From positions 245,687-309,686 of the forward strand of contig JAGXBC010000001.1 of the NCBI GenBank assembly GCA_018971305.1: a stretch of DNA of 64,000 nt. The letters are read 5' to 3'. Positions within the stretch are counted from its first letter, which is position 1; each line of letters opens with the position of its first letter. Under the pieces are notes generated by a model, which saw only the letters and a list, made by a program, of their open reading frames with translations, ran no database searches and was not told the DNA's origin. The DNA is from Patescibacteria group bacterium. Lineage in GTDB: Bacteria > Patescibacteriota > Minisyncoccia > UBA6257 > 2-01-FULL-56-20. Both the position numbers and the translations under genes were made by a program. This document shows, in pieces, positions 1 to 64,000 of this stretch.

Positions 1-278
1 TGTTTTTTATGAAGAATCAAAAGACGGCGATGAAAGTAGCAGAGGCGAGGGGCGTCGCAATATTAGCTGCCGCGGAAAATGGGCTGAAGATATTGGAATA
101 CAGTCCGAACGAGGTAAAAGCTGGTGTTACCGGATATGGCTTGGCAGACAAGAAAGCCGTATCAAAAATGGTATCCCTAATTCTCGGAGAATCGGACCTA
201 AAAATAATAGATGACGCAAGCGACGCCCTGGCCATTGCCATTATGGGCTGTTATAAAAGACAAAGCACGGCAAACTAA
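1..278 (+). CDS. ruvC: Holliday junction resolvase RuvC, C-terminal fragment (5' end lies outside the window)
   Basis: ORF 9..278 ends ...EYSPNEVKAGVTGYGLADKKAVSKMV...IIDDASDALAIAIMGCY. This matches the conserved RuvC C-terminus (EY.P..VK.AV.G.G.ADK..V..MV ... DAADALAIAI.HC). The reading frame is open from the window edge. Confidence 0.6.
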   Translation, partial: FFMKNQKTAMKVAEARGVAILAAAENGLKILEYSPNEVKAGVTGYGLADKKAVSKMVSLILGESDLKIIDDASDALAIAIMGCYKRQSTAN

Positions 279-383
279 GCGGCCTTATCCACAACTTGAC
301 ACCGTAGAGGGTTAAGATAAACTTTTGTAAAATCATCGAGAAATTATAAAATAATCCTAAAAAAGGTCGCAATCTATTCGGAT

Positions 384-542
384 TTTATGGTAGAACTAAA
401 AGAAATAAAATCGGTTTTCCGTCCGCTGAGTGATGACGACAGCGGAGACGACGACTCCGCAAAACTTCCATCTGAAGACGAGGAAGAAGGTGATGCGGAG
501 GACGATTCGGATTTCGACGAAGTGGAAGAGGAGAGCAGCTAG
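384..542 (+). CDS. small, highly acidic hypothetical protein (~52 aa, D/E/S-rich); below the ORF-track length cutoff
   Basis: ATG at 384, in-frame stop at 540-542. Translation MVELKEIKSVFRPLSDDDSGDDDSAKLPSEDEEEGDAEDDSDFDEVEEESS. It sits in the gap between ruvC and the PBP gene. No homology is recognised. Confidence 0.25.
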   Translation, partial: FMVELKEIKSVFRPLSDDDSGDDDSAKLPSEDEEEGDAEDDSDFDEVEEESS

Positions 543-623
543 GAGAGTAATTGGTTACCGAATTAAAAAGCAGCCCCTTATATAAGGCGCTATTATGCGA
601 CTTGTGTGCCGGGCTGTTTTTGA

Positions 624-3137
624 TTGATAATATATATGACGATGACACACAAAAAGAGCGGCCGAGGCCTCAGGAGAATATTAATTATCGGAACCACAAT
701 TATTTTGGCGCTAGGGGTTATAGCTATTCTTGTTATTTTCTATTTAGCCAAGGGGCTGCCAACAATAGGACAGATATCGGCAAGGCAAGTAAGCCAATCT
801 ACGAAAATATACGATAGGACCGGAGCCGTGCTCCTGTATGAGATAAGCAACAGCCAGGAGAGAACTGTTGTGCCTCTTCAAAACATACCCAGATATCTCC
901 AGGAGGCAACCGTCGCGGTAGAGGATGAAAATTTTTACAATGAACCTGCCTTTGATTGGAGAGGTATATTGCGAGCACTTTTAGTTGACCTAATCCATGG
1001 ACAAATATTGCAGGGCGGTTCTACTATAACCCAACAATTGGCTAAGAACGCTTTCCTAACTCCGGAGCAAACTGTTATAAGAAAGATTAAAGAGCTTATT
1101 CTCGCCGATAGATTGGATCAATATTATTCCAAAGACAAAATCTTAGAACTTTATTTAAATGAGATCCCCTACGGACCGACCATCTACGGCGTGGAAGCAG
1201 CCAGTGAAGCATTCTTCGGCAAATCAGCAAAAGACTTAAACTTGTCCGAGAGCGTTCTTGTTGCTGCCATACCAAAAGCTCCGACTTATTATTCGCCCTG
1301 GGGTAGCCACCAAAAAGACCTTTTTGACCGACAGAAATTTATCCTGGATAAAATGCTGGGTTTAGGAGAAATCACCCAGAAAGAACACGATGCGGCAGCT
1401 AAGTTCAAATTGGTTTTTGCCCCGCAAGGGCACGCAATTAAAGCTCCGCATTTCGTTATGGCGGTTCAGGATTATCTTGTGCAAAAATATGGCGAGGATA
1501 TGGTCAGAAGCGGCGGACTGAAGGTTGTAACGACCCTTGACTGGGGATTGGAACAAGTAGCGGAGCGCGCTGTCCAGGCTGGCGCCGAGAGAAACGACAC
1601 CCTCTACGACGGCAAGAATGCCGCACTTGTCGCCGAAGACCCCAAGACCGGCCAAATTCTCGCCATGGTTGGCTCCCGGGACTACTTCGCCACTTCTTCC
1701 CTGCCCGAGGGATGCACGCCGGGAGTAAACTGCCAATTTGAGCCCAACTTCAATGCGGCAACACAAGGATTGCGCCAGCCCGGGTCATCACTCAAGCCTT
1801 TTGTTTATTTAACGGCTTTCCAAGAGGGATATACTCCCGACACCATTCTCTTTGATGTTCCGACTGAGTTCGCGGCCAACAACCCTCTCTGCCCGCCGGT
1901 TCCGGACTTCAATAATATTAATAAGGAGTGTTTCCATCCTCAAGATTTTGAGGGATCTTTCTCGGGACCAATGTCATTGCGGGATGCCTTGGCACAATCG
2001 GTGAACGTCCCGGCCGTAAAAGTATTATATTTAGCCGGACTTAATAATACGGTTAAGAATGCTTACGACTTCGGCCTTACAACGCTCACGAGTCCCAATC
2101 TTTACGGATTGTCCCTTGTTTTAGGGGGAGGAGCGGTGAGACTGAACGACCTGGTTGGCGCCTATTCGGTTCTTGCGGCCGACGGCATAAAACACAGGCA
2201 ATCGCTGGTTTTAAGCGTTACGAGTTCCGAAGGACAGATATTGGAATCATACCAGGATCAAAACTCACGCGTTGCCGACACAGAGTCCGTAAGATTAACG
2301 AATAGTATTCTCTCCGATCCTCAGGCGCGAAGCGGTTTATTCCAAAACAGTCTGTCCCTTACAACCTTCCCGGGATATGATGTTGCCCTGAAGACCGGCA
2401 CAAGTAATGATTATCGTGATGCTTGGTCCCTAGGATACACACCGTCGCTTGTGGTTGGAGTTTGGGCTGGAAATAATGACAACAGACCAATGCAGAGAAA
2501 CGGCTTCAGTGTTCTCGCGGCGGTACCGATCTGGCACGATTTTATGGTAGAAGCGATTAAAAATGTTCAGCCGGAAACTTTTAATAAGCCCGACCCCCAG
2601 TATCCACAGAAACCCATATTGGCTGGCGACTACCTCCACGATAAACAGGTCCACTCTATCCTTTATTATGTTGACCGTAATAATCCCACTGGTCCGCCCC
2701 CGCAGAATCCCGAGAACGATTCTCAGTTTACAAACTGGGAAACCGGCGTTCTTGCTTGGGCCGCTCAAAATATTCCCGATTTTAAGGACTATAACCAGAC
2801 AATTCCCGATTCTAATATCGCAACAAGCACGCAGAATTTCGGTCTGCCACCGCGTGTCAGAATAGCCGAGCCGCTTACCGGAGGATTTATAGACGGTCGG
2901 CAAATAAACGTAGCCGCTAGTATAAATAGCACCGACCCCTTGTTAAAAGTTATTGCGCGCTTTAATGGGTCAACAGTTCAAGAGATATCCTTTCCACAAG
3001 GAATGACGAGTTATGATCTGCGTTTTTCATTTTCACCCAATGATACTCAGTCCCAAAATTTATTAGAGGTAGAAGCGGTTGATAAAAACAATCAAAGCGG
3101 TAAGGCGGCAACAATAATTTACGGAAACAATAATTAA
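624..3137 (+). CDS. ponA: class A penicillin-binding protein (bifunctional GT51 transglycosylase / transpeptidase, PBP1A-like)
   Basis: N-terminal TM anchor. GT51 motifs EDENFY and QGGSTITQQLAKN. A transpeptidase module follows (SSLKPF, SVN, KTGT). 837 aa. Alternative starts at 636 and 642. Confidence 0.9.
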   Translation: MIIYMTMTHKKSGRGLRRILIIGTTIILALGVIAILVIFYLAKGLPTIGQISARQVSQSTKIYDRTGAVLLYEISNSQERTVVPLQNIPRYLQEATVAVEDENFYNEPAFDWRGILRALLVDLIHGQILQGGSTITQQLAKNAFLTPEQTVIRKIKELILADRLDQYYSKDKILELYLNEIPYGPTIYGVEAASEAFFGKSAKDLNLSESVLVAAIPKAPTYYSPWGSHQKDLFDRQKFILDKMLGLGEITQKEHDAAAKFKLVFAPQGHAIKAPHFVMAVQDYLVQKYGEDMVRSGGLKVVTTLDWGLEQVAERAVQAGAERNDTLYDGKNAALVAEDPKTGQILAMVGSRDYFATSSLPEGCTPGVNCQFEPNFNAATQGLRQPGSSLKPFVYLTAFQEGYTPDTILFDVPTEFAANNPLCPPVPDFNNINKECFHPQDFEGSFSGPMSLRDALAQSVNVPAVKVLYLAGLNNTVKNAYDFGLTTLTSPNLYGLSLVLGGGAVRLNDLVGAYSVLAADGIKHRQSLVLSVTSSEGQILESYQDQNSRVADTESVRLTNSILSDPQARSGLFQNSLSLTTFPGYDVALKTGTSNDYRDAWSLGYTPSLVVGVWAGNNDNRPMQRNGFSVLAAVPIWHDFMVEAIKNVQPETFNKPDPQYPQKPILAGDYLHDKQVHSILYYVDRNNPTGPPPQNPENDSQFTNWETGVLAWAAQNIPDFKDYNQTIPDSNIATSTQNFGLPPRVRIAEPLTGGFIDGRQINVAASINSTDPLLKVIARFNGSTVQEISFPQGMTSYDLRFSFSPNDTQSQNLLEVEAVDKNNQSGKAATIIYGNNN

Positions 3138-4246
3138 TCTCCGGCTATCGGTTTTACGATATAGATATACGAATCGTCGCCAAGGGATTTTAATTGAGCC
3201 GGCTCATTCTCGCTATTAATTCCAAAAAATACCTCTTCCGAGTTTAGAATTTTTAATGCCTCCGAAAGATATCTCCAATTAAAAATAGTTTCTTTGAGAT
3301 TTCCTTGTATTTTCCCGGATAGAAGATAATTGTTTTCCCCTATTGATTGGTCTGCCGAATTAACTTCTATTGTTTTTTTATTTTCTTGGGACTTTATTTT
3401 TACTTCATTATTTCTGCTGCCAAAAACGCTAGTTAATTTCAGTGCATTAATAAACTCTTGTTTATTAAGAATAATCTCTGTGTTGAATTTCTTCGGTATA
3501 ATAGCTTTATATTCCGGGAAATTTCCCTCTATTAATCTGGAGAGTAATTCTAATTGTTCAGTTTTGAATAAAATTTGATTGTCGTCATGATAAATTTTAA
3601 TAATTTCTTCTCCGTTCAATGTTTTTTGTAATTCTTTTGCCGTTTTAAGAGGTATTAAAACTTTAAATTTTTGTTCATAATTAGTTTTAAATTCGTCTTT
3701 ATTTATTGTTTTTTCTGCTAAACGAAAGCTGTCCGTCGCAGCCAATTTTATTTCATCTATAGAAAAATCAAATAATACTGAATTTAATTCCAGTCTTAAT
3801 TCTGAAAATTGTGAGGCAATAAGGACTTGATTTAATGAATTCTTTATTATTTCTGCTTTAATTTCAATAAATTCTTTTTGATTTTTTATCTTGGGAGTTA
3901 TAGGGAAATCTTCTGCCGGGGCTCCCTGAATAACAGCTTCATAATTATCTGTTTTTATAATTAATTTATTGTTTTTATTTTCTATATTTAACCTATCACT
4001 TTCGAGGTTATTAACGATATTTGATAATAAATTAACAGGTACGGTAAACCTTCCGTTTTCTATAACTTTTCCCAGAACAGAGAAACTTGAGGCAATTTCT
4101 AGGTCTGTTGATGTTATTTTTATTTTATTCCCGTCGGTTTCTAAAAGAATATTTTTTAATATCGGTAAATTAAGATTTTCATTATTTATTCTCTCTACAA
4201 CAAAAACACCTTTTTTAAGATTATCTTTTATAACTATAAATTTCAT
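3134..4246 (-). CDS. dnaN: DNA polymerase III beta sliding clamp
   Basis: 370 aa, immediately downstream of dnaA on the same strand. Three-domain clamp-like repeat organisation. N-terminus MKFIVIKDNLKKGV is typical of DnaN. Confidence 0.8.
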   Translation of the reverse strand: MKFIVIKDNLKKGVFVVERINNENLNLPILKNILLETDGNKIKITSTDLEIASSFSVLGKVIENGRFTVPVNLLSNIVNNLESDRLNIENKNNKLIIKTDNYEAVIQGAPAEDFPITPKIKNQKEFIEIKAEIIKNSLNQVLIASQFSELRLELNSVLFDFSIDEIKLAATDSFRLAEKTINKDEFKTNYEQKFKVLIPLKTAKELQKTLNGEEIIKIYHDDNQILFKTEQLELLSRLIEGNFPEYKAIIPKKFNTEIILNKQEFINALKLTSVFGSRNNEVKIKSQENKKTIEVNSADQSIGENNYLLSGKIQGNLKETIFNWRYLSEALKILNSEEVFFGINSENEPAQLKSLGDDSYIYIVKPIAGD

Positions 4247-4364
4247 TATATTAATTAAATTATTTTTACTGTTAATACTATTAGTCCTGTTAATTAGTGG
4301 ATAAGTATTATAACTATAAATTTAACCGATTAAATATAATTTTAATTTGTTAATATACTGTTTA

Positions 4365-5711
4365 TTAACTCTTAAAAATTATATCTTTAATAGATAATAT
4401 CTCCTGATTTAAATTGGGATTTTTATTAACTTCCTGGTTTATTTTCTCATATGAGTGTATTGCTGTTGTATGATCTCTCCCCATCTTTTCCCCAATATAC
4501 GGATAAGATAATTCTGAAATATCCCTTAATAAGTACATAGCAATTTGCCTCGGTTTTACAACTTCTTTCCTGCGATTATGGCTTATAAGATCTTCTATGG
4601 AAATATTAAAGAACTCGGCTACTGCTTTAAGAATTTGGCCGTCATTAACCCTTTTAAAAGACGACTGAATGGATTTTTCTATAATTTCTTCAGCGACAGA
4701 TTCGTTTATTGCGGTTTGTTTTTTGTCCTGATAAAAAAGTATCTTTTTTAAGACACCTTCTAATTCCCTGATATTTTTCTTTACTTTTTTAGCTATAATA
4801 TCAACAACGGCATCGCTTAAAACCAAACCGGTTTCCTGCAACTTGCTTTTTATAATAGCCACACGAGTTTCGTATTCTGGATAGCCGATGTCTGTTATTA
4901 AACCCCCCTCAAACCGCGAACGTAGGCGTTCTTCAAGGGTTGGAATGGATTGCGGCGGCCTGTCTGAGGATATTATTATTTGTTTATTGGCCTCATAAAG
5001 AGCGTTGAAAGTATGGAAGAATTCCTCCTCGGTTTTTTCTTTTCCGCCTATGAATTGAATGTCGTCAATAATCAAAACATCTACGTCGCGATATTTTCTT
5101 TTCATATCTTCCATTCTTTTATTACGTATCCCCCAGACGATGTCGCTTGTGAATTTTTCTGAAGAGACATATTTAGGACGTATCTTCCTCTGGTACCTGG
5201 AATTAATTTCGTTACCGATCGCTTGTATCAGATGGGTTTTCCCGAGACCAACCAACCCATAAACGAAAAAGGGATTATACTTCGTACCGATCTCGTTAAC
5301 GATTGATGATGCTGCGGCGAAGGCCAGTTCGTTTGATGGGCCGACCACGAATGACTGCATTGTATAGCGCGGATTCAGATTTGTTTCCGGATCAACCTTA
5401 AATTCTAAACCTATTGTGTTGTCCAGTTTTTGTGTCGGAGCGCTTGGGGAGAGGGGTTCTGTCGCCTGATTCGCAACCACAAACTCTAGTTTTCTGGCAG
5501 AGGTGTCGAAATTCCTCATAATCCCAAGAAGATTTTTATTATATTTATTTTCAACCCATTCTTTAGCAAAATTATTTGGTAAAGATATATAAAACGTGCC
5601 ATCTTTTTTATCGAAGAGGCGGCTATTTTTAAGCCATGTTGCAAAATTTGCCCTGGAAAGTTGGATTTCCATTTCCCCCAACGTAGATTGCCAAAGTTGT
5701 TCCAGGTCCAT
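4365..5711 (-). CDS. dnaA: chromosomal replication initiator DnaA
   Basis: AAA+ Walker A GLVGLGKTHL, Walker B IIDDIQF, sensor motifs. C-terminal DnaA-box-binding domain (...GRDHTTAIHSYEKI...). Confidence 0.95.
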   Translation of the reverse strand: MDLEQLWQSTLGEMEIQLSRANFATWLKNSRLFDKKDGTFYISLPNNFAKEWVENKYNKNLLGIMRNFDTSARKLEFVVANQATEPLSPSAPTQKLDNTIGLEFKVDPETNLNPRYTMQSFVVGPSNELAFAAASSIVNEIGTKYNPFFVYGLVGLGKTHLIQAIGNEINSRYQRKIRPKYVSSEKFTSDIVWGIRNKRMEDMKRKYRDVDVLIIDDIQFIGGKEKTEEEFFHTFNALYEANKQIIISSDRPPQSIPTLEERLRSRFEGGLITDIGYPEYETRVAIIKSKLQETGLVLSDAVVDIIAKKVKKNIRELEGVLKKILFYQDKKQTAINESVAEEIIEKSIQSSFKRVNDGQILKAVAEFFNISIEDLISHNRRKEVVKPRQIAMYLLRDISELSYPYIGEKMGRDHTTAIHSYEKINQEVNKNPNLNQEILSIKDIIFKS

Positions 5712-5959
5712 ATAATTATTTATCCAGTTTTTATTTTATTTATATCTCCAACACATCGTTAATTCGTTAGTCTTAATTCTAATTTTTATTTTGTCTTTTA
5801 GTCAAAGGACGAAATGGCTAGATTCTGGGGATTACATGTTGATAACTATTTTACAAAAGAAAATAATGTTATCAAAAATCTTAACGCCCTAATTGTAGTG
5901 TTATATAACACCGGCGTCAAATGTTTTGAATTTTTTAAAGACCGTGTTAGTATTTAAAA
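5712..5959. promoter_or_regulatory. putative oriC / divergent promoter region between dnaA and rpmH (AT-rich, with DnaA-box-like 9-mers)
   Basis: Classic dnaN-dnaA | rpmH-rnpA-yidC-jag synteny. Very AT-rich 248-bp spacer. TTATCCAGT at 5720-5728 and TGTTGATAA at 5837-5845 are each 1 mismatch from TTATCCACA/TGTGGATAA. A further AGTGGATAA sits at 4295-4303 in the dnaN-dnaA spacer. Confidence 0.4.
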
Positions 5960-6094
5960 ATGTCCGTTACCTATCAGCCCAAGAAGAGGAAGCGCGCAAA
6001 AGCCCACGGCTTTCGCTCTAGGCAAAGAACACCGGGCGGCCGCAGGGTTTTGGCGAAAAGGCGTCTCAAAAAAAGGCGACGCCTAGCAGTTTAA
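5960..6094 (+). CDS. rpmH: 50S ribosomal protein L34
   Basis: Translation [44 protein letters not shown]. Unmistakable L34. Not in the ORF track because it is shorter than 60 aa. Confidence 0.9.
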
Positions 6095-6184
6095 CGGCTC
6101 CGCAGTCCCCAATTTAACCATTAGCCCCCCTGTTTTGTGGCCAGGATTTTGTTGTTAAGCACTAAAGACTATTACTATTGGCAT

Positions 6185-6502
6185 ATGTTTCCCCGAAGCT
6201 ATCGTCTCCCGGTTAAGGAAGCGCACACAAGACTGCGGAAATTGTTCTCGTCTCCATATTTTATAGTGAAGACCGCCGTCAATACCACTGGGCATAATAG
6301 ATTCGGTATAATAATAGCTAACAGTTCGGTAAAGAAATCAACGAAGCGCCATTTTTGGAAAAGGCGTTTTATCGGAATTCTCCGGGGATGGCCAAATTTC
6401 CAGAAAGATTTTCTGTTTATCATTTCCCCTAAAATAAACAACCTAGATCAGAACAAACTTAAAGAGGAAATTAACGAGTCTCTGCCGGCCGCCGGTCGTT
6501 AG
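6185..6502 (+). CDS. rnpA: RNase P protein component
   Basis: Directly follows rpmH. MFPRSYRLPVKEAHTRLRK...RFGIIIANSSVKKSTKRHFWKRRFIGIL matches the RnpA RNR-motif region. The ORF track opens at 6137, so an alternative start is possible. Confidence 0.75.
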   Translation: MFPRSYRLPVKEAHTRLRKLFSSPYFIVKTAVNTTGHNRFGIIIANSSVKKSTKRHFWKRRFIGILRGWPNFQKDFLFIISPKINNLDQNKLKEEINESLPAAGR

Positions 6503-6529
6503 AGCGCAATAGCTATTTCAGTCAACACC

Positions 6530-7282
6530 ATGTCTTATTTATATAATTTAATTTTATACCACCCGCTCCTTAACGCCCTGATATTTTTCTACAACACGAT
6601 TGCTTTCCATGATTTGGGTTTAGCTATAATTTTCTTAACCCTTTTAATTCGCCTGATACTGTTTCCCCTTTTCCACAAGGGAAGCCGACACCAGATTGTG
6701 ATGCAAAAACTTCAGCCCAAGCTAAAAAAGATCCAGGAAGTCCACAAAGACGACAAAGAAAAACAGGCCCAAGCGATGATGGATTTATATAAAGAACACC
6801 AAGTCAACCCCTTCGCGGGAATTTTAATCCTCATCGTGCAGCTGCCGATACTCATCGCCCTTTATCAGATGTTTCTTAGAATTTTGAAACCAGATTTCCT
6901 TTCTGGCCTTTACGGATTTATTTCGGCTCCGGTTTCATTGAACGATTCGCTTTTCGGCTTGATTAATTTAGGTGAAAAGAGTATCCTGATTGTTGGTTTG
7001 GCAGCATTAGCACAATATTTTCAGGCGCGGCTTGTTCTGCCAAAACTGGAAACAGGACATAAGCAGACGCAGATGGAGAAAATGACGAGGCATATGACGT
7101 TTATCGGTCCGATTATGACGCTCGTCATCTTCTATAATTTGCCGTCAGCCATAGGCCTTTATTGGTTTGTAATGTCGCTTTTCTCTATTTTTCAACAAAT
7201 TTTAGTTAATAAAAAGTTAGAATCAGAACAAATCGAAAAAGAAAATGGAAAACTGGGAAACATTGGTCAAAAAAATAATTGA
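6530..7282 (+). CDS. yidC: membrane protein insertase YidC/Oxa1 family (short form)
   Basis: Conserved position after rnpA. Multi-TM protein with KEHQVNPFAGILILIVQLPILIALYQMF, the conserved YidC TM2/TM3 region. Confidence 0.85.
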   Translation: MSYLYNLILYHPLLNALIFFYNTIAFHDLGLAIIFLTLLIRLILFPLFHKGSRHQIVMQKLQPKLKKIQEVHKDDKEKQAQAMMDLYKEHQVNPFAGILILIVQLPILIALYQMFLRILKPDFLSGLYGFISAPVSLNDSLFGLINLGEKSILIVGLAALAQYFQARLVLPKLETGHKQTQMEKMTRHMTFIGPIMTLVIFYNLPSAIGLYWFVMSLFSIFQQILVNKKLESEQIEKENGKLGNIGQKNN

Positions 7283-7685
7283 GTTAATGGGTTTCGCGGA
7301 TTACAAGGTGGAGGCTAAGTCCGACGAAAAACACGGTTCAATTCATATCTACGACAACCCGAACCTTATCCAGGAGAACCTGCCAGTTATTATTGAAAGC
7401 TTGAATCATATTTTACAGATGGTCGCGAGAAAGAACGACCAGCCGCCGCCGTTTTTTGACGTTAACGATTACCGCCAGAGACGGGAGAGCTTGATAGCCG
7501 AGCTTGCGCGTGCAGCGGCAAAGAAGGTTTTAACAACCAAAGAACAAGTTTCTCTACCAGCTATGAATTCCTATGAGCGTCGCCTTGTGCACGTGGAGTT
7601 AGCCGTTCATCCGGAGGTAACCACCGAAAGCGTGGGCACCGGGAAAGAAAGATACGTGATTATAAAACCCCTGGAAGATAAATAA
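7245..7685 (+). CDS. jag: Jag/KhpB R3H-domain RNA-binding protein
   Basis: Follows yidC, overlapping its end. C-terminal R3H-like MNSYERRLVHVELAVHPEVTTESVGTGKERYVIIKP. Confidence 0.75.
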   Translation: MENWETLVKKIIELMGFADYKVEAKSDEKHGSIHIYDNPNLIQENLPVIIESLNHILQMVARKNDQPPPFFDVNDYRQRRESLIAELARAAAKKVLTTKEQVSLPAMNSYERRLVHVELAVHPEVTTESVGTGKERYVIIKPLEDK

Positions 7686-7752
7686 TTGTCGGTGCAAATA
7701 TAATACCCCGTATATGCGGGGTATTATATTTTATGATTGGAAAATCCGGAAA

Positions 7753-9045
7753 TTATTTTAGTGATATCGCATAAACGAGACTGTCGTATCTATTAATAAA
7801 GAGAAGAGTGTTGTTAAAGACCCCAAGATTCTTGGCGTCAAGTTTTTGATTCAAGTCGGCGAAGACGGAGGTTACGTTGCCGCTAGAAAGATCTATCTTA
7901 TAAAAGTTATCCAGGGTGAATAGGGCCATCTTTTCATAATCATCCGGCAGAGAGCTGACGCTTAATTTTTGGGAATCGCGTGGGACGGCGCAATAAAGAT
8001 AGTTTTTGACCGTTACCGGCGGCTGCTTTTGGGCGGCGCTTTTCGTGGTTGTTGCCGTGGTCGAGGTTGAGACCGTAGATGTCGGATTTTGGATTTCTGT
8101 GTCAAAGGTGCATTTTGACGGCAGAGTTAGGAAGGTAAGACTGTTGATAACATTCCCTTCGGGATTGGTCAGGGACAACTTTCCCCCTACGTTTGTCAGG
8201 CTGTTTCCGCTGAGGAGCAGTCCCATTCCAGCGGACCTGCTCCAGATAGATTCCATACCGGAGTAGCCATTAACGAGCTGGGACAATGTTTTATTTTTTG
8301 TATCAATAAGCCAAACGGACCCCGAGGTGAAGGCACTGCCCCTATCGGACATGATTATGTTATTGGGGCTAATCCAGTCTAAGATCTGATCCTGGACATT
8401 CAATTTCATCAACTCAACCGCCTTAGCCTTAGAGTTTGATATGTCTAGGGTTTGGAGCGAGAGGGCGCTAGAACCATTTATGTTGGAGAAATAGGCAATC
8501 TTGTAATCATCCGGTGACCATGTTGTTGACAGGAGACCTTGTGCGAGCGGCTGCCAAGATTTACTGTCAATATCAAATACGCTTTCCTGGGGATTGGATG
8601 AGTCGCCGAAGACAGCAAGAATTTTTTTGCCGTCGTAGGAAAAATCGGCGCGGATGAGGCCCGCTATCGCCGAAGAACTTAAAACCGAAGGATTGCCGGA
8701 AGATACTTTGATTATTTGTCCCGTGGGGCGGACAAGAATCGCGTTGTTCTGCGCGTCAACATAAAAATTTATCGCGGAGCTTTGTGAGATTACCCCGAAT
8801 TTTTGTCCGGCGGAAATGGTTGGTGTCGGAGTTTGGCCGTTCGTTCCGGTGCCCTGTCCGCTCGTTTCGTTGCCGTTGTTCTGCCCGGACCCTCCTCCTG
8901 CGGTCGTTTCTGTTGGAAGCGTGCCGGTGAAGGCGTTGCCGCTGGAAGGCGAAGGCGCACCTGAGCGATAGCGCAGGAAATAACCGATGCCTATAGCAAG
9001 CGCGATAACACCGACGATTCCTAAGATGTAATAGATGCGCTTCAT
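7753..9045 (-). CDS. membrane-anchored protein with a G/S/T-rich linker and PD40 (TolB-like) beta-propeller-type repeats; last gene of the T4SS-like operon
   Basis: N-terminal TM (YYILGIVGVIALAIGIGYFL). Low-complexity GGGSGQNNGNETSGQGTGTNGQTPTPT. Repeated motifs resembling PD40 (TTWSPDDYKIAYFSN, DGKKILAVFGD). Confidence 0.5.
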   Translation of the reverse strand: MKRIYYILGIVGVIALAIGIGYFLRYRSGAPSPSSGNAFTGTLPTETTAGGGSGQNNGNETSGQGTGTNGQTPTPTISAGQKFGVISQSSAINFYVDAQNNAILVRPTGQIIKVSSGNPSVLSSSAIAGLIRADFSYDGKKILAVFGDSSNPQESVFDIDSKSWQPLAQGLLSTTWSPDDYKIAYFSNINGSSALSLQTLDISNSKAKAVELMKLNVQDQILDWISPNNIIMSDRGSAFTSGSVWLIDTKNKTLSQLVNGYSGMESIWSRSAGMGLLLSGNSLTNVGGKLSLTNPEGNVINSLTFLTLPSKCTFDTEIQNPTSTVSTSTTATTTKSAAQKQPPVTVKNYLYCAVPRDSQKLSVSSLPDDYEKMALFTLDNFYKIDLSSGNVTSVFADLNQKLDAKNLGVFNNTLLFINRYDSLVYAISLK

Positions 9046-9083
9046 GTAATTCTAATTAATGATAATTATATAGAAAGATATGG

Positions 9084-10016
9084 TTACCTTGTTGAAAGCC
9101 ATCTAAGGAGCGGAGATACCGCCCAAGTACCTCCCATCAATGGACTCCCGGCCTTGAATGATATGGTTGTTCCGAGTAGAAGATCGTGTAATTGAGGGTC
9201 TAGAAAAAGTGACTGTGAAAACGTAGCAAAATGAGCGCCGTTCGGATCGGGTGTGAGTTTTAGCTTATAACCCGGGGTAGGAATGAGATAATCCGATGTT
9301 AAACCACTATAAAGGACTACATCTATAGTTGGAACACCAGAACAATCCCCATTAATCGTTCCGTCCATATAAACTGTATCTCCAGTGTAGGCAGTATAGG
9401 ACTGTGTTGATATCGTGTTTTGGTTGTTGGCGTCTTTCCATACTAAAGTAGCACCAGTTATGGTGCAGGTAGTTAGTGATGCTGTATTACCACAACCCTT
9501 ACTACTATTAGTATCGAGCAAAAAACAAGGATTACCACCACAACCCTGAATTGTTGAGCAGCTTGGCGCGCAGGCCAATATTCCATTAGGAGCAGCACAA
9601 CCATACATTGTTTGCCCACTCGACAAACTTACCCCTATCGACGACACATTAGCCGGAGATAGTGTGGGCAGATTGAGGTTAACAAGATTGGGGTTGATAA
9701 CGTTCAGTATAAGATATGCTCCACCAAGGAGAACTAAGCCCAATAAAGCGCTTTTTATCCAATCTTTACCCTCGCTTTGTCCGGAAGGATTGCCTGCGGC
9801 AAAGATATACTTAACTCCACCGAATACCACGGCTCCGAAAGCAAGGATGCCTCCTAGATATAAGGCATATTTGTAGAAAGCGTTAACGGTAGACGGAATG
9901 TCCGGACCTGTTGAGAAGGGGAGGCTCGTGTTGATGGAAACCGTGGCGGCTAAGGCCGAGTTCGCCGCGCAAGAGAACAAGAGCGCCATCGTTAACCAAT
10001 AAATAGATCTTTTCAT
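9084..10016 (-). CDS. decorated pilin: N-terminal VirB2/TrbC-like pilin domain (signal peptide + 2 hydrophobic helices) fused to a C-terminal Cys-rich extracellular domain
   Basis: The N-terminal ~110 aa are nearly identical to the N-terminus of the 59163..60386 protein (ATVSINTSLPFSTGPDIPSTVNAFYKYALYLGGILAFGAVVFGGVKYIFAAGNPSGQSEGKDWIKSALLGLVLLGGAYLILNVINPNLVNLNLPTLSPANVSS). The C-terminal half has many Cys. Confidence 0.6.
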   Translation of the reverse strand: MKRSIYWLTMALLFSCAANSALAATVSINTSLPFSTGPDIPSTVNAFYKYALYLGGILAFGAVVFGGVKYIFAAGNPSGQSEGKDWIKSALLGLVLLGGAYLILNVINPNLVNLNLPTLSPANVSSIGVSLSSGQTMYGCAAPNGILACAPSCSTIQGCGGNPCFLLDTNSSKGCGNTASLTTCTITGATLVWKDANNQNTISTQSYTAYTGDTVYMDGTINGDCSGVPTIDVVLYSGLTSDYLIPTPGYKLKLTPDPNGAHFATFSQSLFLDPQLHDLLLGTTISFKAGSPLMGGTWAVSPLLRWLSTR

Positions 10017-10705
10017 TATCGTCCGAAAGTTAAAATTTCGTTCGCGCTTGCCGCTTCCGACGAGTTGCGCGTGCCGTTTATGGAGAGCCCGACATCGAAC
10101 TCCGAACCTGGAGGGGTAGATGGATTTAGGTTAACCGTAAGCTTGGAAGGGTCCTCTAAATTTGTCGGAGACTGGTCGTTCACGGTCCAGGAGTAGTTCA
10201 ACGACGATGGCGTTGTCGTGTTGAAAAAATACGGGATAGCAGAAACCTGCAAAGAATTACCGGAGAAACTTCCATTGGGATAGGGCGAATAAATCACCGC
10301 CTCCGGAGAGACAAGTGGTATATCTATATTATCAACGAGGAGGTTGGTCGCGTAATTTGGGATTTGGATTCTTATGCTCGCAGTATCCGTGATTCCGTTT
10401 GGAACGAATCCTATGCTTTGCATGCCAGCTCCTCCGGCGAGGAGATCATCATTCAGATACCAGTAAACTGTTTGTTTAGAAATATCGGCAGGCTTTCCTC
10501 CGACCAAGAGCTCAAAAGACACGTTTATTAGAGAATTTGTCGTGGGCATAATTTTCCCCCGATAGTCCGCCGGCACATAGCTATTTGCCCGCCAAGTAAC
10601 AAGAAATTGGGGGGTTGATTGCTGGGCCCTCGCTTCGCGGATTAAAAGCAGGGCCGCGAATATAGCAGAGAACAATATTAAGACCGTATTAAGATTTTTT
10701 TTCAT
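10016..10705 (-). CDS. secreted hypothetical protein (signal peptide), T4SS-like operon member
   Basis: MKKNLNTVLILFSAIFAALLLIREARAQQ signal peptide. 229 aa with no recognisable domain. Its stop overlaps the start of the downstream gene at 10016. Confidence 0.5.
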   Translation of the reverse strand: MKKNLNTVLILFSAIFAALLLIREARAQQSTPQFLVTWRANSYVPADYRGKIMPTTNSLINVSFELLVGGKPADISKQTVYWYLNDDLLAGGAGMQSIGFVPNGITDTASIRIQIPNYATNLLVDNIDIPLVSPEAVIYSPYPNGSFSGNSLQVSAIPYFFNTTTPSSLNYSWTVNDQSPTNLEDPSKLTVNLNPSTPPGSEFDVGLSINGTRNSSEAASANEILTFGR

Positions 10706-10715
10706 CCTTTATTAA

Positions 10716-11756
10716 TTATAACAATTCCTTATTTTTATTCTTGTCACCGGTTTTACTCTTTCCGATTTGTTCTATTGGGACCGGTTCTTCCTCATCCTCT
10801 TGCTCTGGCTTCTTCTCGGCCTCAGGGAGCTTTCTCATAATATCCATTAATTTGCCCATTTCTTTAACTTCTCCCGGTTCTTCTTCTAACCCCATCTCCC
10901 CCTCCGATATTTCTTCGCCACCCTCCCCTCCGCCTGCTTCGATTTGTTCTCTTTCGCTTTCCTCAGCACCTTCCCCACCCTTACTTTCGCTGGGTTTTTC
11001 GTTGTTCTCTCCCTCGCCCCCAGTCGAACCCTCTCCTTTTTCTGCATCAGCACCCCGATCATCCGCACCTTCTCTACCCCCTCTTTCGCTGGGTTTTTCG
11101 CGCCCCTCTCCCTCTATTCCGGTCAGAGATTCTTCTTTCTCTGCTTCTTCCTCTTCTCCTGTCTCCAGCTCTTCGCGGCGTTCAGCTTCCCGACCTTCGC
11201 TTTTCGATTCTGATTGTTCTGTTCCCTCTCCCTCTAAGGATTCACCGCGACCCCCACCCGCTCCTTCTTCTGTAGTTCCTTCTGGTTTAGGTGTTGCACC
11301 TGCTTCCTCTGCTGTTTTCGCCGCACCGGCGGCTTCTTCTGTTGTCTTGGCTGCCTTGGCGGTTTCCTCCGCCGCTTTTTCCACCTCTTTTACCTCGGAG
11401 CCAGCTTCGTTTTCTGGTGCTGCAACTTTGGCTGCAAGTTCGGCCGCCTTTTCAAATTTAGGATGATCATCGGCATAAAATGTTAATAACAACATTGCCG
11501 TCATCCATGGAAGATCTCCTAAAACAGGCACAACTCCTCCGGCAAATCCATATAAGGCATAAATAGCTCCGACGCCCTTAAGCACCAAATACATAAGAAC
11601 AGCCGCCTCGCAAAAAGCGATTATCTTGGAAACTATTTCTCCGGCACCGGTAAACAGGAGAACAAGCTTTACTATATCAATCAAGCCAACCGGAAGTATT
11701 AGAAGTATGCGTTCTGGTAGAGAGATTTTGGGCTGCGGTTGCTGGTTTTCTTCCAT
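10716..11756 (-). CDS. membrane protein with an extreme Glu/Gly/Ala-rich acidic low-complexity C-terminal half
   Basis: Hydrophobic N-terminal ~110 aa (2-3 TM), then ~230 aa dominated by E, G, A, K (EEAEKEESLTGIEGEGREK...). The antisense Ser-rich ORF 10741..11466 is its shadow. Confidence 0.5.
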   Translation of the reverse strand: MEENQQPQPKISLPERILLILPVGLIDIVKLVLLFTGAGEIVSKIIAFCEAAVLMYLVLKGVGAIYALYGFAGGVVPVLGDLPWMTAMLLLTFYADDHPKFEKAAELAAKVAAPENEAGSEVKEVEKAAEETAKAAKTTEEAAGAAKTAEEAGATPKPEGTTEEGAGGGRGESLEGEGTEQSESKSEGREAERREELETGEEEEAEKEESLTGIEGEGREKPSERGGREGADDRGADAEKGEGSTGGEGENNEKPSESKGGEGAEESEREQIEAGGGEGGEEISEGEMGLEEEPGEVKEMGKLMDIMRKLPEAEKKPEQEDEEEPVPIEQIGKSKTGDKNKNKELL

Positions 11757-11777
11757 AATTGCATCTTAAAACTAAAT

Positions 11778-13532
11778 CTATGATTCCTGATCGTGTTCCT
11801 CTACCAATAACTGTTCCGGGTTGGTAGTAATAACGCGGTCTTCAAAATATGAAGCAACGACCTGTATGGCTACGTGCCGCTTATTCCCCGCGAAGAATAA
11901 TCCGGTGCCGACTTCGGCCCCCAAAAGAAAATTCTTTTCTGAATCAGTCAGGTCAAAAGCCTTAGCGACAATATCAATGGTTGCCGGCGCCTGTTTCAAA
12001 AGGAGTTGAAGCGAGGAATTCGTGATTATCGGCCGCCCGTTAGGCGAGCGCAGAAAGTCCTCAACGTCTTGCGTGATAGTCGTTAATCCTAAATAGTATT
12101 TACGGCAACGTTTGGCGATACCCAAAAGGAAAGAAGAACTATCCTCATTCTTCATCATCCACCAGGCTTCGTCGATGATGAGCAGGCGTTTTTTGAGCTG
12201 GGCGCGTACTAAATTCCAGATGAATCCCAAGATAATAAACATTGCTATCGGTCGCAATTCTTCCTCCAGGTCGCGGATAGAAAATATTATAAGTCGATTA
12301 TCAACATCTATATTGGTGGGCTGGTTTATAAACCCCGAGAAACTTCCCTTAGTGAACTTATAGAGGCGTTCGGCTATCGCTTTCCCTCCTTCAAGGTTTC
12401 GCAAGATAGTTTCCAGGTCTTCCAAAAGCGGAGATGTGGCGCCGGAAAAATCCTGTCCGGCAACTATTTCGCGCGAAGCATAGGTTTCTGTTATCGCTCT
12501 GTCGAGAAGGGCGTCTTCTTCCGGCTTAAGTTTTCCGAGCATGAGTTTAAGTAGGCTGGAGATGTTAACGATGTGGGAGCGCAGGACGTCGGAGGGAGAT
12601 TCGTCTTTGGGAATGGGCGGTATGTCAAAAGGGTTGATGTGTTCGTGCGAAGAAAGGGAAATATTAAAAATTGTTCCGCCCAGGGTATTGGAAAGTTTTT
12701 GATATTCGTTTTCGGGATCAATAACTATTACGTTTTCCGTATCCGTCATTAACGATCTTATTATTTCCAGTTTGGTGGCATATGATTTTCCCGAACCGGC
12801 TTTGGCAAAAACCACTTGATTGGCGTTCTCCAAAGAGAACCTGTCGAAAATCACCAGGCTGTTATTATGCAGGTTTATGCCGTACATAATTCCTTCATTG
12901 GAAGACAGGTCTTCGGAAACAAAGGGGAAGAAAGATGATATCGGTCCGGAATTCATCGGTGTATAGATCTGGATCTTGTCGTCGCCCGTAGGCATTATGG
13001 AGAATAATCCCTCCAGTTGCTGGAAGATGGCTGGTTTTAAATAGATAAGTTTTGCCTCCATAATTGATGTTAGTTTGGATTCTATCCGCGCCAGTTCTTC
13101 CTGTGAGTCGGCATAAACAGTTATATATACTCCTGTGTCAAAAAGTTTTTCCTGCGATTGTTGTAATGTGTCGCGCAGGGTTTCCACGTCGCGGAGGGCC
13201 GTCTCGAGCATTGGATCACGCACTAATCCCTTATCGGCGTTATCGTTTATTTGTGATTCAAGTTGGGCCGATTTTCTCCGAAGGTTTTTGAGTGCCGAGC
13301 CCGTGTCTATTGGATTTACAAAGATAGAGATATCAAATAGATTCGGAAGATCTATTATCGGTTCAAACCAGCCGGTGGAAAGATAGCGCGGATAAGAGAA
13401 AACGAAGAACGTCTTGGCTATTTTATCCCCGATCTTTAAGTAATTTTGGGCGACCTCCAATCCGGCCGGAGCGATAATCTTGGTTACGTTCTTAAAATCA
13501 CTATTTTGGCCTTCGTTTTTATTATTGGGCAT
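11778..13532 (-). CDS. virB4: VirB4/TrbE/CagE-family T4SS ATPase (central + ATPase domains)
   Basis: Walker A FAKAGSGKSYATK, Walker B LLIIDEAWWMM. The conserved VirB4 middle region is present (FFVFSYPRYLSTGWFEPII). 584 aa. Confidence 0.85.
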   Translation of the reverse strand: MPNNKNEGQNSDFKNVTKIIAPAGLEVAQNYLKIGDKIAKTFFVFSYPRYLSTGWFEPIIDLPNLFDISIFVNPIDTGSALKNLRRKSAQLESQINDNADKGLVRDPMLETALRDVETLRDTLQQSQEKLFDTGVYITVYADSQEELARIESKLTSIMEAKLIYLKPAIFQQLEGLFSIMPTGDDKIQIYTPMNSGPISSFFPFVSEDLSSNEGIMYGINLHNNSLVIFDRFSLENANQVVFAKAGSGKSYATKLEIIRSLMTDTENVIVIDPENEYQKLSNTLGGTIFNISLSSHEHINPFDIPPIPKDESPSDVLRSHIVNISSLLKLMLGKLKPEEDALLDRAITETYASREIVAGQDFSGATSPLLEDLETILRNLEGGKAIAERLYKFTKGSFSGFINQPTNIDVDNRLIIFSIRDLEEELRPIAMFIILGFIWNLVRAQLKKRLLIIDEAWWMMKNEDSSSFLLGIAKRCRKYYLGLTTITQDVEDFLRSPNGRPIITNSSLQLLLKQAPATIDIVAKAFDLTDSEKNFLLGAEVGTGLFFAGNKRHVAIQVVASYFEDRVITTNPEQLLVEEHDQES

Positions 13533-13568
13533 ATATTTATTTGTGCCGATAGTTAGGTGGTTAAAAAA

Positions 13569-14243
13569 TTATAATCCAGATTTTTCGGAAGCTATATTCA
13601 CACCTTCTTTCTCAACGGTTTCCGGATTGTAAAAATTATAGAAGAGCTCTATTAATTGTTCGTTGTTCAGGACGACGGCTTCCAGCCCTATCGATAAAAG
13701 CCCCTCCAATACTTGGTTCACGCGCTGTTTCAGCTGGGCAAGGTTTTCATTGAAACGCATCATCGTTTCCGCCTTAGCCTTTTCTTCGGCAGCATCATTC
13801 TTTTTGCCGAAGAATGGCAGGATTTTACTTATGGATTCCTGGTTTGGAAGCATCAGGGGGGAAAACGGCACAACCACCAGAAAGGCCTTTTCCATGATGG
13901 CATTTTTTTGTACGAAACCGCGCACAAATTCTATGTACTCCTCCGTTTGGTTCTGCAGAAGCGGCGACTTCTCTTTGGCTTCGTATTTAGCAAGGCCGCT
14001 CAAGTATTTTTCTATATTTACCTTCCGGGAATGGATGATGACTTGCATCGGAAAATCCAGGCCATTCAAAAAATTTTGGTAGGCCTGCGTTACGATGTTC
14101 TGCTCCATTTCAGATTTCAGGGCAAAATTAATTCCGCTTACCATAATAACCTGGCGCAGACTGCCGTTTTTCATTACCACCGTGTCTTGCACAATGTCTT
14201 TTATAGACACCAGGTCTTGAGTGTTCGCAAAATTTTTAGGCAT
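13569..14243 (-). CDS. VirB4 N-terminal domain (CagE/TrbE/VirB N-domain) as a separate ORF, i.e. a split VirB4
   Basis: KNGSLRQVIMVSGINFALKSEMEQNIVTQAYQNFLNGLDFPMQVIIHSRKVNIEKYL resembles the VirB4 N-domain (DGSL..v..v.G.d....s.ee...). It lies 36 nt upstream of the ATPase ORF on the same strand. Confidence 0.55.
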   Translation of the reverse strand: MPKNFANTQDLVSIKDIVQDTVVMKNGSLRQVIMVSGINFALKSEMEQNIVTQAYQNFLNGLDFPMQVIIHSRKVNIEKYLSGLAKYEAKEKSPLLQNQTEEYIEFVRGFVQKNAIMEKAFLVVVPFSPLMLPNQESISKILPFFGKKNDAAEEKAKAETMMRFNENLAQLKQRVNQVLEGLLSIGLEAVVLNNEQLIELFYNFYNPETVEKEGVNIASEKSGL

Positions 14244-14284
14244 CTTTTTATTTTATTATACCTTTTAATTACCCAATTCTAAAT

Positions 14285-14782
14285 TTATCTGTAATCAATG
14301 CGCCGTGCCGCCTCGCGATCTCCTGTGACGTGCTGGAATATTTGGTACTGATCATCAACCTTCTGCATGAATTGTTGGTTGGATACTTTTGTGCCGCTTT
14401 GCAGGTTTTTCCAGGCGCTGCGTAGCGCCGCTCCAGAAACAATATTCTCTAGTGAGAAATTACCAGACACTCCAAGCCCATCACTACCCTTGACCGTTTC
14501 CGGATTTTCCGGCTGCCAGACGTACACCTGCGGTTTCCAATAAAAACCGAAGGCGCTTAGAACCACGCTCGGTAGGGCTCTCCCCTCCACTCTTATAAAT
14601 GCCAGAGCCAGAGATCCGCCTACAAGGAAAATAGAAAGCATGGCAAAAAGCCATGGCTGTACTGTGAAATATAGGAGGAAACTAAGAATTCCTGCAGAGC
14701 CTACGTAGACGAACTGTTTAATAGTGAAGGGACCGACGAGCTTGTCTTCCGTTTGAATAAATTGAGGGACCTGAAATTGCAT
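14285..14782 (-). CDS. VirB3/PrgI-like small membrane protein
   Basis: 165 aa with two adjacent TM helices (FVYVGSAGILSFLLYFTVQPWLFAMLSIFLVGGSLALAFI). It sits immediately upstream of VirB4, as PrgI/VirB3 does in Gram-positive-type T4SS. Confidence 0.5.
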   Translation of the reverse strand: MQFQVPQFIQTEDKLVGPFTIKQFVYVGSAGILSFLLYFTVQPWLFAMLSIFLVGGSLALAFIRVEGRALPSVVLSAFGFYWKPQVYVWQPENPETVKGSDGLGVSGNFSLENIVSGAALRSAWKNLQSGTKVSNQQFMQKVDDQYQIFQHVTGDREAARRIDYR

Positions 14783-14899
14783 TGTTTTTAGGTTTTACCC
14801 ACCTGCCTCGTCTGCCGACTGGCAGGGCTATTTTAGGTGTTTGGCTTTTAGTTGATCTTAGCGGGGGCTTCCTAAAAGCCAAAAGTCAAAACCTAAAAG

Positions 14900-16156
14900 C
14901 TAGGTGTTTATTGGAGGCTTCGGCAGATTAACGTCTGATTGGTTTAGAGCTTGCGATGGCGACTGATCGCCGGGAATAGCTTTATTTTTTTCCAATATTT
15001 TTATTTTCTCAAACTCGCCCATTGTATCTTTAATTTGCGGTAAAGATTGTGGCGGTTCTGCTCTTTTGATTATCGGTGATCCTGCAAAGAGCGGTCTGAC
15101 TTGTTCGTTATTCCCCTCTATTTTTTTTGTTCCGGTGTCGTTCGCGATGGGCTGTGGCATGTCACCCACAATCGTCTTTAGTCCGGTGTAGTGTACTACC
15201 CTGGGCTGTTCTTGTTTCTGGGCAATAATTTCTGGTTGTGTGTTTGGGGCAGATGGCTGTTGGCTCTTTATATCTTTTGTAATTGGAGAGAAAACAAATT
15301 TATCCATTTTTGCCACCGGCGGACGTGGTGGTGGGGCTGGCTTCATTACTCCTTTATTTGTCGTGAATGAAACGGAGCCGCCGATTTCTATTTTTGCCGG
15401 TCCAAGCGGAGCTTGTCTGTCCTTAGTTTCTGAAATTTTCTGTTCGGGGATATTTATTCTGAACTCCGAGGCCGATTTTGTAGGAGAAGCCGGAGCTTCT
15501 TCGCGATGAAGCATTGCCGGGGGCGGTTCGTCGGGGGATTCTTCGGTTGATATTTTTTCTGTCCCATAATCAATACGTTCCGCTTTCTGGTTCTGTATTC
15601 CTTGCCGCCTATCACTCACCGCTTGTTGCTGGGCGGGAGATTCAGTGAGACGTGACGGTGGTATTTTCTTTCCCAACTCCATTCTCTCAAATTCCCCGAT
15701 GGGCTCTTTCTGTTTTTCCACCTGTAGTGTGGCGGAGAGCGTGGGTTTTGCAGAGACGAATGTTTCGCCGATATCTATCCCTCCCGGTCGGCGGATTTCT
15801 TCCATTACCCTCGGAGCGATCATATCAAATTTTGAAATCGGTTCATGCACAGACATAATATCGGCTTTCAGGGGATCAAAAATTCTCTTGTTTATCGCGC
15901 CGGCTATTGTGTCTGCGGCCTGCGGTACGATTCCCAACTCTTTAAGCTCTCCCGCCATGTCTTCCGGATGGATGAATCCCAAAATCACGTGGCCGAAAAT
16001 CCTTACCACATAATTTATTTGTTCTTCTGGCAGATGCTCATTGCCGCAAGTTTTCCAAATGAAATCGGAGTTCGCTTCCGAGACCATCGCTTCGCGCAAA
16101 ACATCCGGGATATTATCCCATCGTTCCAGCGCTTGATTTTGTGTGACTGTTACCAT
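14900..16156 (-). CDS. hypothetical protein with a globular N-domain and a long Pro-rich tail (T4SS-like operon member)
   Basis: 418 aa, no TM. The C-terminal two thirds are rich in P/Q/E/K (KPAPPPRPPVAKMD, PPINT). Confidence 0.45.
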   Translation of the reverse strand: MVTVTQNQALERWDNIPDVLREAMVSEANSDFIWKTCGNEHLPEEQINYVVRIFGHVILGFIHPEDMAGELKELGIVPQAADTIAGAINKRIFDPLKADIMSVHEPISKFDMIAPRVMEEIRRPGGIDIGETFVSAKPTLSATLQVEKQKEPIGEFERMELGKKIPPSRLTESPAQQQAVSDRRQGIQNQKAERIDYGTEKISTEESPDEPPPAMLHREEAPASPTKSASEFRINIPEQKISETKDRQAPLGPAKIEIGGSVSFTTNKGVMKPAPPPRPPVAKMDKFVFSPITKDIKSQQPSAPNTQPEIIAQKQEQPRVVHYTGLKTIVGDMPQPIANDTGTKKIEGNNEQVRPLFAGSPIIKRAEPPQSLPQIKDTMGEFEKIKILEKNKAIPGDQSPSQALNQSDVNLPKPPINT

Positions 16157-16164
16157 GTTTTATT

Positions 16165-18738
16165 TTATGGTCTATTATTTCCGCCGCCTTGGTTTCCGCC
16201 TCCTCCACCACCGCTACCTCCGCTACCAGGTCCGCCACCGGAGTATTCCCATGTCCCGAAGTAATTTTGTAATGTTCGTTCGTGGCCTTTGAGAGCACCT
16301 TCCAGTTGCCGTAATTTTATTGCGGCTGCTGCCTCGCCCTCTTTGTCCCCGGATGCTTTAAACGCATCTACGACCCCCTGCTGTGCATTAATGAGTTGTA
16401 TTAATAAATTAGGAATCTTTTCCATTCCGGTAGTAGCGAGCGTTTGCGAATTCATATTCCTTACTATGGTGGGTATGATGCGTTGGTTATTTTCGGTGAT
16501 TGCCGAAAGAAGTTCTTGGGTGGTGAGTGGGTGTTCTGCGTAGGCCTTTTTGCCGAAGATTGCGTTGGCGTTCATCCTTGCGGCGTCAGTGGCGGTAAGT
16601 TTTGTGGCGAATTCCTTCATGGATTCTCTAAGCAGTTGTGCTGCCGATATTTCTGTTTGTCCTGTTTGAAACATTTTTTTGGCCCATGTTTGTCCTGCTT
16701 GGAATATTTCATTTCCATCCTCATCTTTTACGGCTTCAGCTGGCTTAATTTTCGGGCTGTTCTGTTCTAGATACTCCCATCTAGCCTTATCTCCAGCAGA
16801 CTTGGCATTGGCTTCTTCTGCTGCCTCTCCCGCTTCCGTCGCGCGTTTAATAGTATCAATACTATTTTTGGCCTTATCTCCGGCGGCTTTTGCGTTATTC
16901 TCGGCTTCAGTTTGAGGGCGACCACGTTTAAGAGATGCCTTCCTCTCTGCTTCATACGCTTTGTCATATGCATTAGTAAGAACTTTATCGTGTGCAGTAG
17001 CGAACGCCTGATTAGTCATCATGGAGTACCCCGCGTTCATCACCGACACATTCCCCGGGGCCTTTGCTATATTGTACGCTTCCTCATATTTTTTATCAGC
17101 CTCGGATATTAACGGTTTCAAGGCCTTTTCCGATATTCTTGTATTCGTCGTGCTACCGGTTAGCTTATCGTAATCACCGAGCATCTTCTCCTGCCTAAAT
17201 CTTTTGATGGTGTCCATGTTGGACATAAACTCTCCGGCAGTGCTTTTGCCTCCATCAATCTTAGTATCATTGGATATCTTTTTGCTTTCTTTCAGCATTT
17301 CTATCGCCGCAAACTTCATTTCGGTTGTAAGGTTTCCAGAGTTAAGGAGTTCTGTTAACTCCGAGGAGCTTTTGCCTTTTAATCTGTCCTTCGCGCCTTC
17401 TACCATTCCCTCGTTGCTGGTTACCTTACCTAGACCGAGAGCTGTTTCCCGCTCTAGCCTGCCGGCAATAAATCCGGCTGCACCTCCCACAACCGGGATT
17501 TTCCTTATTTGCTTACTTACGGCGCCTTCTCGTAGATGCTTTTCAAGAACCTCGCCGCCCGCTTTCTGATATGCGAGCCGCCCACCCTTCTTGGCCTGCT
17601 TGCCGACGTATCCGCCGATTCCGGTTGCCGCGCTTTTAACCGCCGCCATTCCCGCGCTCGCGCCCATAATTCCTAAAGAGTTCGCCGCGATAAGCCCACC
17701 GACGGTCAGACCAAGGAGCACGAAGTCACCTAAAATATTCGGGATAAGTACTTTGAAAGTGCCGCTGAAGAATTGAGATACGGCACTTTGCGCGTTACCA
17801 AGGTTAACATTCGGCGTCGGTTCTGTTTGGGTTGAGATTCTATGGATTCCTGGTGCCATGATGACGACAAGATATAGAAAGAAAACAACTATCGGGGGGA
17901 AAAGCGCCCACCTGATGAAATTACTCCACCATTTTGTGAAATTTCCCCGTAAAGCAGGGAAAACCCAGCAAAGCCAGGCGAACGGCAGAAGAATGAAAAG
18001 TATGGACAAGTACACGTATCTTATTAAGAGCATTATGGCAAGAGTTCCTAAAACAATTACAATGCCGACAAGGGTTATTAGGGCAAAAACCATTGCCACT
18101 AAGATCACGATTACGCTTCCAGCGCTACTTCCTAGGGCGTCGGCGGTTCCCAGGTTCGAACCCCCGCTACTAGACAGCATTACTTGTGGCTGGAATAGGA
18201 TGGCGATTGCATTATTAAACCCCTGACCAGAAAATTGGTCTAAGAAAAAGTTAGTCAAACCATTTGCCGCGCTTACCAGCATGCCGCCGATGACCAATCC
18301 GAAGTTGACGAGGATAGCCATGAAGACAAGCTTCCAGAGGATTTGTTTAAGGCCGTATGTTTGGCTGCGGAGAATCGTAGCGAGAGCTATAACTATGATT
18401 CCCAGAACGAAACCAAGGTTGGCGATAGAGAGGGATGTGGCAAAGCCGGTTTGCACGAGGGCCGTATTTACTATACCCCTATTGATATCAAGGAGTAATT
18501 TTATCGCCCAACTCTCCACGGCTATAGCCAAGCTGGCAACCGTGGCCATAACGTACACGATCCCGTAAACAAGATTATTTACTACTGAGCTACCTATATC
18601 TTCTAAACATCCCGTTGCTGTAGCGCACCATGCTTTTGCCTGATGCGGAGATAATGCAAAAACCGCAAGCGCGATGAATAGTGTCGTTATAACCAATTTC
18701 GTTTTTCTATTTTTTGCTATTCGTGTAAATGTAGGCAT
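16165..18738 (-). CDS. VirB6/TrbL-like polytopic membrane protein with a long hydrophilic C-terminal domain and a Gly-rich tail
   Basis: Signal peptide plus about 7-8 TM helices in the first ~370 aa. An ~450-aa K/E/A-rich coiled-coil-like region follows. Terminal GGGPGSGGSGGGGGGNQGGGNNRP. Size and topology resemble Gram-positive VirB6 analogues (PrgH/TcpH). Confidence 0.55.
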   Translation of the reverse strand: MPTFTRIAKNRKTKLVITTLFIALAVFALSPHQAKAWCATATGCLEDIGSSVVNNLVYGIVYVMATVASLAIAVESWAIKLLLDINRGIVNTALVQTGFATSLSIANLGFVLGIIVIALATILRSQTYGLKQILWKLVFMAILVNFGLVIGGMLVSAANGLTNFFLDQFSGQGFNNAIAILFQPQVMLSSSGGSNLGTADALGSSAGSVIVILVAMVFALITLVGIVIVLGTLAIMLLIRYVYLSILFILLPFAWLCWVFPALRGNFTKWWSNFIRWALFPPIVVFFLYLVVIMAPGIHRISTQTEPTPNVNLGNAQSAVSQFFSGTFKVLIPNILGDFVLLGLTVGGLIAANSLGIMGASAGMAAVKSAATGIGGYVGKQAKKGGRLAYQKAGGEVLEKHLREGAVSKQIRKIPVVGGAAGFIAGRLERETALGLGKVTSNEGMVEGAKDRLKGKSSSELTELLNSGNLTTEMKFAAIEMLKESKKISNDTKIDGGKSTAGEFMSNMDTIKRFRQEKMLGDYDKLTGSTTNTRISEKALKPLISEADKKYEEAYNIAKAPGNVSVMNAGYSMMTNQAFATAHDKVLTNAYDKAYEAERKASLKRGRPQTEAENNAKAAGDKAKNSIDTIKRATEAGEAAEEANAKSAGDKARWEYLEQNSPKIKPAEAVKDEDGNEIFQAGQTWAKKMFQTGQTEISAAQLLRESMKEFATKLTATDAARMNANAIFGKKAYAEHPLTTQELLSAITENNQRIIPTIVRNMNSQTLATTGMEKIPNLLIQLINAQQGVVDAFKASGDKEGEAAAAIKLRQLEGALKGHERTLQNYFGTWEYSGGGPGSGGSGGGGGGNQGGGNNRP

Positions 18739-18746
18739 CGCAGTTT

Positions 18747-20618
18747 TTATAGATTAAGCAGTGAGCCGCCGGTGAATTTTCCGATAAGGCCATTTATGAA
18801 CGAAGCAAGGAATCCTGCTACGGCGTTCGCGTTCGCGGAAAGATGAATGTCGCCTCCAAGAGCGCTGGATAGTTTGTTGCCGATAGTGGCTCCAGGTGTG
18901 GTTATGAGTTGTTTAGATAGGCTTGGCGTTTTACATACTTCAGCGCTACAAGTTCCATTGGTACAGGTTGTTAGTTGGGTCTGAGTGTAGCCTGCTTGAA
19001 TTTCGTTGTTGACATTCGCTGTTATGGTGTTTACAGCATCTGTTTGGCTTTGGCCCGTAATATCGTTCACATCATAAGATGCGCTATATGGCAAGCAATC
19101 TCCGCCACTGCTTATGCCACCCCCAGTGTCTGTCCCGGGGAAACCTTGGCCGGCGACGGCTCTGTTTACTTGGGAGTTAAGCGCCGCGGCCGCATCTGAC
19201 AATTGTTTGTCGTGGGCGAGAGACAGGAATCCGAAAAAGTTATTATTTGGCCGCAACATTGCTCCGAAACCATTCCATCCCCCCCTGCTGAAATCGCCAT
19301 AGAAAGCATTTGCATCTGTTAAGACGAGCCTTAAGTCGCTTTTCGGAGTCGCATTTAGTGCCGTAAGGTTTAACATTTTCCCCACTAAACCGCTGAAGGA
19401 CGGATCTCCGCGGGCTACGCTCATGGTAAGTGATTGAGCCGCTGCCGTATCAAACGCTTTAGCCTGGTAATTCAGCCAATTGGTTATGAATTTCGGAGCG
19501 CCGGAACCCTGCACATACTTGACCATTGCCTGTTGTATTGTGTTTACAAGTTGCGTTCTTAGGACCAGTATGAGGGCTTGTTCTATAATCTTCCAGATAT
19601 TCGTTACAATATCGTTTATCAATGAGCTAATTTGGGTGCCCAAGCGTATGGGGCCAGTATAGTCAGCGTACGCTGTTTTGACGCCGATTAATTGATTTAT
19701 AAATGCCAAGACCCCCGTCTTTGTTTCTTGATGCACGGAGAGAGATTTTTGCAATCCGGCTTTTTCAAACTCGGTTTGTAGGTCGGAAGCTACGGTAGGC
19801 AGGACATTTTTTTCTGCTTGGGCGATAAGATAAGTTTTCACAGGATCGTCAGTTGTTTCCACATTTACTCCCATGTCGGCGAAGTTTTTTTCATAAACTA
19901 TCGCCGCGAGCAGGCTTTTATGGAAGCCAACAAGCGTAGACGGAATTGTTATCGATTGTGTGCTGCTTGCGGCCTTAGCTAACGTTTCGGCAACCGGCTG
20001 AAGTTCGCTCGGGTTTGCCGTGGTCGGATCTTTTTCTAAAAAGGCCGTAATAACTTGATTGGTCGTATATTGATTAAATATATTATCCAGCTCGGTGATG
20101 TATCTCTCTTTGGCGGCCACCGAGTTGTCGTCGGAAATATTGACCGTCAGTGCCTTGGCCTCGGCAATCCAGTCCGGAGCCTGGAGGGTCTGTATTTCGG
20201 GGGCGCCCGTTAGCTGATTTAGTAAGCTCGTCTGGTCCGGCATATTCAGCGAAGTTTGGCCGTCGGCGGTTTGTTGCGGTCCGGAGGGATTTGCGAGAAC
20301 AATTTGCCGCGCAAAACTGTCGGCAAAATCATGCGTAAGGTTCCCGGTTGTCTCCGCCGGCGGTAAGTCGCTGGCTTTTATCGCAACCGATCCGGCCGAA
20401 TTAACTGTTTGATTATCTGTTATTTGGGGAGCAACTGCATACTGATCCGTAAAAGCATTGCCAGGCACCAAATTGGCATAATTCTGTGACTGGTTGGAGA
20501 TGTTAGCTTGCTGGGTTAGGGTCTGGTTATTTTGCCAGTCGAGAAAAATCAAACCCGCGGAACTCATAATTGCCGCCAAAACCAAAAACCCCCCTATTAA
20601 CTTTTTTAAATCTATCAT
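18747..20618 (-). CDS. large membrane-anchored extracytoplasmic protein, first gene of the T4SS-like operon
   Basis: N-terminal TM LIGGFLVLAAIMSSAGLIFL, then ~590 aa rich in Q/T/N/S. No catalytic motif recognised. Confidence 0.5.
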   Translation of the reverse strand: MIDLKKLIGGFLVLAAIMSSAGLIFLDWQNNQTLTQQANISNQSQNYANLVPGNAFTDQYAVAPQITDNQTVNSAGSVAIKASDLPPAETTGNLTHDFADSFARQIVLANPSGPQQTADGQTSLNMPDQTSLLNQLTGAPEIQTLQAPDWIAEAKALTVNISDDNSVAAKERYITELDNIFNQYTTNQVITAFLEKDPTTANPSELQPVAETLAKAASSTQSITIPSTLVGFHKSLLAAIVYEKNFADMGVNVETTDDPVKTYLIAQAEKNVLPTVASDLQTEFEKAGLQKSLSVHQETKTGVLAFINQLIGVKTAYADYTGPIRLGTQISSLINDIVTNIWKIIEQALILVLRTQLVNTIQQAMVKYVQGSGAPKFITNWLNYQAKAFDTAAAQSLTMSVARGDPSFSGLVGKMLNLTALNATPKSDLRLVLTDANAFYGDFSRGGWNGFGAMLRPNNNFFGFLSLAHDKQLSDAAAALNSQVNRAVAGQGFPGTDTGGGISSGGDCLPYSASYDVNDITGQSQTDAVNTITANVNNEIQAGYTQTQLTTCTNGTCSAEVCKTPSLSKQLITTPGATIGNKLSSALGGDIHLSANANAVAGFLASFINGLIGKFTGGSLLNL

Positions 20619-20728
20619 TCATTATTATTATAGCGTATTTACTGTCTAGAACCGCGATAAAAGTTATGCACACTGGTTATTTATTCATTCATAGTTAGGG
20701 TGCATGCTACACGGAAAACAAAAAGAGT

Positions 20729-21595
20729 TTATTTGTCCAATAAATCCGCTATTTTTTTGATATCTTCGATGCTTAAATTTTGCGGCCTATCGTTTGGTTT
20801 TATATCAATTTTTTGCAATTTTTCCGAGATCCACTCCTTCGTTTTCCGTGGTTGGTAATTCGCGGCCAAATTGTTGAGTATTGTCTTCCGCGGTTGAGCA
20901 AATAGCATGCGAATTGTTTTATAGTAATTTATGCTTCTGTCTTCTGGCTTCTGATTTATAACTTCCAACCTTATCACTGCTGAATCTACTTCCGGAGGCG
21001 GGGAAAAATTTTCCCGTGACACCCTCATCACGATTTTCGCTATCGCCCAAAACTGGATGCTCGCGGCAAGGCGGTTCATCCCGTTGGGGGCAGGTGTGCG
21101 CTGCGGGCCCTCGCAGCCTCTAACGGGATTCATTTTCGGCACAGCGCAGATTCTTTCTGCAACCTCGTTTTGAATCATAAAGACGCACAACTCCGGCTTA
21201 TTCTCCAGCTCCCCGATTGTGCGAAGCAGGTGTCCAGTAATGTAGTATGGGATATTGCCGACCAATTTCCATTTTGACGTTTTCAGCTCTCCGGCAGAAA
21301 CAAGCTTAGGAATTATTTCCAGGGCATCGCCATCCACGACTTCCATATTTTTATTTTCGGAAAATTTTACACGCAGCAACTCAGCAAGTTTTTCATCTTT
21401 TTCAATCGCGACGATTGTTATCCCCACCCCGCCATTTTTGGAAATTGGAAATTGGAAATTGGAAATTTCGCTTGTCAGCTCCCCGTGCCCAGCGCCCACC
21501 TCTAAAACAACGTCGCCGGACTTCAGTTCCAATATTTTAACAATGTCTTTTAGAACGGTTCCGTTTTTAAGGAAATGTTGTCCTAGTCTTCTCAT
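20729..21595 (-). CDS. ksgA: 16S rRNA (adenine1518/1519-N6)-dimethyltransferase KsgA/RsmA
   Basis: MRRLGQHFLKNGTVLKDIV..., motif I VLEVGAGHGELT, C-terminal helical domain. It contains an ~18-aa insertion encoded by the heptanucleotide repeat listed below. Confidence 0.9.
   Translation of the reverse strand: MRRLGQHFLKNGTVLKDIVKILELKSGDVVLEVGAGHGELTSEISNFQFPISKNGGVGITIVAIEKDEKLAELLRVKFSENKNMEVVDGDALEIIPKLVSAGELKTSKWKLVGNIPYYITGHLLRTIGELENKPELCVFMIQNEVAERICAVPKMNPVRGCEGPQRTPAPNGMNRLAASIQFWAIAKIVMRVSRENFSPPPEVDSAVIRLEVINQKPEDRSINYYKTIRMLFAQPRKTILNNLAANYQPRKTKEWISEKLQKIDIKPNDRPQNLSIEDIKKIADLLDK
21440..21467. repeat. perfect tandem heptanucleotide microsatellite (GGAAATT)x4 inside the ksgA CDS
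   Basis: ggaaattggaaattggaaattggaaatt read directly from the sequence. It encodes ...EISNFQFPIS... within the KsgA insertion. Confidence 0.95.
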
Positions 21596-21619
21596 CTTAT
21601 TATATTAACCGTAGTATGG

Positions 21620-22144
21620 ATGAATTGTATAATTTTGTGCTCGCGAACCTCGCACATAACAAAGTATGTGTTGGGTGAGTCCGGTTCGTCCGGAGAAAAC
21701 AAACCCTTTGTTTATTTTCTGCTCTCTGACGGGTATAATAAAAATAACATGTTCCAATACTTGATGGCCGGGTATCTGCATAGTTGGCTCTTCCCATTTT
21801 TTTTCACGATAACGACCGAGACCATCATTTTGTGGCTGTTCGTAAGAAAAATCTTTCATATAAACGGGAGAGACCTGCCGCTTACGATTGTTATCGCGGC
21901 CGGAATTTTCGCCAATGGATTCACTCATCCACAGGTGTGGTTTGTCTTCCCGTTTATTTTTCAAAGCTATACTATTGCCATAGTTATTGCCGAACTTTTT
22001 GCCTTTATAGCGGAAGCTATTTTTTATAATATTTTCCTTAAAATAACTATAAAAAGGGCATTAATCGTTTCCCTGTCGGCTAACGCCTTCTCCTTTTTGG
22101 CGGGAATTTTCCTCCACTTTTTCGTAAACAGTAAGATATTTTAA
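21620..22144 (+). CDS. hypothetical multi-TM membrane protein (start likely internal, e.g. Met at 21749)
   Basis: Strongly hydrophobic (LWLFVRK..., IVIAAGIFANGF, IAIVIAELFAFIAEAIF). Co-directional with the next membrane gene, 18 nt apart. The overlapping minus-strand ORFs look non-coding. Confidence 0.4.
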   Translation: MNCIILCSRTSHITKYVLGESGSSGENKPFVYFLLSDGYNKNNMFQYLMAGYLHSWLFPFFFTITTETIILWLFVRKIFHINGRDLPLTIVIAAGIFANGFTHPQVWFVFPFIFQSYTIAIVIAELFAFIAEAIFYNIFLKITIKRALIVSLSANAFSFLAGIFLHFFVNSKIF

Positions 22145-22162
22145 CGATTAATCTGGGCCCTC

Positions 22163-23806
22163 ATGTTGAAAAAACTTCTGGTGAAAATTGAAAACGCAAA
22201 CATAGGTTTTAAGGAACTGGTTGTCGGTTTTTCGGCAATAGTTTTCGTGCGGATATTTTTGGAAAATTTTTCCAGTATTCCCCTTAGCGGAGTTATCACG
22301 TCTAACACATCAACTATACTGCACTACTTCCTTTATTATACGGTGAATACTTTGTCGGTGGCCCTTATTCTGGGGCTATCCGTGGGTAATTTCAGGAAGG
22401 CATGGAATTTCATTTTATTCGGATTGCTTATTGAATGGTTGCCCCCTATTTACGACCTTATTGTTTCCGCTGGGAACGGATATCCAATGCATTATCCGCC
22501 AATAGATTCGTGGCAGGTGTTATTGGGCCACTTTTTTATGGTTGGTGGGGGCGCGGTTAATCTCACCACTCCCGGACAGACGTTACAGATATCCTTGATT
22601 GTTGTGGGAATCTTGATCTATGTGATCTTATCAACTAAAAGCATTACTCGCGGCGTCGTGGCAGCGCTACTTTCTTACTCGGCAATTTTTTTCTGGGCGA
22701 CATCGCCTACTATCATCAAGGTAATCAACGATTTTTTTCATCCTGAGGTTGCGGGGCAAACGCTTATCCAGTTTTTTTCTGCGGAAATATCCAGGTCAAT
22801 GCTTATAAAGAATTTTTTACACCCCACCATTTCTGTGCAGCCGCTTCGTGCCTATGAAATATTCTTCGGGGTAACCATGTCTTCGTTTTATTATATTGCC
22901 GCATCCGTTCTGATCGTCGCCATTCTTCTATTAATGGATAAGCGCAAGACCCTTGCTACGCTTGGCAACTCTCGCATGATCCACGCTGTTTATTATTATG
23001 CAATTCTTGTGTCGGGGTTCTTGGTGGCCATAAACCTGACCGGTTCCATAATAGCTTTCGGCTGGCTAGACAGTTTTTCTTTATTGTCCCTTGCTGTCGC
23101 TTCTTTCTGCGCCAGGATGTTTGCCGTCGGCATAAACGACCTCTACGACATTGAGATTGATAAAATTTCCCACCCCAAGCGCCCCCTTCCCAGTAAAACC
23201 TTAACGGAAGGCGACATTAAGGACGCGAACCTTTTCTTTTTAATCTGGGCGCTTGTCGGGGCATTTATCGTTGGACACTATGTCTTTTTTATGATGCTTG
23301 TCATTATATCCGTTTCTTATATCTACTCTGCGCCCCCCTTGCGCCTAAAAAGAATTCCACTTTTTGCAAATTTTTTGATGTCTTTGGCGTATTTCTCTCT
23401 TTTCGCCTCCGGATTTTTTATGGCCAGTGCCGACCAATCAATACGGGCCTTGCCGATAAGATATCTATTCTTGATAACAATCGTTTTTACGCTGGGGACG
23501 ACAGTAAAAGATCTAAAAGATATTGATGGCGACCGTGCTGCAGGAGTTATGACCATCCCGGTTATTATTGGGAGGAATAACGGAAGGCGAATTATCGGAT
23601 TGTTATTGTCATCGGCATTTTTTCTGGTGCCGATAATCTTGAATATAAGGACTATCCTTATCCCCTCGCTCATTGCCGCCATTGCGGGGTATCTAATTGT
23701 CGTGTCCAACCACTATAAAGATAACTTTATTTTTATACTCTACATCGCATACATTATTGTTATCATATCCATTGTTCTATCGGGAGTATCTGCGCCGCTT
23801 TATTAG
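22163..23806 (+). CDS. large membrane protein with a C-terminal UbiA-family prenyltransferase domain
   Basis: UbiA signature NDLYDIEIDKISHPKRPLPS (NDxxDxxxD) and a second Asp-rich motif KDLKDIDGDRAAG. The N-terminal ~280 aa is an additional polytopic domain of unknown function. Confidence 0.6.
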   Translation: MLKKLLVKIENANIGFKELVVGFSAIVFVRIFLENFSSIPLSGVITSNTSTILHYFLYYTVNTLSVALILGLSVGNFRKAWNFILFGLLIEWLPPIYDLIVSAGNGYPMHYPPIDSWQVLLGHFFMVGGGAVNLTTPGQTLQISLIVVGILIYVILSTKSITRGVVAALLSYSAIFFWATSPTIIKVINDFFHPEVAGQTLIQFFSAEISRSMLIKNFLHPTISVQPLRAYEIFFGVTMSSFYYIAASVLIVAILLLMDKRKTLATLGNSRMIHAVYYYAILVSGFLVAINLTGSIIAFGWLDSFSLLSLAVASFCARMFAVGINDLYDIEIDKISHPKRPLPSKTLTEGDIKDANLFFLIWALVGAFIVGHYVFFMMLVIISVSYIYSAPPLRLKRIPLFANFLMSLAYFSLFASGFFMASADQSIRALPIRYLFLITIVFTLGTTVKDLKDIDGDRAAGVMTIPVIIGRNNGRRIIGLLLSSAFFLVPIILNIRTILIPSLIAAIAGYLIVVSNHYKDNFIFILYIAYIIVIISIVLSGVSAPLY

Positions 23807-23896
23807 ACGGCCCATGGGCCTAGTAACATCCATAAAAAATAAGAAGGCTTGGAATCGTAATCGGGATTTTGCTTGTGTTATTATTAAATTGTAACC

Positions 23897-24931
23897 ATGT
23901 CAATATCCAAAGGGCGTATTGCCCTACTTATCGGTTTGGGTGTCGTATTGTTGGGAATTTTTGTTTTGATATTCTTTTTTCAGAGACGGCCATCGGTGCC
24001 GACTCCGTCCGGCAACGAACTTAGCGCTGCTGGTACTCAGGGCGTGCAGTTTACTTTCGGCGGCCAGAATCCCGTTGTTGGGTCATCGGGTTCCGGGTCT
24101 TCCGGCGGACAAGGTTCGCTGTTTTTCCAGCAGTCTTCGCAGTCGGCTGGTCCGGGAACATCGGTCGGTAATGCTTTTCTGCCGTCGTCTGGAAATGGCG
24201 TCAGGATAAGTTCTGGCGGGAATACAAATACGGGCGTTGGCGGAGGAGGAATATCCATACCTACATACACTGCGCCGTCTTTGAGCGATTTAATAAACAA
24301 AGAATTCCCTTCAGGGATAAATGCCTTAAGCGTATTGAACGATCTCGGGAACGTCGGCTCTGTTATTAGTTCGCAAGACCCTTATATTCAGGGCCTGATC
24401 ACCCAGTATCAGCAGATTCTTGCCGAACAGCAGCAATTAAGATCGTTGGCTCAAACTATGCAGCAGAATGCGCCAGTTATCCCGGCGGATTTAATCCAGG
24501 GGGTTTCCAATGGCCAAGTCACCCTGTCGCTTTCCGCCATGCAAAATCTTTTGAATAATCAGGCGAGTACAACCGCCGCATTCAACGAAAAAATCAATAT
24601 TGCGAACAGCCAGCTCTCGTCAATACTCAATTCTCAAATATCTCAGGCTCAGAGCGCAGGAATTTCTTATCCCGGATTACAAAGTGCCTTAAGCCAAGTT
24701 GATCAATTCAATAGCTCCACAGCATCATTTGACCAGCAGGCCTCCACTTTTAATTCTCAGACAACCAATTTAATAAATCAGTTTTTGGCCAATTCTTCCG
24801 GAACGATGTCTCAAGAAGACTTACAAAACCTTCTTAGCCAATTAAATGCCAGTACGACGGCAATGCAGCAACAGATGAGCATGCTAGAAAATCAGGCCAC
24901 GAGTCTGACTAATACTCTCAGTTTTCAGTAG
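23897..24931 (+). CDS. membrane-anchored/secreted G/S- and Q/N/S-rich hypothetical protein
   Basis: N-terminal TM. Glycine-serine stretch (GSSGSGSSGGQGS). Gln/Asn/Ser-rich coiled-coil-like C-terminal half. Confidence 0.45.
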   Translation: MSISKGRIALLIGLGVVLLGIFVLIFFFQRRPSVPTPSGNELSAAGTQGVQFTFGGQNPVVGSSGSGSSGGQGSLFFQQSSQSAGPGTSVGNAFLPSSGNGVRISSGGNTNTGVGGGGISIPTYTAPSLSDLINKEFPSGINALSVLNDLGNVGSVISSQDPYIQGLITQYQQILAEQQQLRSLAQTMQQNAPVIPADLIQGVSNGQVTLSLSAMQNLLNNQASTTAAFNEKINIANSQLSSILNSQISQAQSAGISYPGLQSALSQVDQFNSSTASFDQQASTFNSQTTNLINQFLANSSGTMSQEDLQNLLSQLNASTTAMQQQMSMLENQATSLTNTLSFQ

Positions 24932-24946
24932 CATTCGTATCTCGTC

Positions 24947-26788
24947 TTAGTCCCAGCTTACACTGATGTCATCTTCTGTAGGGGAAAATGATTCGCTTTC
25001 CAATTCCAGTAATTCCTGCGGAATTTCAGAAAGAAATCGTGACGGGGCACCGAAGAAACTCAAAAAAAGTTTTTTCTTGGCCCGTGTCATAGCAACGTAC
25101 ATCAACCTTCGTTCTTCCTCCATCTGGTCTTCGTCTTCGTAAGACATAATATGCGGCAAAAGGCCTTCGGAAGACCCGGCAATAAAAACCCGGTCAAATT
25201 CCAACCCTTTGGCCAGATGGATCGTTGATAAATGCACCTCCGGTTGGGAATCACCCCCTCTTGAATTTTCCGTTTCTGTCACCGATTTTCCCATATCAGT
25301 TTGCTGCACGAGAGCTATCTCTTCCAGGAATTGCTGGAGATTATCAAAACCGGCGGCAAAACCAATAAGCTCGGCAATGTTCTCGCGCCTCTCTTCTGGG
25401 TTGAGAAAATTATTTTCCAGATATTCAAAATAATCGGTTGCTTTGAGAAATATTCCTATCAAATCGAGCGGCGCGCTGCTTTGCGCGGCAGCGAAACCTT
25501 CCTGGAGGTCGGCGAATTTTCTCTGCGATAGCAGTTTTTCCAGGCGTTCGCGGCTTGGCTCATCGCTTTTATTCATGGCCCATCTGAGGGCGGCGACGAT
25601 ATCCTTTATTTCTTTGCGTTCGTAGAATTTCAGGCCGCCGAAAATTTTATATGGGATTTGCCGGCGGATAAGAGCTTGTTCTATCGCGCGCGACTGCGCA
25701 TTGGTCCGATATAGTACCGCCGTTGTGCCACCCTCCGGTTCTTTAATGTTTTTCGCAATCCACTCCGCTTCCTCGTTCTCGTCGCCAGCTTCAAAAATTT
25801 TTATCGGTTCCCCCGCGGGATTTCTTGTCCAGAGATTTTTCGGCCGCCTATTGGCATTATTTTTGGAAACTTCGGCGGCTGCCGAAATTATATTGGAGGT
25901 TGAGCGATAATTTTCTTCCAAAAACGTGATTTGCGCATCAGGCCAGTCTTTTTCGAAATTTTGAAAAATTTCCATGTCGGCGTAGCGCCAGCCATAGATC
26001 AATTGTTCGTCGTCGCCGACAACGCTCAGGTTTTTGTGTGAGCCCGCAAGCAATTTTATTAATTCGTACTGTTTAGGGTTCATGTCCTGATATTCATCAA
26101 CAAGAACAGCGTCAAACCTTTTTTGATATTTATTAAGGACCTCGGGATGTTTCTTGAAAAGCCAAACAACTTTTTCTATTAAGTCGTCAAAGTCGAAAGC
26201 ATTATTGCGGATGAGGTCTTCTTCATAAAGCTCATATGCCCGAAATGCCAGCCGATTCTTCTCGTGAGAGCTTTTTTTTAGTTCTCCAATAAACGAATTT
26301 TTGTTTTTCGCGGCGGAGATCTGTCTTTTGAAGAACGCCGGCATTTCCCGGGAATCTTTTTTGGCTTCGCCGTCCCGCTCTTCGGATTTTTTCTTCGGGA
26401 CCAGCCTCCTCGCTATTTTTTTTATAAGGTCAAAAGAGTCGTGATCGTCAAAAATCGTGAAGTTCGGAGTTCTATTAAGAAGATTAGCTTCTTGCCGCAA
26501 TATTCTGGCGCCAAATGAGTGGAATGTGCCTATAAATGGTTCTGTGCCCGTGGTTCCGCGTCCTATATTCAGTCCCGTGCGATCGGCCATCTCTCTGGCG
26601 GCCTTGTTCGTAAAAGTTATGGCACAGATTTTCCCGGGAGGCATGCCTTTTTTGATAAAATATCCAATTCGGCTTGTCAGTGTGCTGGTTTTTCCAGTTC
26701 CGGCTCCGGCCACTATTAAAAGGGGCGAGTTAGGAGCTTCCGTGGCTGCTTTTTGCTGTTCGTTCAGCGTGCTGGATTTTTTTGGCAT
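24947..26788 (-). CDS. UvrD/PcrA/Rep-family ATP-dependent DNA helicase
   Basis: Walker A LLIVAGAGTGKTSTLTSR, motif II VLVDEYQDMN, and the C-terminal helicase motifs (YRST, GLEFD, VAMTRAKKKL). Confidence 0.9.
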   Translation of the reverse strand: MPKKSSTLNEQQKAATEAPNSPLLIVAGAGTGKTSTLTSRIGYFIKKGMPPGKICAITFTNKAAREMADRTGLNIGRGTTGTEPFIGTFHSFGARILRQEANLLNRTPNFTIFDDHDSFDLIKKIARRLVPKKKSEERDGEAKKDSREMPAFFKRQISAAKNKNSFIGELKKSSHEKNRLAFRAYELYEEDLIRNNAFDFDDLIEKVVWLFKKHPEVLNKYQKRFDAVLVDEYQDMNPKQYELIKLLAGSHKNLSVVGDDEQLIYGWRYADMEIFQNFEKDWPDAQITFLEENYRSTSNIISAAAEVSKNNANRRPKNLWTRNPAGEPIKIFEAGDENEEAEWIAKNIKEPEGGTTAVLYRTNAQSRAIEQALIRRQIPYKIFGGLKFYERKEIKDIVAALRWAMNKSDEPSRERLEKLLSQRKFADLQEGFAAAQSSAPLDLIGIFLKATDYFEYLENNFLNPEERRENIAELIGFAAGFDNLQQFLEEIALVQQTDMGKSVTETENSRGGDSQPEVHLSTIHLAKGLEFDRVFIAGSSEGLLPHIMSYEDEDQMEEERRLMYVAMTRAKKKLFLSFFGAPSRFLSEIPQELLELESESFSPTEDDISVSWD

Positions 26789-26956
26789 AAATGATATAGT
26801 GATTGTGTTATTAATACCATTTTAGGCCAATTAAATAAACCCCCGGCTGCTAGCGGGGGTAGTGCTTTTGAGGGCAGAAACAAGGGTTTTTCGTTTTTTT
26901 TAGCTTTTCTGTTCCGGTCACTAGCCAAAATAAAAAGTAAATTAGCTAATCCGCTT

Positions 26957-27952
26957 ATGGCCGGAGTTATTCTGGCGTCCATTCTGGTATTATCGGCGTC
27001 TTTCTCTCCGTTTCATTATTATCAACCGTCCTCGGAGGAGAGGGGAATTTTGGGCGGACCGATTGATGTTAGCGCGGAGCGGGGTGGAATTATGGATGGC
27101 TCAATTTATAGTTCAGAGCCGGTTATTACTGGTTCGGCGGTCAACAATGGTTTATATCCGCCGGATGCCGGTGTCCAAAATATGCTCATAGCTAGCGTGA
27201 GCGATCAAGGCCAGCTTGCCGGCCTTGCCTCATCTCGGAGCAATCTTCTGGACTATAAGGTACAGAAAGGAGACACTCTTTCTGGAATAGCTTCTTACTT
27301 CGGCGTTTCGCTGGACACGCTTATCAATGCCAACCCGACAATTAAGGCCAAATATTTGCAGCCGGGAGATGAATTAAACATCCTTCCTACCTCTGGCATA
27401 GTTTACACAACCAAAGAGGGAGACACGCTGGAATCAATTTCCTCTTATTTCAATATTGCCGAGGATCAAATAACCCAATTCAATTCTGCGATAAATTTCG
27501 GAGTCTTGGGTGCCGGAATCTCTCTCGTTATACCGGGAGTACATAATGTTAATGCCGCCACGGAAAATTCTCTACCCAATTATAATTCCAGTTTCGCTAT
27601 GCCCGCTAACGGTTACGACTGGGGAATATTGCATCACTATAACGCAGTAGATATCGCCGCGTCCTGCGGTACTCCGGTTAAGGCCTCGGCCGAAGGGCTC
27701 GTTGTTCCCGACGATAGTTTCGGCGATGGCACAAGCGGTTGGAATGGTGGTTATGGAGAATTCGTTCTTATAGAACACCCTTTCGGCGACAGCGTTCGCA
27801 CCCGCTACGCCCACCTGGAAAAAGTGTTAGTCAGTATCGGCGACTACGTTCAGCAGGGACAAATCATCGGCCTTATGGGTCAAACAGGCGACGCAACCGG
27901 TTGCCACGTACACTTTGAAATTTATGGAGCGCAGAATCCGTTTGCTAAGTAG
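26957..27952 (+). CDS. LysM-domain M23-family metallo-endopeptidase (cell-wall hydrolase)
   Basis: Two LysM repeats (YKVQKGDTLSGIASYFGVSLDTLINANP; YTTKEGDTLESISSYFNI). C-terminal M23 motifs HYNAVDIAA and GQTGDATGCHVHFEIY. Confidence 0.85.
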   Translation: MAGVILASILVLSASFSPFHYYQPSSEERGILGGPIDVSAERGGIMDGSIYSSEPVITGSAVNNGLYPPDAGVQNMLIASVSDQGQLAGLASSRSNLLDYKVQKGDTLSGIASYFGVSLDTLINANPTIKAKYLQPGDELNILPTSGIVYTTKEGDTLESISSYFNIAEDQITQFNSAINFGVLGAGISLVIPGVHNVNAATENSLPNYNSSFAMPANGYDWGILHHYNAVDIAASCGTPVKASAEGLVVPDDSFGDGTSGWNGGYGEFVLIEHPFGDSVRTRYAHLEKVLVSIGDYVQQGQIIGLMGQTGDATGCHVHFEIYGAQNPFAK

Positions 27953-28036
27953 TTAAATTCGATTCATCGCCGAAGGGGCGACAATGGTTTATGGCGGTCT
28001 GAGTTCCACTATCTTGGGTTCGCGAAATAAACGGAA

Positions 28037-28066
28037 AACAAAAAGAGCCGGACTATTTGGTCCGGC
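28037..28066. terminator. hairpin terminator between convergent genes (gccggac-tatttg-gtccggc)
   Basis: 7-bp GC stem with a 6-nt loop. On the minus strand it is followed by TCTTTTTGTTTTCC, so it best serves the minus gene 28100..28861. Confidence 0.5.
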
Positions 28067-28099
28067 CCATAAGTTTATTCACTTCACGGGTTTTTTGTT

Positions 28100-28861
28100 T
28101 TATTCGGATTGTTCGAGCCAACTGAATGAGAACTCGTGAAATAGCGTGAAAGCATTGAAGAGTTTCTTTATCCCAAATCTCTTCTGTAATGCTTCGCAGG
28201 TGAACCAGTAGTTGTGATGATGATCGCATATCACCACGGCATCTTTCAAGTCGGGTGGTGACAGTTCGGGCGAAAGAATTTCTTCGTCAGCCCAGAGTCT
28301 CTCTATCACTACAGGAGTAATGCCTCTGGCCTTCAGGCGCCATATCCATTGATTCGTAACCCATTCAATACGTTCAGGTTTCCGACTGATTTTATATTCA
28401 TCCGACGAGCCTTCCAGTCCTTCACTGTTGTGGTTCGCGATACACGCGCGAACCAATATAACTTTGGACGCTCCTTGGGATTGTTTCACGATCTCATCGA
28501 CGTAAATCTCGTATTTTTCAGCATCATCCTGCCGAATCACGAAAATCTGCCGATAGTGTTCGTCTCCGTACCTTCCGGTTTCCTCGTTTACCCAGGGTAC
28601 GATTTCTTGCTGTTTTTCCGTAAGTCTCATCGCGAGCCAAACTGTGCCGTCAATGAGAATACAGCAGCCATTCCGAAGATTCTCGCCATGAGCATGTTCC
28701 CAAATTTCTCCCGGCAAAAAGGGCAATTCTCTGGCAATATCTTCAATGGATGCACTGGCCGGGAATTCCCGCTTGAAAACAGTGTTCAGTTTTTCAACTT
28801 GAGCCGACAGATTTTCGTTGGCCCTGTAAATCACGATGATTTTTTCATTTTTCATAGCCAC
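28100..28861 (-). CDS. hypothetical protein (253 aa) in a compositionally atypical, higher-GC segment
   Basis: Long ORF with GC-rich codon usage (frequent GAG, CGC, CTG, GCC) unlike its neighbours. CDHHHNYW near the C-terminus. No family recognised. Confidence 0.45.
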   Translation of the reverse strand: MAMKNEKIIVIYRANENLSAQVEKLNTVFKREFPASASIEDIARELPFLPGEIWEHAHGENLRNGCCILIDGTVWLAMRLTEKQQEIVPWVNEETGRYGDEHYRQIFVIRQDDAEKYEIYVDEIVKQSQGASKVILVRACIANHNSEGLEGSSDEYKISRKPERIEWVTNQWIWRLKARGITPVVIERLWADEEILSPELSPPDLKDAVVICDHHHNYWFTCEALQKRFGIKKLFNAFTLFHEFSFSWLEQSE

Positions 28862-29093
28862 TCTCCATTCCCGCCTGCCGTTTCCGGTCAGGACTTATAG
28901 GTTTTGATTTTCAAAGAACTTTCGGGTTATTCACCCTTTTTGAAATGACCAATTCTCAATCATCTCAAAAAGGGTGGCGTGTTTGGTTAAAACGCGCCGA
29001 GTTTTATAAGAATAGCCGGGGCGGGTCGTGAGTTGGGGGTGGGATCTGTGGAGATTTTACCTCACCCCCATTCTAAGCTTTTGATTCCAGTTG

Positions 29094-29315
29094 CTATTTG
29101 ATTCGTCCGGCAATTATGCCGTCAATCCATGGCACTATGACGCCCACCGGCATTTCAATGTCGGCGAGACATAGAGAACGCAGTCTCTGTAAGCAAGTCA
29201 TTCGTGTTGGTTCGGGAAGCCGATGGGCATATATTGCTGCTTTCTGATACCCCTCGACCTCAAGGATTTCTTCCATCCGCTTAATTTCTTCGTATGGGCT
29301 GACATTCATTGTCAT
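29094..29315 (-). CDS. small hypothetical protein (73 aa)
   Basis: ORF MTMNVSPYEEIKRMEEILEVEGYQ... with a GGGGGTG/CACCCCC hairpin immediately downstream (29033-29070). Same atypical composition as 28100..28861. Confidence 0.3.
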   Translation of the reverse strand: MTMNVSPYEEIKRMEEILEVEGYQKAAIYAHRLPEPTRMTCLQRLRSLCLADIEMPVGVIVPWIDGIIAGRIK

Positions 29316-29459
29316 GGCAAGCTCCTTTTCGGTTTTTGGTTTGTAGATATTATTCGATGTTCTACGTATATAATAACAAGTAATTTAACTAATGTCAAGT
29401 ATATTTGATGATAAAATATATGATAAAATAATATTGCAAATAAATATTAATCTGCTATA

Positions 29460-30227
29460 ATGTCAATAATGCTTGATGAAATAAATTCGAAAAAACTAAA
29501 TAGGGAACTCCAAGCACTCGGTTTAGACCGAAAATCCGCGGCGGTTTATATGTCGCTTTTGCACCTCGGCGAGGTCGGAAGTTCAAAAATTATCAATGAT
29601 ACCGACCTGCATGGGCAATACGTGTATCAGTCGCTCGAAAAATTGGAAAAAATGGGATTGGCTCAGCACATTATCAAGCGCGGGCGCAAAAAATTCACGG
29701 CAAAATCCCCTTCCGTTCTTGTGAAGCTAGCGGAGGAGCAAAAAATTCAAGCCGAGAAGCTGGCCGGAGAACTCAATAAATTGATGATCCTGCCGCCTGA
29801 GCAAACATTTGAGATCTACCAGGGCAGCGAATCATATATTTCGCACGAATTCGATCTGATAAACCGCGCGCCAGAAAATTGTGAGTTACTGATAATCGGC
29901 GGTTCCGGTGATAAGTTCAATGATGAAATGGGTGAACGCCTAAAGGAATATACAGGTATCCAATTCAAAAAAAATATTTCAATGAGGTATATCGGCTCTG
30001 AAGATCAGCGAGCAGCTATGCCTCAAATGCACGGCCCGCGGCGGAATTTCAAAATCCGTTATTTACCCGGGCTTTTTACGGGGCAGGTCAATACGAATCT
30101 TTGGCCGGACATATTGGGTTTCAATATCTACGGCGAGCCTGTGACGAGGTTTACGATATCAAGCAAAATTGTCGCCGAAAGCTACAAGCAATTTTTCGAA
30201 ACACTCTGGGGGTTGGCGAAAGAATAA
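29460..30227 (+). CDS. TrmB-like winged-HTH transcriptional regulator
   Basis: N-terminus LGLDRKSAAVYMSLLHLGEVGSSKIINDTDLHGQYVYQSLEKLEKMGLAQ matches the TrmB-family HTH (LGLSEYEAKVYLALL..G..TASEIA...). An AT-rich promoter region lies upstream. Confidence 0.5.
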   Translation: MSIMLDEINSKKLNRELQALGLDRKSAAVYMSLLHLGEVGSSKIINDTDLHGQYVYQSLEKLEKMGLAQHIIKRGRKKFTAKSPSVLVKLAEEQKIQAEKLAGELNKLMILPPEQTFEIYQGSESYISHEFDLINRAPENCELLIIGGSGDKFNDEMGERLKEYTGIQFKKNISMRYIGSEDQRAAMPQMHGPRRNFKIRYLPGLFTGQVNTNLWPDILGFNIYGEPVTRFTISSKIVAESYKQFFETLWGLAKE

Positions 30228-30243
30228 CCCGCGCAAGGCATGG

Positions 30244-30759
30244 TTAATGTTTATCAGGAATAATATATAATCGCACGCCATTTTCCGATTCGACCTCCTT
30301 TAAATTAGGGAAAGCATAAATATTTGATATCACCTTTGTTCCGGGCGCGAGCTCGGTTTTTAATTTCTCTCCCAATTTTTTCATAATTCTCGGATATCCA
30401 TAAACAACGACAGTACTGTATTTATTGAGGTTTTCCTTCCAGTAGCTTTTCCAGTAGATAAAGGCTTTTTTCTGTAGATTCTCGAGTTTTATTTCCCGCC
30501 GGGAATACCAAACAAGCAGCGGGTTTATTTCGTAGCCATAGGCCTTTGCCCCTGATTTCGCGAGCGCTGTAACAATTCTGCCATCTCCGGAACCGAGGTC
30601 GGCGACCCTGTCCCCAACCTTAGGTTCTATAAATTTTATAATGGTTTCTATATTCGCCCGCTTAGTGGGGAAATACGCTGCGCCTTTTATAATCGGCCGC
30701 ACGAGGAGATAAATAATCGCAATGATTATTACACTGGTAAAAATATAAACAATCAGCAT
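30244..30759 (-). CDS. class I SAM-dependent methyltransferase with an N-terminal TM anchor
   Basis: Motif I VADLGSGDGRIVTALAKSG, motif post-I YGYEINP. N-terminus MLIVYIFTSVIIIAIIYLL is hydrophobic. Confidence 0.55.
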   Translation of the reverse strand: MLIVYIFTSVIIIAIIYLLVRPIIKGAAYFPTKRANIETIIKFIEPKVGDRVADLGSGDGRIVTALAKSGAKAYGYEINPLLVWYSRREIKLENLQKKAFIYWKSYWKENLNKYSTVVVYGYPRIMKKLGEKLKTELAPGTKVISNIYAFPNLKEVESENGVRLYIIPDKH

Positions 30760-30760
30760 T

Positions 30761-32308
30761 CTATATTTCTTCTCTCAGTCTATAGCTGAACGCTTCCGCC
30801 AAATGTTCCACGGCAACCACATCTTTTGATTCCAAGTCAGCGATAGTGCGGGCGGTTTTGAGCAGTCGGTAATAGCCGCGCGGCGAAAGACGCGAACGGT
30901 CTAGTGTTTCCAAAAACTTTTCCGCGCCCGGTTCGAATTTGATCAAATCCTCCGTTTGCTTAGAGCTCATTTCCGAGTTTGTGGAAATTTTTTGCGTGGC
31001 GCGATGCGTGGTGAATCTCTCTGCCTGAATTTTTCTCACACGTTCCACCTTCTTTTTTATTTCGGGGCTCTGTGGTTCCAGATTTTTCTTCTCTCTTAGC
31101 TCGGCTATTTTTACGCGCGGAACTTTTACCTGCAGGTCTATTCTGTCCAAGAGCGGACCAGAAATTTTCTTCTGATATCGGATCACTTCGTAGGCGCTGC
31201 AGCGGCATTCTTTTTCTGGATCACCGTAGTATCCGCAGGGGCAGGGATTCATAGCGGCAACTAGAGAAAATTTTGCCGGGAAAGAAATCGTGTTCTTGGC
31301 GCGGGCCACCCTTACAACTCCAGATTCCAGGGGTTGGCGCAATGCCTCCAGAATATTTTTCTGAAACTCCGGAACTTCGTCCAGAAATAATATTCCCCTA
31401 TGCGCTAAACTGATCTCTCCTGGTTTGGGATCGGTGCCGCCGCCGATGACCGCGACAACAGATGCTGTCTGGTGCGGAGAGCGGAACGGCCGCTGGCTAA
31501 CGAGACCGCCAGAACTTAAGCCAGCGGCACTGTAAATACGTGTAATCTCTATCGCTTCGTTTAACGACAAACTAGGTAAAATGCCGATTAAGGCTTGCGC
31601 CATAAGGCTTTTCCCTACACCTGGCGGACCAGTCATCAACAGGTTATGCCCACCGGCAGCGGCGATGGTCAAGGCCCGCTTAGCGTTCTCCTGGCCCTTG
31701 ATCTCGGAAAAATCCGGAGAAGAAATTTCCTCTGATTGTATTGGTCTGAACTCAGCCGACTTGATAGATTTTCTTCCTTCTAGGAAATCTATGGCATCTT
31801 GGATTGTTTCTAGTGGTATAACTTTTATATTTTTAATGACGGCGGCCTCATTGGCATTCTCGTGCGGTAAAAATAAATATTCAAAACCTGATTTCTCGGC
31901 AAGCTCGGCAATGTTTAACCCCCCATTCGCCGGCCGCAGGCGTCCATCAAGCGCCAATTCCCCGATAAAAATTTTATTTTTAGCGTCAAACTCTTTTATC
32001 TGTTTAGTGGCAGCCAAATATCCGATGGCGATAGCCAAGTCATATTGTGAGCCGGCTTTTTTTACATCCGCCGGCGCGAGATTCACGGTAATTTTTCTGT
32101 TTTCCCTGTTCGGCGGCTTGATGCCGGAATTTTTTAAAGCAGAGTTCACTCTTTCCTTAGCTTCGTTCAGTGCTTTGTCGGCGAGACCGACGATATTAAA
32201 AGCATGAAGGCCGACGTTCAGGTCGACCTCTACTTCTATTAATTTTGCTTTTATTCCTTCCAGCTCTGCAGAATAGACCCGTGCGAGATTTTTTAACATT
32301 TTACGCAA
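30761..32308 (-). CDS. comM: YifB/ComM-family Mg-chelatase-like AAA+ ATPase
   Basis: N-terminal Lon-like domain. Walker A LLMTGPPGVGKSLMA, ILFLDEVPEF, and the C-terminal ComM domain with a Cys cluster (CPCGYYGDPEKECRCS). Confidence 0.85.
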   Translation of the reverse strand: MRKMLKNLARVYSAELEGIKAKLIEVEVDLNVGLHAFNIVGLADKALNEAKERVNSALKNSGIKPPNRENRKITVNLAPADVKKAGSQYDLAIAIGYLAATKQIKEFDAKNKIFIGELALDGRLRPANGGLNIAELAEKSGFEYLFLPHENANEAAVIKNIKVIPLETIQDAIDFLEGRKSIKSAEFRPIQSEEISSPDFSEIKGQENAKRALTIAAAGGHNLLMTGPPGVGKSLMAQALIGILPSLSLNEAIEITRIYSAAGLSSGGLVSQRPFRSPHQTASVVAVIGGGTDPKPGEISLAHRGILFLDEVPEFQKNILEALRQPLESGVVRVARAKNTISFPAKFSLVAAMNPCPCGYYGDPEKECRCSAYEVIRYQKKISGPLLDRIDLQVKVPRVKIAELREKKNLEPQSPEIKKKVERVRKIQAERFTTHRATQKISTNSEMSSKQTEDLIKFEPGAEKFLETLDRSRLSPRGYYRLLKTARTIADLESKDVVAVEHLAEAFSYRLREEI

Positions 32309-32335
32309 ACGCCAGTTTAATCGATTACAAATTTC

Positions 32336-32671
32336 TTATTTAGCGGCGGTTTTACAATTTTGGCACAACCGTGACTCTGGGGACACAGACAGTACTTTAT
32401 CACCTATTTCCCCTCCGCAGTTTTCACAGATACCATATTTACCATTTGTTATTTTTTCCAACGCCTCGTTTATTTCTTCTAGGCGGTTTTTAAAATCCTG
32501 GTCAAGCGCCAGTTGGTTGGTCATTTCCTCGGCTTCGTCAGCCTCTTCGTCATAGTGATCTACGTCGTTTCCAAAATCTTCCGGTTTAATATCCTTTTTT
32601 AATCTAGCAAGAATATTATCTCGTTCGGTCTCAAGCCTTGTTTTATATTCTCGTATTTTAGTTTGGTCCAT
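32336..32671 (-). CDS. DksA/TraR-family C4 zinc-finger protein
   Basis: Coiled-coil N-terminus. C-terminal CENCGGEIGDKVLSVSPESRLCQNCK (CxxC-x17-CxxC). Confidence 0.6.
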   Translation of the reverse strand: MDQTKIREYKTRLETERDNILARLKKDIKPEDFGNDVDHYDEEADEAEEMTNQLALDQDFKNRLEEINEALEKITNGKYGICENCGGEIGDKVLSVSPESRLCQNCKTAAK

Positions 32672-32867
32672 TTGTTTACTTAAGATTATTAGGTAGGCGG
32701 AGGCAAGTCAATGCCTTGATTGGTGGTTTTATCTAACTGGATATCAGGTGAAGGTAGATTGACAACCAACAAGTTTATTCCTTGTATAAGTATTTTTAGC
32801 AATCTTATTCTCTTGAGATGTTAATAATTATTTAAACAATGCGGCAATAATATACGGCAAAACCAAT

Positions 32868-33116
32868 AAACGTTGAAAATAGCCGTTGCCGCATTATATG
32901 ACAAACATTTTTGTTTATCAACAATAAAATTAATAATCTATTAATATAATCCAATAGCGTTGAAAAATATAGATTTAAGTAAAAATATCGTATGAAAAGT
33001 TTGGCGACAAACAATATTTAGCATAAAATAGTTATTATCTTTTAAATATTTATGATTAAAAATGTTTATCGCCAAACATAGCAAATAAAAGATACTATGT
33101 TTGGCGATAAACAAAG
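32868..33116. promoter_or_regulatory. AT-rich intergenic region with repeated palindromic 16-mers (TGTTTATCGCCAAACA / TGTTTGGCGATAAACA, TTTGGCGACAAACA, TGACAAACATTTTTGTTTATCA) upstream of yraN
   Basis: Read directly: 32889-32911 gacaaacatttttgtttatc (self-palindrome), 33000-33014 tttggcgacaaacaa, 33062-33077 tgtttatcgccaaaca, 33098-33113 tgtttggcgataaaca. Confidence 0.4.
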
Positions 33117-33156
33117 ACATTGTTCTAGGGCGTCCTCCGTGATAGTCTTTTAATCA

Positions 33157-33534
33157 ATGGCCGAGCATAATATTGTTGGTAAAATTGGTGAAAATTTTGC
33201 CTGTGAATATATTATTAAAAAAGGATATAAGATTTTATATCGAAATTATAAAGAAAAATGGGATGAAATAGATATCATAGCAAAAAATAGAGATGGGACC
33301 GTGGTATTTTTTGAGGTCAAGACAATAAAGAATTATAAGGATAGTGATGATCATATTGTCCCCGAGGACAATATGACAGAATCCAAATTGGCTAAGATTT
33401 CTAGGGCATGTCAGATGTTTGCCGCCAAACATTCAGAATTAGTCATTGAAGATAAGGGTTGGCAAATAGATCTTCTTGCCTTGACAATTAAAGATGATAA
33501 TTGTATAATTAAACATTATGAGAATATCGCCTAA
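33157..33534 (+). CDS. yraN: YraN/UPF0102-family endonuclease
   Basis: GENFACEYIIKKGYKILYRNYKEKWDEIDIIAKNRDGTVVFFEVKT matches the YraN core (GE..A..YL...G..IL.RN.R...GEIDLIA.....LVFVEVK.R). Confidence 0.65.
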   Translation: MAEHNIVGKIGENFACEYIIKKGYKILYRNYKEKWDEIDIIAKNRDGTVVFFEVKTIKNYKDSDDHIVPEDNMTESKLAKISRACQMFAAKHSELVIEDKGWQIDLLALTIKDDNCIIKHYENIA

Positions 33535-33551
33535 GATATTAATCTAAAGAA

Positions 33552-34493
33552 ATGGAAGAATTAAATGGTAAAAACTTGGATAATAAAAAAGAATACCCCG
33601 CCGAGTCGGGCGTAAGTTTTGATAAATTTGTTGAGGGCGGTATAGAGATATCTTTGGCGCACATAAGAGATAATTATGAAAATAGAAAAAACCCCCTTGA
33701 AAATTTAGCATTCCATAACACCGGACATACAAAGACCATAGTGAGACGCGTTGACAAAATTCTTGAAGCGCTTGGGGCGGATACGAGAACAAGAAGCCTC
33801 GGGAGGTTATTTGCCGGTGGTCATGACACGGTGCAAAATTGGGAAGCCAAAACTGCCGAGAACGGCAACATAGTAAGAGATCGTTCCCCGTTTCCTAACG
33901 AGCGGGATAGTTTCAGAATGATTGGAGATTATATGGAAGCGGTTAATAAGAACGAGGGGAGAGAAATTTTTACCGAAGAAGATATAGCGCTCGGTGATGA
34001 AGCTATCATGGCGACAAAGGCAAGCGGTCCGGGAAGTTGGGACAGTGAGCGCGGTACGGTTATACAGCAGAACCTCAATGAAAAATCATCCCTACTGGCC
34101 CGCGTTTTGGCGCTTGCTGACATTGGCGGTGCCGGAATGGATGGAGGGAAACAGTTTATCTATGAAGGCAATACTTTTTTCCGAGAAGATAACCTTGATA
34201 TCTTAGATGTAATGAGTCATGCGGAAAAATTATCCGCGCTTACCGATGAACAAAAAGAGTCATTACGGAAAAGGATGATTTCTTGGGGTGTTTCCCAGCA
34301 GAAATTTGCCGAAGGAAGAATGGCTAGGTTTGAAATGGAAATTGCCGGCTTAACCGAAAAAGAAAAAGACGTTCTGAGAAAAGAAATTTTTAACAAATTT
34401 GATAATTCTATAGAGGCCGTTAAAAATAAGGCTAGCGAGCGGGAATCTATGGGTTTTGAAGAATTAGCGAGGGATTTTGGTTATACAATATAA
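33552..34493 (+). CDS. hypothetical protein, possibly HD-domain phosphohydrolase-like
   Basis: Spaced H ... HD ... D residues (LAFHNTGHT, FAGGHDTV, LALADIGG). Weak family assignment. Confidence 0.35.
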   Translation: MEELNGKNLDNKKEYPAESGVSFDKFVEGGIEISLAHIRDNYENRKNPLENLAFHNTGHTKTIVRRVDKILEALGADTRTRSLGRLFAGGHDTVQNWEAKTAENGNIVRDRSPFPNERDSFRMIGDYMEAVNKNEGREIFTEEDIALGDEAIMATKASGPGSWDSERGTVIQQNLNEKSSLLARVLALADIGGAGMDGGKQFIYEGNTFFREDNLDILDVMSHAEKLSALTDEQKESLRKRMISWGVSQQKFAEGRMARFEMEIAGLTEKEKDVLRKEIFNKFDNSIEAVKNKASERESMGFEELARDFGYTI

Positions 34494-34618
34494 TATCACC
34501 ATGACAGCGTGTTGACTTCTGCCGTGGTTCACATATAATTAATTAAACATCCGCTTTTTAAGCGGATTGCGTCGTTTTTAAGGGAGTCAAATTAAAGGTT
34601 ATAATTTATATATAGAAG

Positions 34619-35917
34619 ATGATCAATATAAAAGATTTAGGAAAGGCATTGAAACAGGTTGCCGAGGAGAAGGGTCTGCAACCGGAAAAAGTTTTAGAAG
34701 CAATAGAGGCCTCAATTGCCGCCGCGTACAAAAAGGAATACGGAGAGCGCGGGGAAATAGTGAAGTGCAAGCTGGACCAGAAAACCGGAGAGCTTAAATT
34801 TTGGCAAATAAAAACCGTAGTTGACGAGACCGCGGTGCGTTTTATTGAAGAAGATGAAGCGATTGAGGGCGGAGAAGCGGCTGGAGCCAAGGAGGCCGGG
34901 GCGCAAGACAAAGAAAATAAAAAGAAAGTAGAGAAGAGGCCGGAAGCGCAGCCGTTTTCTGAAGACGAAGAGCAAAAACTCCCGCGCTATAATTCTGAGC
35001 GCCATATTCTTTTGGAAGAAGCGAAAAAAATAAAGAAGGATTTGATCTTAGGTGAGGAACTTACCTTCCCGCTGGAGACCCATGAGGATTTCGGAAGAAT
35101 TGCCGCACAAACAGCCAAACAAGTTATCTTACAGAAACTTAGAGAATCAGAGAGGGATTCAATCTTGGGAGAGTGGCACGATAAAGAAGGAGGCATTGTG
35201 AGCGGCGTTGTCCAGCGTTTTGAACGCGGGCATGTTTACGTTGATTTAGGCAGAACCATAGGTGTGATGTTCGCTAATGAATCTATACCAGGAGAACACT
35301 ACCGTGCCGGAGAAAGATTAAGATTTTTGGTTTTGGCGGTTCAGGAAGACGCTCGGCTTCCGGGCATAGTTCTTTCGCGATCGCACCCTAAATTTGTGAT
35401 GGAACTTTTCCGTATGGAAGTTCCCGAGCTTGCCGAGGGTAATGTGGAAATAAAATCAATCGCTCGCGAACCTGGCAACAGAACCAAATTAGCCGTAGCT
35501 TCTAAGGCGGATGGGGTTGACCCCGTTGGTGCGCTTGTCGGTCAGAGGGGGACGCGCGTGATGTCGGTAAACAATGAATTGGGTCAAGAAAAGATTGATA
35601 TAGCAGAGTGGTCCGAAGACCCGGAAAAATTTATCAGCAATTCCTTGTCGCCGGCGAAAGTACAGCGTGTGGAGATTTTGCCGAGGCGTGAGGCACGTGT
35701 TTATGTTCCGGAGGACCAATTGAGTTTGGCCATCGGCAAGGGCGGTCAGAATGTTCGCTTAGCGGCGCGGCTTACCGGTTGGAAAATAGATGTGCGTTCC
35801 GAGAGGCGTCCAGAAGAAGTGCAGGAAGGTGGAATAGCCGGCACCGCTCCAATTGAGGACCAGATACCCGCCGAGCCGGCTCCCGACCCTGAGGAAAGGG
35901 GCGATTTGAGCGTGTAG
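34619..35917 (+). CDS. nusA: transcription termination/antitermination factor NusA
   Basis: NusA N-terminal domain, S1 domain (GGIVSGVVQRFERGHVYVDLG), two KH domains (LVGQRGTRV...; LAIGKGGQNVRLAARLTGWKIDV). An acidic insertion lies between the NTD and S1. Confidence 0.85.
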   Translation: MINIKDLGKALKQVAEEKGLQPEKVLEAIEASIAAAYKKEYGERGEIVKCKLDQKTGELKFWQIKTVVDETAVRFIEEDEAIEGGEAAGAKEAGAQDKENKKKVEKRPEAQPFSEDEEQKLPRYNSERHILLEEAKKIKKDLILGEELTFPLETHEDFGRIAAQTAKQVILQKLRESERDSILGEWHDKEGGIVSGVVQRFERGHVYVDLGRTIGVMFANESIPGEHYRAGERLRFLVLAVQEDARLPGIVLSRSHPKFVMELFRMEVPELAEGNVEIKSIAREPGNRTKLAVASKADGVDPVGALVGQRGTRVMSVNNELGQEKIDIAEWSEDPEKFISNSLSPAKVQRVEILPRREARVYVPEDQLSLAIGKGGQNVRLAARLTGWKIDVRSERRPEEVQEGGIAGTAPIEDQIPAEPAPDPEERGDLSV

Positions 35918-35992
35918 ATTTTTGTTTTAATTATTGAAAAATCGCGGTTTTGCGATAAAATAAAGCTATAAATTAATATAACTAAATAAAAT

Positions 35993-37978
35993 ATGATTAC
36001 CTTCGCAATTGTAGCTTCTTTGGTGGCAATAATCGTTGCCCTAGTTTTGTCTTGGAGCATACTGCGGGAACCTGCAGGAGAAAAGCAGATGCAGGAAATA
36101 GCGAGCGCTATCCAGATCGGAGCATCTGCTTATTTGAATAGGCAATATAAAACCGTCGCTGCCGTAGCCGTTGTTGTTGCTTTGCTTATAGGCTGGTTCC
36201 TGGGAATGACGACTATGGTCGGATTTATAATCGGGGCCTTCGCTTCGGCTTTGGCCGGATATGTTGGGATGAACGTTGCGGTACGGGCGAATGTTCGCAC
36301 CACCCAGGCTGCGCGTTCCGGATTGCATAAAGCGCTAAGCATTGCTTTTAGGGGCGGGGCTGTTACTGGTTTCCTTGTAGCTGGCCTAGCACTTTTTTCT
36401 GTTTCCACATTTTATTTTTTCACAAAAAATGTTTCTGCTTTAATAGGCCTGGGATTTGGAGGAAGTTTAATATCCATCTTTGCCCGCTTGGGCGGAGGAA
36501 TTTTTACGAAGGGCGCTGATGTTGGCGCGGACTTAGTGGGCAAAGTTGAAGCCGGAATCCCGGAGGACGATCCGCGCAACCCGGCGGTTATTGCGGATAA
36601 TGTCGGCGACAATGTTGGCGACGACGCCGGCATGGCCGCTGACCTTTTTGAAACTTACGCCGTGACAACGGTAGCGGCGATGATTTTAGGAAAAATTACT
36701 TTCCCCGGGAACGAAGGCATAATTACTCTGCCGCTTCTCATAGGAGGAATTACGATAATCGCTTCGCTCCTTGGGCTATTCTTTGTCCGTCTTGGTAAAA
36801 GCCTTGATATTATGAAGGCTTTGTATAAGGGTCTTATTTCCGCTAGCGTTATTTCCCTTGCCGGTTTCTGGTTTTTAGCCGCCAACTACGGCACGTCTTT
36901 ATCTCTTTCTTTTGATAAACTTTTTTACCCGATGGTCATCGGTGTTGCCGTGACCGCTTTTATGGTTTTAATAACGGAATACTATACTTCAAAAAGTTTT
37001 CGGCCGGTGCGTTCAATTGCCGAGGCATCCAAAACCGGACATGGTACGAATGTGATCACCGGGCTTTCTGTTGGCATGGAAGCCACTGCTATGCCGGTTG
37101 TTGTTATCGTGGCCGGCATTCTTTCCGCATTTTATTTTAACGGCGTTTATGGGGTGGCGCTTGCTGCAACAAGTATGCTTGGTATGGCGGGAATAATTAT
37201 TGCTATAGACGCCTTTGGTCCGATAACTGACAACGCCGGCGGTATCGCCGAGATGGCCGGGCTTCCGGAATCAGTGCGCAAGGTGACAGATTCCTTGGAC
37301 GCGGTAGGCAACACTACTAAGGCGGTAACTAAGGGTTATGCCATAGGATCGGCAGGGCTTGCGGCGCTTGTACTCTTCTCTTCTTATGTTCAAGAGTTGC
37401 AAACACACTACGGCTCACGTCCTGCACTTTTTGATCTTAACGACCCAAAGGTTCTAATAGGTTTATTGCTTGGAGGCATGATTCCATATTTATTTGCTTC
37501 AATTTCTATGAGGGCGGTTGGTAAGGCCGCGAGCAGTGTTGTTGTGGAAGTGCGAAGACAGTTTAAAGAAATTCCGGGGATTATGGCTGGCACAGCAAAA
37601 CCGGATTACGCGAAATGCGTGGATATTGTGGCTTCGGCGGCAATCAAGGAAATGGTTGTGCCCGCGCTTCTGCCCGTTGTTGTGCCTATCGCCGTAGCAT
37701 TCATTCTTGGTCCGATTGCTTTGGGAGGATTGCTTGTTGGTTCGATTGTAACCGGCTTATTCGTTGCTATTTCCATGACCTCCGGCGGCGCGGCTTGGGA
37801 CAATGCCAAGAAATACATTGAGGAGGGCAACTTGGGCGGTAAGGGTTCGGAGGCGCACAAAGCGGCAGTTACTGGGGACACTGTCGGCGACCCCTACAAA
37901 GACACTGCCGGCCCGGCGATAAATCCCGTTATCAAGATAATTAATATAATTGCTTTATTACTAGTTCCATTTTTATAA
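35993..37978 (+). CDS. hppA: membrane-bound H+/Na+-translocating pyrophosphatase
   Basis: Signature [55 protein letters not shown] and about 15 TM helices. 661 aa. Confidence 0.9.
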
Positions 37979-37985
37979 TTAAATT

Positions 37986-38588
37986 ATGAGCGAATTCAGC
38001 CAATATTTAATTCCAACTGTTATCGAGAAATCGCAGAATGGCGAGCGGGCTTACGATATTTATTCTCGTCTGCTCAAAGACCGCATAATCTTTTTAGGAG
38101 GAGGAATAAACGATGTTGTGGCAAACGCCATTATTGCCCAGCTCTTGTTTTTGGAGCACGAAGACCCCAAGAAAGATATCAAGCTTTATATAAACTCTCC
38201 GGGAGGTTCGGTCACGGCAGGAATGGCGATTTACGACACGATGCAGTTTATTAAGCCGGACGTTTCCACAATGTGCGTGGGCATAGCGGCTTCTATGGGC
38301 GCATTTCTTTTGGCTGCAGGACAAAGGGGCAAGCGGCTCGCCCTCCCCAATTCTCAGATTCTTCTGCACCAGGTAGCGGTGGAATCGATTGGCGGCCAGG
38401 CCTCGGAAATAGAAATTTCAGCCAAGCAAATCGTAAAAACAAAAGAACGCCTGAATCATATTCTCTCCAAGCACACGGGTCAGCTGATAGTTAAGGTAGA
38501 AAAAGATACCGACCGCGACTTCTGGCTTTCCGCCGACGAGGCCAAGGCCTACGGAGTTGTGGACGAAATAATCAAAACAAGGAAGTAG
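37986..38588 (+). CDS. clpP: ATP-dependent Clp protease proteolytic subunit
   Basis: [25 protein letters not shown]..., catalytic Ser in [11 protein letters not shown], His in ILLHQ. Confidence 0.9.
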
Positions 38589-38619
38589 TAGCCGCTAGGG
38601 CCGAGCCGATATTCTATTT

Positions 38620-38967
38620 TTAGTTAGCCTCGCTGAGGTGCTGTTCTTTGAATTTTAGCTCAAGGTCTTTCTCGGCCAAAAAATTTACGTAAAGAAGTAA
38701 TTCATCCTTACTATTTCTTATTTCTAAATAATCGGGCATCCGTTTATCTAGGCGATCTATATTAATTTTATATTCGCCATTTGCAACTGCCTCCCAGAAA
38801 CTGTCGCGCTGTATAAGGTCAAAAAAGTAGATGGCCCTTTCTCCCGCTGAAAACTGTTCGCTAAGGGAAGATTTGCCGTCAGACAACTTTTCTTTTTCCG
38901 GTTGATCGGCTGGCAGACGACGCTCCGCTCCCGGTTCAGATTTTGGTTTTTCCATACCTATGAACAT
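38620..38967 (-). CDS. hypothetical protein (115 aa)
   Basis: Clean ORF between clpP and tyrS with no recognised domain. Confidence 0.4.
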   Translation of the reverse strand: MFIGMEKPKSEPGAERRLPADQPEKEKLSDGKSSLSEQFSAGERAIYFFDLIQRDSFWEAVANGEYKINIDRLDKRMPDYLEIRNSKDELLLYVNFLAEKDLELKFKEQHLSEAN

Positions 38968-39030
38968 AAGTTATATTGGGATAATAGTCAAAGACTTCCA
39001 GCGCGGTTTTTATTCTGTTAGAATAGTTAA

Positions 39031-40257
39031 ATGAATATGAGCGATAACGATAAAATAAAAGAAGTTTTGAACCGCTCCGTGAGTGCGATTTATCCTTCGC
39101 GTGAGGCGCTGGAAAAGGCACTAAGCTCCGGCAAGAAACTCAAAATATATCTCGGTGTTGACCCGACCGGGCCGCATTTACACCTTGGACAGCTTACTAA
39201 TCTTTTACTGCTCAAAAAGCTGCAAAATCTGGGGCACGAAATAATATTCCTTATAGGAGATTTTACGGGCCGCATCGGCGATCCGACGGACAAGCTTGCT
39301 ACTAGAAAACAACTTACAGAAAAAGACGTTGCTATAAATATGAAAACATTCAAGGAGCAGGTCGGTAGGATAATAAATTTTAGCGGTAAAAACGCCGTAA
39401 AAATCGCCTTCAACTCCAAATGGCTCGCCAAAATGACTCTTACCGATTGGATCGGGATTTCAGCGAACGTTACGGTCCAACAGATGATAGAAAGAGATAT
39501 GTTTCGGGAGCGCTTAAAGGGGGGGAAACCGATTTTCATACATGAATTTTTTTACCCTTTGATGCAGGGATACGACTCTGTTGCTATGGATGTTGACATG
39601 GAGATCGGCGGCAATGACCAAACATTCAATATGCTTATGGGTCGCCACCTGATGAAAACCTATAAGAATAAAGAGAAATTTGTTCTGACGACAAAACTTC
39701 TGGAGCATCCTAAAACCGGCAGGAAATTAATGAACAAAAGTGAGGGGGGGATGATAAATCTGGACGACGAGCCGGCAGATATTTTTGGCAAAGTTATGGC
39801 GCTGGACGATGTTTCCATTGTGCCAGTTGCCGAGCTGTGCACGGAGATGCCGCTGGCAGACGTTGAGAAAATTAAAAAAACTCTCGTGGATGGAAAATCC
39901 AACCCGCGTGACTCCAAGTTTGATGTTGCCGAAGCGGTCGTCAAAACTATTTATGGCGAAAAGGAGGCCGCCGCCGCCCGCGCAAGATACATAGAAATGT
40001 TTTCCAAAAAAGAAATACCCGAAGATTTGCCGGTATATAAGATTGTAGAGAACAATCTAACCGCTTTCGGTACTATTGCCACCATAATCAAGGCGATTGA
40101 ACATAGGGATATAAGCAATAGCGAGGCGCGGCGGCTCGTAGAGCATGGAGGATTTGAGGTGGCAGGTACTGTTAAAAAAGACCCAAAAGAAAAAATAAAT
40201 TTAAAAGGCGGGGAAATAATTAGAATCGGAAAGAAAAAGTTTTTTAGGGTAGGATAA
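39031..40257 (+). CDS. tyrS: tyrosine--tRNA ligase
   Basis: Class I HIGH-region GVDPTGPHLHLGQ, KMSKS-like KLMNKSEGG, and a C-terminal S4-like domain (GGFEVAGTVKKDPKEKINLKGGEIIRIGKKKFFRV). Confidence 0.8.
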   Translation: MNMSDNDKIKEVLNRSVSAIYPSREALEKALSSGKKLKIYLGVDPTGPHLHLGQLTNLLLLKKLQNLGHEIIFLIGDFTGRIGDPTDKLATRKQLTEKDVAINMKTFKEQVGRIINFSGKNAVKIAFNSKWLAKMTLTDWIGISANVTVQQMIERDMFRERLKGGKPIFIHEFFYPLMQGYDSVAMDVDMEIGGNDQTFNMLMGRHLMKTYKNKEKFVLTTKLLEHPKTGRKLMNKSEGGMINLDDEPADIFGKVMALDDVSIVPVAELCTEMPLADVEKIKKTLVDGKSNPRDSKFDVAEAVVKTIYGEKEAAAARARYIEMFSKKEIPEDLPVYKIVENNLTAFGTIATIIKAIEHRDISNSEARRLVEHGGFEVAGTVKKDPKEKINLKGGEIIRIGKKKFFRVG

Positions 40258-40539
40258 TAACAGCGGAGTTTGAATATCTTCGGACGGAATATCAAAAAAA
40301 GAAGCCCCCGCAAAAAAGCGAGGGAGTTTGAGTCGGGGGTTTGTGCCCAAAGGGTTTTATCCCGACTAAGGCTTTACGGACGAGCCCTCACGCTCAGGTG
40401 TGACGCTGCGCAGTGAGCAGAAGACTCATAAAGAGCCTAAGTGTACTGGCTAAATTATATGTCGGATTGCGATGTTTATCAAGTAGTATGGTATGGCAAT
40501 ATTTTTGACGAAAGAACGGTTTATATTTTTAGATAACAA

Positions 40540-41238
40540 TTAATTTATTGTAAGTTTGGACAGAACAGTATTCGCCGCATCAATATCTTTCTGCAAAGTA
40601 TAGCCGTTATTTGTCAGGTAAATCGAATATACAAGATTATTTTTCGTCACAAAGTATTCGCGGAAAGTAAATCCGTTGAACGAAGCGAACGCTTCCATCC
40701 CGGGTAGTCCGGCGATGGTTACGCTTGTAGTCGCCAATATCGGAGTAGGATAAAATTGCGGGAATTCCTTGCCCTGAAGTGTTTTGGCGTACCAATCTTC
40801 TACTGGGAGTGTGTTCTTGTCGTAATAAACCCGCATTACAACGCTAAACACCTCATCACCGTGTTCCGGGGAATCAATATTTCTTTGCTCGTAATTATTA
40901 GTCGGGCTGCCGGAATATTTTCGCGAATCTCTTAGTGTCCATGTTCCGGGATAGCTCACATTGTAACCGTAGGTCGGGTCGGTGAATATCTGCCACGAGA
41001 TTGTGTTGGCTTTAGGTTCGGTTGGTTTACTGCTTGATGCAGCTGGAGGTGGCTGGGGGACTCTAGTTTGGTCCAGGAACGCGTTTGTCGGGGATGTGCT
41101 TGTAGCTGTGACGGCATTTCCCTCCGGAGTATTATTCACCGATCCGGTTCTTAATACTGTATACAACCAAACGCCGGCGAGAATAGTTACAGATACCAAA
41201 AAAACTATTATTATCTTTTTTAGCCACTGTCTTTCCAT
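40540..41238 (-). CDS. secreted/membrane-anchored hypothetical protein
   Basis: N-terminal TM IIIVFLVSVTILAGVWLYTVL, then a T/S/P-rich linker and a globular domain. No family recognised. Confidence 0.45.
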   Translation of the reverse strand: MERQWLKKIIIVFLVSVTILAGVWLYTVLRTGSVNNTPEGNAVTATSTSPTNAFLDQTRVPQPPPAASSSKPTEPKANTISWQIFTDPTYGYNVSYPGTWTLRDSRKYSGSPTNNYEQRNIDSPEHGDEVFSVVMRVYYDKNTLPVEDWYAKTLQGKEFPQFYPTPILATTSVTIAGLPGMEAFASFNGFTFREYFVTKNNLVYSIYLTNNGYTLQKDIDAANTVLSKLTIN

Positions 41239-41282
41239 TTAGTTTATTATAGCAGTCCAGATGCTATGAAAGATTTATGCTA

Positions 41283-41313
41283 TAAAAAAATAAAACCGCC
41301 ATGCAACGTGGCG
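41283..41313 (-). terminator. rho-independent terminator downstream of the DUF151 nuclease gene
   Basis: On the minus strand: ccgccacgttgcatggcgg followed by TTTTATTTTTTT. Confidence 0.55.
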
Positions 41314-41341
41314 GCTCGTTTAATATTATCGGCAATATCTA

Positions 41342-41839
41342 TTATGGGGTTTCTCCCTGGGGTTCCGGCGGGGCTTCTCCCCGATTTTCAATTTCCATGA
41401 ACATTCTACCAATGAGGTCAACAGTTAAATTAGTTTTTTCATCAGTCATTGTTTCCAGCAAGAGTTCCTCTGTTACAAAAATAGGAACTTCGAATTTTAA
41501 TGCCAGTGCAACGGCATCACTCGGTCGGCAATCAAGAGACGTTTTTTCTCCGTTCCGGTCTAAGTGAATAAGGGCATAGAAAACATCATCCTTTATTTCG
41601 GTAATAACCGCCTTAGTCATCATCGCCCCCAAAGACACGACTGCATTCTTTAATAGATCGTAAGGCATTGGCCGGGGTGGTTCAATTTTGTTGGCCGCAG
41701 CTAAGATTTGCTGAGCTTCCCATGGTCCTATCCATATCGGTATCGGCGAGTTAGTTATCTTATTCCTCACAAGAAGGATTAAATCGCCATTAATAAAAAC
41801 TATGCTGTTTTCCGGATTTACGGTTACCTCTATTTCCAT
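41342..41839 (-). CDS. bifunctional nuclease family protein (DUF151/BFN domain)
   Basis: ...DRNGEKTSLDCRPSDAVALALKFEVPIFVTEELL... matches the BFN-domain core (D.RPSDA.ALA.R...PI.V.E.V). Confidence 0.6.
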   Translation of the reverse strand: MEIEVTVNPENSIVFINGDLILLVRNKITNSPIPIWIGPWEAQQILAAANKIEPPRPMPYDLLKNAVVSLGAMMTKAVITEIKDDVFYALIHLDRNGEKTSLDCRPSDAVALALKFEVPIFVTEELLLETMTDEKTNLTVDLIGRMFMEIENRGEAPPEPQGETP

Positions 41840-41958
41840 GTAAACACCTCGATAATGCTAAATATTCTAAGGCGAATTTTAATGGTTGCTGGAGGTTTAG
41901 TCAAATATTTATTGTCTTGGCTAGCTTTGTGTCTGCCGGATAAAATAAAAAAACAGGG

Positions 41959-42324
41959 CTAATTGATAATAGTCCTGTCGGGTGTATATTTTTTCATCAG
42001 ATTGGAAGATTCCGGTTCCAGCGGTTTGCCTTCGCCCCAGATTTTCCTGTTTCCGGGAGGGGCGCAGTCGTCGTGGGCGTACAGCAACCCTCTTTTCAAG
42101 TCATTGAATTCCGCGATCCTTTCCAGCGGCATTATCGGACATTCGCAAAAGATGCACAATACGCAATATTTATTGGAATAGGCCTGAAGGCATTCGCGGC
42201 AGGCGTGGAAATTATCCGGGAGAGATTCAATAATCGCCCGTCGCCCAAGGATAACTATATCAATAGGTAGGTTTATCTCGTGCTCGCAGTGCGGAAAGTT
42301 TTTTAAGGACGACCTAGCGAACAT
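41959..42324 (-). CDS. Cys-rich hypothetical protein (several CxxC/CxC pairs; possible metal-binding)
   Basis: 121 aa with HCEHE, CRECLQ, CVLCIFCECP and DDCAPPG. Confidence 0.35.
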   Translation of the reverse strand: MFARSSLKNFPHCEHEINLPIDIVILGRRAIIESLPDNFHACRECLQAYSNKYCVLCIFCECPIMPLERIAEFNDLKRGLLYAHDDCAPPGNRKIWGEGKPLEPESSNLMKKYTPDRTIIN

Positions 42325-42419
42325 TGTTCACCTCCAGGTCACAATTTATTCTATTTCTGATATTATGCGCGCCACGAGGATAAGTCAAAAATGAACCGCC
42401 AGTAATGGCGGTTTATGGT

Positions 42420-42590
42420 TAGTTCTTGCTCTCTCTAATTCCTTTTTCAACCGCATTTTTAATGACTATGTGAAGTAGTGCTATTAAGGATATCCCTGCT
42501 ACAAAAAGTCCGATAGTCCTCGGAAGAAAATTAAAAATTAAATCCAGAAGAGAAATACCACCACCCACCAGAAGAATTATATATTCCATT
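42420..42590 (-). CDS. small hydrophobic membrane protein (56 aa), below the ORF-track cutoff
   Basis: Translation MEYIILLVGGGISLLDLIFNFLPRTIGLFVAGISLIALLHIVIKNAVEKGIRESKN. A hairpin-plus-T-tract terminator lies just downstream on the minus strand (42395-42415). Confidence 0.35.
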
Positions 42591-42898
42591 TCTATATAAT
42601 TATATCATGTTTTTCTCTGAGATCAGGGTAGTTGGGATAATCGCTACTGGCGGAGGTGAATAACCAACGCTACGAAAATATTCTAACTGCCCTGATTTAA
42701 GAGAAATTATGTAGTGATGGAATAGGTACCGAGTTATCCACAGGTGACAATTTTGTGGTGTGCTATAGTATATTTAGTCTCACTGACAATTTCATACCTT
42801 TATTATTTTCTCGTCATACTTGCCGAGACGCATTCATACACTTAGCTGGCTTCCCCTGGGAATGACCAGCTCTTTTTTTACAAAAAGTTTCGCAACAA

Positions 42899-42926
42899 AA
42901 AACCGCCCCAATTTTTATCGGGACGG
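42899..42926. terminator. bidirectional hairpin terminator downstream of pnp
   Basis: ccgccccaatttttatcggggcgg flanked by A-run/T-run (caaaaaa...ttttg). Confidence 0.55.
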
Positions 42927-42965
42927 TTTTGCATTTCTGTTCTATGCTCCGTGTTCTATGGTTTA

Positions 42966-45068
42966 TTATTTCCCTTCCATCTGTTTTAGCGACAATCCGA
43001 TTCGTCCGTCTTCGTCAGCGCGGATTATTTTCGCCCGCACGAAGTCGCCAACTTTTACGACTTCTTCAACGGTTTTTACATAGCCCTGTTTCAGCTCCGA
43101 GACGTGAATCATTCCGTCTTTGCCTCCGCCCAAATCCATTATCGCGCCGAAGTCCAGTGTTTTAATAATTTTCCCTTCCACGATTTCTCCGACTTTATAT
43201 TCTTTGGTTAGTGCGGTGATTTCGGCGACTGCGGTTTCCACTGTTTTTACATCCGAACCGGAAACGGAGACCGAACCATCCTCCTCAACATCAATCCCGG
43301 CAAGCGCATACTTCTTAATAAGTCCGTTTATCATCTTGCCGCCAGGGCCGATAAGCGAACCGATTTTCTCCGGATTGATCTTCAGCTGGCGGATAATCGG
43401 GACATACTTGGATAATTCCTTTTTCGGCTGAGAAATAACAGATTTAATGAACTGCAGTATCTCTAAACGGGCCTTTTTGGCCTGTTCCAGACCCTTGGCG
43501 AGCATTTCCATTGTTACGCCATCAACTTTTACATCCATTTGCATGGCGTTTACGCCATCGTCCGTGCCAGCAATTTTGAAGTCCATATCGCCGTGGTGGT
43601 CTTCAGGACCCTGAATGTCGGTGAGGACTTTATAATTTTTTTCGTCCTTCATCATCATCCCCATAGCAATTCCGGCTGCCGGTTTTTTTATCGGCACGCC
43701 TGCGTCCATCAAAGACATCACCGAGGCGCAGACCGTTGCCATAGAAGACGAGCCGTTGGAAGACAAGATTTCCGAAACTACGCGAATTGTGTACGGGAAT
43801 TCTTCTTTGGGAGGAATTAATGGTTCAACAGCTTTGCGCGCTAAGTTGCCATGGCCGATGTCACGGCGTCCTGGTCCGCGGAAGCCGCCGATCTCGCCAA
43901 CCGAGAACGGCGGGAAGTTGTAGTGCAACATAAAGCGGCGCTTACCGGTCATTTCCATTGTTTCTATCATCAATTCCTGCCCCGGAGGCGCGAGGGTTAC
44001 AATGCCCAAGGCCTGCGTGTTGCCGCGAATAAATACGGCCGAGCCGTGCGTGCGCGGGAAGAGTCCGATCTCTCCGTTTAGTGCGCGGAGTTCATCCAGT
44101 TTTCTCCCATCAGGACGCATGTCGCGCTCCAAAACATTTTTATGCACGAGGTCGTTTATAGCTTCTTCGAATAAAAAGTCCGCGGCTTTGAAATTCGGTT
44201 CCGGGAACTTTTCTTTAATGTGCGCAAAATAATCGTGCTTAAGCGCGCCGAGCTTACTTGCGTGTTCCTGTTTGTTTTTCTGGTATACTGCTTCTTCCAG
44301 TTTGTCGTTCAAAAATTCCTCAGTGGCCTTTTTTAATTCCGGATCTGGCTCCGAGAGGGATATTTCCGTTTTCGCCTTACCTACTTCCGCGACTATCTTT
44401 TTCTGGAAATCAATAAGGTTGTTGATATCTTTTTGCGCGAGCTCAAAGCCGGCAATAATATCCTTTTCGTCCGTATCGCTGCCTCCGAGCTCTATCATAT
44501 TTATTTTTCCGTAGGAGCCGGCAACGAAGGAGTCGAATTTGGCTTTGCCATCCACAACCTCGGAATTTGTGGGGTTTACAACGAATTTATCTCCTATTTT
44601 AGCCAAGCGGATGCCTCCAACGGGGCCATTCCAGGGGATATCGGACATGGCGAGTGCTGTGGAGGCCCCGATTAGACCGACGAATTCCGGTTCATTCTGC
44701 TCGTCTATTTCTAATACAGTGACGACAACCTGTATGTCGCGGCGGATGCGGTGGTCAAATAGTGGTCTGATTGTGCGGTCCACCAAGCGTCCGGCGAGGA
44801 TGGCGTCTTCGGATGGCCTGGATTCGCGGCGAACGTAGCGGCTGCCGATGATCTTTCCGGCGGCATAAAATTTCTCTTCGTAGTCGACTCTAAGCGGCAT
44901 ATAGTCCGTGCTCGCGTCGGTTTTAGACATTACGACCGTCGTTAATACGATTGTTTCGCCGTATTTAGCAATGACCGAGGCGTTTGTTTGTCCGGCAAGG
45001 TCGGATACTTCTATCGTCAGAGTTTTCCCTCCTATCTCTGTTTCAAATTTTTTGCGTTGTATTGGCAT
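42966..45068 (-). CDS. pnp: polyribonucleotide nucleotidyltransferase (PNPase)
   Basis: Two RNase PH domains, then KH (LIGPGGKMINGLI) and S1 (VGEIVEGKIIKTLDFGAIMDLGGGKDGMIHVSEL). 700 aa. Confidence 0.9.
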   Translation of the reverse strand: MPIQRKKFETEIGGKTLTIEVSDLAGQTNASVIAKYGETIVLTTVVMSKTDASTDYMPLRVDYEEKFYAAGKIIGSRYVRRESRPSEDAILAGRLVDRTIRPLFDHRIRRDIQVVVTVLEIDEQNEPEFVGLIGASTALAMSDIPWNGPVGGIRLAKIGDKFVVNPTNSEVVDGKAKFDSFVAGSYGKINMIELGGSDTDEKDIIAGFELAQKDINNLIDFQKKIVAEVGKAKTEISLSEPDPELKKATEEFLNDKLEEAVYQKNKQEHASKLGALKHDYFAHIKEKFPEPNFKAADFLFEEAINDLVHKNVLERDMRPDGRKLDELRALNGEIGLFPRTHGSAVFIRGNTQALGIVTLAPPGQELMIETMEMTGKRRFMLHYNFPPFSVGEIGGFRGPGRRDIGHGNLARKAVEPLIPPKEEFPYTIRVVSEILSSNGSSSMATVCASVMSLMDAGVPIKKPAAGIAMGMMMKDEKNYKVLTDIQGPEDHHGDMDFKIAGTDDGVNAMQMDVKVDGVTMEMLAKGLEQAKKARLEILQFIKSVISQPKKELSKYVPIIRQLKINPEKIGSLIGPGGKMINGLIKKYALAGIDVEEDGSVSVSGSDVKTVETAVAEITALTKEYKVGEIVEGKIIKTLDFGAIMDLGGGKDGMIHVSELKQGYVKTVEEVVKVGDFVRAKIIRADEDGRIGLSLKQMEGK

Positions 45069-45076
45069 AATTTATT

Positions 45077-45616
45077 TTAAGTATTGTTAATTAAATTTTT
45101 GTATGTTGCCATATCTTGCTCGAGGGAGACGATATGATTGCTCATTGATGTTCTATTAGACCTGATTGATAGATACTCTCTTTTTTCCTGGGGTGACATC
45201 GCTTCTAATTCATTAAATATTCTATAAATTTTCTCTACTTTATCTTCTAGGCCGCTTACATCTATATCGGCTATTCCTTTCTTTTTTATTTTTTGTTTCA
45301 TCACGGCTAATGACATCCTCACCTGATCGACGCGCCGACGGTATTTTTTTATCTCTTCCGGGTCTATCGTTTCGTCCTCGGCTTCTGGTAACCTGTCTTC
45401 TCTTAAATGTCTGTCTAGAATATCGTCGATTTTCTGTCTTTTTAACGATTCAGTTTTAAAATCTTCAGCCTGGGTATCTAGCTCGCTTCCTAACCTTTCG
45501 GATTTAGAAACTTCTTTTGCTTTTGCCAATAATTCAGCTTTATTTTTATCGAGTACTTCTTGCAATTCTTTCTGGCTTAGATTGTTTACTTTTTCTCCGG
45601 GGACTTCTTTATTCAT
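45077..45616 (-). CDS. hypothetical charged coiled-coil protein
   Basis: 179 aa, K/E/D-rich, predicted helical, no motif recognised. Confidence 0.4.
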   Translation of the reverse strand: MNKEVPGEKVNNLSQKELQEVLDKNKAELLAKAKEVSKSERLGSELDTQAEDFKTESLKRQKIDDILDRHLREDRLPEAEDETIDPEEIKKYRRRVDQVRMSLAVMKQKIKKKGIADIDVSGLEDKVEKIYRIFNELEAMSPQEKREYLSIRSNRTSMSNHIVSLEQDMATYKNLINNT

Positions 45617-45623
45617 ACTCCGT

Positions 45624-46259
45624 TTAATATCCTCTCTTAATGATTATTTTGGGTATTTCCTCAATGTTTATGAACTTATCCGCGGCGTCTTGAAGTTTCG
45701 CCGAGGCGCTGCGCTTGAAAGCCGCGACTTCCACGAGCCGGCCGACGCCCCATTTTAAGTAGTCTACAAGGGGCAAATGGTCGCCGTCGCCTGTAACGAG
45801 AATAATTACATCTAGAAAAGAAGACATTCTAATGGCATCTACCGCCATGCCGACATCCCAGTCGGCTTTTTTCATTCCACCCGCATAAACCTGCAGGTCT
45901 TTGACGCGAAGTTCAAGTCCGGCATTCTCCAGCGCCTCAAAGAATGCGGCTTCTGTAGACAATACTGGTGCACCGCGGCGCGTTCCGGCAGTCGGTCTCA
46001 CTGGTTGTTCTATTATCCCCTCGCTTTTTACGACGTAGGCCATAGAACGGATAAGCTGCCTGTCGCCGACAAGGTATTTTATAAGTTCTGAATAATTAAC
46101 TCGGCCGTGGTAGAGGTTTTTCGCGGAATGATAAAGATTGTGGACGTCAACGAAGATACCAACGCGTTGATTGGAATATGAGGGGACAGATTTCATTTGC
46201 TTTTCCGGCGTTGAGGAATTATTACGAATTTGCGAATGATCGGATTTTATTTCGGTCAT
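45624..46259 (-). CDS. NYN-domain (LabA-like) protein
   Basis: VGIFVDVHNLYHSAKN...IILVTGDGDHLPLV matches the NYN/LabA fold motifs (vDg.N.....; ...SgDgDf.p). Confidence 0.55.
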   Translation of the reverse strand: MTEIKSDHSQIRNNSSTPEKQMKSVPSYSNQRVGIFVDVHNLYHSAKNLYHGRVNYSELIKYLVGDRQLIRSMAYVVKSEGIIEQPVRPTAGTRRGAPVLSTEAAFFEALENAGLELRVKDLQVYAGGMKKADWDVGMAVDAIRMSSFLDVIILVTGDGDHLPLVDYLKWGVGRLVEVAAFKRSASAKLQDAADKFINIEEIPKIIIKRGY

Positions 46260-46317
46260 TCGTAAACTCGCAAAGTAATTCTCTATCTGCCGGTATTTTA
46301 GTTTTAATTTATTCGGC

Positions 46318-46584
46318 CTATTTCTTTAAATCCAATTTTTTAATAAGTTTTTCGTATTCTTTCTCGTTGTGTTTTTTGAGATAAGAGAGAAGCTTGCGGC
46401 GCTTGGAAACTATTTTTAAAAGCCCACGCCGTGAATGGCGGTCTTTGGCGTTTTTCTTTAAGTGGCTGGCCAATTCGTCAATGCGGCGGGAGAGCATGGC
46501 AATCTGCACCTGAGCAGAGCCAGTGTCTTTATCGTGAACTTTATGTTCGCCGATTATTTTAGATTTTACCCGTTTGGTAAGCAT
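46318..46584 (-). CDS. rpsO: 30S ribosomal protein S15
   Basis: MLTKRVKSKIIGEHKVHDKDTGSAQVQIAMLSRRIDELASHLKKNAKDRHSRRGLLKIVSKRRKLLSYLKK is canonical S15. Confidence 0.9.
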   Translation of the reverse strand: MLTKRVKSKIIGEHKVHDKDTGSAQVQIAMLSRRIDELASHLKKNAKDRHSRRGLLKIVSKRRKLLSYLKKHNEKEYEKLIKKLDLKK

Positions 46585-46652
46585 TTAAATTATTATTGAA
46601 ATTTTATTATCTTTTATCTAAACAATCAAGTATCGGTTTTTTCTTCTTAATG

Positions 46653-46866
46653 AAAAAGTGAGGGGCCGGCCGCGGGATGATGTTGCGATAATGTCCGCGG
46701 CCGGCAGCCTCTGGGCGGTGATGTGGCCGTATAACCCTATGACTGCCACAGCGACACCGCCCTCGCTCAGGGACGCCCACCCGCACGAAGCGACCCCGAG
46801 AATTGGCGCGGGAGCCCGTGTTTCCCGGCCAAAGTCAAAAAACTAAAGAACTTATCAGCGAGTATC
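46653..46866 (-). ncRNA. candidate structured RNA: a GC-rich ~210-nt element with its own near-consensus sigma70 promoter and a hairpin/T-tract terminator, either an rpsO leader/attenuator or an independent sRNA
   Basis: Minus strand: -35 TTGACA (46893-98), 16-nt spacer, -10 TATAAT (46871-76). The transcribed segment is about 65% GC in an AT-rich genome. It ends in an 11-bp perfect GC hairpin gccggccgcgg/ccgcggccggc (46665-46705) followed by CCCTCACTTTTTC, about 70 nt upstream of the rpsO ATG. Confidence 0.4.
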
Positions 46867-46937
46867 GGTAATTATACGCCTTTTACACTATTTGTCAATG
46901 TCAATGTTTTGCGACAGATAAAGTATAATAAAGGAAT

Positions 46938-47822
46938 ATGTCTGATATAGAGAAATTTCTTAATGATTATTTAGCTTATCTGGAGATAGAAAAGAACCGC
47001 TCGCCGAAAACACGGGAGAATTACGAGCGATATTTGGCGGAATTTTTGAAGTTCGCCAGGATAAAGTCGCCGAAGGAAATCACGGAGAATATCGTGCGAG
47101 AGTTCCGCCTTAATTTGGCGCGGAGTGACCGTAAAAAAATTACACAAAATTATTATATAATCGCTTTGCGTAATTTTTTGAAGTATCTCGCCAAGCGCGA
47201 CGTAAAAGTTCTGTCTCCGGAAAAAATAGAATTGCCCAAAATTCCCGAGCGGCAGATAGAGATTTTGGAGTACGGCGATTTGGAGCGGCTCCTGGCAGCT
47301 CCTCGCGGAGGAGGGTTAAGAAGTTTGCGCGATAAGGCTATCCTGGAAGTTTTTTTTTCCACAGGTCTGCGGCTTTCAGAATTATGCAATTTGTCCAGAT
47401 ATATTGATCTGAAACGCGGCGAGTTGTCCGTTCGCGGCAAAGGAGATAAATTAAGAGTTGTCTTCCTTTCTGATTCGGCGAGAGAAGCGATGCAGAAATA
47501 TATTGCGAAACGGACCGATACTGAAGAGTCTTTGTTTATCAGCTTAACCAAAGCCGGAAAAGGAATGGGAAAGATAACGCAGCGTTCCGTGCAGAGGATG
47601 ATAGAGTCCCGAGCCAAAGAAGCCGGCATCCAGAAGAAAATCCACCCGCACCAGTTAAGGCACTCGTTCGCAACAGATTTGCTTGTAAACGGCGCCGATT
47701 TGCGCTCGGTTCAGGAACTTTTGGGCCACGCCAATATTGCGACAACCCAGGTTTACACCCATCTCACGAACAAAGAGTTGCGGGAAATTCATAAAACATT
47801 TCATGCGCGGAGAAGAAGTTAA
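46938..47822 (+). CDS. xerC: tyrosine site-specific recombinase XerC/XerD family
   Basis: Catalytic region HPHQLRHSFATDLLVNGADLRSVQELLGHANIATTQVYTHL (R..H..R..H..Y). N-terminal SAM-like core-binding domain. XerC versus XerD cannot be resolved. Confidence 0.85.
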   Translation: MSDIEKFLNDYLAYLEIEKNRSPKTRENYERYLAEFLKFARIKSPKEITENIVREFRLNLARSDRKKITQNYYIIALRNFLKYLAKRDVKVLSPEKIELPKIPERQIEILEYGDLERLLAAPRGGGLRSLRDKAILEVFFSTGLRLSELCNLSRYIDLKRGELSVRGKGDKLRVVFLSDSAREAMQKYIAKRTDTEESLFISLTKAGKGMGKITQRSVQRMIESRAKEAGIQKKIHPHQLRHSFATDLLVNGADLRSVQELLGHANIATTQVYTHLTNKELREIHKTFHARRRS

Positions 47823-48858
47823 GAAAAAAGATTCCAATCCGGGAACGAGCAGGTGGTTTTATTTTATTAACTACGGAGTTTTGGCTGTGGTTTCAGCTAT
47901 GTTTATTGTTCTCGACGGACGTGGTGCACTGGCCAAGGAAAATTTTGTCGGTTTTTATCTGAATTTTTTGTTTTTCTCCGGGCGAACAGTCGTAATTTGG
48001 ATAGCCATTGCCGCCAGCGTAGGTATGCTGGCGATACTGATAATAAGTTTTGTTGAGCATGCGTTTTCGTCATCAGAGCCGGCCATCTTTTTAAGAAAGA
48101 TTTTTAGTAAAGCCGGCCTTGGATTCGTTATTAGAGGAATAAAAAATTTTTTTCTTTTTGCTTGTCCGGCACTTGCCAGTTACCTGGTTCTGAGCTTGGC
48201 CCTCGGTGCCATCAATACGAGCGGTGCTTTGCGGCTTAAGGATGGATTGATTCTGTCTTGGGATGCGGCGATAACCGGCACATATCCTTTTATTGCCCTT
48301 GGAAATATCCATTATCCCGCCTGGATTTTTTCTTCCGTTACCTGGTCTTTTGATGCGCTGCCGATGGCCGTTACGATTTTCGCCTTTTATCTTTCTCTTA
48401 AAAATATACGGCTTGTCAGGGAATATTCCACTGCTTTCTCTCTTGCCTTGTTCATTATGCTCCCCGTCTGGTTTTTATTCCCGGCGCTTAGCCCGCAGGA
48501 TCGCTATATCGACAATGTTTATAAACTGCCGATTCCACAGGAAATACAGGCCCGGCTGGCCTCTTTTAATCCGCAAAAAGAGTTAACAGATTTTTTCCTA
48601 TCTATGAGGGATAGTAAAAAAAATTTGAACGGAGTTATGCCGACAACGACTATGCCTAGTGCTCACGTGGCCTGGGGAGCTTTGCTTTTTATTTACGCCC
48701 TCCGCGACAGGAAATTATTGGGTTGGATTTTATTCCCCATAGTTGCGCTCTCAACTCTTGGAACGATTGTTCTCGCCCAGCATTATTTTGTTGATATGCC
48801 GACCGGCATTTTATTCGGGCTTGCCGCCGCCGCACTCGCGAAGTTCAGCCTGTCATAA
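47803..48858 (+). CDS. PAP2-superfamily membrane phosphatase
   Basis: PAP2 motifs near the C-terminus: MPSAHVAWGALLF (PSGH-like) and AQHYFVDMPTG (SRxxxxxHxxxD-like). The ORF opens at 47737; the start is uncertain, and Met 47803 overlaps the xer end by 20 nt. Confidence 0.55.
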   Translation: MRGEEVKKKDSNPGTSRWFYFINYGVLAVVSAMFIVLDGRGALAKENFVGFYLNFLFFSGRTVVIWIAIAASVGMLAILIISFVEHAFSSSEPAIFLRKIFSKAGLGFVIRGIKNFFLFACPALASYLVLSLALGAINTSGALRLKDGLILSWDAAITGTYPFIALGNIHYPAWIFSSVTWSFDALPMAVTIFAFYLSLKNIRLVREYSTAFSLALFIMLPVWFLFPALSPQDRYIDNVYKLPIPQEIQARLASFNPQKELTDFFLSMRDSKKNLNGVMPTTTMPSAHVAWGALLFIYALRDRKLLGWILFPIVALSTLGTIVLAQHYFVDMPTGILFGLAAAALAKFSLS

Positions 48859-48869
48859 CCTATTTATTC

Positions 48870-48953
48870 GGTGCCCAGGAGAGGATTTGAACCTCTACGC
48901 CTTTCGGCACGAGCTCCTAAAGCTCGCGTGTCTGCCAATTTCACCACCTGGGC
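48870..48953 (-). tRNA. tRNA-Leu (anticodon UAG), long variable arm
   Basis: Minus-strand read GCCCAGG-TG-GTGAAATTGGCAGACAC-GCGAGC-TTTAGGA-GCTCGT-GCCGAAAGGCGT-AGAGG-TTCAAAT-CCTCT-CCTGGGC-A-CC. The acceptor stem pairs, T-loop is GGTTCAAATCC, anticodon loop is TT-TAG-GA. Confidence 0.8.
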
Positions 48954-48965
48954 AATCGTGGCCTG

Positions 48966-49037
48966 TGCGCGCTGGGGGGATCGAACCCTCGGCCTACTCG
49001 GTGTAAACGAGTCGCTCTGCCACTGAGCTAAGCGCGC
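48966..49037 (-). tRNA. tRNA-Val (anticodon UAC)
   Basis: Minus-strand read GCGCGCT-TA-GCTC-AGTGGCA-GAGC-G-ACTCG-TTTACAC-CGAGT-AGGCC-GAGGG-TTCGATC-CCCCC-AGCGCGC-A. One A:C mismatch in the T-stem. Confidence 0.75.
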
Positions 49038-49041
49038 CGCT

Positions 49042-49830
49042 TCAAGAAAATTCTAACACCATCGGCAGATGGTCGGAAACGTCTATGTCCGGCACGCTGA
49101 AATTTAGCACATTTACGTCGGGAGATACAAATGTATAATCGGCGAACGCTTGGAATTCCGGTTTGCCATAGAATGGAGAGATCTTGCTGCGAGTACGCTC
49201 AATGCCGAATGTCTTAATAAGATTTTTCATGCCTGTGCGTTCTATCATTGCAATGCTTTCGGTGTCGGGCAGCAGATTGAAATCACCGCAAAGTATTTTC
49301 TGGCCCTCTTCGCGCGCGAGAAAGTTTATTATCTTTTGCGATTGTATAAGGCGTTCCGGCGTGTCGGACTTATTTCCTGGCGGATAGGGAAGGCCGTGGA
49401 TGTTTACAATTAACAATTGATTTTCTGGTATCCCTTTTGGTTCAATCCTGATGTATTGAAAATTAGAAGGTTGGCCCTCGGCAAGTTGTGTCGTGTCCGG
49501 CAACTCTATTTTTCTTAGATTTACAAACACGCTGCCGCTTGAGTGCATATGCAGTATTTTGTTTCTAATAAATATTGCTTGTCCTAATGACACATTATGT
49601 TCTGACAATCTGCTGACTTCCGGTGCGAAATGATAATCAAATTCTTTAAGCATAGTTTTAAGTTCAGTCAGGATATCTATCCGTATTTCTTCGCCATCTG
49701 GTTGGATGGATGGAGATTCCGCTATTTCCTGAAAGCAAAAAATATCGGTATCAGCCGATTGCTCCTTGATGAATTTCATGAGCGGTTCATATATCTTTCC
49801 GCCCCAGATGTTTAGGGAAATAAGTTTCAT
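49042..49830 (-). CDS. endonuclease/exonuclease/phosphatase (EEP) family protein
   Basis: MKLISLNIWGG..., DIFCFQEI, GDFNLLPD and SDHLPMVLEF are the conserved EEP catalytic motifs. Confidence 0.75.
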   Translation of the reverse strand: MKLISLNIWGGKIYEPLMKFIKEQSADTDIFCFQEIAESPSIQPDGEEIRIDILTELKTMLKEFDYHFAPEVSRLSEHNVSLGQAIFIRNKILHMHSSGSVFVNLRKIELPDTTQLAEGQPSNFQYIRIEPKGIPENQLLIVNIHGLPYPPGNKSDTPERLIQSQKIINFLAREEGQKILCGDFNLLPDTESIAMIERTGMKNLIKTFGIERTRSKISPFYGKPEFQAFADYTFVSPDVNVLNFSVPDIDVSDHLPMVLEFS

Positions 49831-49840
49831 ATTTGTTTTG

Positions 49841-49912
49841 TGCCCCCGGTAGGAATCGAACCCACATCAACGCCTTAGAAGAGCGTTGCTTTATCCATTA
49901 AGCTACGAGGGC
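49841..49912 (-). tRNA. tRNA-Arg (anticodon UCU)
   Basis: Minus-strand read GCCCTCG-TA-GCTT-AATGGAT-AAAGC-A-ACGCT-CTTCTAA-GGCGT-TGAT-GTGGG-TTCGATT-CCTAC-CGGGGGC-A. Confidence 0.8.
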
Positions 49913-50229
49913 CTTGTTCTTCCCCAATATCCTAACTGAATATATGTTTTTCGTCTATGACAATTAGCACAACGAATGTCGCATTTATTTATTTCTCGCT
50001 CGATAGATTCCCAAGAGTAATGACCGGATAACATTTTCCCGACAATTTTAAATTTATTTTTCTGGTCGCGGTGATCGAACTCCAAAACTATCGGATCTTT
50101 TTCTCCACAATCTATACATTTCTTTGTGGATAGAAAAGAAAACAATTTTGCTCTTACTTTGAGTCGGTGTCTTTTCTGCGCAGCATATAATGCCGCTCTT
50201 TCTTTGTATGGCATATTGTATAAAACCAT
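49903..50229 (-). CDS. small HNH-endonuclease-like protein (CxxC ... H ... CxxCH), wedged between tRNA genes
   Basis: CIDCGEKDPIVLEFDHRD...CDIRCANCHRRKT is a zinc-ribbon/HNH-like arrangement. Its 3' end overlaps the 5' end of tRNA-Arg by ~10 nt. Confidence 0.45.
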   Translation of the reverse strand: MVLYNMPYKERAALYAAQKRHRLKVRAKLFSFLSTKKCIDCGEKDPIVLEFDHRDQKNKFKIVGKMLSGHYSWESIEREINKCDIRCANCHRRKTYIQLGYWGRTRPS

Positions 50230-50312
50230 TCTAACCCAGATTGTTAATATTGCAAAATGGCGTCAGATTTATACACTATCTATATATTCGGGCTTGCCCG
50301 CCATAGCGCGCA

Positions 50313-50383
50313 AGCGCGAAGGCGGGCCGTCGTATACCGGTAGTACGCGTGCTTTGGGAGCACGTAGACTGGGTTCAATTCCC
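50313..50383 (+). tRNA. tRNA-Pro (anticodon UGG), atypical D-arm
   Basis: CGGGCCG-TC-GTAT-ACCGGTA-GTAC-G-CGTGC-TTTGGGA-GCACG-TAGA-CTGGG-TTCAATT-CCCAG-CGGCCCG-A. Acceptor, anticodon and T arms pair perfectly. The D-stem has only 3-4 bp with a G:U pair. Confidence 0.6.
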
Positions 50384-50570
50384 AGCGGCCCGACATTAGA
50401 AACATCTTAGCGAGTATGTCGAGCCTAGATGTTCTTATGTCCCGCAGAAGCATGGCGGATGCGGGACTAATGGTTTTTGCGAGCGCTCTAAATTTTCAAG
50501 ACCAGACCGAGTATAATTAATTTTATCGTACTTGAATAAGGATTTTACTTTCGTTACAATACGAAAAATC

Positions 50571-50642
50571 GCCTGGGTAGCTCAGTGGTAGAGCGCAGCC
50601 CTGAAGAGGCTGGCGTCCGGTGTTCGATTCACCGCCCAGGCA
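50571..50642 (+). tRNA. tRNA-Phe (anticodon GAA)
   Basis: GCCTGGG-TA-GCTC-AGTGGTA-GAGC-G-CAGCC-CTGAAGA-GGCTG-GCGTC-CGGTG-TTCGATT-CACCG-CCCAGGC-A. Confidence 0.9.
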
Positions 50643-50654
50643 CAAAAATAAAAA

Positions 50655-50676
50655 ACCGCCGATACGGCGGTTTTTT
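50655..50676. terminator. rho-independent terminator shared by tRNA-Phe (plus) and rpsA (minus)
   Basis: aaaaaACCGCCgataCGGCGGTttttt, a perfect 6-bp GC stem flanked by an A-run and a T-run. Confidence 0.7.
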
Positions 50677-50685
50677 AAATGGAGA

Positions 50686-51789
50686 CTACTTCTTCAATTT
50701 CAGAACAATTCTTTTTTCTTCGGGTTTTACCGAGTCAATTACGAATTTGTGTGGAGTGTCCGGGGTCAATGCCGCTTTCATTTCGTCGGCGCCGCCGAAT
50801 TCCGAAATGTGTATGAGCCCCTGGTGTCCGCCTTCCAGGTTAATAACCGCTCCGAATGGATTGAATTTATAGACGGTGCCGGAAATTTCTTGGCCGGCTT
50901 TGTATGATTCGCTTATTCTTTCCCAAGGATTGGACTCCATGGCTTTAAGCGAAAGGAAAACCTTGCCCTCTTTAATGTCTACGATTTTTATTTTTATCTG
51001 GTCGTTAACTTTTACTATCTCTTTAGGATTATCCACGAGGCGGTGGGCGAGCTCCGAAATATGGACCATGCCTTCAATGTCCGGGTTATCAACGAAGCGC
51101 ACGAAAACTCCGAAGTCGGCGATGCCCGAAACCAATCCATCCACGACTTGCCCTACGGAATATTTGGACAATAATTCTTTGACGTTGGCCGAGAGAACTT
51201 CGCGTTCGGAAACTATCAGTTTATTGCTCCGGGGATTCATATCTATGATCTTCACGCCTAATTCTTCGCCGATGAATTTTTTAAGTTCGTCTGCTATTTT
51301 TTGGCGATCGTTGTCCGTAACGCGGGGGTAGTGGTCAAGAGATAACTGCGAAACAGGCAGGAAAGCTTTAAGGTCTATGTCACCGACAGAGGTAGTAAGC
51401 CCTCCGGCGTTCGCTGCCAACACCTTTACTTTAATAACTTCGCCGATTTCCATGAGGTCTCCGACTTGTTGCCAGAGTTTTTGTTTTCCGGCTTCCGACA
51501 GAGAAAGTTCTATGTAGCCGTTCTCGCCGTCAACATTAACGATTTTTGCAGGGATTTTTGCTCCTACTTCCAGATTACGTAAAATTTCCCTGGCGTTTAT
51601 GGCCTCAACTCCGAAGACAAGGCCGGTTCCGAATCTTCCTAAATCAAAGTAGGCCTCGCGGGGAAGTTTCTTGATAAGCGTCGCTTCCACGACGTTGCTT
51701 TCCCTCGGCCAATCTGCGGCTTGCAGCTCGTTCTTGATAGCCGTGGTCAGAGCCGAATCTATTTTGTCGTTTTGTTCTACTGTTGGCAT
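50686..51789 (-). CDS. rpsA: 30S ribosomal protein S1 (short, 4 S1 domains)
   Basis: Four tandem S1 OB-fold repeats (e.g. GQVVDGLVSGIADFGVFVRF...GMVHISEL; GQEISGTVYKFNPFGAVINLEGGHQGLIHISEF). Confidence 0.8.
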   Translation of the reverse strand: MPTVEQNDKIDSALTTAIKNELQAADWPRESNVVEATLIKKLPREAYFDLGRFGTGLVFGVEAINAREILRNLEVGAKIPAKIVNVDGENGYIELSLSEAGKQKLWQQVGDLMEIGEVIKVKVLAANAGGLTTSVGDIDLKAFLPVSQLSLDHYPRVTDNDRQKIADELKKFIGEELGVKIIDMNPRSNKLIVSEREVLSANVKELLSKYSVGQVVDGLVSGIADFGVFVRFVDNPDIEGMVHISELAHRLVDNPKEIVKVNDQIKIKIVDIKEGKVFLSLKAMESNPWERISESYKAGQEISGTVYKFNPFGAVINLEGGHQGLIHISEFGGADEMKAALTPDTPHKFVIDSVKPEEKRIVLKLKK

Positions 51790-51856
51790 TAGGGTTGATT
51801 ATAGATATCTAAACAAAAAAAGCAAGTTTTATAAAAAAAGAAGCCCGGTTTGGGCT

Positions 51857-52468
51857 TCAGATGTAGTAAGGCTTGAATCTTTCTACCGTTTCAGACCACA
51901 GTTGGCGGTCCAGTTCGGGGTCCATTGTCCGCCAATTGGCTCTCTCGGGTCGCCCGAGAGCTTTGGCCGCAACTATCCGCCAGTACATTGATTCTGCGGG
52001 AGGATTCCAGCAGACCTGTGGTCCCTCGTCGTGTCCTATCCAAAAAAGATAGGGCCGCGGGTTTTTCTGATAAAGAGTTGCCAGTTTGCTTAGGGGATAA
52101 AAGGATTCTACTTCCGCGTTGGGAAAATCTTTGGCAATTGCTACGGAAGGTTTTATGTCGAAGGGTATTATATGAATATGGGCATGCGGTATTGTTTGTG
52201 CGACCTTACCATGCTCAACGATGGTAACTGGAGATTCATATTCGCATAAAGTTATAGTGGCAGCGGACAATACCATCAAGTCCAACTCTTCGTGGATAAC
52301 TTTTTCGTCCAGAGCTCCGATACAGGGAACCTGCTCCTTGGGGAAAATAAGCGTGTAGCCGCCGTCAGTGATTTGTCCTAGGGTTGCAATTTGATGAAAT
52401 CCTGGGCTCTCATATATGTGTCGTTCTTCAAACTGAGTTCTGTCACAAAAAGCGCATGGTTTGTCCAT
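51857..52468 (-). CDS. HIT-family (histidine triad) hydrolase/transferase-like protein
   Basis: Histidine triad PHAHIHIIP (HxHxHxx). An N-terminal CAFC pair. Confidence 0.55.
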   Translation of the reverse strand: MDKPCAFCDRTQFEERHIYESPGFHQIATLGQITDGGYTLIFPKEQVPCIGALDEKVIHEELDLMVLSAATITLCEYESPVTIVEHGKVAQTIPHAHIHIIPFDIKPSVAIAKDFPNAEVESFYPLSKLATLYQKNPRPYLFWIGHDEGPQVCWNPPAESMYWRIVAAKALGRPERANWRTMDPELDRQLWSETVERFKPYYI

Positions 52469-52645
52469 CTGGTCACCCCTTAAATTAATATCGCTGCCCG
52501 AAGTTTATGTTTTGCCCGTGTTTTTGTCAATAAATAACCGGCTGCAGACAGAGTGGTATTTCCCTGTCTGCCGGGAAATAGGAACTGGCAGATAATAAAA
52601 AAGACATTGGCAATTAAGGCGAATTTCTGCTAAAATATATGAGAA

Positions 52646-53215
52646 ATGGTCATCAATTATTTGGGTAATGGCTCGTTCAGGTTGCAGAGCGGAGAAACAT
52701 CGCTTCTCGTCAATCCCGAAAACAACCGCTTCAAGGCGGATGTCGTTTTGCGCACTCTTTCACCGGTTGATTTGGCCAAAGACGAGAATGCCGCGCCGAA
52801 CGAAATTTCTTTCGCCGGCGAATATGAAATAAAAGGAGTGGAGATAACTGGCATCGCGCTTCCCGAGGAATCCGGAGAAAAATTTTTGAAGACGGCCTAT
52901 TCTGTTAAATGGGAAGATATCAAGCTGGCTTTCTTGGGGCATATGTCCAAGATGCCTTCGTCCGATATCATGGAGAGATTGGCCGAGCCGGATGTTTTGT
53001 TCTTGCCGGTCGGCGGCGGGCATTTTCTTTCTCCGGAACTTGCGGCGAAACTGGTGAAGCAGATTGAGCCGGCTTTTGTAATCCCGGATTTTTATAAAAG
53101 CCCCGCAGATTTTTTAAAGGCCATGGGCCAGAAGGCGGAGCCGCAGGAAAAATTGGTTTTTAAGAAAAAAGATCTGGAGAATTCTAAGAGCCAGGTTATT
53201 GTATTGAAAACATAA
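52646..53215 (+). CDS. hypothetical protein (possibly a degenerate MBL-fold/UPF0173-like)
   Basis: N-terminus MVINYLGNGSFRLQSGETSLLVNP resembles the start of UPF0173/MBL proteins, but no HxHxDH motif is present. Confidence 0.3.
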   Translation: MVINYLGNGSFRLQSGETSLLVNPENNRFKADVVLRTLSPVDLAKDENAAPNEISFAGEYEIKGVEITGIALPEESGEKFLKTAYSVKWEDIKLAFLGHMSKMPSSDIMERLAEPDVLFLPVGGGHFLSPELAAKLVKQIEPAFVIPDFYKSPADFLKAMGQKAEPQEKLVFKKKDLENSKSQVIVLKT

Positions 53216-53232
53216 CGATATAAGATTAAAAA

Positions 53233-53562
53233 ATGGAAGATTTTTTGGGGAAAATTCAATCCGCGGACGAATCGACGAAAAGGCGCTGGATTATAATATG
53301 TACGATAGTCATTATGGTTGTTATTCTGTATGTCTGGCTTGCCTACTTTAATAATCTGATGGCCAGCGTTTCCAATCAGGGGGAGAATATTGCCGATACG
53401 TCAGGCAGTCCGGCTGCAGCCCGTACGAGCAGCGGCTCGACGTTTTTACAATCTGTAAAAAATTCTCCGGCCTTCATCTACAATATTTTTACCAATAGCA
53501 TCAGTTTCCTTGGCGGGATTCTACAATCACCGCGCGAATATATAGTTAAGCCGCCGCAATAA
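53233..53562 (+). CDS. small membrane protein (109 aa)
   Basis: Single [23 protein letters not shown]. Immediately upstream of gyrA. Confidence 0.4.
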
Positions 53563-53566
53563 ACTT

Positions 53567-56005
53567 ATGTCTAACATCGAACCACGGGAAATAACAAAAG
53601 AGCTTAAGGAGTCGTATTTGGATTACGCCATGTCCGTGATAGTCTCGCGCGCCCTGCCCGACGTGCGCGACGGACTAAAACCGGTGCACAGGAGAATTCT
53701 CTGGGACATGTGGGACAGCGGGCTCACGCATCTTTCCAAATTCAGAAAATCGGCGAACGTCATCGGTCAGGTTCTGGCTCGCTACCATCCGCACGGCGAT
53801 GTTGCGGTTTACGATGCCCTCGTGAGAATGGCCCAGGATTTTTCTTTGCGATATCCCCTGATAGACGGGCAGGGAAACTTCGGTTCCATCGACGGCGATT
53901 CGGCTGCCGCTTACAGGTATACCGAGGCCAAACTCTCTAAAATATCAGAAGAGCTGCTTTTGGATATAGATAAAGAAACCGTGGAATGGCGGCCGAATTA
54001 CGATGCAACACGCGAAGAGCCGTCTGTTTTGCCGGCCAAATTGCCGAATTTATTACTAAATGGTTCTTTGGGTATCGCGGTCGGTATGACCACGAATATC
54101 CCGCCGCATAATTTGACCGAAATTGCCGACGCGATTTTGTATCTGGCGGATAACTCCGATGCCACGAGCGAAGACCTTTTGAAATTTATTAAAGGACCGG
54201 ACTTTCCTACTGGCGGTATAATTTTTGACGAAAAGGCGATTAAGGCCGCCTATGTTTCCGGCCGGGGAGGAATTACCACGCGAGCCAAGGCGGAAATAAC
54301 AGAAAAAAAGAATAAGCAATTCGACATAGTTATTACCGAGATTCCTTATCAGGTGAACAAATCAGAGCTAATCAAGAAAATTGCCGAGCTTGCCCAAGAT
54401 AAAAAGATAGACGGCATCCGCGATATCCGCGACGAATCCGACAGGGAAGGATTGCGTGTTGTGATCGAGCTCAAGAACAGCGTCCCGCCGCAGAAGATTT
54501 TGAATCAGCTTTACAATCACACCGACCTGCAAAAAGATTTTCACCTCAATATGATTGCGCTTGTGAACGGAATTGAGCCGCAATTACTTTCGGTTAAAGA
54601 CGTGCTCGCTGAATATCTCGGCCACAGGAAGAACGTCGTCAAAAGACGCACGCAATTTGACCTGAAGAAAGCCGAGGAGAGGGCCCATATTTTATCCGGT
54701 CTGCATAAAGCCCTTGGAGTTATAGATAAGGTCATCGCTACGATCAAAAAATCCAAAGACCGTGAGGATGCCCACATAAACCTTGTAAAAATTTTCAAAC
54801 TTTCGGATATTCAGGCGACGGCGATATTGGAGATGAAACTGCAAACCTTAGCGGCTCTGGAGCGCGAGAAGATTGAGGCGGAACTAAAAGAAAAGCTGGA
54901 AATAATTAAGGAGCTGAACTTGATATTAAAAAGCCCGGCTAGAATTTTGAAGATAATAAAAGACGAGATAAGCGAGCTCAAAGAAAAGTATGGCGACGAT
55001 AGGCGTACGCACGTCGTTGCCACGCCGCTCAAGGCCTTCCACGACGAGGATTTAATTCCGGAAGAAGACGCCATAGTAACTTTCTCCGCCGGCGGTTATA
55101 TCAAACGTCTGCCGCCGGATACTTTCCGGGCCCAGAAGCGGGGCGGCAAGGGGCTAATCGGTTCGGAAGTTTCCGAAGAAGATGTACTTTCTCAGTTTTT
55201 CAGCGCCAAAACCCACGACAATCTGCTTTTCTTTACCGACAAGGGCCGAGTTTTTCAGACCAAGGTTTACGAGATACCCCCGGCAAGCCGTGTGTCCAAG
55301 GGCCGCGCCATACACAATTTCTTGGAGATACCGACAGACGAAAATGTTAGCGCGATTATCAGTTATTCAGAAAAAAAGGAAAAAACAAAAGAAAAAAGTT
55401 TCCTGATTATGGCTACGCAGAAAGGGCTTATCAAAAAAACAACGCTTGAAGATTTTATGAACATCCGCCGCACCGGAATTATCGCCATCGCTCTTAAAAA
55501 GGGAGATATTTTGAAATGGGTCCGACTCTCCGGCGGCAGCGACCAGATCATGATAACCACTAAGCTTGGCCAATCAATAAGATTTGAAGAGAAGCAGATC
55601 AGAGCTATGGGGCGAACGGCAGCTGGCGTTCGGGCAGTGAGATTGAAGAAAGACGATGAAGTCGCCGGTTTTGATATAATTGAAGAGTCAAGATTAAAGG
55701 GACAAGATACGAGATTATTGGTTGTTATGACTAACGGTTTCGCCAAGCAAACGCCGCTCAAGGAATATAAAATTCAGCATCGCGGCGGTTCCGGCATAAA
55801 AACCGCGAAGATAACGGCTAAAACCGGTCCGCTCGTGTCCGCACATGTAATTGGCGAAGAAAAAGAGATATTCGCGCTCTCTGCCAAGGGACAGATGATC
55901 CGAACTAATTTGGAGAGCGTAAGAAAAACAGGACGTTCGGCCCAGGGGGTGAAAATTATGAACTTGAAGGCCGGGGATAAGCTGGCGGGGACCGTAATTA
56001 TATAA
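53567..56005 (+). CDS. gyrA: DNA gyrase subunit A
   Basis: [29 protein letters not shown], active-site Tyr region [10 protein letters not shown], GyrA-box-like QRGGKGL. C-terminal beta-pinwheel repeats. Confidence 0.95.
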
Positions 56006-56060
56006 AAAGCCGATTAGCTGGTTAGCTATCACGCTATCAAGCTGTAGGGCTGATAAGCTA

Positions 56061-57344
56061 ATGAAGTTTTCCAAAAAACAAATAATCATTATAGCTGGAG
56101 GAGCAGTTTTATCTATTGTTTTAATCTATTTAGTTGCCGCAAATATCCGTCCCAAGCCCACCGTGGGGCCAAGTTTGACTTTGAATCTTTGGGGATTGGA
56201 CGATAAATCCGCAATGTCCAAAATCATCGGCGGCTATCAAAAACTTAGGCCGACAGTTAAAGTAAATTACCAGCAATTCTCTCCTGCCGATTACGAAAAC
56301 CAGCTTCTTGAAGCGATGGCTTCCGGCCAGAGCCCGGATATCTTCTATATCGGCAACCATGGCGTACCCAAGAGTTTAGACAGAATTGTCGCCGTGAGTC
56401 CGACACAGTTTAATTTATCGGGCATACGGTCATTATTCCCGGCGGCCGTTGAGCAGGATTTTGTGCAGAACGGAACGATTTACGCCTTGCCCTTGTATAT
56501 GGATACAATGGCTCTCATATATAACAAGGATTATTTCAATCAGGCGGCGATTGTTTATCCTCCGAAGACCTGGAACGATTTCCAAAACGATGTGAAGATT
56601 CTCAGGGTTATCAGTCCGAACGGGCAAATTGCCCGCGCTGGAGCCGCACTCGGCGGTTCGGAAAAAACTGTTGATGCCGGCGTGGACTTAATCAATCTCC
56701 TGATGCTGCAGAACGGAACGCAGATGATACCGAGCAACTTCCAGGGTTACACCCCACAGGGTTTTGGCGACTCGGGCTTGGCGGCATTCAATTTTTATCT
56801 GCAGTTTGTTAACAGCACTTCTCCTTATTACACTTGGAACGAGGGGCAGGGCAATTCCTTAGACAGCTTTGCCGGCGGCAAGACGGCGATGATTCTTAAC
56901 TATCAATCGGCCATTTCCGTTATCCAGAGTAAGGGTCCTTATATAAATCTGGCCGTTGCGCCGATGCCTCAGCCGACCGGTGCAAAACTTGATGTCAATT
57001 ATCCTCGCTATTATGGCCTTGTTGTTTCCAAGCTCAGTAAAGCAACGAGTTGGGCCTGGGATTTTGTAATTTACGCGTCTACAAACGAGAGCGCGCAACA
57101 AGCTTATTTAGGAGCAACCGGCAGGCCGCCGGCGCTACTTTCGCTTATCAATGCCGACTTGAATGATTTGAATTTGGGGGTTTTTGCCAAGCAGGCGCTT
57201 ACCGCCCGCTCCTGGTATATACCGGATGATACTAAAGTTGAAGACAGCTTCAACTCGGCGATAGAGAATGTTCTTAGCGGCAAGATAAATTCCAAGGTTG
57301 CTCTTGATCAAGTGGGAGGAGCAATAGGGCAATTATTGAAATAA
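56061..57344 (+). CDS. ABC transporter extracellular solute-binding protein (family 1, sugar-type)
   Basis: N-terminal TM/signal anchor, then an SBP_bac_1-like fold (LTLNLWG, DIFYIGNHG, YALPLYMDTMALIYNKD). Confidence 0.7.
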   Translation: MKFSKKQIIIIAGGAVLSIVLIYLVAANIRPKPTVGPSLTLNLWGLDDKSAMSKIIGGYQKLRPTVKVNYQQFSPADYENQLLEAMASGQSPDIFYIGNHGVPKSLDRIVAVSPTQFNLSGIRSLFPAAVEQDFVQNGTIYALPLYMDTMALIYNKDYFNQAAIVYPPKTWNDFQNDVKILRVISPNGQIARAGAALGGSEKTVDAGVDLINLLMLQNGTQMIPSNFQGYTPQGFGDSGLAAFNFYLQFVNSTSPYYTWNEGQGNSLDSFAGGKTAMILNYQSAISVIQSKGPYINLAVAPMPQPTGAKLDVNYPRYYGLVVSKLSKATSWAWDFVIYASTNESAQQAYLGATGRPPALLSLINADLNDLNLGVFAKQALTARSWYIPDDTKVEDSFNSAIENVLSGKINSKVALDQVGGAIGQLLK

Positions 57345-57380
57345 CAAAACGCATAACCCTGAACACCGATAATTAAGCCG

Positions 57381-59159
57381 ATGAAAAAATTTTATATTCT
57401 ATGTTCTATGGTTGGCGTTCTGCTGTTGTCGGCCGGTTTTGTATTTTCTGTTCAGTTGGCCAATGCCCAAAGCTGCGGCAATGGCAATTTCTGCAGTATC
57501 ACTGTTCAGTTGGGAGCTCCCAGCCAAAGCGTTTCGTCTGGTGGGGAATTTCTTAGCTTCACTGCGACTGTCTCGTGGAATGATGCCAGCTATATTGATT
57601 CTAATAATAACTATTGCGGTTCGGGAAATTATTCGTATTGTAGCCAGGGAAACTCCGTGAGCGTAGTCCTCGCCCAATCGACAGGTTCCGGTTATACGGT
57701 TGTAAACAGTAATTCCGTTACGCTCGTTGCCACTGGGAGCACTAATCAAGCCACGACATTTTTCAGCGCGAATGTTCCATTATCTTCAACTGCCACGACG
57801 GCTTCATTCGTAGTAATAGTATTGCCCTCCGGTGCAACCATTCCGGCAGTAGGCAGTAGTATAAGCGTATCATCTCCTTCAAGTAATGTTGTGTCCGTAT
57901 CTATCCCGGCAGCCAATACCTATACGTATTGTATAGATACGAAAAGTTGTATCCTCGGCGATGGCGGCGCCGGTTGTCCAACTTCCACTACCTGTCCTAA
58001 TGGGTGCAATGGAACTTACGATACGCAAGCAGATTGCGTATCAAGTAATGGTGGCGGCACAGTCTCCTCAAATTTATGCCCTGCTACCTATTACGAGCAA
58101 TGCAATGCCAACTCAAGCGGCGGGAATTCGTGTATGACGTCAAGCGATTGCAACGACTCAAGCAAATGCTTCTCCTGCGATACTACTTCGAATTTCTCCG
58201 ATTCAAGCTGTAATACTTCTTGCGCGGTTTCGGGAACCGGCAGCACGAGCGGGGCATTTTACTCTTGCCCCGCTAACGGCACATGCAATTTTTATACAAG
58301 CTTGGCCGTTTGTAACGCCATCTGTAGTGGAACATGCAGTGGGCCGTTTAGTTCTGGATGCAACGGCAGTTTGTCGTCGTATACCTTTTGCATAGATACA
58401 CAGAGTTGCGTTGTCGGCGATGGCGGTGCCGGTTGTCCAACTTCCACTACCTGTCCAAATGGGTGTAATGGAACTTATGATACGCAAGCAGATTGCGTAT
58501 CAAGCAATGGTGGCAGTAGTGGTTATGGATACCAAGATGCTAGTGGGAAATGCTTCAGTACGCTATCGGATTGTACGAATGGCGGGTCTGGCGGATGTGT
58601 GCCGTGCGCATCGTCTTGTGTTGACGGTTCTGATTGCACGATTGGCAGCTCTGGCGGCACTACCGCAACCGGCTGCGCATCTTTTACAGCTCAATCGGGA
58701 TGCGAGGCCGCCGGTTGTTCGTGGAGTGGTAGTTCCTGTACCAGTCCCAGCACAACACCGCCATCGCTCAGCGGCATTCAGATGCCGGCGCTCTGGCCGA
58801 CCGGATATTGGGCACCGACCGGGCTTTTATCCTGCAATAATACAAAAAACTCGGATAATACCATTAAGCTTAACTGCACCAGTTTGGCCGACCTAATGCA
58901 AACCTTGTTGAATATCCTTTCTTTCGCCATGACTATCGCCATATTCGTTTTAGCTCCTATATTTTTCGCTTGGGGGGGCATAATGATAATGATTGCCGGA
59001 GCATCGCCCGATAAATTCGCGACCGGAAAGAAAATTTTAACGGGAACTATAATCGGCGTTGTTATTGTGCTCGCTTCTTACCTTATCGTCAGTACCTTCG
59101 TTAGTGCACTCGGCATACTTTGTGTCGGTGGTTTCAGTAGCGGGTCGTGCCCGTTATAG
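57381..59159 (+). CDS. large Cys-rich secreted protein with an internal duplicated module and a C-terminal VirB2/TrbC-like pilin domain
   Basis: Signal peptide. More than 60 Cys. The module YTYCIDTKSCILGDGGAGCPTSTTCPNGCNGTYDTQADCVSSNGG occurs twice. The C-terminal two hydrophobic helices flank ASPDKFATGKK, like the small pilins downstream. Confidence 0.6.
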   Translation: MKKFYILCSMVGVLLLSAGFVFSVQLANAQSCGNGNFCSITVQLGAPSQSVSSGGEFLSFTATVSWNDASYIDSNNNYCGSGNYSYCSQGNSVSVVLAQSTGSGYTVVNSNSVTLVATGSTNQATTFFSANVPLSSTATTASFVVIVLPSGATIPAVGSSISVSSPSSNVVSVSIPAANTYTYCIDTKSCILGDGGAGCPTSTTCPNGCNGTYDTQADCVSSNGGGTVSSNLCPATYYEQCNANSSGGNSCMTSSDCNDSSKCFSCDTTSNFSDSSCNTSCAVSGTGSTSGAFYSCPANGTCNFYTSLAVCNAICSGTCSGPFSSGCNGSLSSYTFCIDTQSCVVGDGGAGCPTSTTCPNGCNGTYDTQADCVSSNGGSSGYGYQDASGKCFSTLSDCTNGGSGGCVPCASSCVDGSDCTIGSSGGTTATGCASFTAQSGCEAAGCSWSGSSCTSPSTTPPSLSGIQMPALWPTGYWAPTGLLSCNNTKNSDNTIKLNCTSLADLMQTLLNILSFAMTIAIFVLAPIFFAWGGIMIMIAGASPDKFATGKKILTGTIIGVVIVLASYLIVSTFVSALGILCVGGFSSGSCPL

Positions 59160-59162
59160 CTT

Positions 59163-60386
59163 ATGAAAAAATTATTCTTTATCTTCTCGCTTGCCATTTC
59201 TGTTTTTTACCTGTCATTTTTATTAACAAGCAGAGTTTTCGCTACAGTCCCCATCAACACCAACCTCCCCTTCTCAACAGGTCCGGACATTCCGTCTACC
59301 GTTAACGCTTTCTATAAATATGCCCTATATCTCGGAGGCATCCTTGCCTTCGGAGCTGTGGTATTCGGGGGAGTAAAGTATATCTTTGCCGCAGGCAATC
59401 CTTCCGGACAAAGCGAGGGTAAAGATTGGATAAAAAGCGCTTTATTGGGCTTAGTTCTCCTCGGTGGAGCTTATCTCATCCTGAACGTCATCAACCCCAA
59501 CCTTGTTAACCTCAATTTACCAACATTGTCCCCGGCTAATGTGTCGTCGCTCGCGGTAAATTTGTCGAGTTCGAATTTGTGGTATGTTTGCGACAGCAAT
59601 GGGCTTACAACTGGTCAGTCGTATTCCGATCTGTCAAGTTGTGATAGCGCCAATTTGTTAAATCCATCGGGCTATACATGCCAGCAGGGCAAATGCCAAA
59701 ATGGCGGCAATGCATATTATCTTTGTGATAGCAATAACCAATCCACTTCGTATACATATTCAGACCTTAGTAGCTGTCAGGCCGACCTTTACAAATATCC
59801 GGGCGGTTCCTGTAAGTCTGGTTCTTGTGTGAGTACGGGGGGCGGTACTTGTCAGTCAACTACGGACTCGAGTAATATGTGTAGCGTGGGTAACGTACAG
59901 ACTGCATGCTCATCTTGGGATCCGAATTCTGCTTCGCAAATTTGCCTGGTAGAGAGCGCGGGGGGTAATCCCAATATTATGAGTGGCAGTGATATATGTT
60001 ATAACAACGGCAACCCTGTATCGTTCTCCGGTGGACTGTGGCAAATTAATCTTACTAATACATCCGGCGTTCCGTCAGCTTGTAGTTTCAGCCCAACCAG
60101 CAATTATAGTGGGCAATTGAGGCAGGGTTGTGGGTCGGCATTCTCTTCCACAAACAGCACGCAGGGAAGTTGTATAAAGTGTAATACAAACAATAAGGGG
60201 CAGATATATTGTGCGCAATGGACTTGTTCTTTTCAGGGTTCTACGACTGATTACAACACCTGTGTAAACGGCGCCGAAGCCAATAATAATCAATTGGCTT
60301 GTAACCTCTACAATAATTCACACGGCGGAAGTTTTTGCCCATGGAAAATTACTGCACAGGGTTGCGGAATTTCCGTACCATGCTAA
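59163..60386 (+). CDS. decorated pilin: N-terminal VirB2/TrbC-like pilin domain plus a C-terminal Cys-rich domain (paralog of 9084..10016)
   Basis: Residues 27-129 are about 98% identical to the N-domain of the 9084..10016 protein. The C-terminal Cys-rich domain differs. Confidence 0.6.
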   Translation: MKKLFFIFSLAISVFYLSFLLTSRVFATVPINTNLPFSTGPDIPSTVNAFYKYALYLGGILAFGAVVFGGVKYIFAAGNPSGQSEGKDWIKSALLGLVLLGGAYLILNVINPNLVNLNLPTLSPANVSSLAVNLSSSNLWYVCDSNGLTTGQSYSDLSSCDSANLLNPSGYTCQQGKCQNGGNAYYLCDSNNQSTSYTYSDLSSCQADLYKYPGGSCKSGSCVSTGGGTCQSTTDSSNMCSVGNVQTACSSWDPNSASQICLVESAGGNPNIMSGSDICYNNGNPVSFSGGLWQINLTNTSGVPSACSFSPTSNYSGQLRQGCGSAFSSTNSTQGSCIKCNTNNKGQIYCAQWTCSFQGSTTDYNTCVNGAEANNNQLACNLYNNSHGGSFCPWKITAQGCGISVPC

Positions 60387-60404
60387 TAAAATAAAAATTT
60401 ATTT

Positions 60405-60962
60405 ATGAAAAAATTAATTATTATCGCGGTCATTATTATAATAATTGTAGCGGTATTATTCTTGGTTTTTATTGGGAGAAGGCAGACCCAGCAGCAAGTT
60501 GGCGGCTCTGGTAGTGTTCGGCCACTTCCAGTTCCCGTCTCCTTGCCACAACCTACCGATCAGACAATTTCTCTGCAGACGAGCCAGGGTTCTATTGTCT
60601 TGAAAAATTTTTATAATACGGCGGTGGTAGACAATGGCCCCGGCGCTGTTAATGATATAAATATACTTATGAGATCTGATATCGGAAATAAATACCACTA
60701 TGAGATGGGGTATGAAAGGCAGGTCAGTAGATTCGACATCGTTTTAAACACCTATTCTTTGGAAGATGCAATTAAATATAGGAAGGAGGCCGAGGCTGAT
60801 TTCCTAAATATACTTGGGATCAACGAACCGGATGCGTGCAAACTTAACGTTGACCTCATAGTTAATCCGACATATGTGTCTATCGGCAATTATCCTCCTG
60901 GATTCCGATCGGAAACTAACTATGGTCTAAGTTTTTGTCAAAGCGGTTTGCCGTTGCAATAG
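60405..60962 (+). CDS. membrane-anchored hypothetical protein
   Basis: N-terminal TM IIIAVIIIIIVAVLFLVFI, then a ~150-aa extracytoplasmic domain. It starts 19 nt after the previous gene. Confidence 0.45.
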   Translation: MKKLIIIAVIIIIIVAVLFLVFIGRRQTQQQVGGSGSVRPLPVPVSLPQPTDQTISLQTSQGSIVLKNFYNTAVVDNGPGAVNDINILMRSDIGNKYHYEMGYERQVSRFDIVLNTYSLEDAIKYRKEAEADFLNILGINEPDACKLNVDLIVNPTYVSIGNYPPGFRSETNYGLSFCQSGLPLQ

Positions 60963-61022
60963 ATTATCCATTGATTTAATTAGTGAATTGAGTTATGGTC
61001 CACCTGTTGTACAATAAAAACA

Positions 61023-61349
61023 ATGCTAAACTCACTATTCAAGCAAATTTTACTCAGAAGCGGTTTGGTTAAGGAAGCGTTTGCCCAAACGCTGATAAAC
61101 CCCCTTGGGACAGGTGCGACTTTTACGAGCGTAGTGGACAGCGTAATTAATTTTTTGATAACAATCGGCATACCGATTGCCGCCGTGATGGTTCTAGTCG
61201 GAGGCTTTCAGATGATGGTCTCCGCCGGTAATCCGGAAAAAATCTCCAGCGGGAAAAAGACCATCGTTTATGCGGCCATTGGCATAGCTGTCATTTTGGC
61301 GGGGAAAAGCATTATTGTTCTCATCAAAAATGTTCTGGGAGCGTCGTAG
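61023..61349 (+). CDS. VirB2/TrbC-like T4SS pilin (small, 108 aa)
   Basis: Leader, then two hydrophobic helices separated by SAGNPEKISSGKKT. Ends IVLIKNVLGAS. Confidence 0.65.
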   Translation: MLNSLFKQILLRSGLVKEAFAQTLINPLGTGATFTSVVDSVINFLITIGIPIAAVMVLVGGFQMMVSAGNPEKISSGKKTIVYAAIGIAVILAGKSIIVLIKNVLGAS

Positions 61350-61406
61350 TCGTGGATTCGCATGGGAATTCACATATATATTACGGAATTGCTATAATAT
61401 AAAGAA

Positions 61407-61808
61407 ATGAGAAGCAAAAATTTTTTAATCGGAGAGGCCGGTAGGGTTTTAGGGGTTGCCGCCCCGTCTGCTTTTTTTATAGCTTTACAACTTTTTGCAT
61501 CCGTGGCGAATGCCGCAGTTAGTGGGACCGGTATTGACATCAGTACTCCCGACCAAGTAGTCGGCATCATCTGCAGGATCGCCGCCGACATGTTCTGGAT
61601 CCTAATAGCGCTTTCTACTGTTATGGTGTTATTCGGGGCTTTCACGTATGTTACAGCCGGAGAGAGCGCGGAAAAGGTGAATAGCGCGCATAAAATAATT
61701 ACCTATGCCGCAGTCGGCATAGTTGTGGCCCTGCTTGCCAGGGGTTTCCCTTATATCGTGGCGAGCGTTTTAGGCGCTTCATCCGGAACCGGCATAAAAG
61801 GCTGTTAA
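61407..61808 (+). CDS. VirB2/TrbC-like T4SS pilin paralog (133 aa), C-terminal Cys
   Basis: MFWILIALSTVMVLFGAFTYVTAGESAEKVNSAHKIITYAAVGIVVALLARGFPYIVASVLGAS...GC. A TGCTATAAT extended -10 lies upstream. Confidence 0.65.
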   Translation: MRSKNFLIGEAGRVLGVAAPSAFFIALQLFASVANAAVSGTGIDISTPDQVVGIICRIAADMFWILIALSTVMVLFGAFTYVTAGESAEKVNSAHKIITYAAVGIVVALLARGFPYIVASVLGASSGTGIKGC

Positions 61809-61891
61809 ACACAACCCCCTTGTTTTTAGGGTCTGATTATGCTATAATGGATAGAATATAAAGAAAGGCCGAAAAAACATATAAAATATCA

Positions 61892-62356
61892 ATGAAATCA
61901 ATAAAAAATTACTTAATAAAATCCGCGCTCATAAGGCGCGACGTAGTTATGGGTTTGAGTTATGCTTTGGTTGGGTTATTCAGCCTTGGCGTAGCTAATG
62001 CTCAAACAGGTTTGCCTGGTATAGGGTTTGTATCGTCCAGGGGTGTAATTTATACACCAACTGTAAGTAGCATATTTTTGGGATCCAATGGATTCATATG
62101 TAGAGCAGCCTCTATTCTGTTCTGGATTCTTATAGCGCTCACTGTTGTATTTGTATTGGTTGCAGCCTATAAATATCTGACATCCGGCGGCGATGAAGCT
62201 AAAGTTTCCAGCGCTACAAAAACAATCACCTATGCGGCAATAGCTATCGTCGTCGCGCTGCTTGCCAGAGGATTTCCGTTTATTGTAAGTAGCGTTATTG
62301 GATATTTTGGAGGAACTTATTTAGGCGCATCTGGTCCGCCCCTATTGGGTTGTTAG
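61892..62356 (+). CDS. VirB2/TrbC-like T4SS pilin paralog (154 aa), C-terminal Cys
   Basis: ILFWILIALTVVFVLVAAYKYLTSGGDEAKVSSATKTITYAAIAIVVALLARGFPFIVSSVIG...GC. A TGCTATAAT lies upstream. Confidence 0.6.
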   Translation: MKSIKNYLIKSALIRRDVVMGLSYALVGLFSLGVANAQTGLPGIGFVSSRGVIYTPTVSSIFLGSNGFICRAASILFWILIALTVVFVLVAAYKYLTSGGDEAKVSSATKTITYAAIAIVVALLARGFPFIVSSVIGYFGGTYLGASGPPLLGC

Positions 62357-62509
62357 TAAAAATCATTCAGCTGCAACCATCTTCTCGTTAATGGTTAGGA
62401 TAATATGATATAATTTATTTATTATGCGGGTGTGGCTTTTATAAGAAGTCCCTGCCACCAACTAAGATAATTAGATATATACCCAAAGGTCGAAAAGCGA
62501 TTAAAATCT

Positions 62510-62869
62510 ATGAAAAAGTTAATTAAATTTGCGGTTAGTGGTTTACCTGCGCTTTTGCCGGTTATGGCATTTGCGCAAACCTATACTTCTCTCACGGTGA
62601 CATCGCCGGTTACAAGCATAGGCGGTTTTATCGGATTGATTTGTACCGCGATAAACTGGTTATTTACGTTCTTGATTGTTTTAGCCGTTCTTTTCGTCCT
62701 TCTCGCGGCGTTCAAGTATTTGACCGCCTCCGGGGATCCGGAAAAGGTTAAAGGTGCAAGCCATCAGTTGATCTACGCGGCAGTTGCCGTGGCGGTCGCC
62801 GTTCTTGCAAAAGGCATTCCGCTGATCGTCGGCAGTTTCTTGGGCGCAAGTGGCCTGAAGTCCTGTTAG
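62510..62869 (+). CDS. VirB2/TrbC-like T4SS pilin paralog (119 aa), C-terminal Cys
   Basis: INWLFTFLIVLAVLFVLLAAFKYLTASGDPEKVKGASHQLIYAAVAVAVAVLAKGIPLIVGSFLGASGLKSC. Confidence 0.65.
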   Translation: MKKLIKFAVSGLPALLPVMAFAQTYTSLTVTSPVTSIGGFIGLICTAINWLFTFLIVLAVLFVLLAAFKYLTASGDPEKVKGASHQLIYAAVAVAVAVLAKGIPLIVGSFLGASGLKSC

Positions 62870-62894
62870 TCGAAAAGTTTTGTTATGCAGCCAA

Positions 62895-62919
62895 AAACCC
62901 GCCAATTGGCGGGTTTTTG
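62895..62919 (+). terminator. rho-independent terminator closing the pilin array
   Basis: aaaCCCGCCaattGGCGGGttttt. Confidence 0.65.
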
Positions 62920-63097
62920 ATTCTATTAATAGGAGATGATAAGAACCTATAATATTTCCAGATATCTAATATCTAAGAACGCATTGCCTTGGCTAGTATT
63001 TTTAGGGCTCTTTCCAGCTGTGGGCCGAGAGGTTTATCAAAGCTCTCCGAACTCTCTGAGGAACCAGCGGAGCGGTACAGCAGTCTTCTGATATCCG

Positions 63098-63892
63098 CTA
63101 TTTTTCTTCATTCAGTTTATAGAAGTTCTCAAAAACCTTAGCTACTAAGATCGGGCCGGTACCGCCAGGTGTCGGAGTGTGCCAGCCGGTTTCCATATCG
63201 GTAGAATCCAAGTCACCCTTATTGTTGTCGTAGCCAAAATCAATAACACCTGTTCCGAGCTTTAACATTCCTGGTTTAATGAGTCCGGCAGATCCGACAC
63301 CGGTTATTACGAGGTCTGCTTTTTTAAGTTCAGAGAAATCGCTGCCCCTATGGACGAGGAATAATCCGGCAACTTTTTTTACAAGCCACATAGAGATCGG
63401 TTTGCCTACGAGGGGTCCTAATCCGACGACGGCTACAGAACTGTTTTTAAGGTCATAATTCTGTGTTTTTAGTATTTCTTCAACTACTCCTACCGCCGGG
63501 GGCAGGACCGGATTCCGTCCCGCATAAAAAGCTCCGAGCGAACGCTCTCCCAGAACATCAACATCTTTTTCTCGCGGAATGACGTTGATAACATATTGGG
63601 AATTCAAGTGCTCCGGCAGCGGCAATTGCACGACAACGCCGCCGCAGGTTGTGTGCTCGGCCAATTTACGGACCTCGTCGCGCAATTCGTCGTTCTTCAT
63701 CTCTGGCGGGAATTTGTAGATGCGGAAATCAACACCAAGCTCTTTCGCGGTTTTTTCTTTCTGCTTTATAAAACTTACGGAAGATTGGTCATTGCCAACC
63801 AAAATTATGCCGAAGAATTTTGTCGGCTTCGGCATAAGTTTAAGGCGCTCAATTATGCCGGCAGCAATCTCCTTTCCGTTTATCGCAGTCAT
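63098..63892 (-). CDS. folD: bifunctional methylenetetrahydrofolate dehydrogenase/cyclohydrolase
   Basis: GGVVVQLPLP...KDVDVL...VAVVGLGPLVGKPISMWL...TPTPGGTGPILVAKVFEN matches FolD motifs (DGILVQLPLP, KDVDG, GRS.IVGKP, TPVPGGVGPMT). Confidence 0.85.
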   Translation of the reverse strand: MTAINGKEIAAGIIERLKLMPKPTKFFGIILVGNDQSSVSFIKQKEKTAKELGVDFRIYKFPPEMKNDELRDEVRKLAEHTTCGGVVVQLPLPEHLNSQYVINVIPREKDVDVLGERSLGAFYAGRNPVLPPAVGVVEEILKTQNYDLKNSSVAVVGLGPLVGKPISMWLVKKVAGLFLVHRGSDFSELKKADLVITGVGSAGLIKPGMLKLGTGVIDFGYDNNKGDLDSTDMETGWHTPTPGGTGPILVAKVFENFYKLNEEK

Positions 63893-64000
63893 TCAGATAT
63901 TCTATGCGCAAAATCAGATAAATTCAATTATTTTCTTGGGTGAATAATAACAGGATCTTTTATTCAATCGGGAATTTACGGCAGAGTTTTTTTACTAAAG

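What the first reader, a model, noticed from the sequence alone, without database searches (positions are those of the whole stretch)
46653..46905. GC-rich structured RNA element with its own consensus promoter and a terminator hairpin immediately upstream of rpsO
On the minus strand, a near-perfect sigma70 promoter sits upstream of a ~200-nt segment that is strikingly GC-rich for this genome. The promoter is TTGACA (duplicated as TTGACATTGACA) with a 16-nt spacer to TATAAT. The segment ends in an 11-bp perfect GC hairpin followed by a T-tract, about 70 nt before the rpsO start codon. This is either a transcription-attenuating leader for S15 (S15 autoregulates via its 5' UTR in other bacteria) or an independent sRNA such as a 6S-like RNA. 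The plus-strand ORF 46658..46846 is an artefact of this element. A CGGGCUCC motif recalls RNase P RNA P4, but the element is too short to be rnpB.
Basis: partly seen in the sequence, partly recalled or inferred. Interest (0 to 1): 0.55.

Follow-up and report, generated by a model that had tools for sequence, protein, structure and literature searches.

The report
Orphan small RNA gene beside rpsO
A strongly promoted, GC-rich, roughly 214-nt hairpin-forming transcription unit sits between a recombinase gene and the S15 gene of a Paceibacteria (CPR) genome; it is most likely a strain-specific stand-alone small RNA of unknown role rather than an S15 leader or any known RNA family.

Summary
A 12/12 sigma-70 promoter (46898-46871, minus strand) precedes the most GC-rich stretch of the window. 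That stretch ends in a 15-bp GC hairpin plus U5, 68 nt before rpsO.

No Rfam family matches at any threshold, including S15 leaders, 6S and RNase P. The fold is four consecutive hairpins with no competing antiterminator.

rpsO has its own proximal promoter with a very short leader. This is the norm in 66 related spacers, so the element is a separate transcription unit rather than a leader.

In about 97 related Paceibacteria loci the xer–rpsO spacer ranges from 74 to 2766 nt. Thirty-six loci are compact with no insert, including a close syntenic relative with a 74-nt spacer. The others carry unrelated inserts: small membrane-protein genes, larger genes, or other GC-rich promoter–RNA–terminator units.

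The window's element has no sequence or structural homologue in 1.3 Mb of related DNA, so covariation cannot be tested.

Best reading: an orphan, lineage-specific stand-alone sRNA gene in an insertion hot spot, function unknown. Interest is modest.

The parts
46871..46904 (-). Sigma-70-type promoter. The -35 hexamer is duplicated as TTGACATTGACA (46904-46893). The functional -35 is 46898-46893, followed by a 16-nt spacer and the -10 TATAAT at 46876-46871.
   Evidence: Scores 12/12 in the consensus scan. It is one of only two perfect sites in 64 kb. Sequence read.
46833..46866 (-). Predicted 5' end (TSS about G46866/A46865, inferred from the -10 position) and a roughly 34-nt A/U-rich, mostly unpaired 5' segment.
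   Evidence: Mostly unpaired or weakly paired in the MFE and centroid folds. The TSS position is an inference, not a measurement.
46803..46832 (-). Hairpin H1 (UUGGCCGGGA...UCCCGCGCCAA).
   Evidence: MFE and centroid folds. It forms in every co-transcriptional truncation tested.
46766..46800 (-). Hairpin H2 (CUCGGGG...CCCUGAG). It contains a G.U pair followed by a G-C pair near its base.
   Evidence: The G-U pair favours the minus strand as the RNA strand.
46713..46762 (-). Hairpin H3, with an 8-bp base GGGCGGUG/CACCGCCC and an inner GUGGC.../...GGCCAC stem.
   Evidence: Inverted repeat I5 and the folds.
46653..46711 (-). Intrinsic-terminator-like hairpin. GAGG-CU-GCCGGCCGCGG, a 19-nt loop, CCGCGGCCGGC-C-CCUC, then AC and UUUUU (46657-46653).
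   Evidence: Inverted repeat I2, 11 nt and 100% complementary. The extended stem appears in the MFE. No competing antiterminator was found; a forced alternative is 22 kcal/mol less stable.
46629..46637 (-). Distal copy of the 9-nt direct repeat ACCGATACT. The proximal copy is at 46861-46869, immediately after the -10 box. Together they bracket the GC-rich segment.
   Evidence: Direct repeat D2. Local p is about 0.04, and no comparable flanking repeats occur in other lineages. Its meaning is unexplained.
46592..46629 (-). rpsO's own proximal promoter candidates: TTGATT-17-TAAAAT (46629-46601) and TAGATA-17-AATAAT (46620-46592). There is no Shine-Dalgarno sequence and the leader is very short.
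   Evidence: In 66 distinct related spacers, 45 have a >=9/12 promoter within 60 nt of rpsO, against 3 of 66 shuffled. The median distance from the -10 end to the ATG is 8 nt.
46318..46584 (-). rpsO (ribosomal protein S15, 88 aa). It is the downstream neighbour, not part of the RNA unit.
   Evidence: ORF list and Pfam Ribosomal_S15 on the identical protein.
46907..46917 (-). Conserved motif CTGTCGCAAAA between the element's promoter and the xer gene start. It marks the proximal boundary of the variable spacer.
   Evidence: Present within 140 nt of the xer start in 104 of 121 distinct related loci, in either orientation. It is the only exact copy in the window.
46938..47822 (+). Divergent XerA-like tyrosine recombinase gene. 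It is the upstream neighbour, not part of the RNA unit.
   Evidence: NCBIfam NF040815 scores 245 bits, above its cutoff of 220. The XerC, XerD and integron-integrase models score below their cutoffs.
46658..46846 (+). 62-aa plus-strand ORF, judged an artefact of stop-codon-poor GC-rich sequence.
   Evidence: No Pfam family and no translated similarity in 170 related loci. It is antisense to the promoter and terminator.

Best explanation
The element is a self-contained transcription unit. A consensus promoter drives a non-coding RNA of about 214 nt (about 46866 to 46653, minus strand). The RNA has an A/U-rich 5' tail, three GC-rich hairpins and a constitutive intrinsic terminator.

It lies in an insertion-prone, hypervariable spacer between a XerA-like recombinase gene and rpsO, and so far it is found in only one strain or species.

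Shown:
- the anatomy of promoter, hairpins and terminator
- the absence of coding signal
- separateness from rpsO's own promoter
- absence from close relatives.

Inferred:
- that it is transcribed and stable
- that it acts in trans as a regulatory or protein-binding sRNA, with the unpaired 5' tail or the hairpin loops as the interaction surface.

Its target is unknown.
For: Promoter and composition:
- A 12/12 promoter, rare in the window.
- The highest GC island of the window, flanked by AT-rich DNA.

Structure:
- A stable fold with z = -3.7 on the minus strand, better than the plus strand.
- Mean probability of the MFE pairs is 0.88.
- H1-H3 and the terminator form sequentially, with no competing antiterminator.

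Coding:
- No sense ORF has an SD or respects the terminator.
- No Pfam or translated homology.

Separateness from rpsO:
- rpsO keeps its own proximal promoter with a very short leader, as in 45 of 66 related spacers.

Relatives carry similar units in the same slot:
- The same slot in relatives holds other promoter–RNA–terminator units (L084, L086/L173/L090, L094 with two in tandem, L022, L098).
- One of these families shows an invariant 8-bp closing helix and 8 pairs with compensatory changes.
- A unit of this kind also occurs next to xer without rpsO downstream in L092.
Against: - No homologue exists by nhmmer, pairwise alignment, a covariance model, or profiles of the neighbouring families. 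The structure therefore has no covariation support and there is no evidence of selection.
- All four copies available are 100% identical and come from the same strain.
- No expression data could be consulted.
- The z-score of a GC-rich segment is weak evidence on its own.
- No significant target was found for the 5' tail among 59 start regions in the window.
Confidence: 0.5

Rival explanations
1. Cis-acting, S15-responsive leader or attenuator of rpsO. In this reading, transcription from the strong promoter reads into rpsO unless S15 binds the structured RNA and favours termination. The RNA would be one of the many independently evolved S15 regulators.
For: - It lies directly upstream of rpsO on the same strand.
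- S15 regulators are known to be structurally diverse, narrowly distributed and easily evolved (PMC4137082, PMC5100602, PMC4684408).
- H2 carries a G.U/G-C step of the kind S15 recognises.
- Several sister lineages also have structured RNAs upstream of rpsO.
Against: - There is no alternative antiterminator. The forced alternative is 22 kcal/mol worse, and the terminator's 5' half is free at every transcript length tested.
- The structure ends 68 nt before an SD-less start codon, whereas all characterised S15 regulators encompass the RBS.
- rpsO has a conserved proximal promoter giving a leaderless or near-leaderless mRNA across the clade.
- 36 of about 97 syntenic relatives have no insert, including close relative L175 with a 74-nt spacer.
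- Related units occur in tandem (L094) or without rpsO (L092).
- No Rfam S15-leader match.
Confidence: 0.15
2. Functionless insertion. The segment would be a recently acquired or decaying piece of DNA, such as a remnant of a cassette or foreign fragment lodged in an insertion hot spot, with a promoter and hairpins but no selected role.
For: - It is strictly lineage-specific, with no homologue anywhere searched.
- The spacer is hypervariable, with unrelated inserts in different lineages.
- A 9-nt direct repeat brackets the GC-rich segment, like a target-site duplication.
- Its GC content is very different from the host's.
Against: - A perfect promoter, a well-formed terminator and an uninterrupted series of stable hairpins are unlikely in decaying DNA.
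- There are no terminal inverted repeats, no second copy in the window and no similarity to phage or plasmid DNA.
- Flanking repeats are not seen around inserts in other lineages.
Confidence: 0.22
3. A divergent copy of a universal housekeeping RNA (6S RNA, minimal RNase P RNA, SRP RNA or tmRNA) that Rfam models fail to recognise in CPR bacteria.
For: - Strong promoter, terminator, a size of about 200 nt and high GC in an AT-rich genome are typical of stable RNAs.
- GAAACACGGGCUCC resembles the RNase P CR-I sequence (GGAAAGUCCGGGCUCC). This comparison is from memory of the E. coli sequence and is a lead only.
Against: - No Rfam hit even at E<=10 over 501 nt, and none at gathering thresholds.
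- ARAGORN finds no tmRNA.
- No partner strand exists for a P4 helix, and the RNA is far too short for a bacterial RNase P.
- The fold is four serial hairpins, not a 6S rod with a central bubble.
- A universal RNA would be present in relatives, yet the element is absent from all 170 related loci and the slot is empty in many.
Confidence: 0.03
4. A small protein gene, on either strand, rather than an RNA gene.
For: - ORFs of 62 aa (plus strand), and of 59, 43 and 23 aa (minus strand), overlap the segment.
- In some relatives the same slot encodes small membrane proteins (L019, L021, L075).
Against: - The sense ORFs lack an SD, whereas the relatives' small ORFs have GAGG. The two longest (59 and 43 aa) run through the terminator.
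- The plus-strand ORF is antisense to the promoter.
- The composition is Arg/Pro/Gly-rich, as expected from GC-rich non-coding DNA.
- No Pfam hit and no tblastx similarity.
Confidence: 0.03

Closest known systems
Generic bacterial stand-alone sRNA genes (sigma-70 promoter, structured body, Rho-independent terminator)
   Same: It has the same unit architecture, a size of about 200 nt, an intergenic location, narrow phylogenetic distribution and an unpaired A/U-rich segment that could act as a seed.
   Different: No homologues, target or chaperone context are known. CPR genomes are not known to me to encode Hfq (from my own knowledge, not tested). Nothing about expression was shown here.
S15 (rpsO) autoregulatory mRNA leaders (E. 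coli pseudoknot RF00114; Geobacillus/Thermus three-way junctions; Rhizobiales and other types, PMC4137082)
   Same: It lies upstream of rpsO on the same strand and is a lineage-restricted structured RNA. A G.U/G-C step is present in one helix.
   Different: It does not include the RBS or start codon. It is separated from rpsO by a terminator, an AT-rich 68-nt gap and a proximal promoter. It has no antiterminator, is absent from close relatives and has no Rfam match.
6S RNA (RF00013)
   Same: Length, strong promoter, terminator and poor sequence conservation.
   Different: It has no closing stem, central bubble or terminal stem architecture, no Rfam match, and is not conserved even among close relatives.
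Integron cassette arrays / Xer-exploiting integrative elements (IMEX)
   Same: A tyrosine recombinase gene is transcribed divergently from a fixed site, next to which unrelated cargo is found in different lineages.
   Different: The recombinase is XerA-like, not IntI. No attC-like or duplicated recombination sites flank the inserts. The inserts carry their own promoters and terminators. Mobility has not been shown.

Membership tests
S15 autoregulatory leader | The structure encompasses the Shine-Dalgarno sequence or start codon of rpsO, as stated for all characterised examples in PMC4137082. | tested here: not met
   The structured part ends at 46660 and the ATG is at 46584. The intervening 68 nt are AT-rich with no SD.
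S15 autoregulatory leader | It is part of the rpsO transcript (5' UTR). | tested here: inconclusive
   A terminator and a separate proximal promoter lie between the element and rpsO. Read-through cannot be excluded without RNA data.
S15 autoregulatory leader | S15 recognition determinants: a G.U/G-C motif and a helical junction that mimic 16S h20-h22. | tested here: inconclusive
   A G.U/G-C step exists in H2, but such a step is common by chance. The MFE has no three-way junction unless a fold 22 kcal/mol less stable is forced. Binding cannot be tested with these tools.
S15 autoregulatory leader | Conserved upstream of rpsO within its lineage, or a match to a curated model. | tested here: not met
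   No Rfam hit. No homologue in about 97 syntenic spacers, 36 of which are compact with no insert.
6S RNA | Rod-like fold with a closing stem, a large central bubble and a terminal stem; a match to RF00013. | tested here: not met
   The MFE and centroid show four serial hairpins. No RF00013 match at E<=10.
RNase P RNA (bacterial A/B or minimal type T) | A P4 helix formed by the CR-I and CR-V strands within a catalytic-domain core; a match to RF00010, RF00011 or RF02357. | tested here: not met
   No Rfam match at E<=10. No sequence complementary to CACGGGCUCC occurs in the element (sequence). The length is about 214 nt.
tmRNA / tRNA-like | A tRNA-like domain detectable by ARAGORN. | tested here: not met
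   ARAGORN finds only the five tRNAs at 48870-50643.
Stand-alone sRNA transcription unit | Its own promoter, a non-coding body and an intrinsic terminator, separate from the flanking genes' promoters. | tested here: met
   This rests on sequence only; transcription was not measured.
Stand-alone sRNA transcription unit | A discrete, stable transcript in vivo. | not testable with these tools
Integron / IMEX-type cassette | An integron integrase (IntI signature), or cassettes flanked by recombination sites (attC, or dif/pseudo-dif). | tested here: not met
   TIGR02249 scores 121.8 bits, below its cutoff of 265. The motif CTGTCGCAAAA occurs once. Only a 9-nt direct repeat flanks the insert, and other lineages lack flanking repeats.
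Integron / IMEX-type cassette | Different cargo at the same site next to the recombinase gene in different lineages. | tested here: met
   The spacer ranges from 74 to 2766 nt and holds unrelated RNA units, small ORFs or larger genes.

The most novel reading that the evidence does not exclude
The conserved TGTCGCA(A/C)AA motif next to the XerA-like gene would mark a recombination or insertion site. At this site Paceibacteria would repeatedly gain and lose small self-contained cassettes, each a promoter, a structured RNA or mini-protein gene, and a terminator. That would make it an integron-like or IMEX-like platform for small RNA genes in CPR bacteria, with the window's element as one such cassette.
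Probability: 0.08. Interest if true: 0.65.

Novelty: new member of a known kind. Interest (0 to 1): 0.3.

Why it matters
If the RNA is real and expressed, it adds a strain-specific sRNA to a group of bacteria (CPR/Patescibacteria) whose RNA biology is almost unexplored. More broadly, the xer–rpsO spacer appears to be a fast-turnover site for small transcription units. That makes it a useful place to look for new RNA families: two other candidate families turned up here. It also offers a way to study how reduced genomes acquire regulators. As a single orphan sequence with no covariation or expression evidence, the element does not on its own change any current view.

Tried and rejected
- **Rfam**: gathering thresholds on the whole window, E<=10 on 46500-47000, and both thresholds on relatives' loci. 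Only tRNAs were found.
- **nhmmer** of the element against 172 related loci: only identical same-strain contigs hit.
- **Pairwise local alignment** with the other spacer elements: z<=3.3.
- **Covariance model** of H1-H3 searched over 1.3 Mb of related loci: no hit below E=9.
- **Profile HMMs** of the L086 and L094 families against the window: nothing.
- **blastn** against phages and plasmids, and exact-pattern scans of viral contigs: nothing meaningful.
- **Pfam and tblastx** on the overlapping ORFs: nothing.
- **ARAGORN**: no tRNA or tmRNA in the element.
- **Minimal RNase P and 6S readings**: rejected on structure and on Rfam results.
- **Antiterminator search**: none found.
- **Target-site-duplication test across lineages**: only the window shows a flanking repeat.
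- **Target search** for the 5' tail among 59 start regions: the best hit lies upstream of the NYN gene at -24.5 kcal/mol, z = -2.8. This is not significant after multiple testing.
- **GC-skew check** for a replication landmark at the locus: none.
- **Population variation**: none, because all copies are identical.
- **Literature search** for CPR 6S or RNase P RNA studies: nothing relevant found.

Full report
**Observation.** On the minus strand the window reads TTGACATTGACA, a 16-nt spacer and TATAAT (46904-46871). A GC-rich stretch follows, ending in an 11-bp perfect GC inverted repeat and T5. After another 68 AT-rich nt comes the rpsO start at 46584.
- The promoter scores 12/12. Only two perfect sites occur in 64 kb, and eight sites reach >=11/12 against 1.8 expected.
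- The segment 46656-46848 is the strongest GC island of the window, at 0.70 against a mean of 0.447.
- The perfect stem is extended by GAGG/CCUC, so the U-run begins 2 nt after a 15-bp stem.
- The RNA strand folds to -96.9 kcal/mol (z = -3.7), better than the complementary strand at -90.7 (z = -2.9).

**Anatomy.** From a predicted start near 46866, the RNA of about 214 nt has four parts: an A/U-rich 5' tail of about 34 nt, three hairpins (H1 46832-46803, H2 46800-46766, H3 46762-46713), and the terminator hairpin (46711-46660) with U5.
- Folding successive 5' truncations shows that H1-H3 form at every length tested.
- The 5' half of the terminator is never sequestered.
- A forced alternative, GGCCGG pairing with CCGGCC, is 22 kcal/mol less stable.

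There is thus no antiterminator, and termination looks constitutive.
- The two longest sense-strand ORFs (59 and 43 aa) run through the terminator, and none of the sense ORFs has an SD.
- The 62-aa plus-strand ORF is antisense to the unit.
- None of the ORFs has a Pfam match or translated similarity.

**Organism and context.** The neighbouring proteins place the window in Paceibacteria (CPR/Patescibacteria). The local gene order is a XerA-like recombinase gene (plus strand) facing rpsO–NYN-domain gene–hypothetical gene–pnp (minus strand).

I collected 176 loci from species-representative genomes, metagenomes and exact-protein look-ups. The divergent xer/rpsO arrangement is conserved in about 97 of them, but the spacer between the two genes ranges from 74 to 2766 nt.
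- Thirty-six loci are compact (<=180 nt), holding only a conserved motif TGTCGCA(A/C)AA and the rpsO promoter.
- L175 is a close relative (Xer 82% identical, same xer–PAP2 neighbours) with a 74-nt spacer and no element.
- Other lineages carry unrelated inserts in the same slot:
  - small membrane-protein genes with an SD and a terminator (L019, L021, L075)
  - larger genes (L095/96, L099, L018, L025)
  - other GC-rich promoter–RNA–terminator units (L084; L086/L173/L090; L094 with two in tandem; L006; L022; L098).
- A unit of the L094 type sits next to xer in L092, where no rpsO gene was called or found in the 5.9-kb locus fetched.

**Is it an rpsO leader?** rpsO has promoter-like sites of its own at 46629-46601 and 46620-46592.
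- Across 66 distinct spacers, 45 have a >=9/12 promoter within 60 nt of rpsO, against 3 of 66 shuffled controls.
- The median distance from the -10 end to the ATG is 8 nt, so rpsO is normally a leaderless or near-leaderless mRNA in this clade.
- No SD precedes rpsO in the window.
- All characterised S15 regulators encompass the RBS (PMC4137082). This structure ends 68 nt upstream.

Taken together with the lack of an antiterminator, the empty slot in many relatives, the tandem units and the L092 case, the S15-attenuator reading is poorly supported. It is not excluded, because S15 regulators are known to arise easily and to be very diverse (PMC5100602, PMC4684408).

**Is it a known RNA?**
- Rfam 15 gives no match at gathering thresholds or at E<=10 over 501 nt. 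The same holds for the other spacer elements.
- ARAGORN finds nothing in the element.
- The RNase P-like GGGCUCC motif has no P4 partner, and the RNA is too short.
- The fold is not 6S-like.

**Is it conserved?** No.
- nhmmer, pairwise alignment, a covariance model of H1-H3 over 1.3 Mb, tblastx and profiles of the two other element families find nothing beyond contigs that are 100% identical over 3-5.7 kb. Those contigs are the same strain.
- Phage, plasmid and viral collections give nothing.

By that criterion the element stays unproven as a structured RNA. What speaks for it is the complete and clean unit architecture. In addition, the analogous units in sister lineages include at least one family (L086/L173/L090) with an invariant 8-bp closing helix and compensatory changes.

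**Verdict.** The most likely explanation (about 0.5) is an orphan, lineage-specific, stand-alone small RNA gene lodged in an insertion-prone spacer. Its target and role are unknown.

| Rival | Confidence |
|---|---|
| Functionless recent insertion | about 0.22 |
| S15-responsive leader | about 0.15 |
| Divergent housekeeping RNA | about 0.03 |
| Small protein gene | about 0.03 |

A 9-nt direct repeat (ACCGATACT) brackets the GC-rich part (local p about 0.04). It hints at an insertion event, but other lineages show no such repeats.

The most novel reading not excluded is that the motif next to the XerA-like gene is a recombination site and the spacer a cassette platform. The evidence for this is only positional, and the expected flanking sites are missing.

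Noticed in passing
window 46907-46937 (minus strand TTATTATACTTTATCTGTCGCAAAA); also L004-L176 next to the xer start: A motif TGTCGCA(A/C)AA lies 3-130 nt from the start of the XerA-like gene in 104 of 121 distinct loci, with 57 in one orientation and 47 in the other. It is sometimes duplicated or forms an inverted repeat (L077, L062, L033, L039, L130, L104). It is the only exact copy in the window. It could be an operator, part of the xer promoter, or a dif-like site.
   Followed up: partly
L086:2086-2372, L173:1087-1372, L090:2226-2462 (minus strands): A candidate new structured RNA family lies upstream of rpsO in sister lineages. It has an invariant closing helix GUGUCUGG/CCAGACAC, conserved CUGAGGGGYGAUAAGG and GGGRMAAAGUGG...CCACGCG motifs, 8 pairs with compensatory changes, and its own terminator. 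It has no Rfam match. The CGCUGAGGGGCGAUAAGGCG stretch recalls, from memory, the 16S h20/h22 junction region that S15 binds. This was not tested.
   Followed up: partly
L094:1381-1965 (two tandem units), L006:4391-4830, L097, L092:2262-2461, possibly L028:1-340: A second candidate RNA family has a nearly identical promoter (TTGACAGGATTTGTGG-NNN-TGCTATAAT), a variable 5' domain and a conserved CGCACUUUUACAAGUUU motif. That motif is boxA-like by memory of the E. coli rrn boxA. Covarying 3' hairpins and a strong terminator follow. The family has no Rfam match.
   Followed up: partly
window 42966-46584 (minus strand); L084, L086, L088, L090, L094, L173-L176: A NYN-domain (LabA-like, putative RNase) gene is conserved between rpsO and pnp in this clade. 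The window additionally has a 179-aa protein with no family match. The resulting order is rpsO–NYN–pnp.
   Followed up: no
rpsO upstream regions of 66 distinct related spacers; window 46585-46629: In Paceibacteria rpsO usually has a promoter whose -10 box ends about 8 nt before the ATG, and no SD. This implies a leaderless or near-leaderless S15 mRNA.
   Followed up: partly
L019, L021, L075, L100 (xer–rpsO spacers): Some lineages carry a 45-51-aa predicted single-pass membrane peptide gene in the same slot, with its own promoter, a GAGG SD and a terminator. Examples begin MKRRLRTIGGWVGSGIMLALALVGIGLVSG... These may be small membrane proteins or toxin-like peptides.
   Followed up: no
window 46603-46619 and 46916-46932: A 17-nt inverted repeat (88% complementary) links the -10 regions of the xer promoter and the rpsO proximal promoter (AGATAAAGTATAATAAA / AGATAAAAGATAATAAA). 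The two divergent promoters therefore share an extended sequence.
   Followed up: no
window 33481 (+), 40482 (-), 34512 (+), 29398 (-): These are other near-consensus sigma-70 promoters in the window. The site at 33481 is the only other 12/12 match. What they drive was not examined.
   Followed up: no

Follow-up and report, generated by a model that had tools for sequence, protein, structure and literature searches.

Arrays of VirB2-like pilins have already been described in the ultrasmall Patescibacteria, and the published work counts 441 of them in 383 assemblies. The arrays surveyed by Quinonero-Coronel et al. (2025, PMC12102498) and that of Southlakia epibionticum (SEML1_0014-0019; Wang et al. 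2023, PMC10633639) both consist of divergent tandem PF18895 pilins with a non-pilin gene between them, and they share with the present genome a relaxase-less Gram-positive-type T4SS beside dnaA and a low identity among paralogs. The S. epibionticum array, as described there, lies inside the T4SS cluster, whereas the main array in the present genome is located 37 kb from virB4, beside gyrA (PMC10633639). The pilin series is reported to be essential in S. epibionticum (PMC10633639, PMC12857230). VirB1 is reported missing in Patescibacteria, and the 2025 survey holds that pilus biogenesis seems not to need it (PMC12102498). Tandem divergent virB2 copies in Bartonella and Anaplasma are thought to diversify host interaction (cited in PMC12102498); those are lineage-specific variant sets, whereas the array examined here comprises distinct ordered classes conserved between genomes. 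The accessible text of PMC12102498 and PMC10633639 contains no description that we could find of four ordered classes, a cargo-carrying BG class, a protein X or the Cys pair reported below.

We analysed a window of 64,000 nucleotides, meaning the whole stretch of DNA under study, which comes from a Patescibacteria MAG. A six-frame HMM scan of this 64 kb window located exactly seven pilin domains, six within 57381-62869 (A to F) and the seventh in G (9084-10016, minus strand). A first-pass annotation made from the same DNA had placed all seven in the array; their VirB2-like nature stands, the number does not. The ORFs that it listed all exist at the coordinates given. Against the PF18895 T4SS_pilin profile, whose gathering score is 26.6 bits, all six array ORFs and G score above that limit (A 29.1, B 40.4, C 35.1, D 31.1, E 32.1, F 30.6 and G 41.2). 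The PF04956 TrbC/VirB2 cut-off of 27.9 bits is passed by C alone (30.4 bits), the other pilins being sub-threshold or without a match. As had been proposed for the four small pilins, each of the seven proteins has a leader and two hydrophobic helices; the leader ends in A-x-A, and a short polar loop connects the helices (Kyte-Doolittle hydropathy and alignment). The loop motif given earlier is approximate, G[DN]PEK being read in C and F only. The two large proteins do carry their pilin domain in opposite orders, towards the C-terminal end of A (aa 505-573) and the N-terminal end of B (aa 45-110). In VirB2 and TraA both ends of the helical hairpin face outward, so both fusion orders are topologically sensible. 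A non-pilin gene, X (60405-60962), had been overlooked within the array. Patescibacteria VirB2 arrays are defined in PMC12102498 by two or more pilin genes, either in tandem or with one non-pilin gene between, in a genome with VirB4; here six pilin genes are present, with X between B and C and a VirB4-like gene at 11778-13532. On sequence grounds, A to F are members of the already described VirB2-like pilin array of ultrasmall Patescibacteria, notable only for a lysozyme-like enzyme fused to one pilin and a very large Cys-rich insert in another.

Comparison across 80 metagenome loci and two genomes revealed a fixed gene order: gyrA, an SBP-like gene, an A-type pilin, a BG-type cargo pilin, X, a C-type pilin and one to five DEF-type pilins, three of which (D, E and F) are present here. 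The succession of BG-type pilin, X and C-type pilin recurs in 25 metagenome loci. Directly upstream of the operon, an SBP_bac_1-like membrane-anchored protein of 427 aa (56061-57344, plus strand; PF01547, E=5.6e-30) is 47% identical to the syntenic gene of the related array L001; in 26 metagenome loci its homologs (E 1e-78 to 1e-140) lie directly 5′ of the A-type pilin, with gyrA before them in 23. Identity to positional orthologs is 39% for A, 53% for B, 56-58% for X, 47-50% for C and 57-62% for F. Orthologs correspond one-to-one between arrays and evolve under purifying selection, with dN/dS of 0.19-0.35 for the array genes versus 0.05-0.06 for gyrA and folD. The array ends in an intrinsic-terminator-like hairpin (62892-62919, plus strand), a perfect 28-nt palindrome whose 12-bp stem contains seven G-C pairs and is followed by a T-rich tail. 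The region is probably a single copy of a pilin operon that belongs to the Patescibacteria T4SS and is fixed in the chromosome, and no variation cassette, and what was called an array is, at this locus and in roughly 80 related loci, an ordered operon of four pilin classes and one conserved protein X.

X (60405-60962, plus strand; 185 aa) contains a single TM helix at its N-terminus, then a Pro-rich linker and a domain of about 130 aa with a conserved Cys pair (C145, C178); it shares 56-58% identity with its syntenic counterparts in L001 and L003. Its homologs, detected by tblastn and HMM in 34 of the 80 metagenome loci, stand directly before the C-type pilin in all 34. A database homolog search returned X only, there was no credible Pfam, PHROG or PDB match, and profile matches in the PDB to a ribosomal protein and antibody light chains proved spurious; PHROGs and NCBIfam searches gave nothing useful. 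The C-type pilin itself (C; 61023-61349, plus strand; 108 aa) has no Cys and resembles the fourth-position pilin of L001 and L003.

A (57381-59159, plus strand; 592 aa) begins with a leader (aa 1-29, ANA|Q), continues with an ectodomain (aa 30-469; 57468-58787) and ends, from about aa 470, in a conserved N-terminus WPTGYW..SC..NC followed by the pilin hairpin (aa 505-587). Over 114 aa, A matches the 149-aa pilin that occupies its position in the operons of L001 and L003, and other A-type pilins carry a WP.G.WGP..SC motif right behind the leader. By sequence, A is an A-type pilin that carries a lineage-specific insert, about 440 aa long. A count of 45 Cys (7.6% of residues), 42 of them in the ectodomain, replaces the earlier figure of more than 60; B reaches 5.9%, and the proteome mostly 0-0.5%. 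No database homolog of the insert was found, a full-length search retrieved A alone, and BLAST of the insert against B, G and Cys-rich database proteins gave composition-level similarity only. The insert contains two in-frame copies of a 45-aa six-Cys module (57921-58055 and 58380-58514, plus strand) with 89% DNA identity, their 15 nt differences affecting nine codons synonymously only and four non-synonymously. This codon pattern is taken as a sign of selection on the module and counts in favour of the fixed-operon reading. Because it sits behind the leader and ahead of the conserved N-terminus, the disulfide-rich insert would be displayed outside the cell. It is the sole remaining adhesin candidate in the array, and to call it an adhesin or a spacer would be a guess.

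The second large protein, B (59163-60386, plus strand; 407 aa, 24 Cys), consists of a leader (aa 1-27), a pilin module (aa 35-129; 59265-59549), two Y-x-C...Y-S-D-L-S-S-C repeats (aa ~140-225; 59580-59837) and a C-terminal lysozyme-like domain (aa 226-407; 59838-60383). Against PF18896 (SLT_3) B scored 15.1 bits (E=0.033), below the 27-bit threshold. An HMM built from six PF18896-positive domains matched close relatives of B and missed B itself, so profile-profile comparison was needed; hhalign found homology to PF18896 SLT_3 family members, and the test for a lysozyme fold was positive. The predicted catalytic E264 is invariant in alignments of 12 and of 20 sequences, and S265 is fully conserved in the former and reaches at least 90% conservation in the latter; this pair corresponds to the E-S motif of lytic transglycosylases. 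The C-terminal domain is, from these comparisons, a Cys-rich SLT_3-type lysozyme-like enzyme domain of putative activity, where the first-pass annotation had expected an adhesin or toxin. The AlphaFold and Foldseek analysis that it proposed yielded neither of those folds in B: matches from an AF2 model of full-length B (12 sequences) were meaningless because its pLDDT was 53, and a better model of the domain had no significant Foldseek match in the PDB. Nor did a sequence-profile search of the PDB match the domain to any solved structure; an exact look-up of the B sequence found no match on record, and we found no mention of PF18896 in the papers available.

B has a counterpart in G (310 aa), a second BG-type cargo pilin, which lies inside the T4SS operon, where its start overlaps at 10016 with the stop of the preceding gene, and whose C-terminal domain differs from that of B. 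The two genes share a segment (59240-59570, plus strand, in B; 9948-9618, minus strand, in G) with 91% DNA identity over 331 nt, and in their pilin core 95 aa are identical while 21 codons differ synonymously only (dS 0.36, dN/dS 0.06). Recent gene conversion between B and G was rejected because the shared block contains 29 differences, almost all synonymous. The same cargo slot holds VanY-like or CHAP-like tails in other genomes, all of these matches being below Pfam thresholds. Our working model is that BG-type pilins are carriers for putative cell-wall hydrolases. Like VirB1, PrgK and TraG(pIP501), B has a lysozyme-like domain with a conserved Glu-Ser and is encoded with T4SS components, and the SLT and CHAP pairing of Gram-positive T4SS enzymes is echoed by the CHAP-like and VanY-like cargo in its slot. 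It differs from these enzymes in that its hydrolase domain is fused to a VirB2-like hairpin rather than a plain TM anchor, and is of the Cys-rich SLT_3 type, without sequence match to solved structures.

The DEF-type pilins D (61407-61808; 133 aa), E (61892-62356; 154 aa) and F (62510-62869; 119 aa), all on the plus strand, are the three small pilins with a C-terminal Cys that had been noted earlier. F is the ortholog of the last pilin in the related arrays L001 and L003. The three are mutually closest paralogs (48-51% identity) with homologous upstream sequences. The duplicated promoters reported before D and E were confirmed as TGCTATAAT followed by ATAAAGAAA, with a 9-nt insertion in E; the extended -10 element TGCTATAAT lies at 61390-61398 before D, where the ATG follows 8 nt past the hexamer, and as a promoter-like site at 61840-61848 before E, and TGATATAAT forms a similar site at 62406-62414 before F (all plus strand). 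Eight TGNTATAAT sites occur in the 64 kb window (2.7 expected), three of them before D, E and F. The comparison of copy number that had been suggested shows one to five DEF-type copies from locus to locus. This variation, the paralogy and the shared upstream sequence fit tandem duplication within the DEF-type class, to which the expansion once proposed for the whole array must be restricted.

Each DEF-type pilin carries a second Cys before helix 1 (Cys55 and Cys133 in D, Cys70 and Cys154 in E, Cys45 and Cys119 in F), and exactly two Cys are found in 56 of 69 single-domain pilin representatives. The two positions co-occur strongly (two-by-two table with rows 64, 2 and 3, 27; Fisher p = 2.8e-18, for DEF-type sequences dereplicated at 60% identity with kinship ignored), which suggests that the Cys before helix 1 forms a disulfide with the one at the C-terminus. 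A search for Dsb-like or other disulfide-formation genes found none within the 64 kb window. In the Agrobacterium VirB2 T-pilin and RP4 TrbC, the N- and C-termini are reportedly joined covalently, as described by Eisenbrandt et al. in 1999. Like those proteins, the DEF-type pilins are two-helix hairpins, with co-occurring Cys at the two ends, and the disulfide may stand in for pilin cyclisation. The T-pilin and TrbC link is a peptide bond, whereas that of the DEF-type pilins would be a disulfide, equally possible between neighbouring subunits.

The T4SS gene cluster (10016-20618, minus strand) adjoins dnaA and dnaN (3134-5711) and contains two VirB4-like ORFs (11778-13532 and 13569-14243), a PrgI/VirB3-like gene (14285-14782), a TrbL/VirB6-like gene (16165-18738) and further ORFs without an assignment. 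These VirB4-, VirB3- and VirB6-like genes occupy 11.8-18.7 kb, and the first-pass annotation was right to place a T4SS-like machine some 37 kb from the array; its coupling of the pilins to that machine accords with the VirB2-like families and T4SS genes in the window. From what is known of VirB2 and TraA topology, every array pilin would be a Sec-exported VirB2-like helical hairpin with both ends outward. Subunits would enter the membrane and pass to the VirB4/VirB3/VirB6 machine encoded 37-50 kb away, and the small C-type and DEF-type pilins would build a filament or channel. BG-type pilins would hold enzyme cargo at the machine or on the filament, the disulfide-rich lysozyme-like domain of B acting in a VirB1-like role. 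That DEF-type pilins are disulfide-closed or cross-linked to their neighbours, and that BG-type pilins supply the VirB1 function, are two linked ideas that we advance tentatively, as possible yet doubtful.

The hairpins could instead be membrane-resident parts of the T4SS channel, or two-helix anchors for enzymes and Cys-rich domains, with no filament formed. Gram-positive-type T4SSs are generally without pili, according to PMC10633639 and PMC12102498, and we found no report of a pilus on Patescibacteria in the available literature (accessible parts of PMC10633639 and PMC12857230). A tail of at least 77 aa in 87 of 88 BG-type homologs is typical of anchored exoenzymes, and the BG hairpin, the most conserved class (54% mean identity), together with the identical B/G core, fits docking to a conserved partner better than an exposed fibre. 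We nevertheless consider this reading unlikely: the pilin-family matches are significant, including TrbC/VirB2 for C, four co-conserved hairpin classes and up to five DEF copies exceed the needs of anchoring, and polyproteins with 7-8 concatenated hairpins exist, which suggest side-by-side packing of many hairpins.

The first-pass annotation had read the array as interchangeable pilin variants, arisen by tandem duplication and varying the surface, with A and B as host-attaching adhesin-pilins. Array paralogs are merely 21-51% identical, dN of the array genes is 2-7 times that of gyrA and folD, and the A insert is lineage-specific; the variable DEF-type copy number and the upstream sequence common to D, E and F point the same way, and host-range adaptation is raised in the published discussion (PMC12102498). 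We judge such a cassette improbable, because across the 80 metagenome loci and two genomes the four classes keep their fixed order, orthologs remain one-to-one and selection is purifying, no gene exceeding a dN/dS of 0.35; moreover, the ectodomain of B is an enzyme domain. A pilE/pilS-type system, with one expression site and silent partial copies, was rejected: every array gene is full length and has a start and a leader of its own, D, E and F each have a promoter-like site, and no silent or partial copies and no long inter-gene or recombination repeats were found among the array genes. A mobile-element origin was rejected because chromosomal synteny with gyrA is conserved.

If the proposed mechanism holds for this fixed operon, the DEF-type disulfide would be the redox counterpart of head-to-tail cyclisation in T- and P-pilins, and the multi-hairpin polyproteins would reach such a covalent linkage by a third route. 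Pilin maturation could be probed simply by mutating the terminal Cys pair (Cys to Ser). The only Patescibacterium that is genetically tractable depends on the T4SS and pilin series for its epibiotic life, for which they are essential. The pilin-hydrolase fusions provide a concrete, testable alternative to VirB1-free pilus biogenesis, in which BG-type pilins may place wall hydrolases on the T4SS filament that breaches the host cell wall.

Six pilin genes on the plus strand fill the interval 57381-62869: A (57381-59159, 592 aa), B (59163-60386, 407 aa), C (61023-61349, 108 aa), D (61407-61808, 133 aa), E (61892-62356, 154 aa) and F (62510-62869, 119 aa), with a non-pilin gene, X (60405-60962, plus strand, 185 aa), between B and C. 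In a Pfam scan all six exceed the gathering score of PF18895 (T4SS_pilin), and C also passes the threshold of PF04956 (TrbC/VirB2). Hydropathy gives each pilin a leader and two hydrophobic helices, which supports the first-pass annotation of these ORFs as pilins. The opposite domain orders it described are also seen, with the pilin domain C-terminal in A and N-terminal in B, as is the C-terminal Cys of three small pilins, the last residue of D, E and F. As a whole, the first-pass observation was largely right but miscounted. In the 64 kb window a six-frame HMM scan detects seven pilin ORFs and no more, but only six of them lie inside the array interval, to which the first pass assigned all seven; the seventh, G (310 aa), lies elsewhere, at 9084-10016 on the minus strand. 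The proposed >60 Cys of A are 45 in the whole protein. B and G are identical (100%) to KGJ89_01575 and KGJ89_01320, hypothetical proteins of a "Patescibacteria group bacterium" MAG.

The window opens with a class A PBP, dnaN and dnaA, and a T4SS cluster on the minus strand lies directly next to them (dnaN/dnaA and cluster, 3134-20618). The cluster includes a VirB4-like ATPase gene split into two ORFs (11778-13532 and 13569-14243), a PrgI/VirB3-like gene (14285-14782) and a TrbL/VirB6-like gene (16165-18738), all on the minus strand. G forms its downstream end, and the start of G overlaps the stop of the preceding gene. Together with the PF18895 and PF04956 matches, these VirB-like genes bear out the pilin/T4SS reading, and the machine placed about 37 kb from the array is 36.8 kb from its start. 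Of the cluster ORFs that were scanned, none was recognisable as a coupling protein or relaxase. Five ORFs (7753-9045, 10016-10705, 10716-11756, 14900-16156 and 18747-20618) have no Pfam match, and of these only 10716-11756 gives a weak match, to an unannotated PHROG. A survey of 3,035 Patescibacteria genomes, based on PF18895 and PF04956, reports that T4SS genes often lie near dnaA (Quinonero-Coronel et al. 2025, PMC12102498), an arrangement that this window resembles. In S. epibionticum, a pilin series within the T4SS cluster is reported as essential (Wang et al. 2023, PMC10633639) and is described in a 2025 review as six sequence-divergent VirB2-like pilins (PMC12857230). Arrays of this kind having been published, the basic observation adds one more case to a known kind. 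Against a library of 1.84 billion proteins, the small-pilin profile hits 33,055 cluster representatives (50% identity, E<=0.001); the family ranks among the large ones of uncultured bacteria.

The genes of the locus form an operon of fixed order rather than a cassette array. When the pilin ORFs of 80 metagenome loci are sorted by class-specific HMMs, the order A-type, BG-type (hairpin plus C-terminal cargo), X, C-type and one to five DEF-type is near-uniform. BG-type, X and C-type follow one another in 25 loci, and a C-type pilin stands directly after X for 34/34 X genes. Upstream of the operon, gyrA is found in 23 loci and an SBP_bac_1-like gene, directly before the A-type pilin and without an adjacent ABC permease, in 26. 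In the window, A is preceded by gyrA (53567-56005) and by the gene for a membrane-anchored SBP_bac_1-like protein (56061-57344), and a strong terminator hairpin (62892-62919) closes the array. The SBP_bac_1-like protein may belong to the pilin/T4SS system. In the two closest genomes, OY970382.1 and a Minisyncoccia MAG, gyrA and the SBP-like gene are accompanied by a 149-aa pilin, a second pilin whose tail is lysozyme-like, a non-pilin protein of 175 aa and five further pilins. Identity to them tracks position (A 39%, B 53%, X 56-58%, C 47-50%, F 57-62%); for D and E, at 36-46%, positional orthology is ambiguous. Compared between these two close genomes, the array genes are all one-to-one orthologs, and their dN/dS lies at 0.19-0.35 (for comparison, gyrA 0.046 and folD 0.064); the window contains no long repeats between array genes and no partial copies. 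The fixed class order, one-to-one orthologs, these dN/dS values and the lack of partial copies leave the proposal of cassettes and surface variation mostly unsupported.

The accompanying proposal of duplicated upstream units and tandem expansion survives for the DEF class. The region upstream of D resembles that upstream of E, the E and F leaders have a common motif, AAAGGnCGAAAA, and a TGNTATAAT element precedes each of D, E and F (eight in the window against 2.7 expected, three of the eight here). D, E and F are mutually 48-51% identical, and duplication and loss are seen only in their class. In 17 complete loci, conservation is highest for the BG hairpin (mean pairwise identity 54%), followed by A (46%), C (44%), DEF (37%) and X (30%). 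C and D both start only 7-8 nt past a -10-like hexamer (61010-61023 and 61393-61407), which suggests leaderless mRNAs. A XerC/D-like tyrosine recombinase (46938-47822) and a cluster of five tRNA genes (48870-50643) are located 7-10 kb upstream of the array; in two related array loci, L001 and L003, a recombinase like it is found 2-4 kb downstream of the array.

B and G have an identical hairpin core of 95 aa in common, while their leaders and C-terminal domains are unrelated. The shared DNA differs at 29 of 331 positions, with 21 codons changed synonymously only, dS 0.36 and dN/dS 0.06. These differences reject a recent gene conversion; the identity reflects an old duplicate held under strong purifying selection. 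Of 88 database homologs of the BG hairpin, 87 extend beyond it by a C-terminal tail of 77 aa or more, and these tails form nine multi-member families plus singletons. Twenty homologs carry an SLT_3-like tail and one a canonical SLT domain; CHAP is matched by six of the eight members of one tail cluster and VanY by four of the six members of another, all below Pfam thresholds. In 25 metagenome loci the pilin at the second operon position has an SLT_3-like cargo in 4 cases, a VanY-like one in 6 and a CHAP-like one in 2; in 12 the cargo belongs to one of three unnamed Cys-rich families. Judged by these tails, BG-type pilins are probably carriers.

The C terminus of B has a weak direct Pfam match to PF18896 (SLT_3; E=0.033) and aligns over its whole length with proteins that pass PF18896. 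In a 12-sequence alignment of this domain, E264, S265, D277, G291, Q294, N296 and seven Cys are invariant, and when the profile of the B subfamily is compared with that of six PF18896-positive domains, the probability is 98.7% (E=3e-16). Because neither Foldseek nor sequence profiles found a match in the PDB, the fold evidence for B as a pilin fused to a putative lysozyme-like domain is moderate. The alignment and the profile-profile result leave the earlier view of this Cys-rich domain as an adhesin mostly unsupported. Between the hairpin and the enzyme-like domain a small Y-x-C...Y-S-D-L-S-S-C module is present in two copies; it is absent from the relatives of B. The 2025 survey infers that pilus biogenesis in Patescibacteria seems not to need VirB1 (PMC12102498); we infer that pilin-hydrolase fusions could be an alternative explanation to VirB1 dispensability. 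In two metagenome loci (L030, 2427-3353; L045, 4576-5502) an A-type pilin carries C-terminal LAS/VanY-like motifs (TEAYPPT, H..D, HIH), and the order is A, C, DEF, with BG-type pilin and X absent. There another pilin class seems to have taken over the hydrolase cargo. A LysM and Peptidase_M23 protein (26957-27952), 6 kb from the T4SS cluster, is a further candidate wall hydrolase for the system.

In the A-type pilins compared, the mature N terminus WP.G.WGP..SC...C..LCDL directly follows the leader, and the tail reads GGF...C. Since the WP.G.WGP..SC motif begins near aa 470 in A, about 440 aa have been inserted between leader and pilin. The first part of the insert (aa 30-180) is Ser/Thr/Val-rich with 4 Cys; the second spans 275 aa with 36 Cys and nearly lacks charged residues. 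The insert holds a duplicated 45-aa module whose copies differ at 9 synonymous-only and 4 non-synonymous codons, so the module is under selection. Among 5.8 billion proteins, no homolog of A was found besides the identical Logan entry P0089. An N-terminal ectodomain followed by pilin hairpins also occurs in the database proteins P0109 (34 Cys) and P0190 (1141 aa), and in L001 the extended pilin is the C-position one (267 aa). An adhesin role for the A insert is a guess.

A (7.6% Cys) and B (5.9%, 24 residues in total) are outliers in a very Cys-poor window proteome, mostly at 0-0.5%, in which many proteins of 300-800 aa have no Cys. Once leaders are removed, all counts are even (A 44, B 24, G 8, X, D, E and F 2 each, C 0). 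Of 69 single-domain family representatives, 56 have two Cys and no more, placed immediately before helix 1 and within a few residues of the C terminus; in multi-domain proteins, by comparison, 148/238 hairpins have none. P0090, P0091 and P0093 are nearly Cys-free polyproteins in which a single leader precedes 6-8 concatenated pilin hairpins. In the metagenome loci, 233 small pilins were compared: 105 have Cys in both N-flank and C-tail, 78 have none and only 9 have a single Cys. For DEF-type pilins, dereplicated at 60% identity, the N-by-C Cys table is [[64,2],[3,27]] (p = 2.8e-18, without tree correction); in C-type pilins Cys is either absent or clustered, two or more together, at the N terminus. 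Both ends of the VirB2 hairpin, and hence both Cys positions, face outward, so a disulfide within the DEF-type subunit or between neighbours is plausible. T-pilin and TrbC undergo cyclisation, to which such a putative bond would be analogous. No Dsb- or VKOR-like gene was seen within the window.

X is a constant member of the operon. It consists of one TM helix, a Pro-rich linker and a domain of about 130 aa in which the motifs KNFY, DACKL and PLSFC and one Cys pair are conserved, and has no credible match in Pfam, PHROG or the PDB. The value of the locus is that it exposes under-described features of this pilin system: its ordered classes, the pilins with hydrolase cargo, the Cys pair at the termini and the X family.
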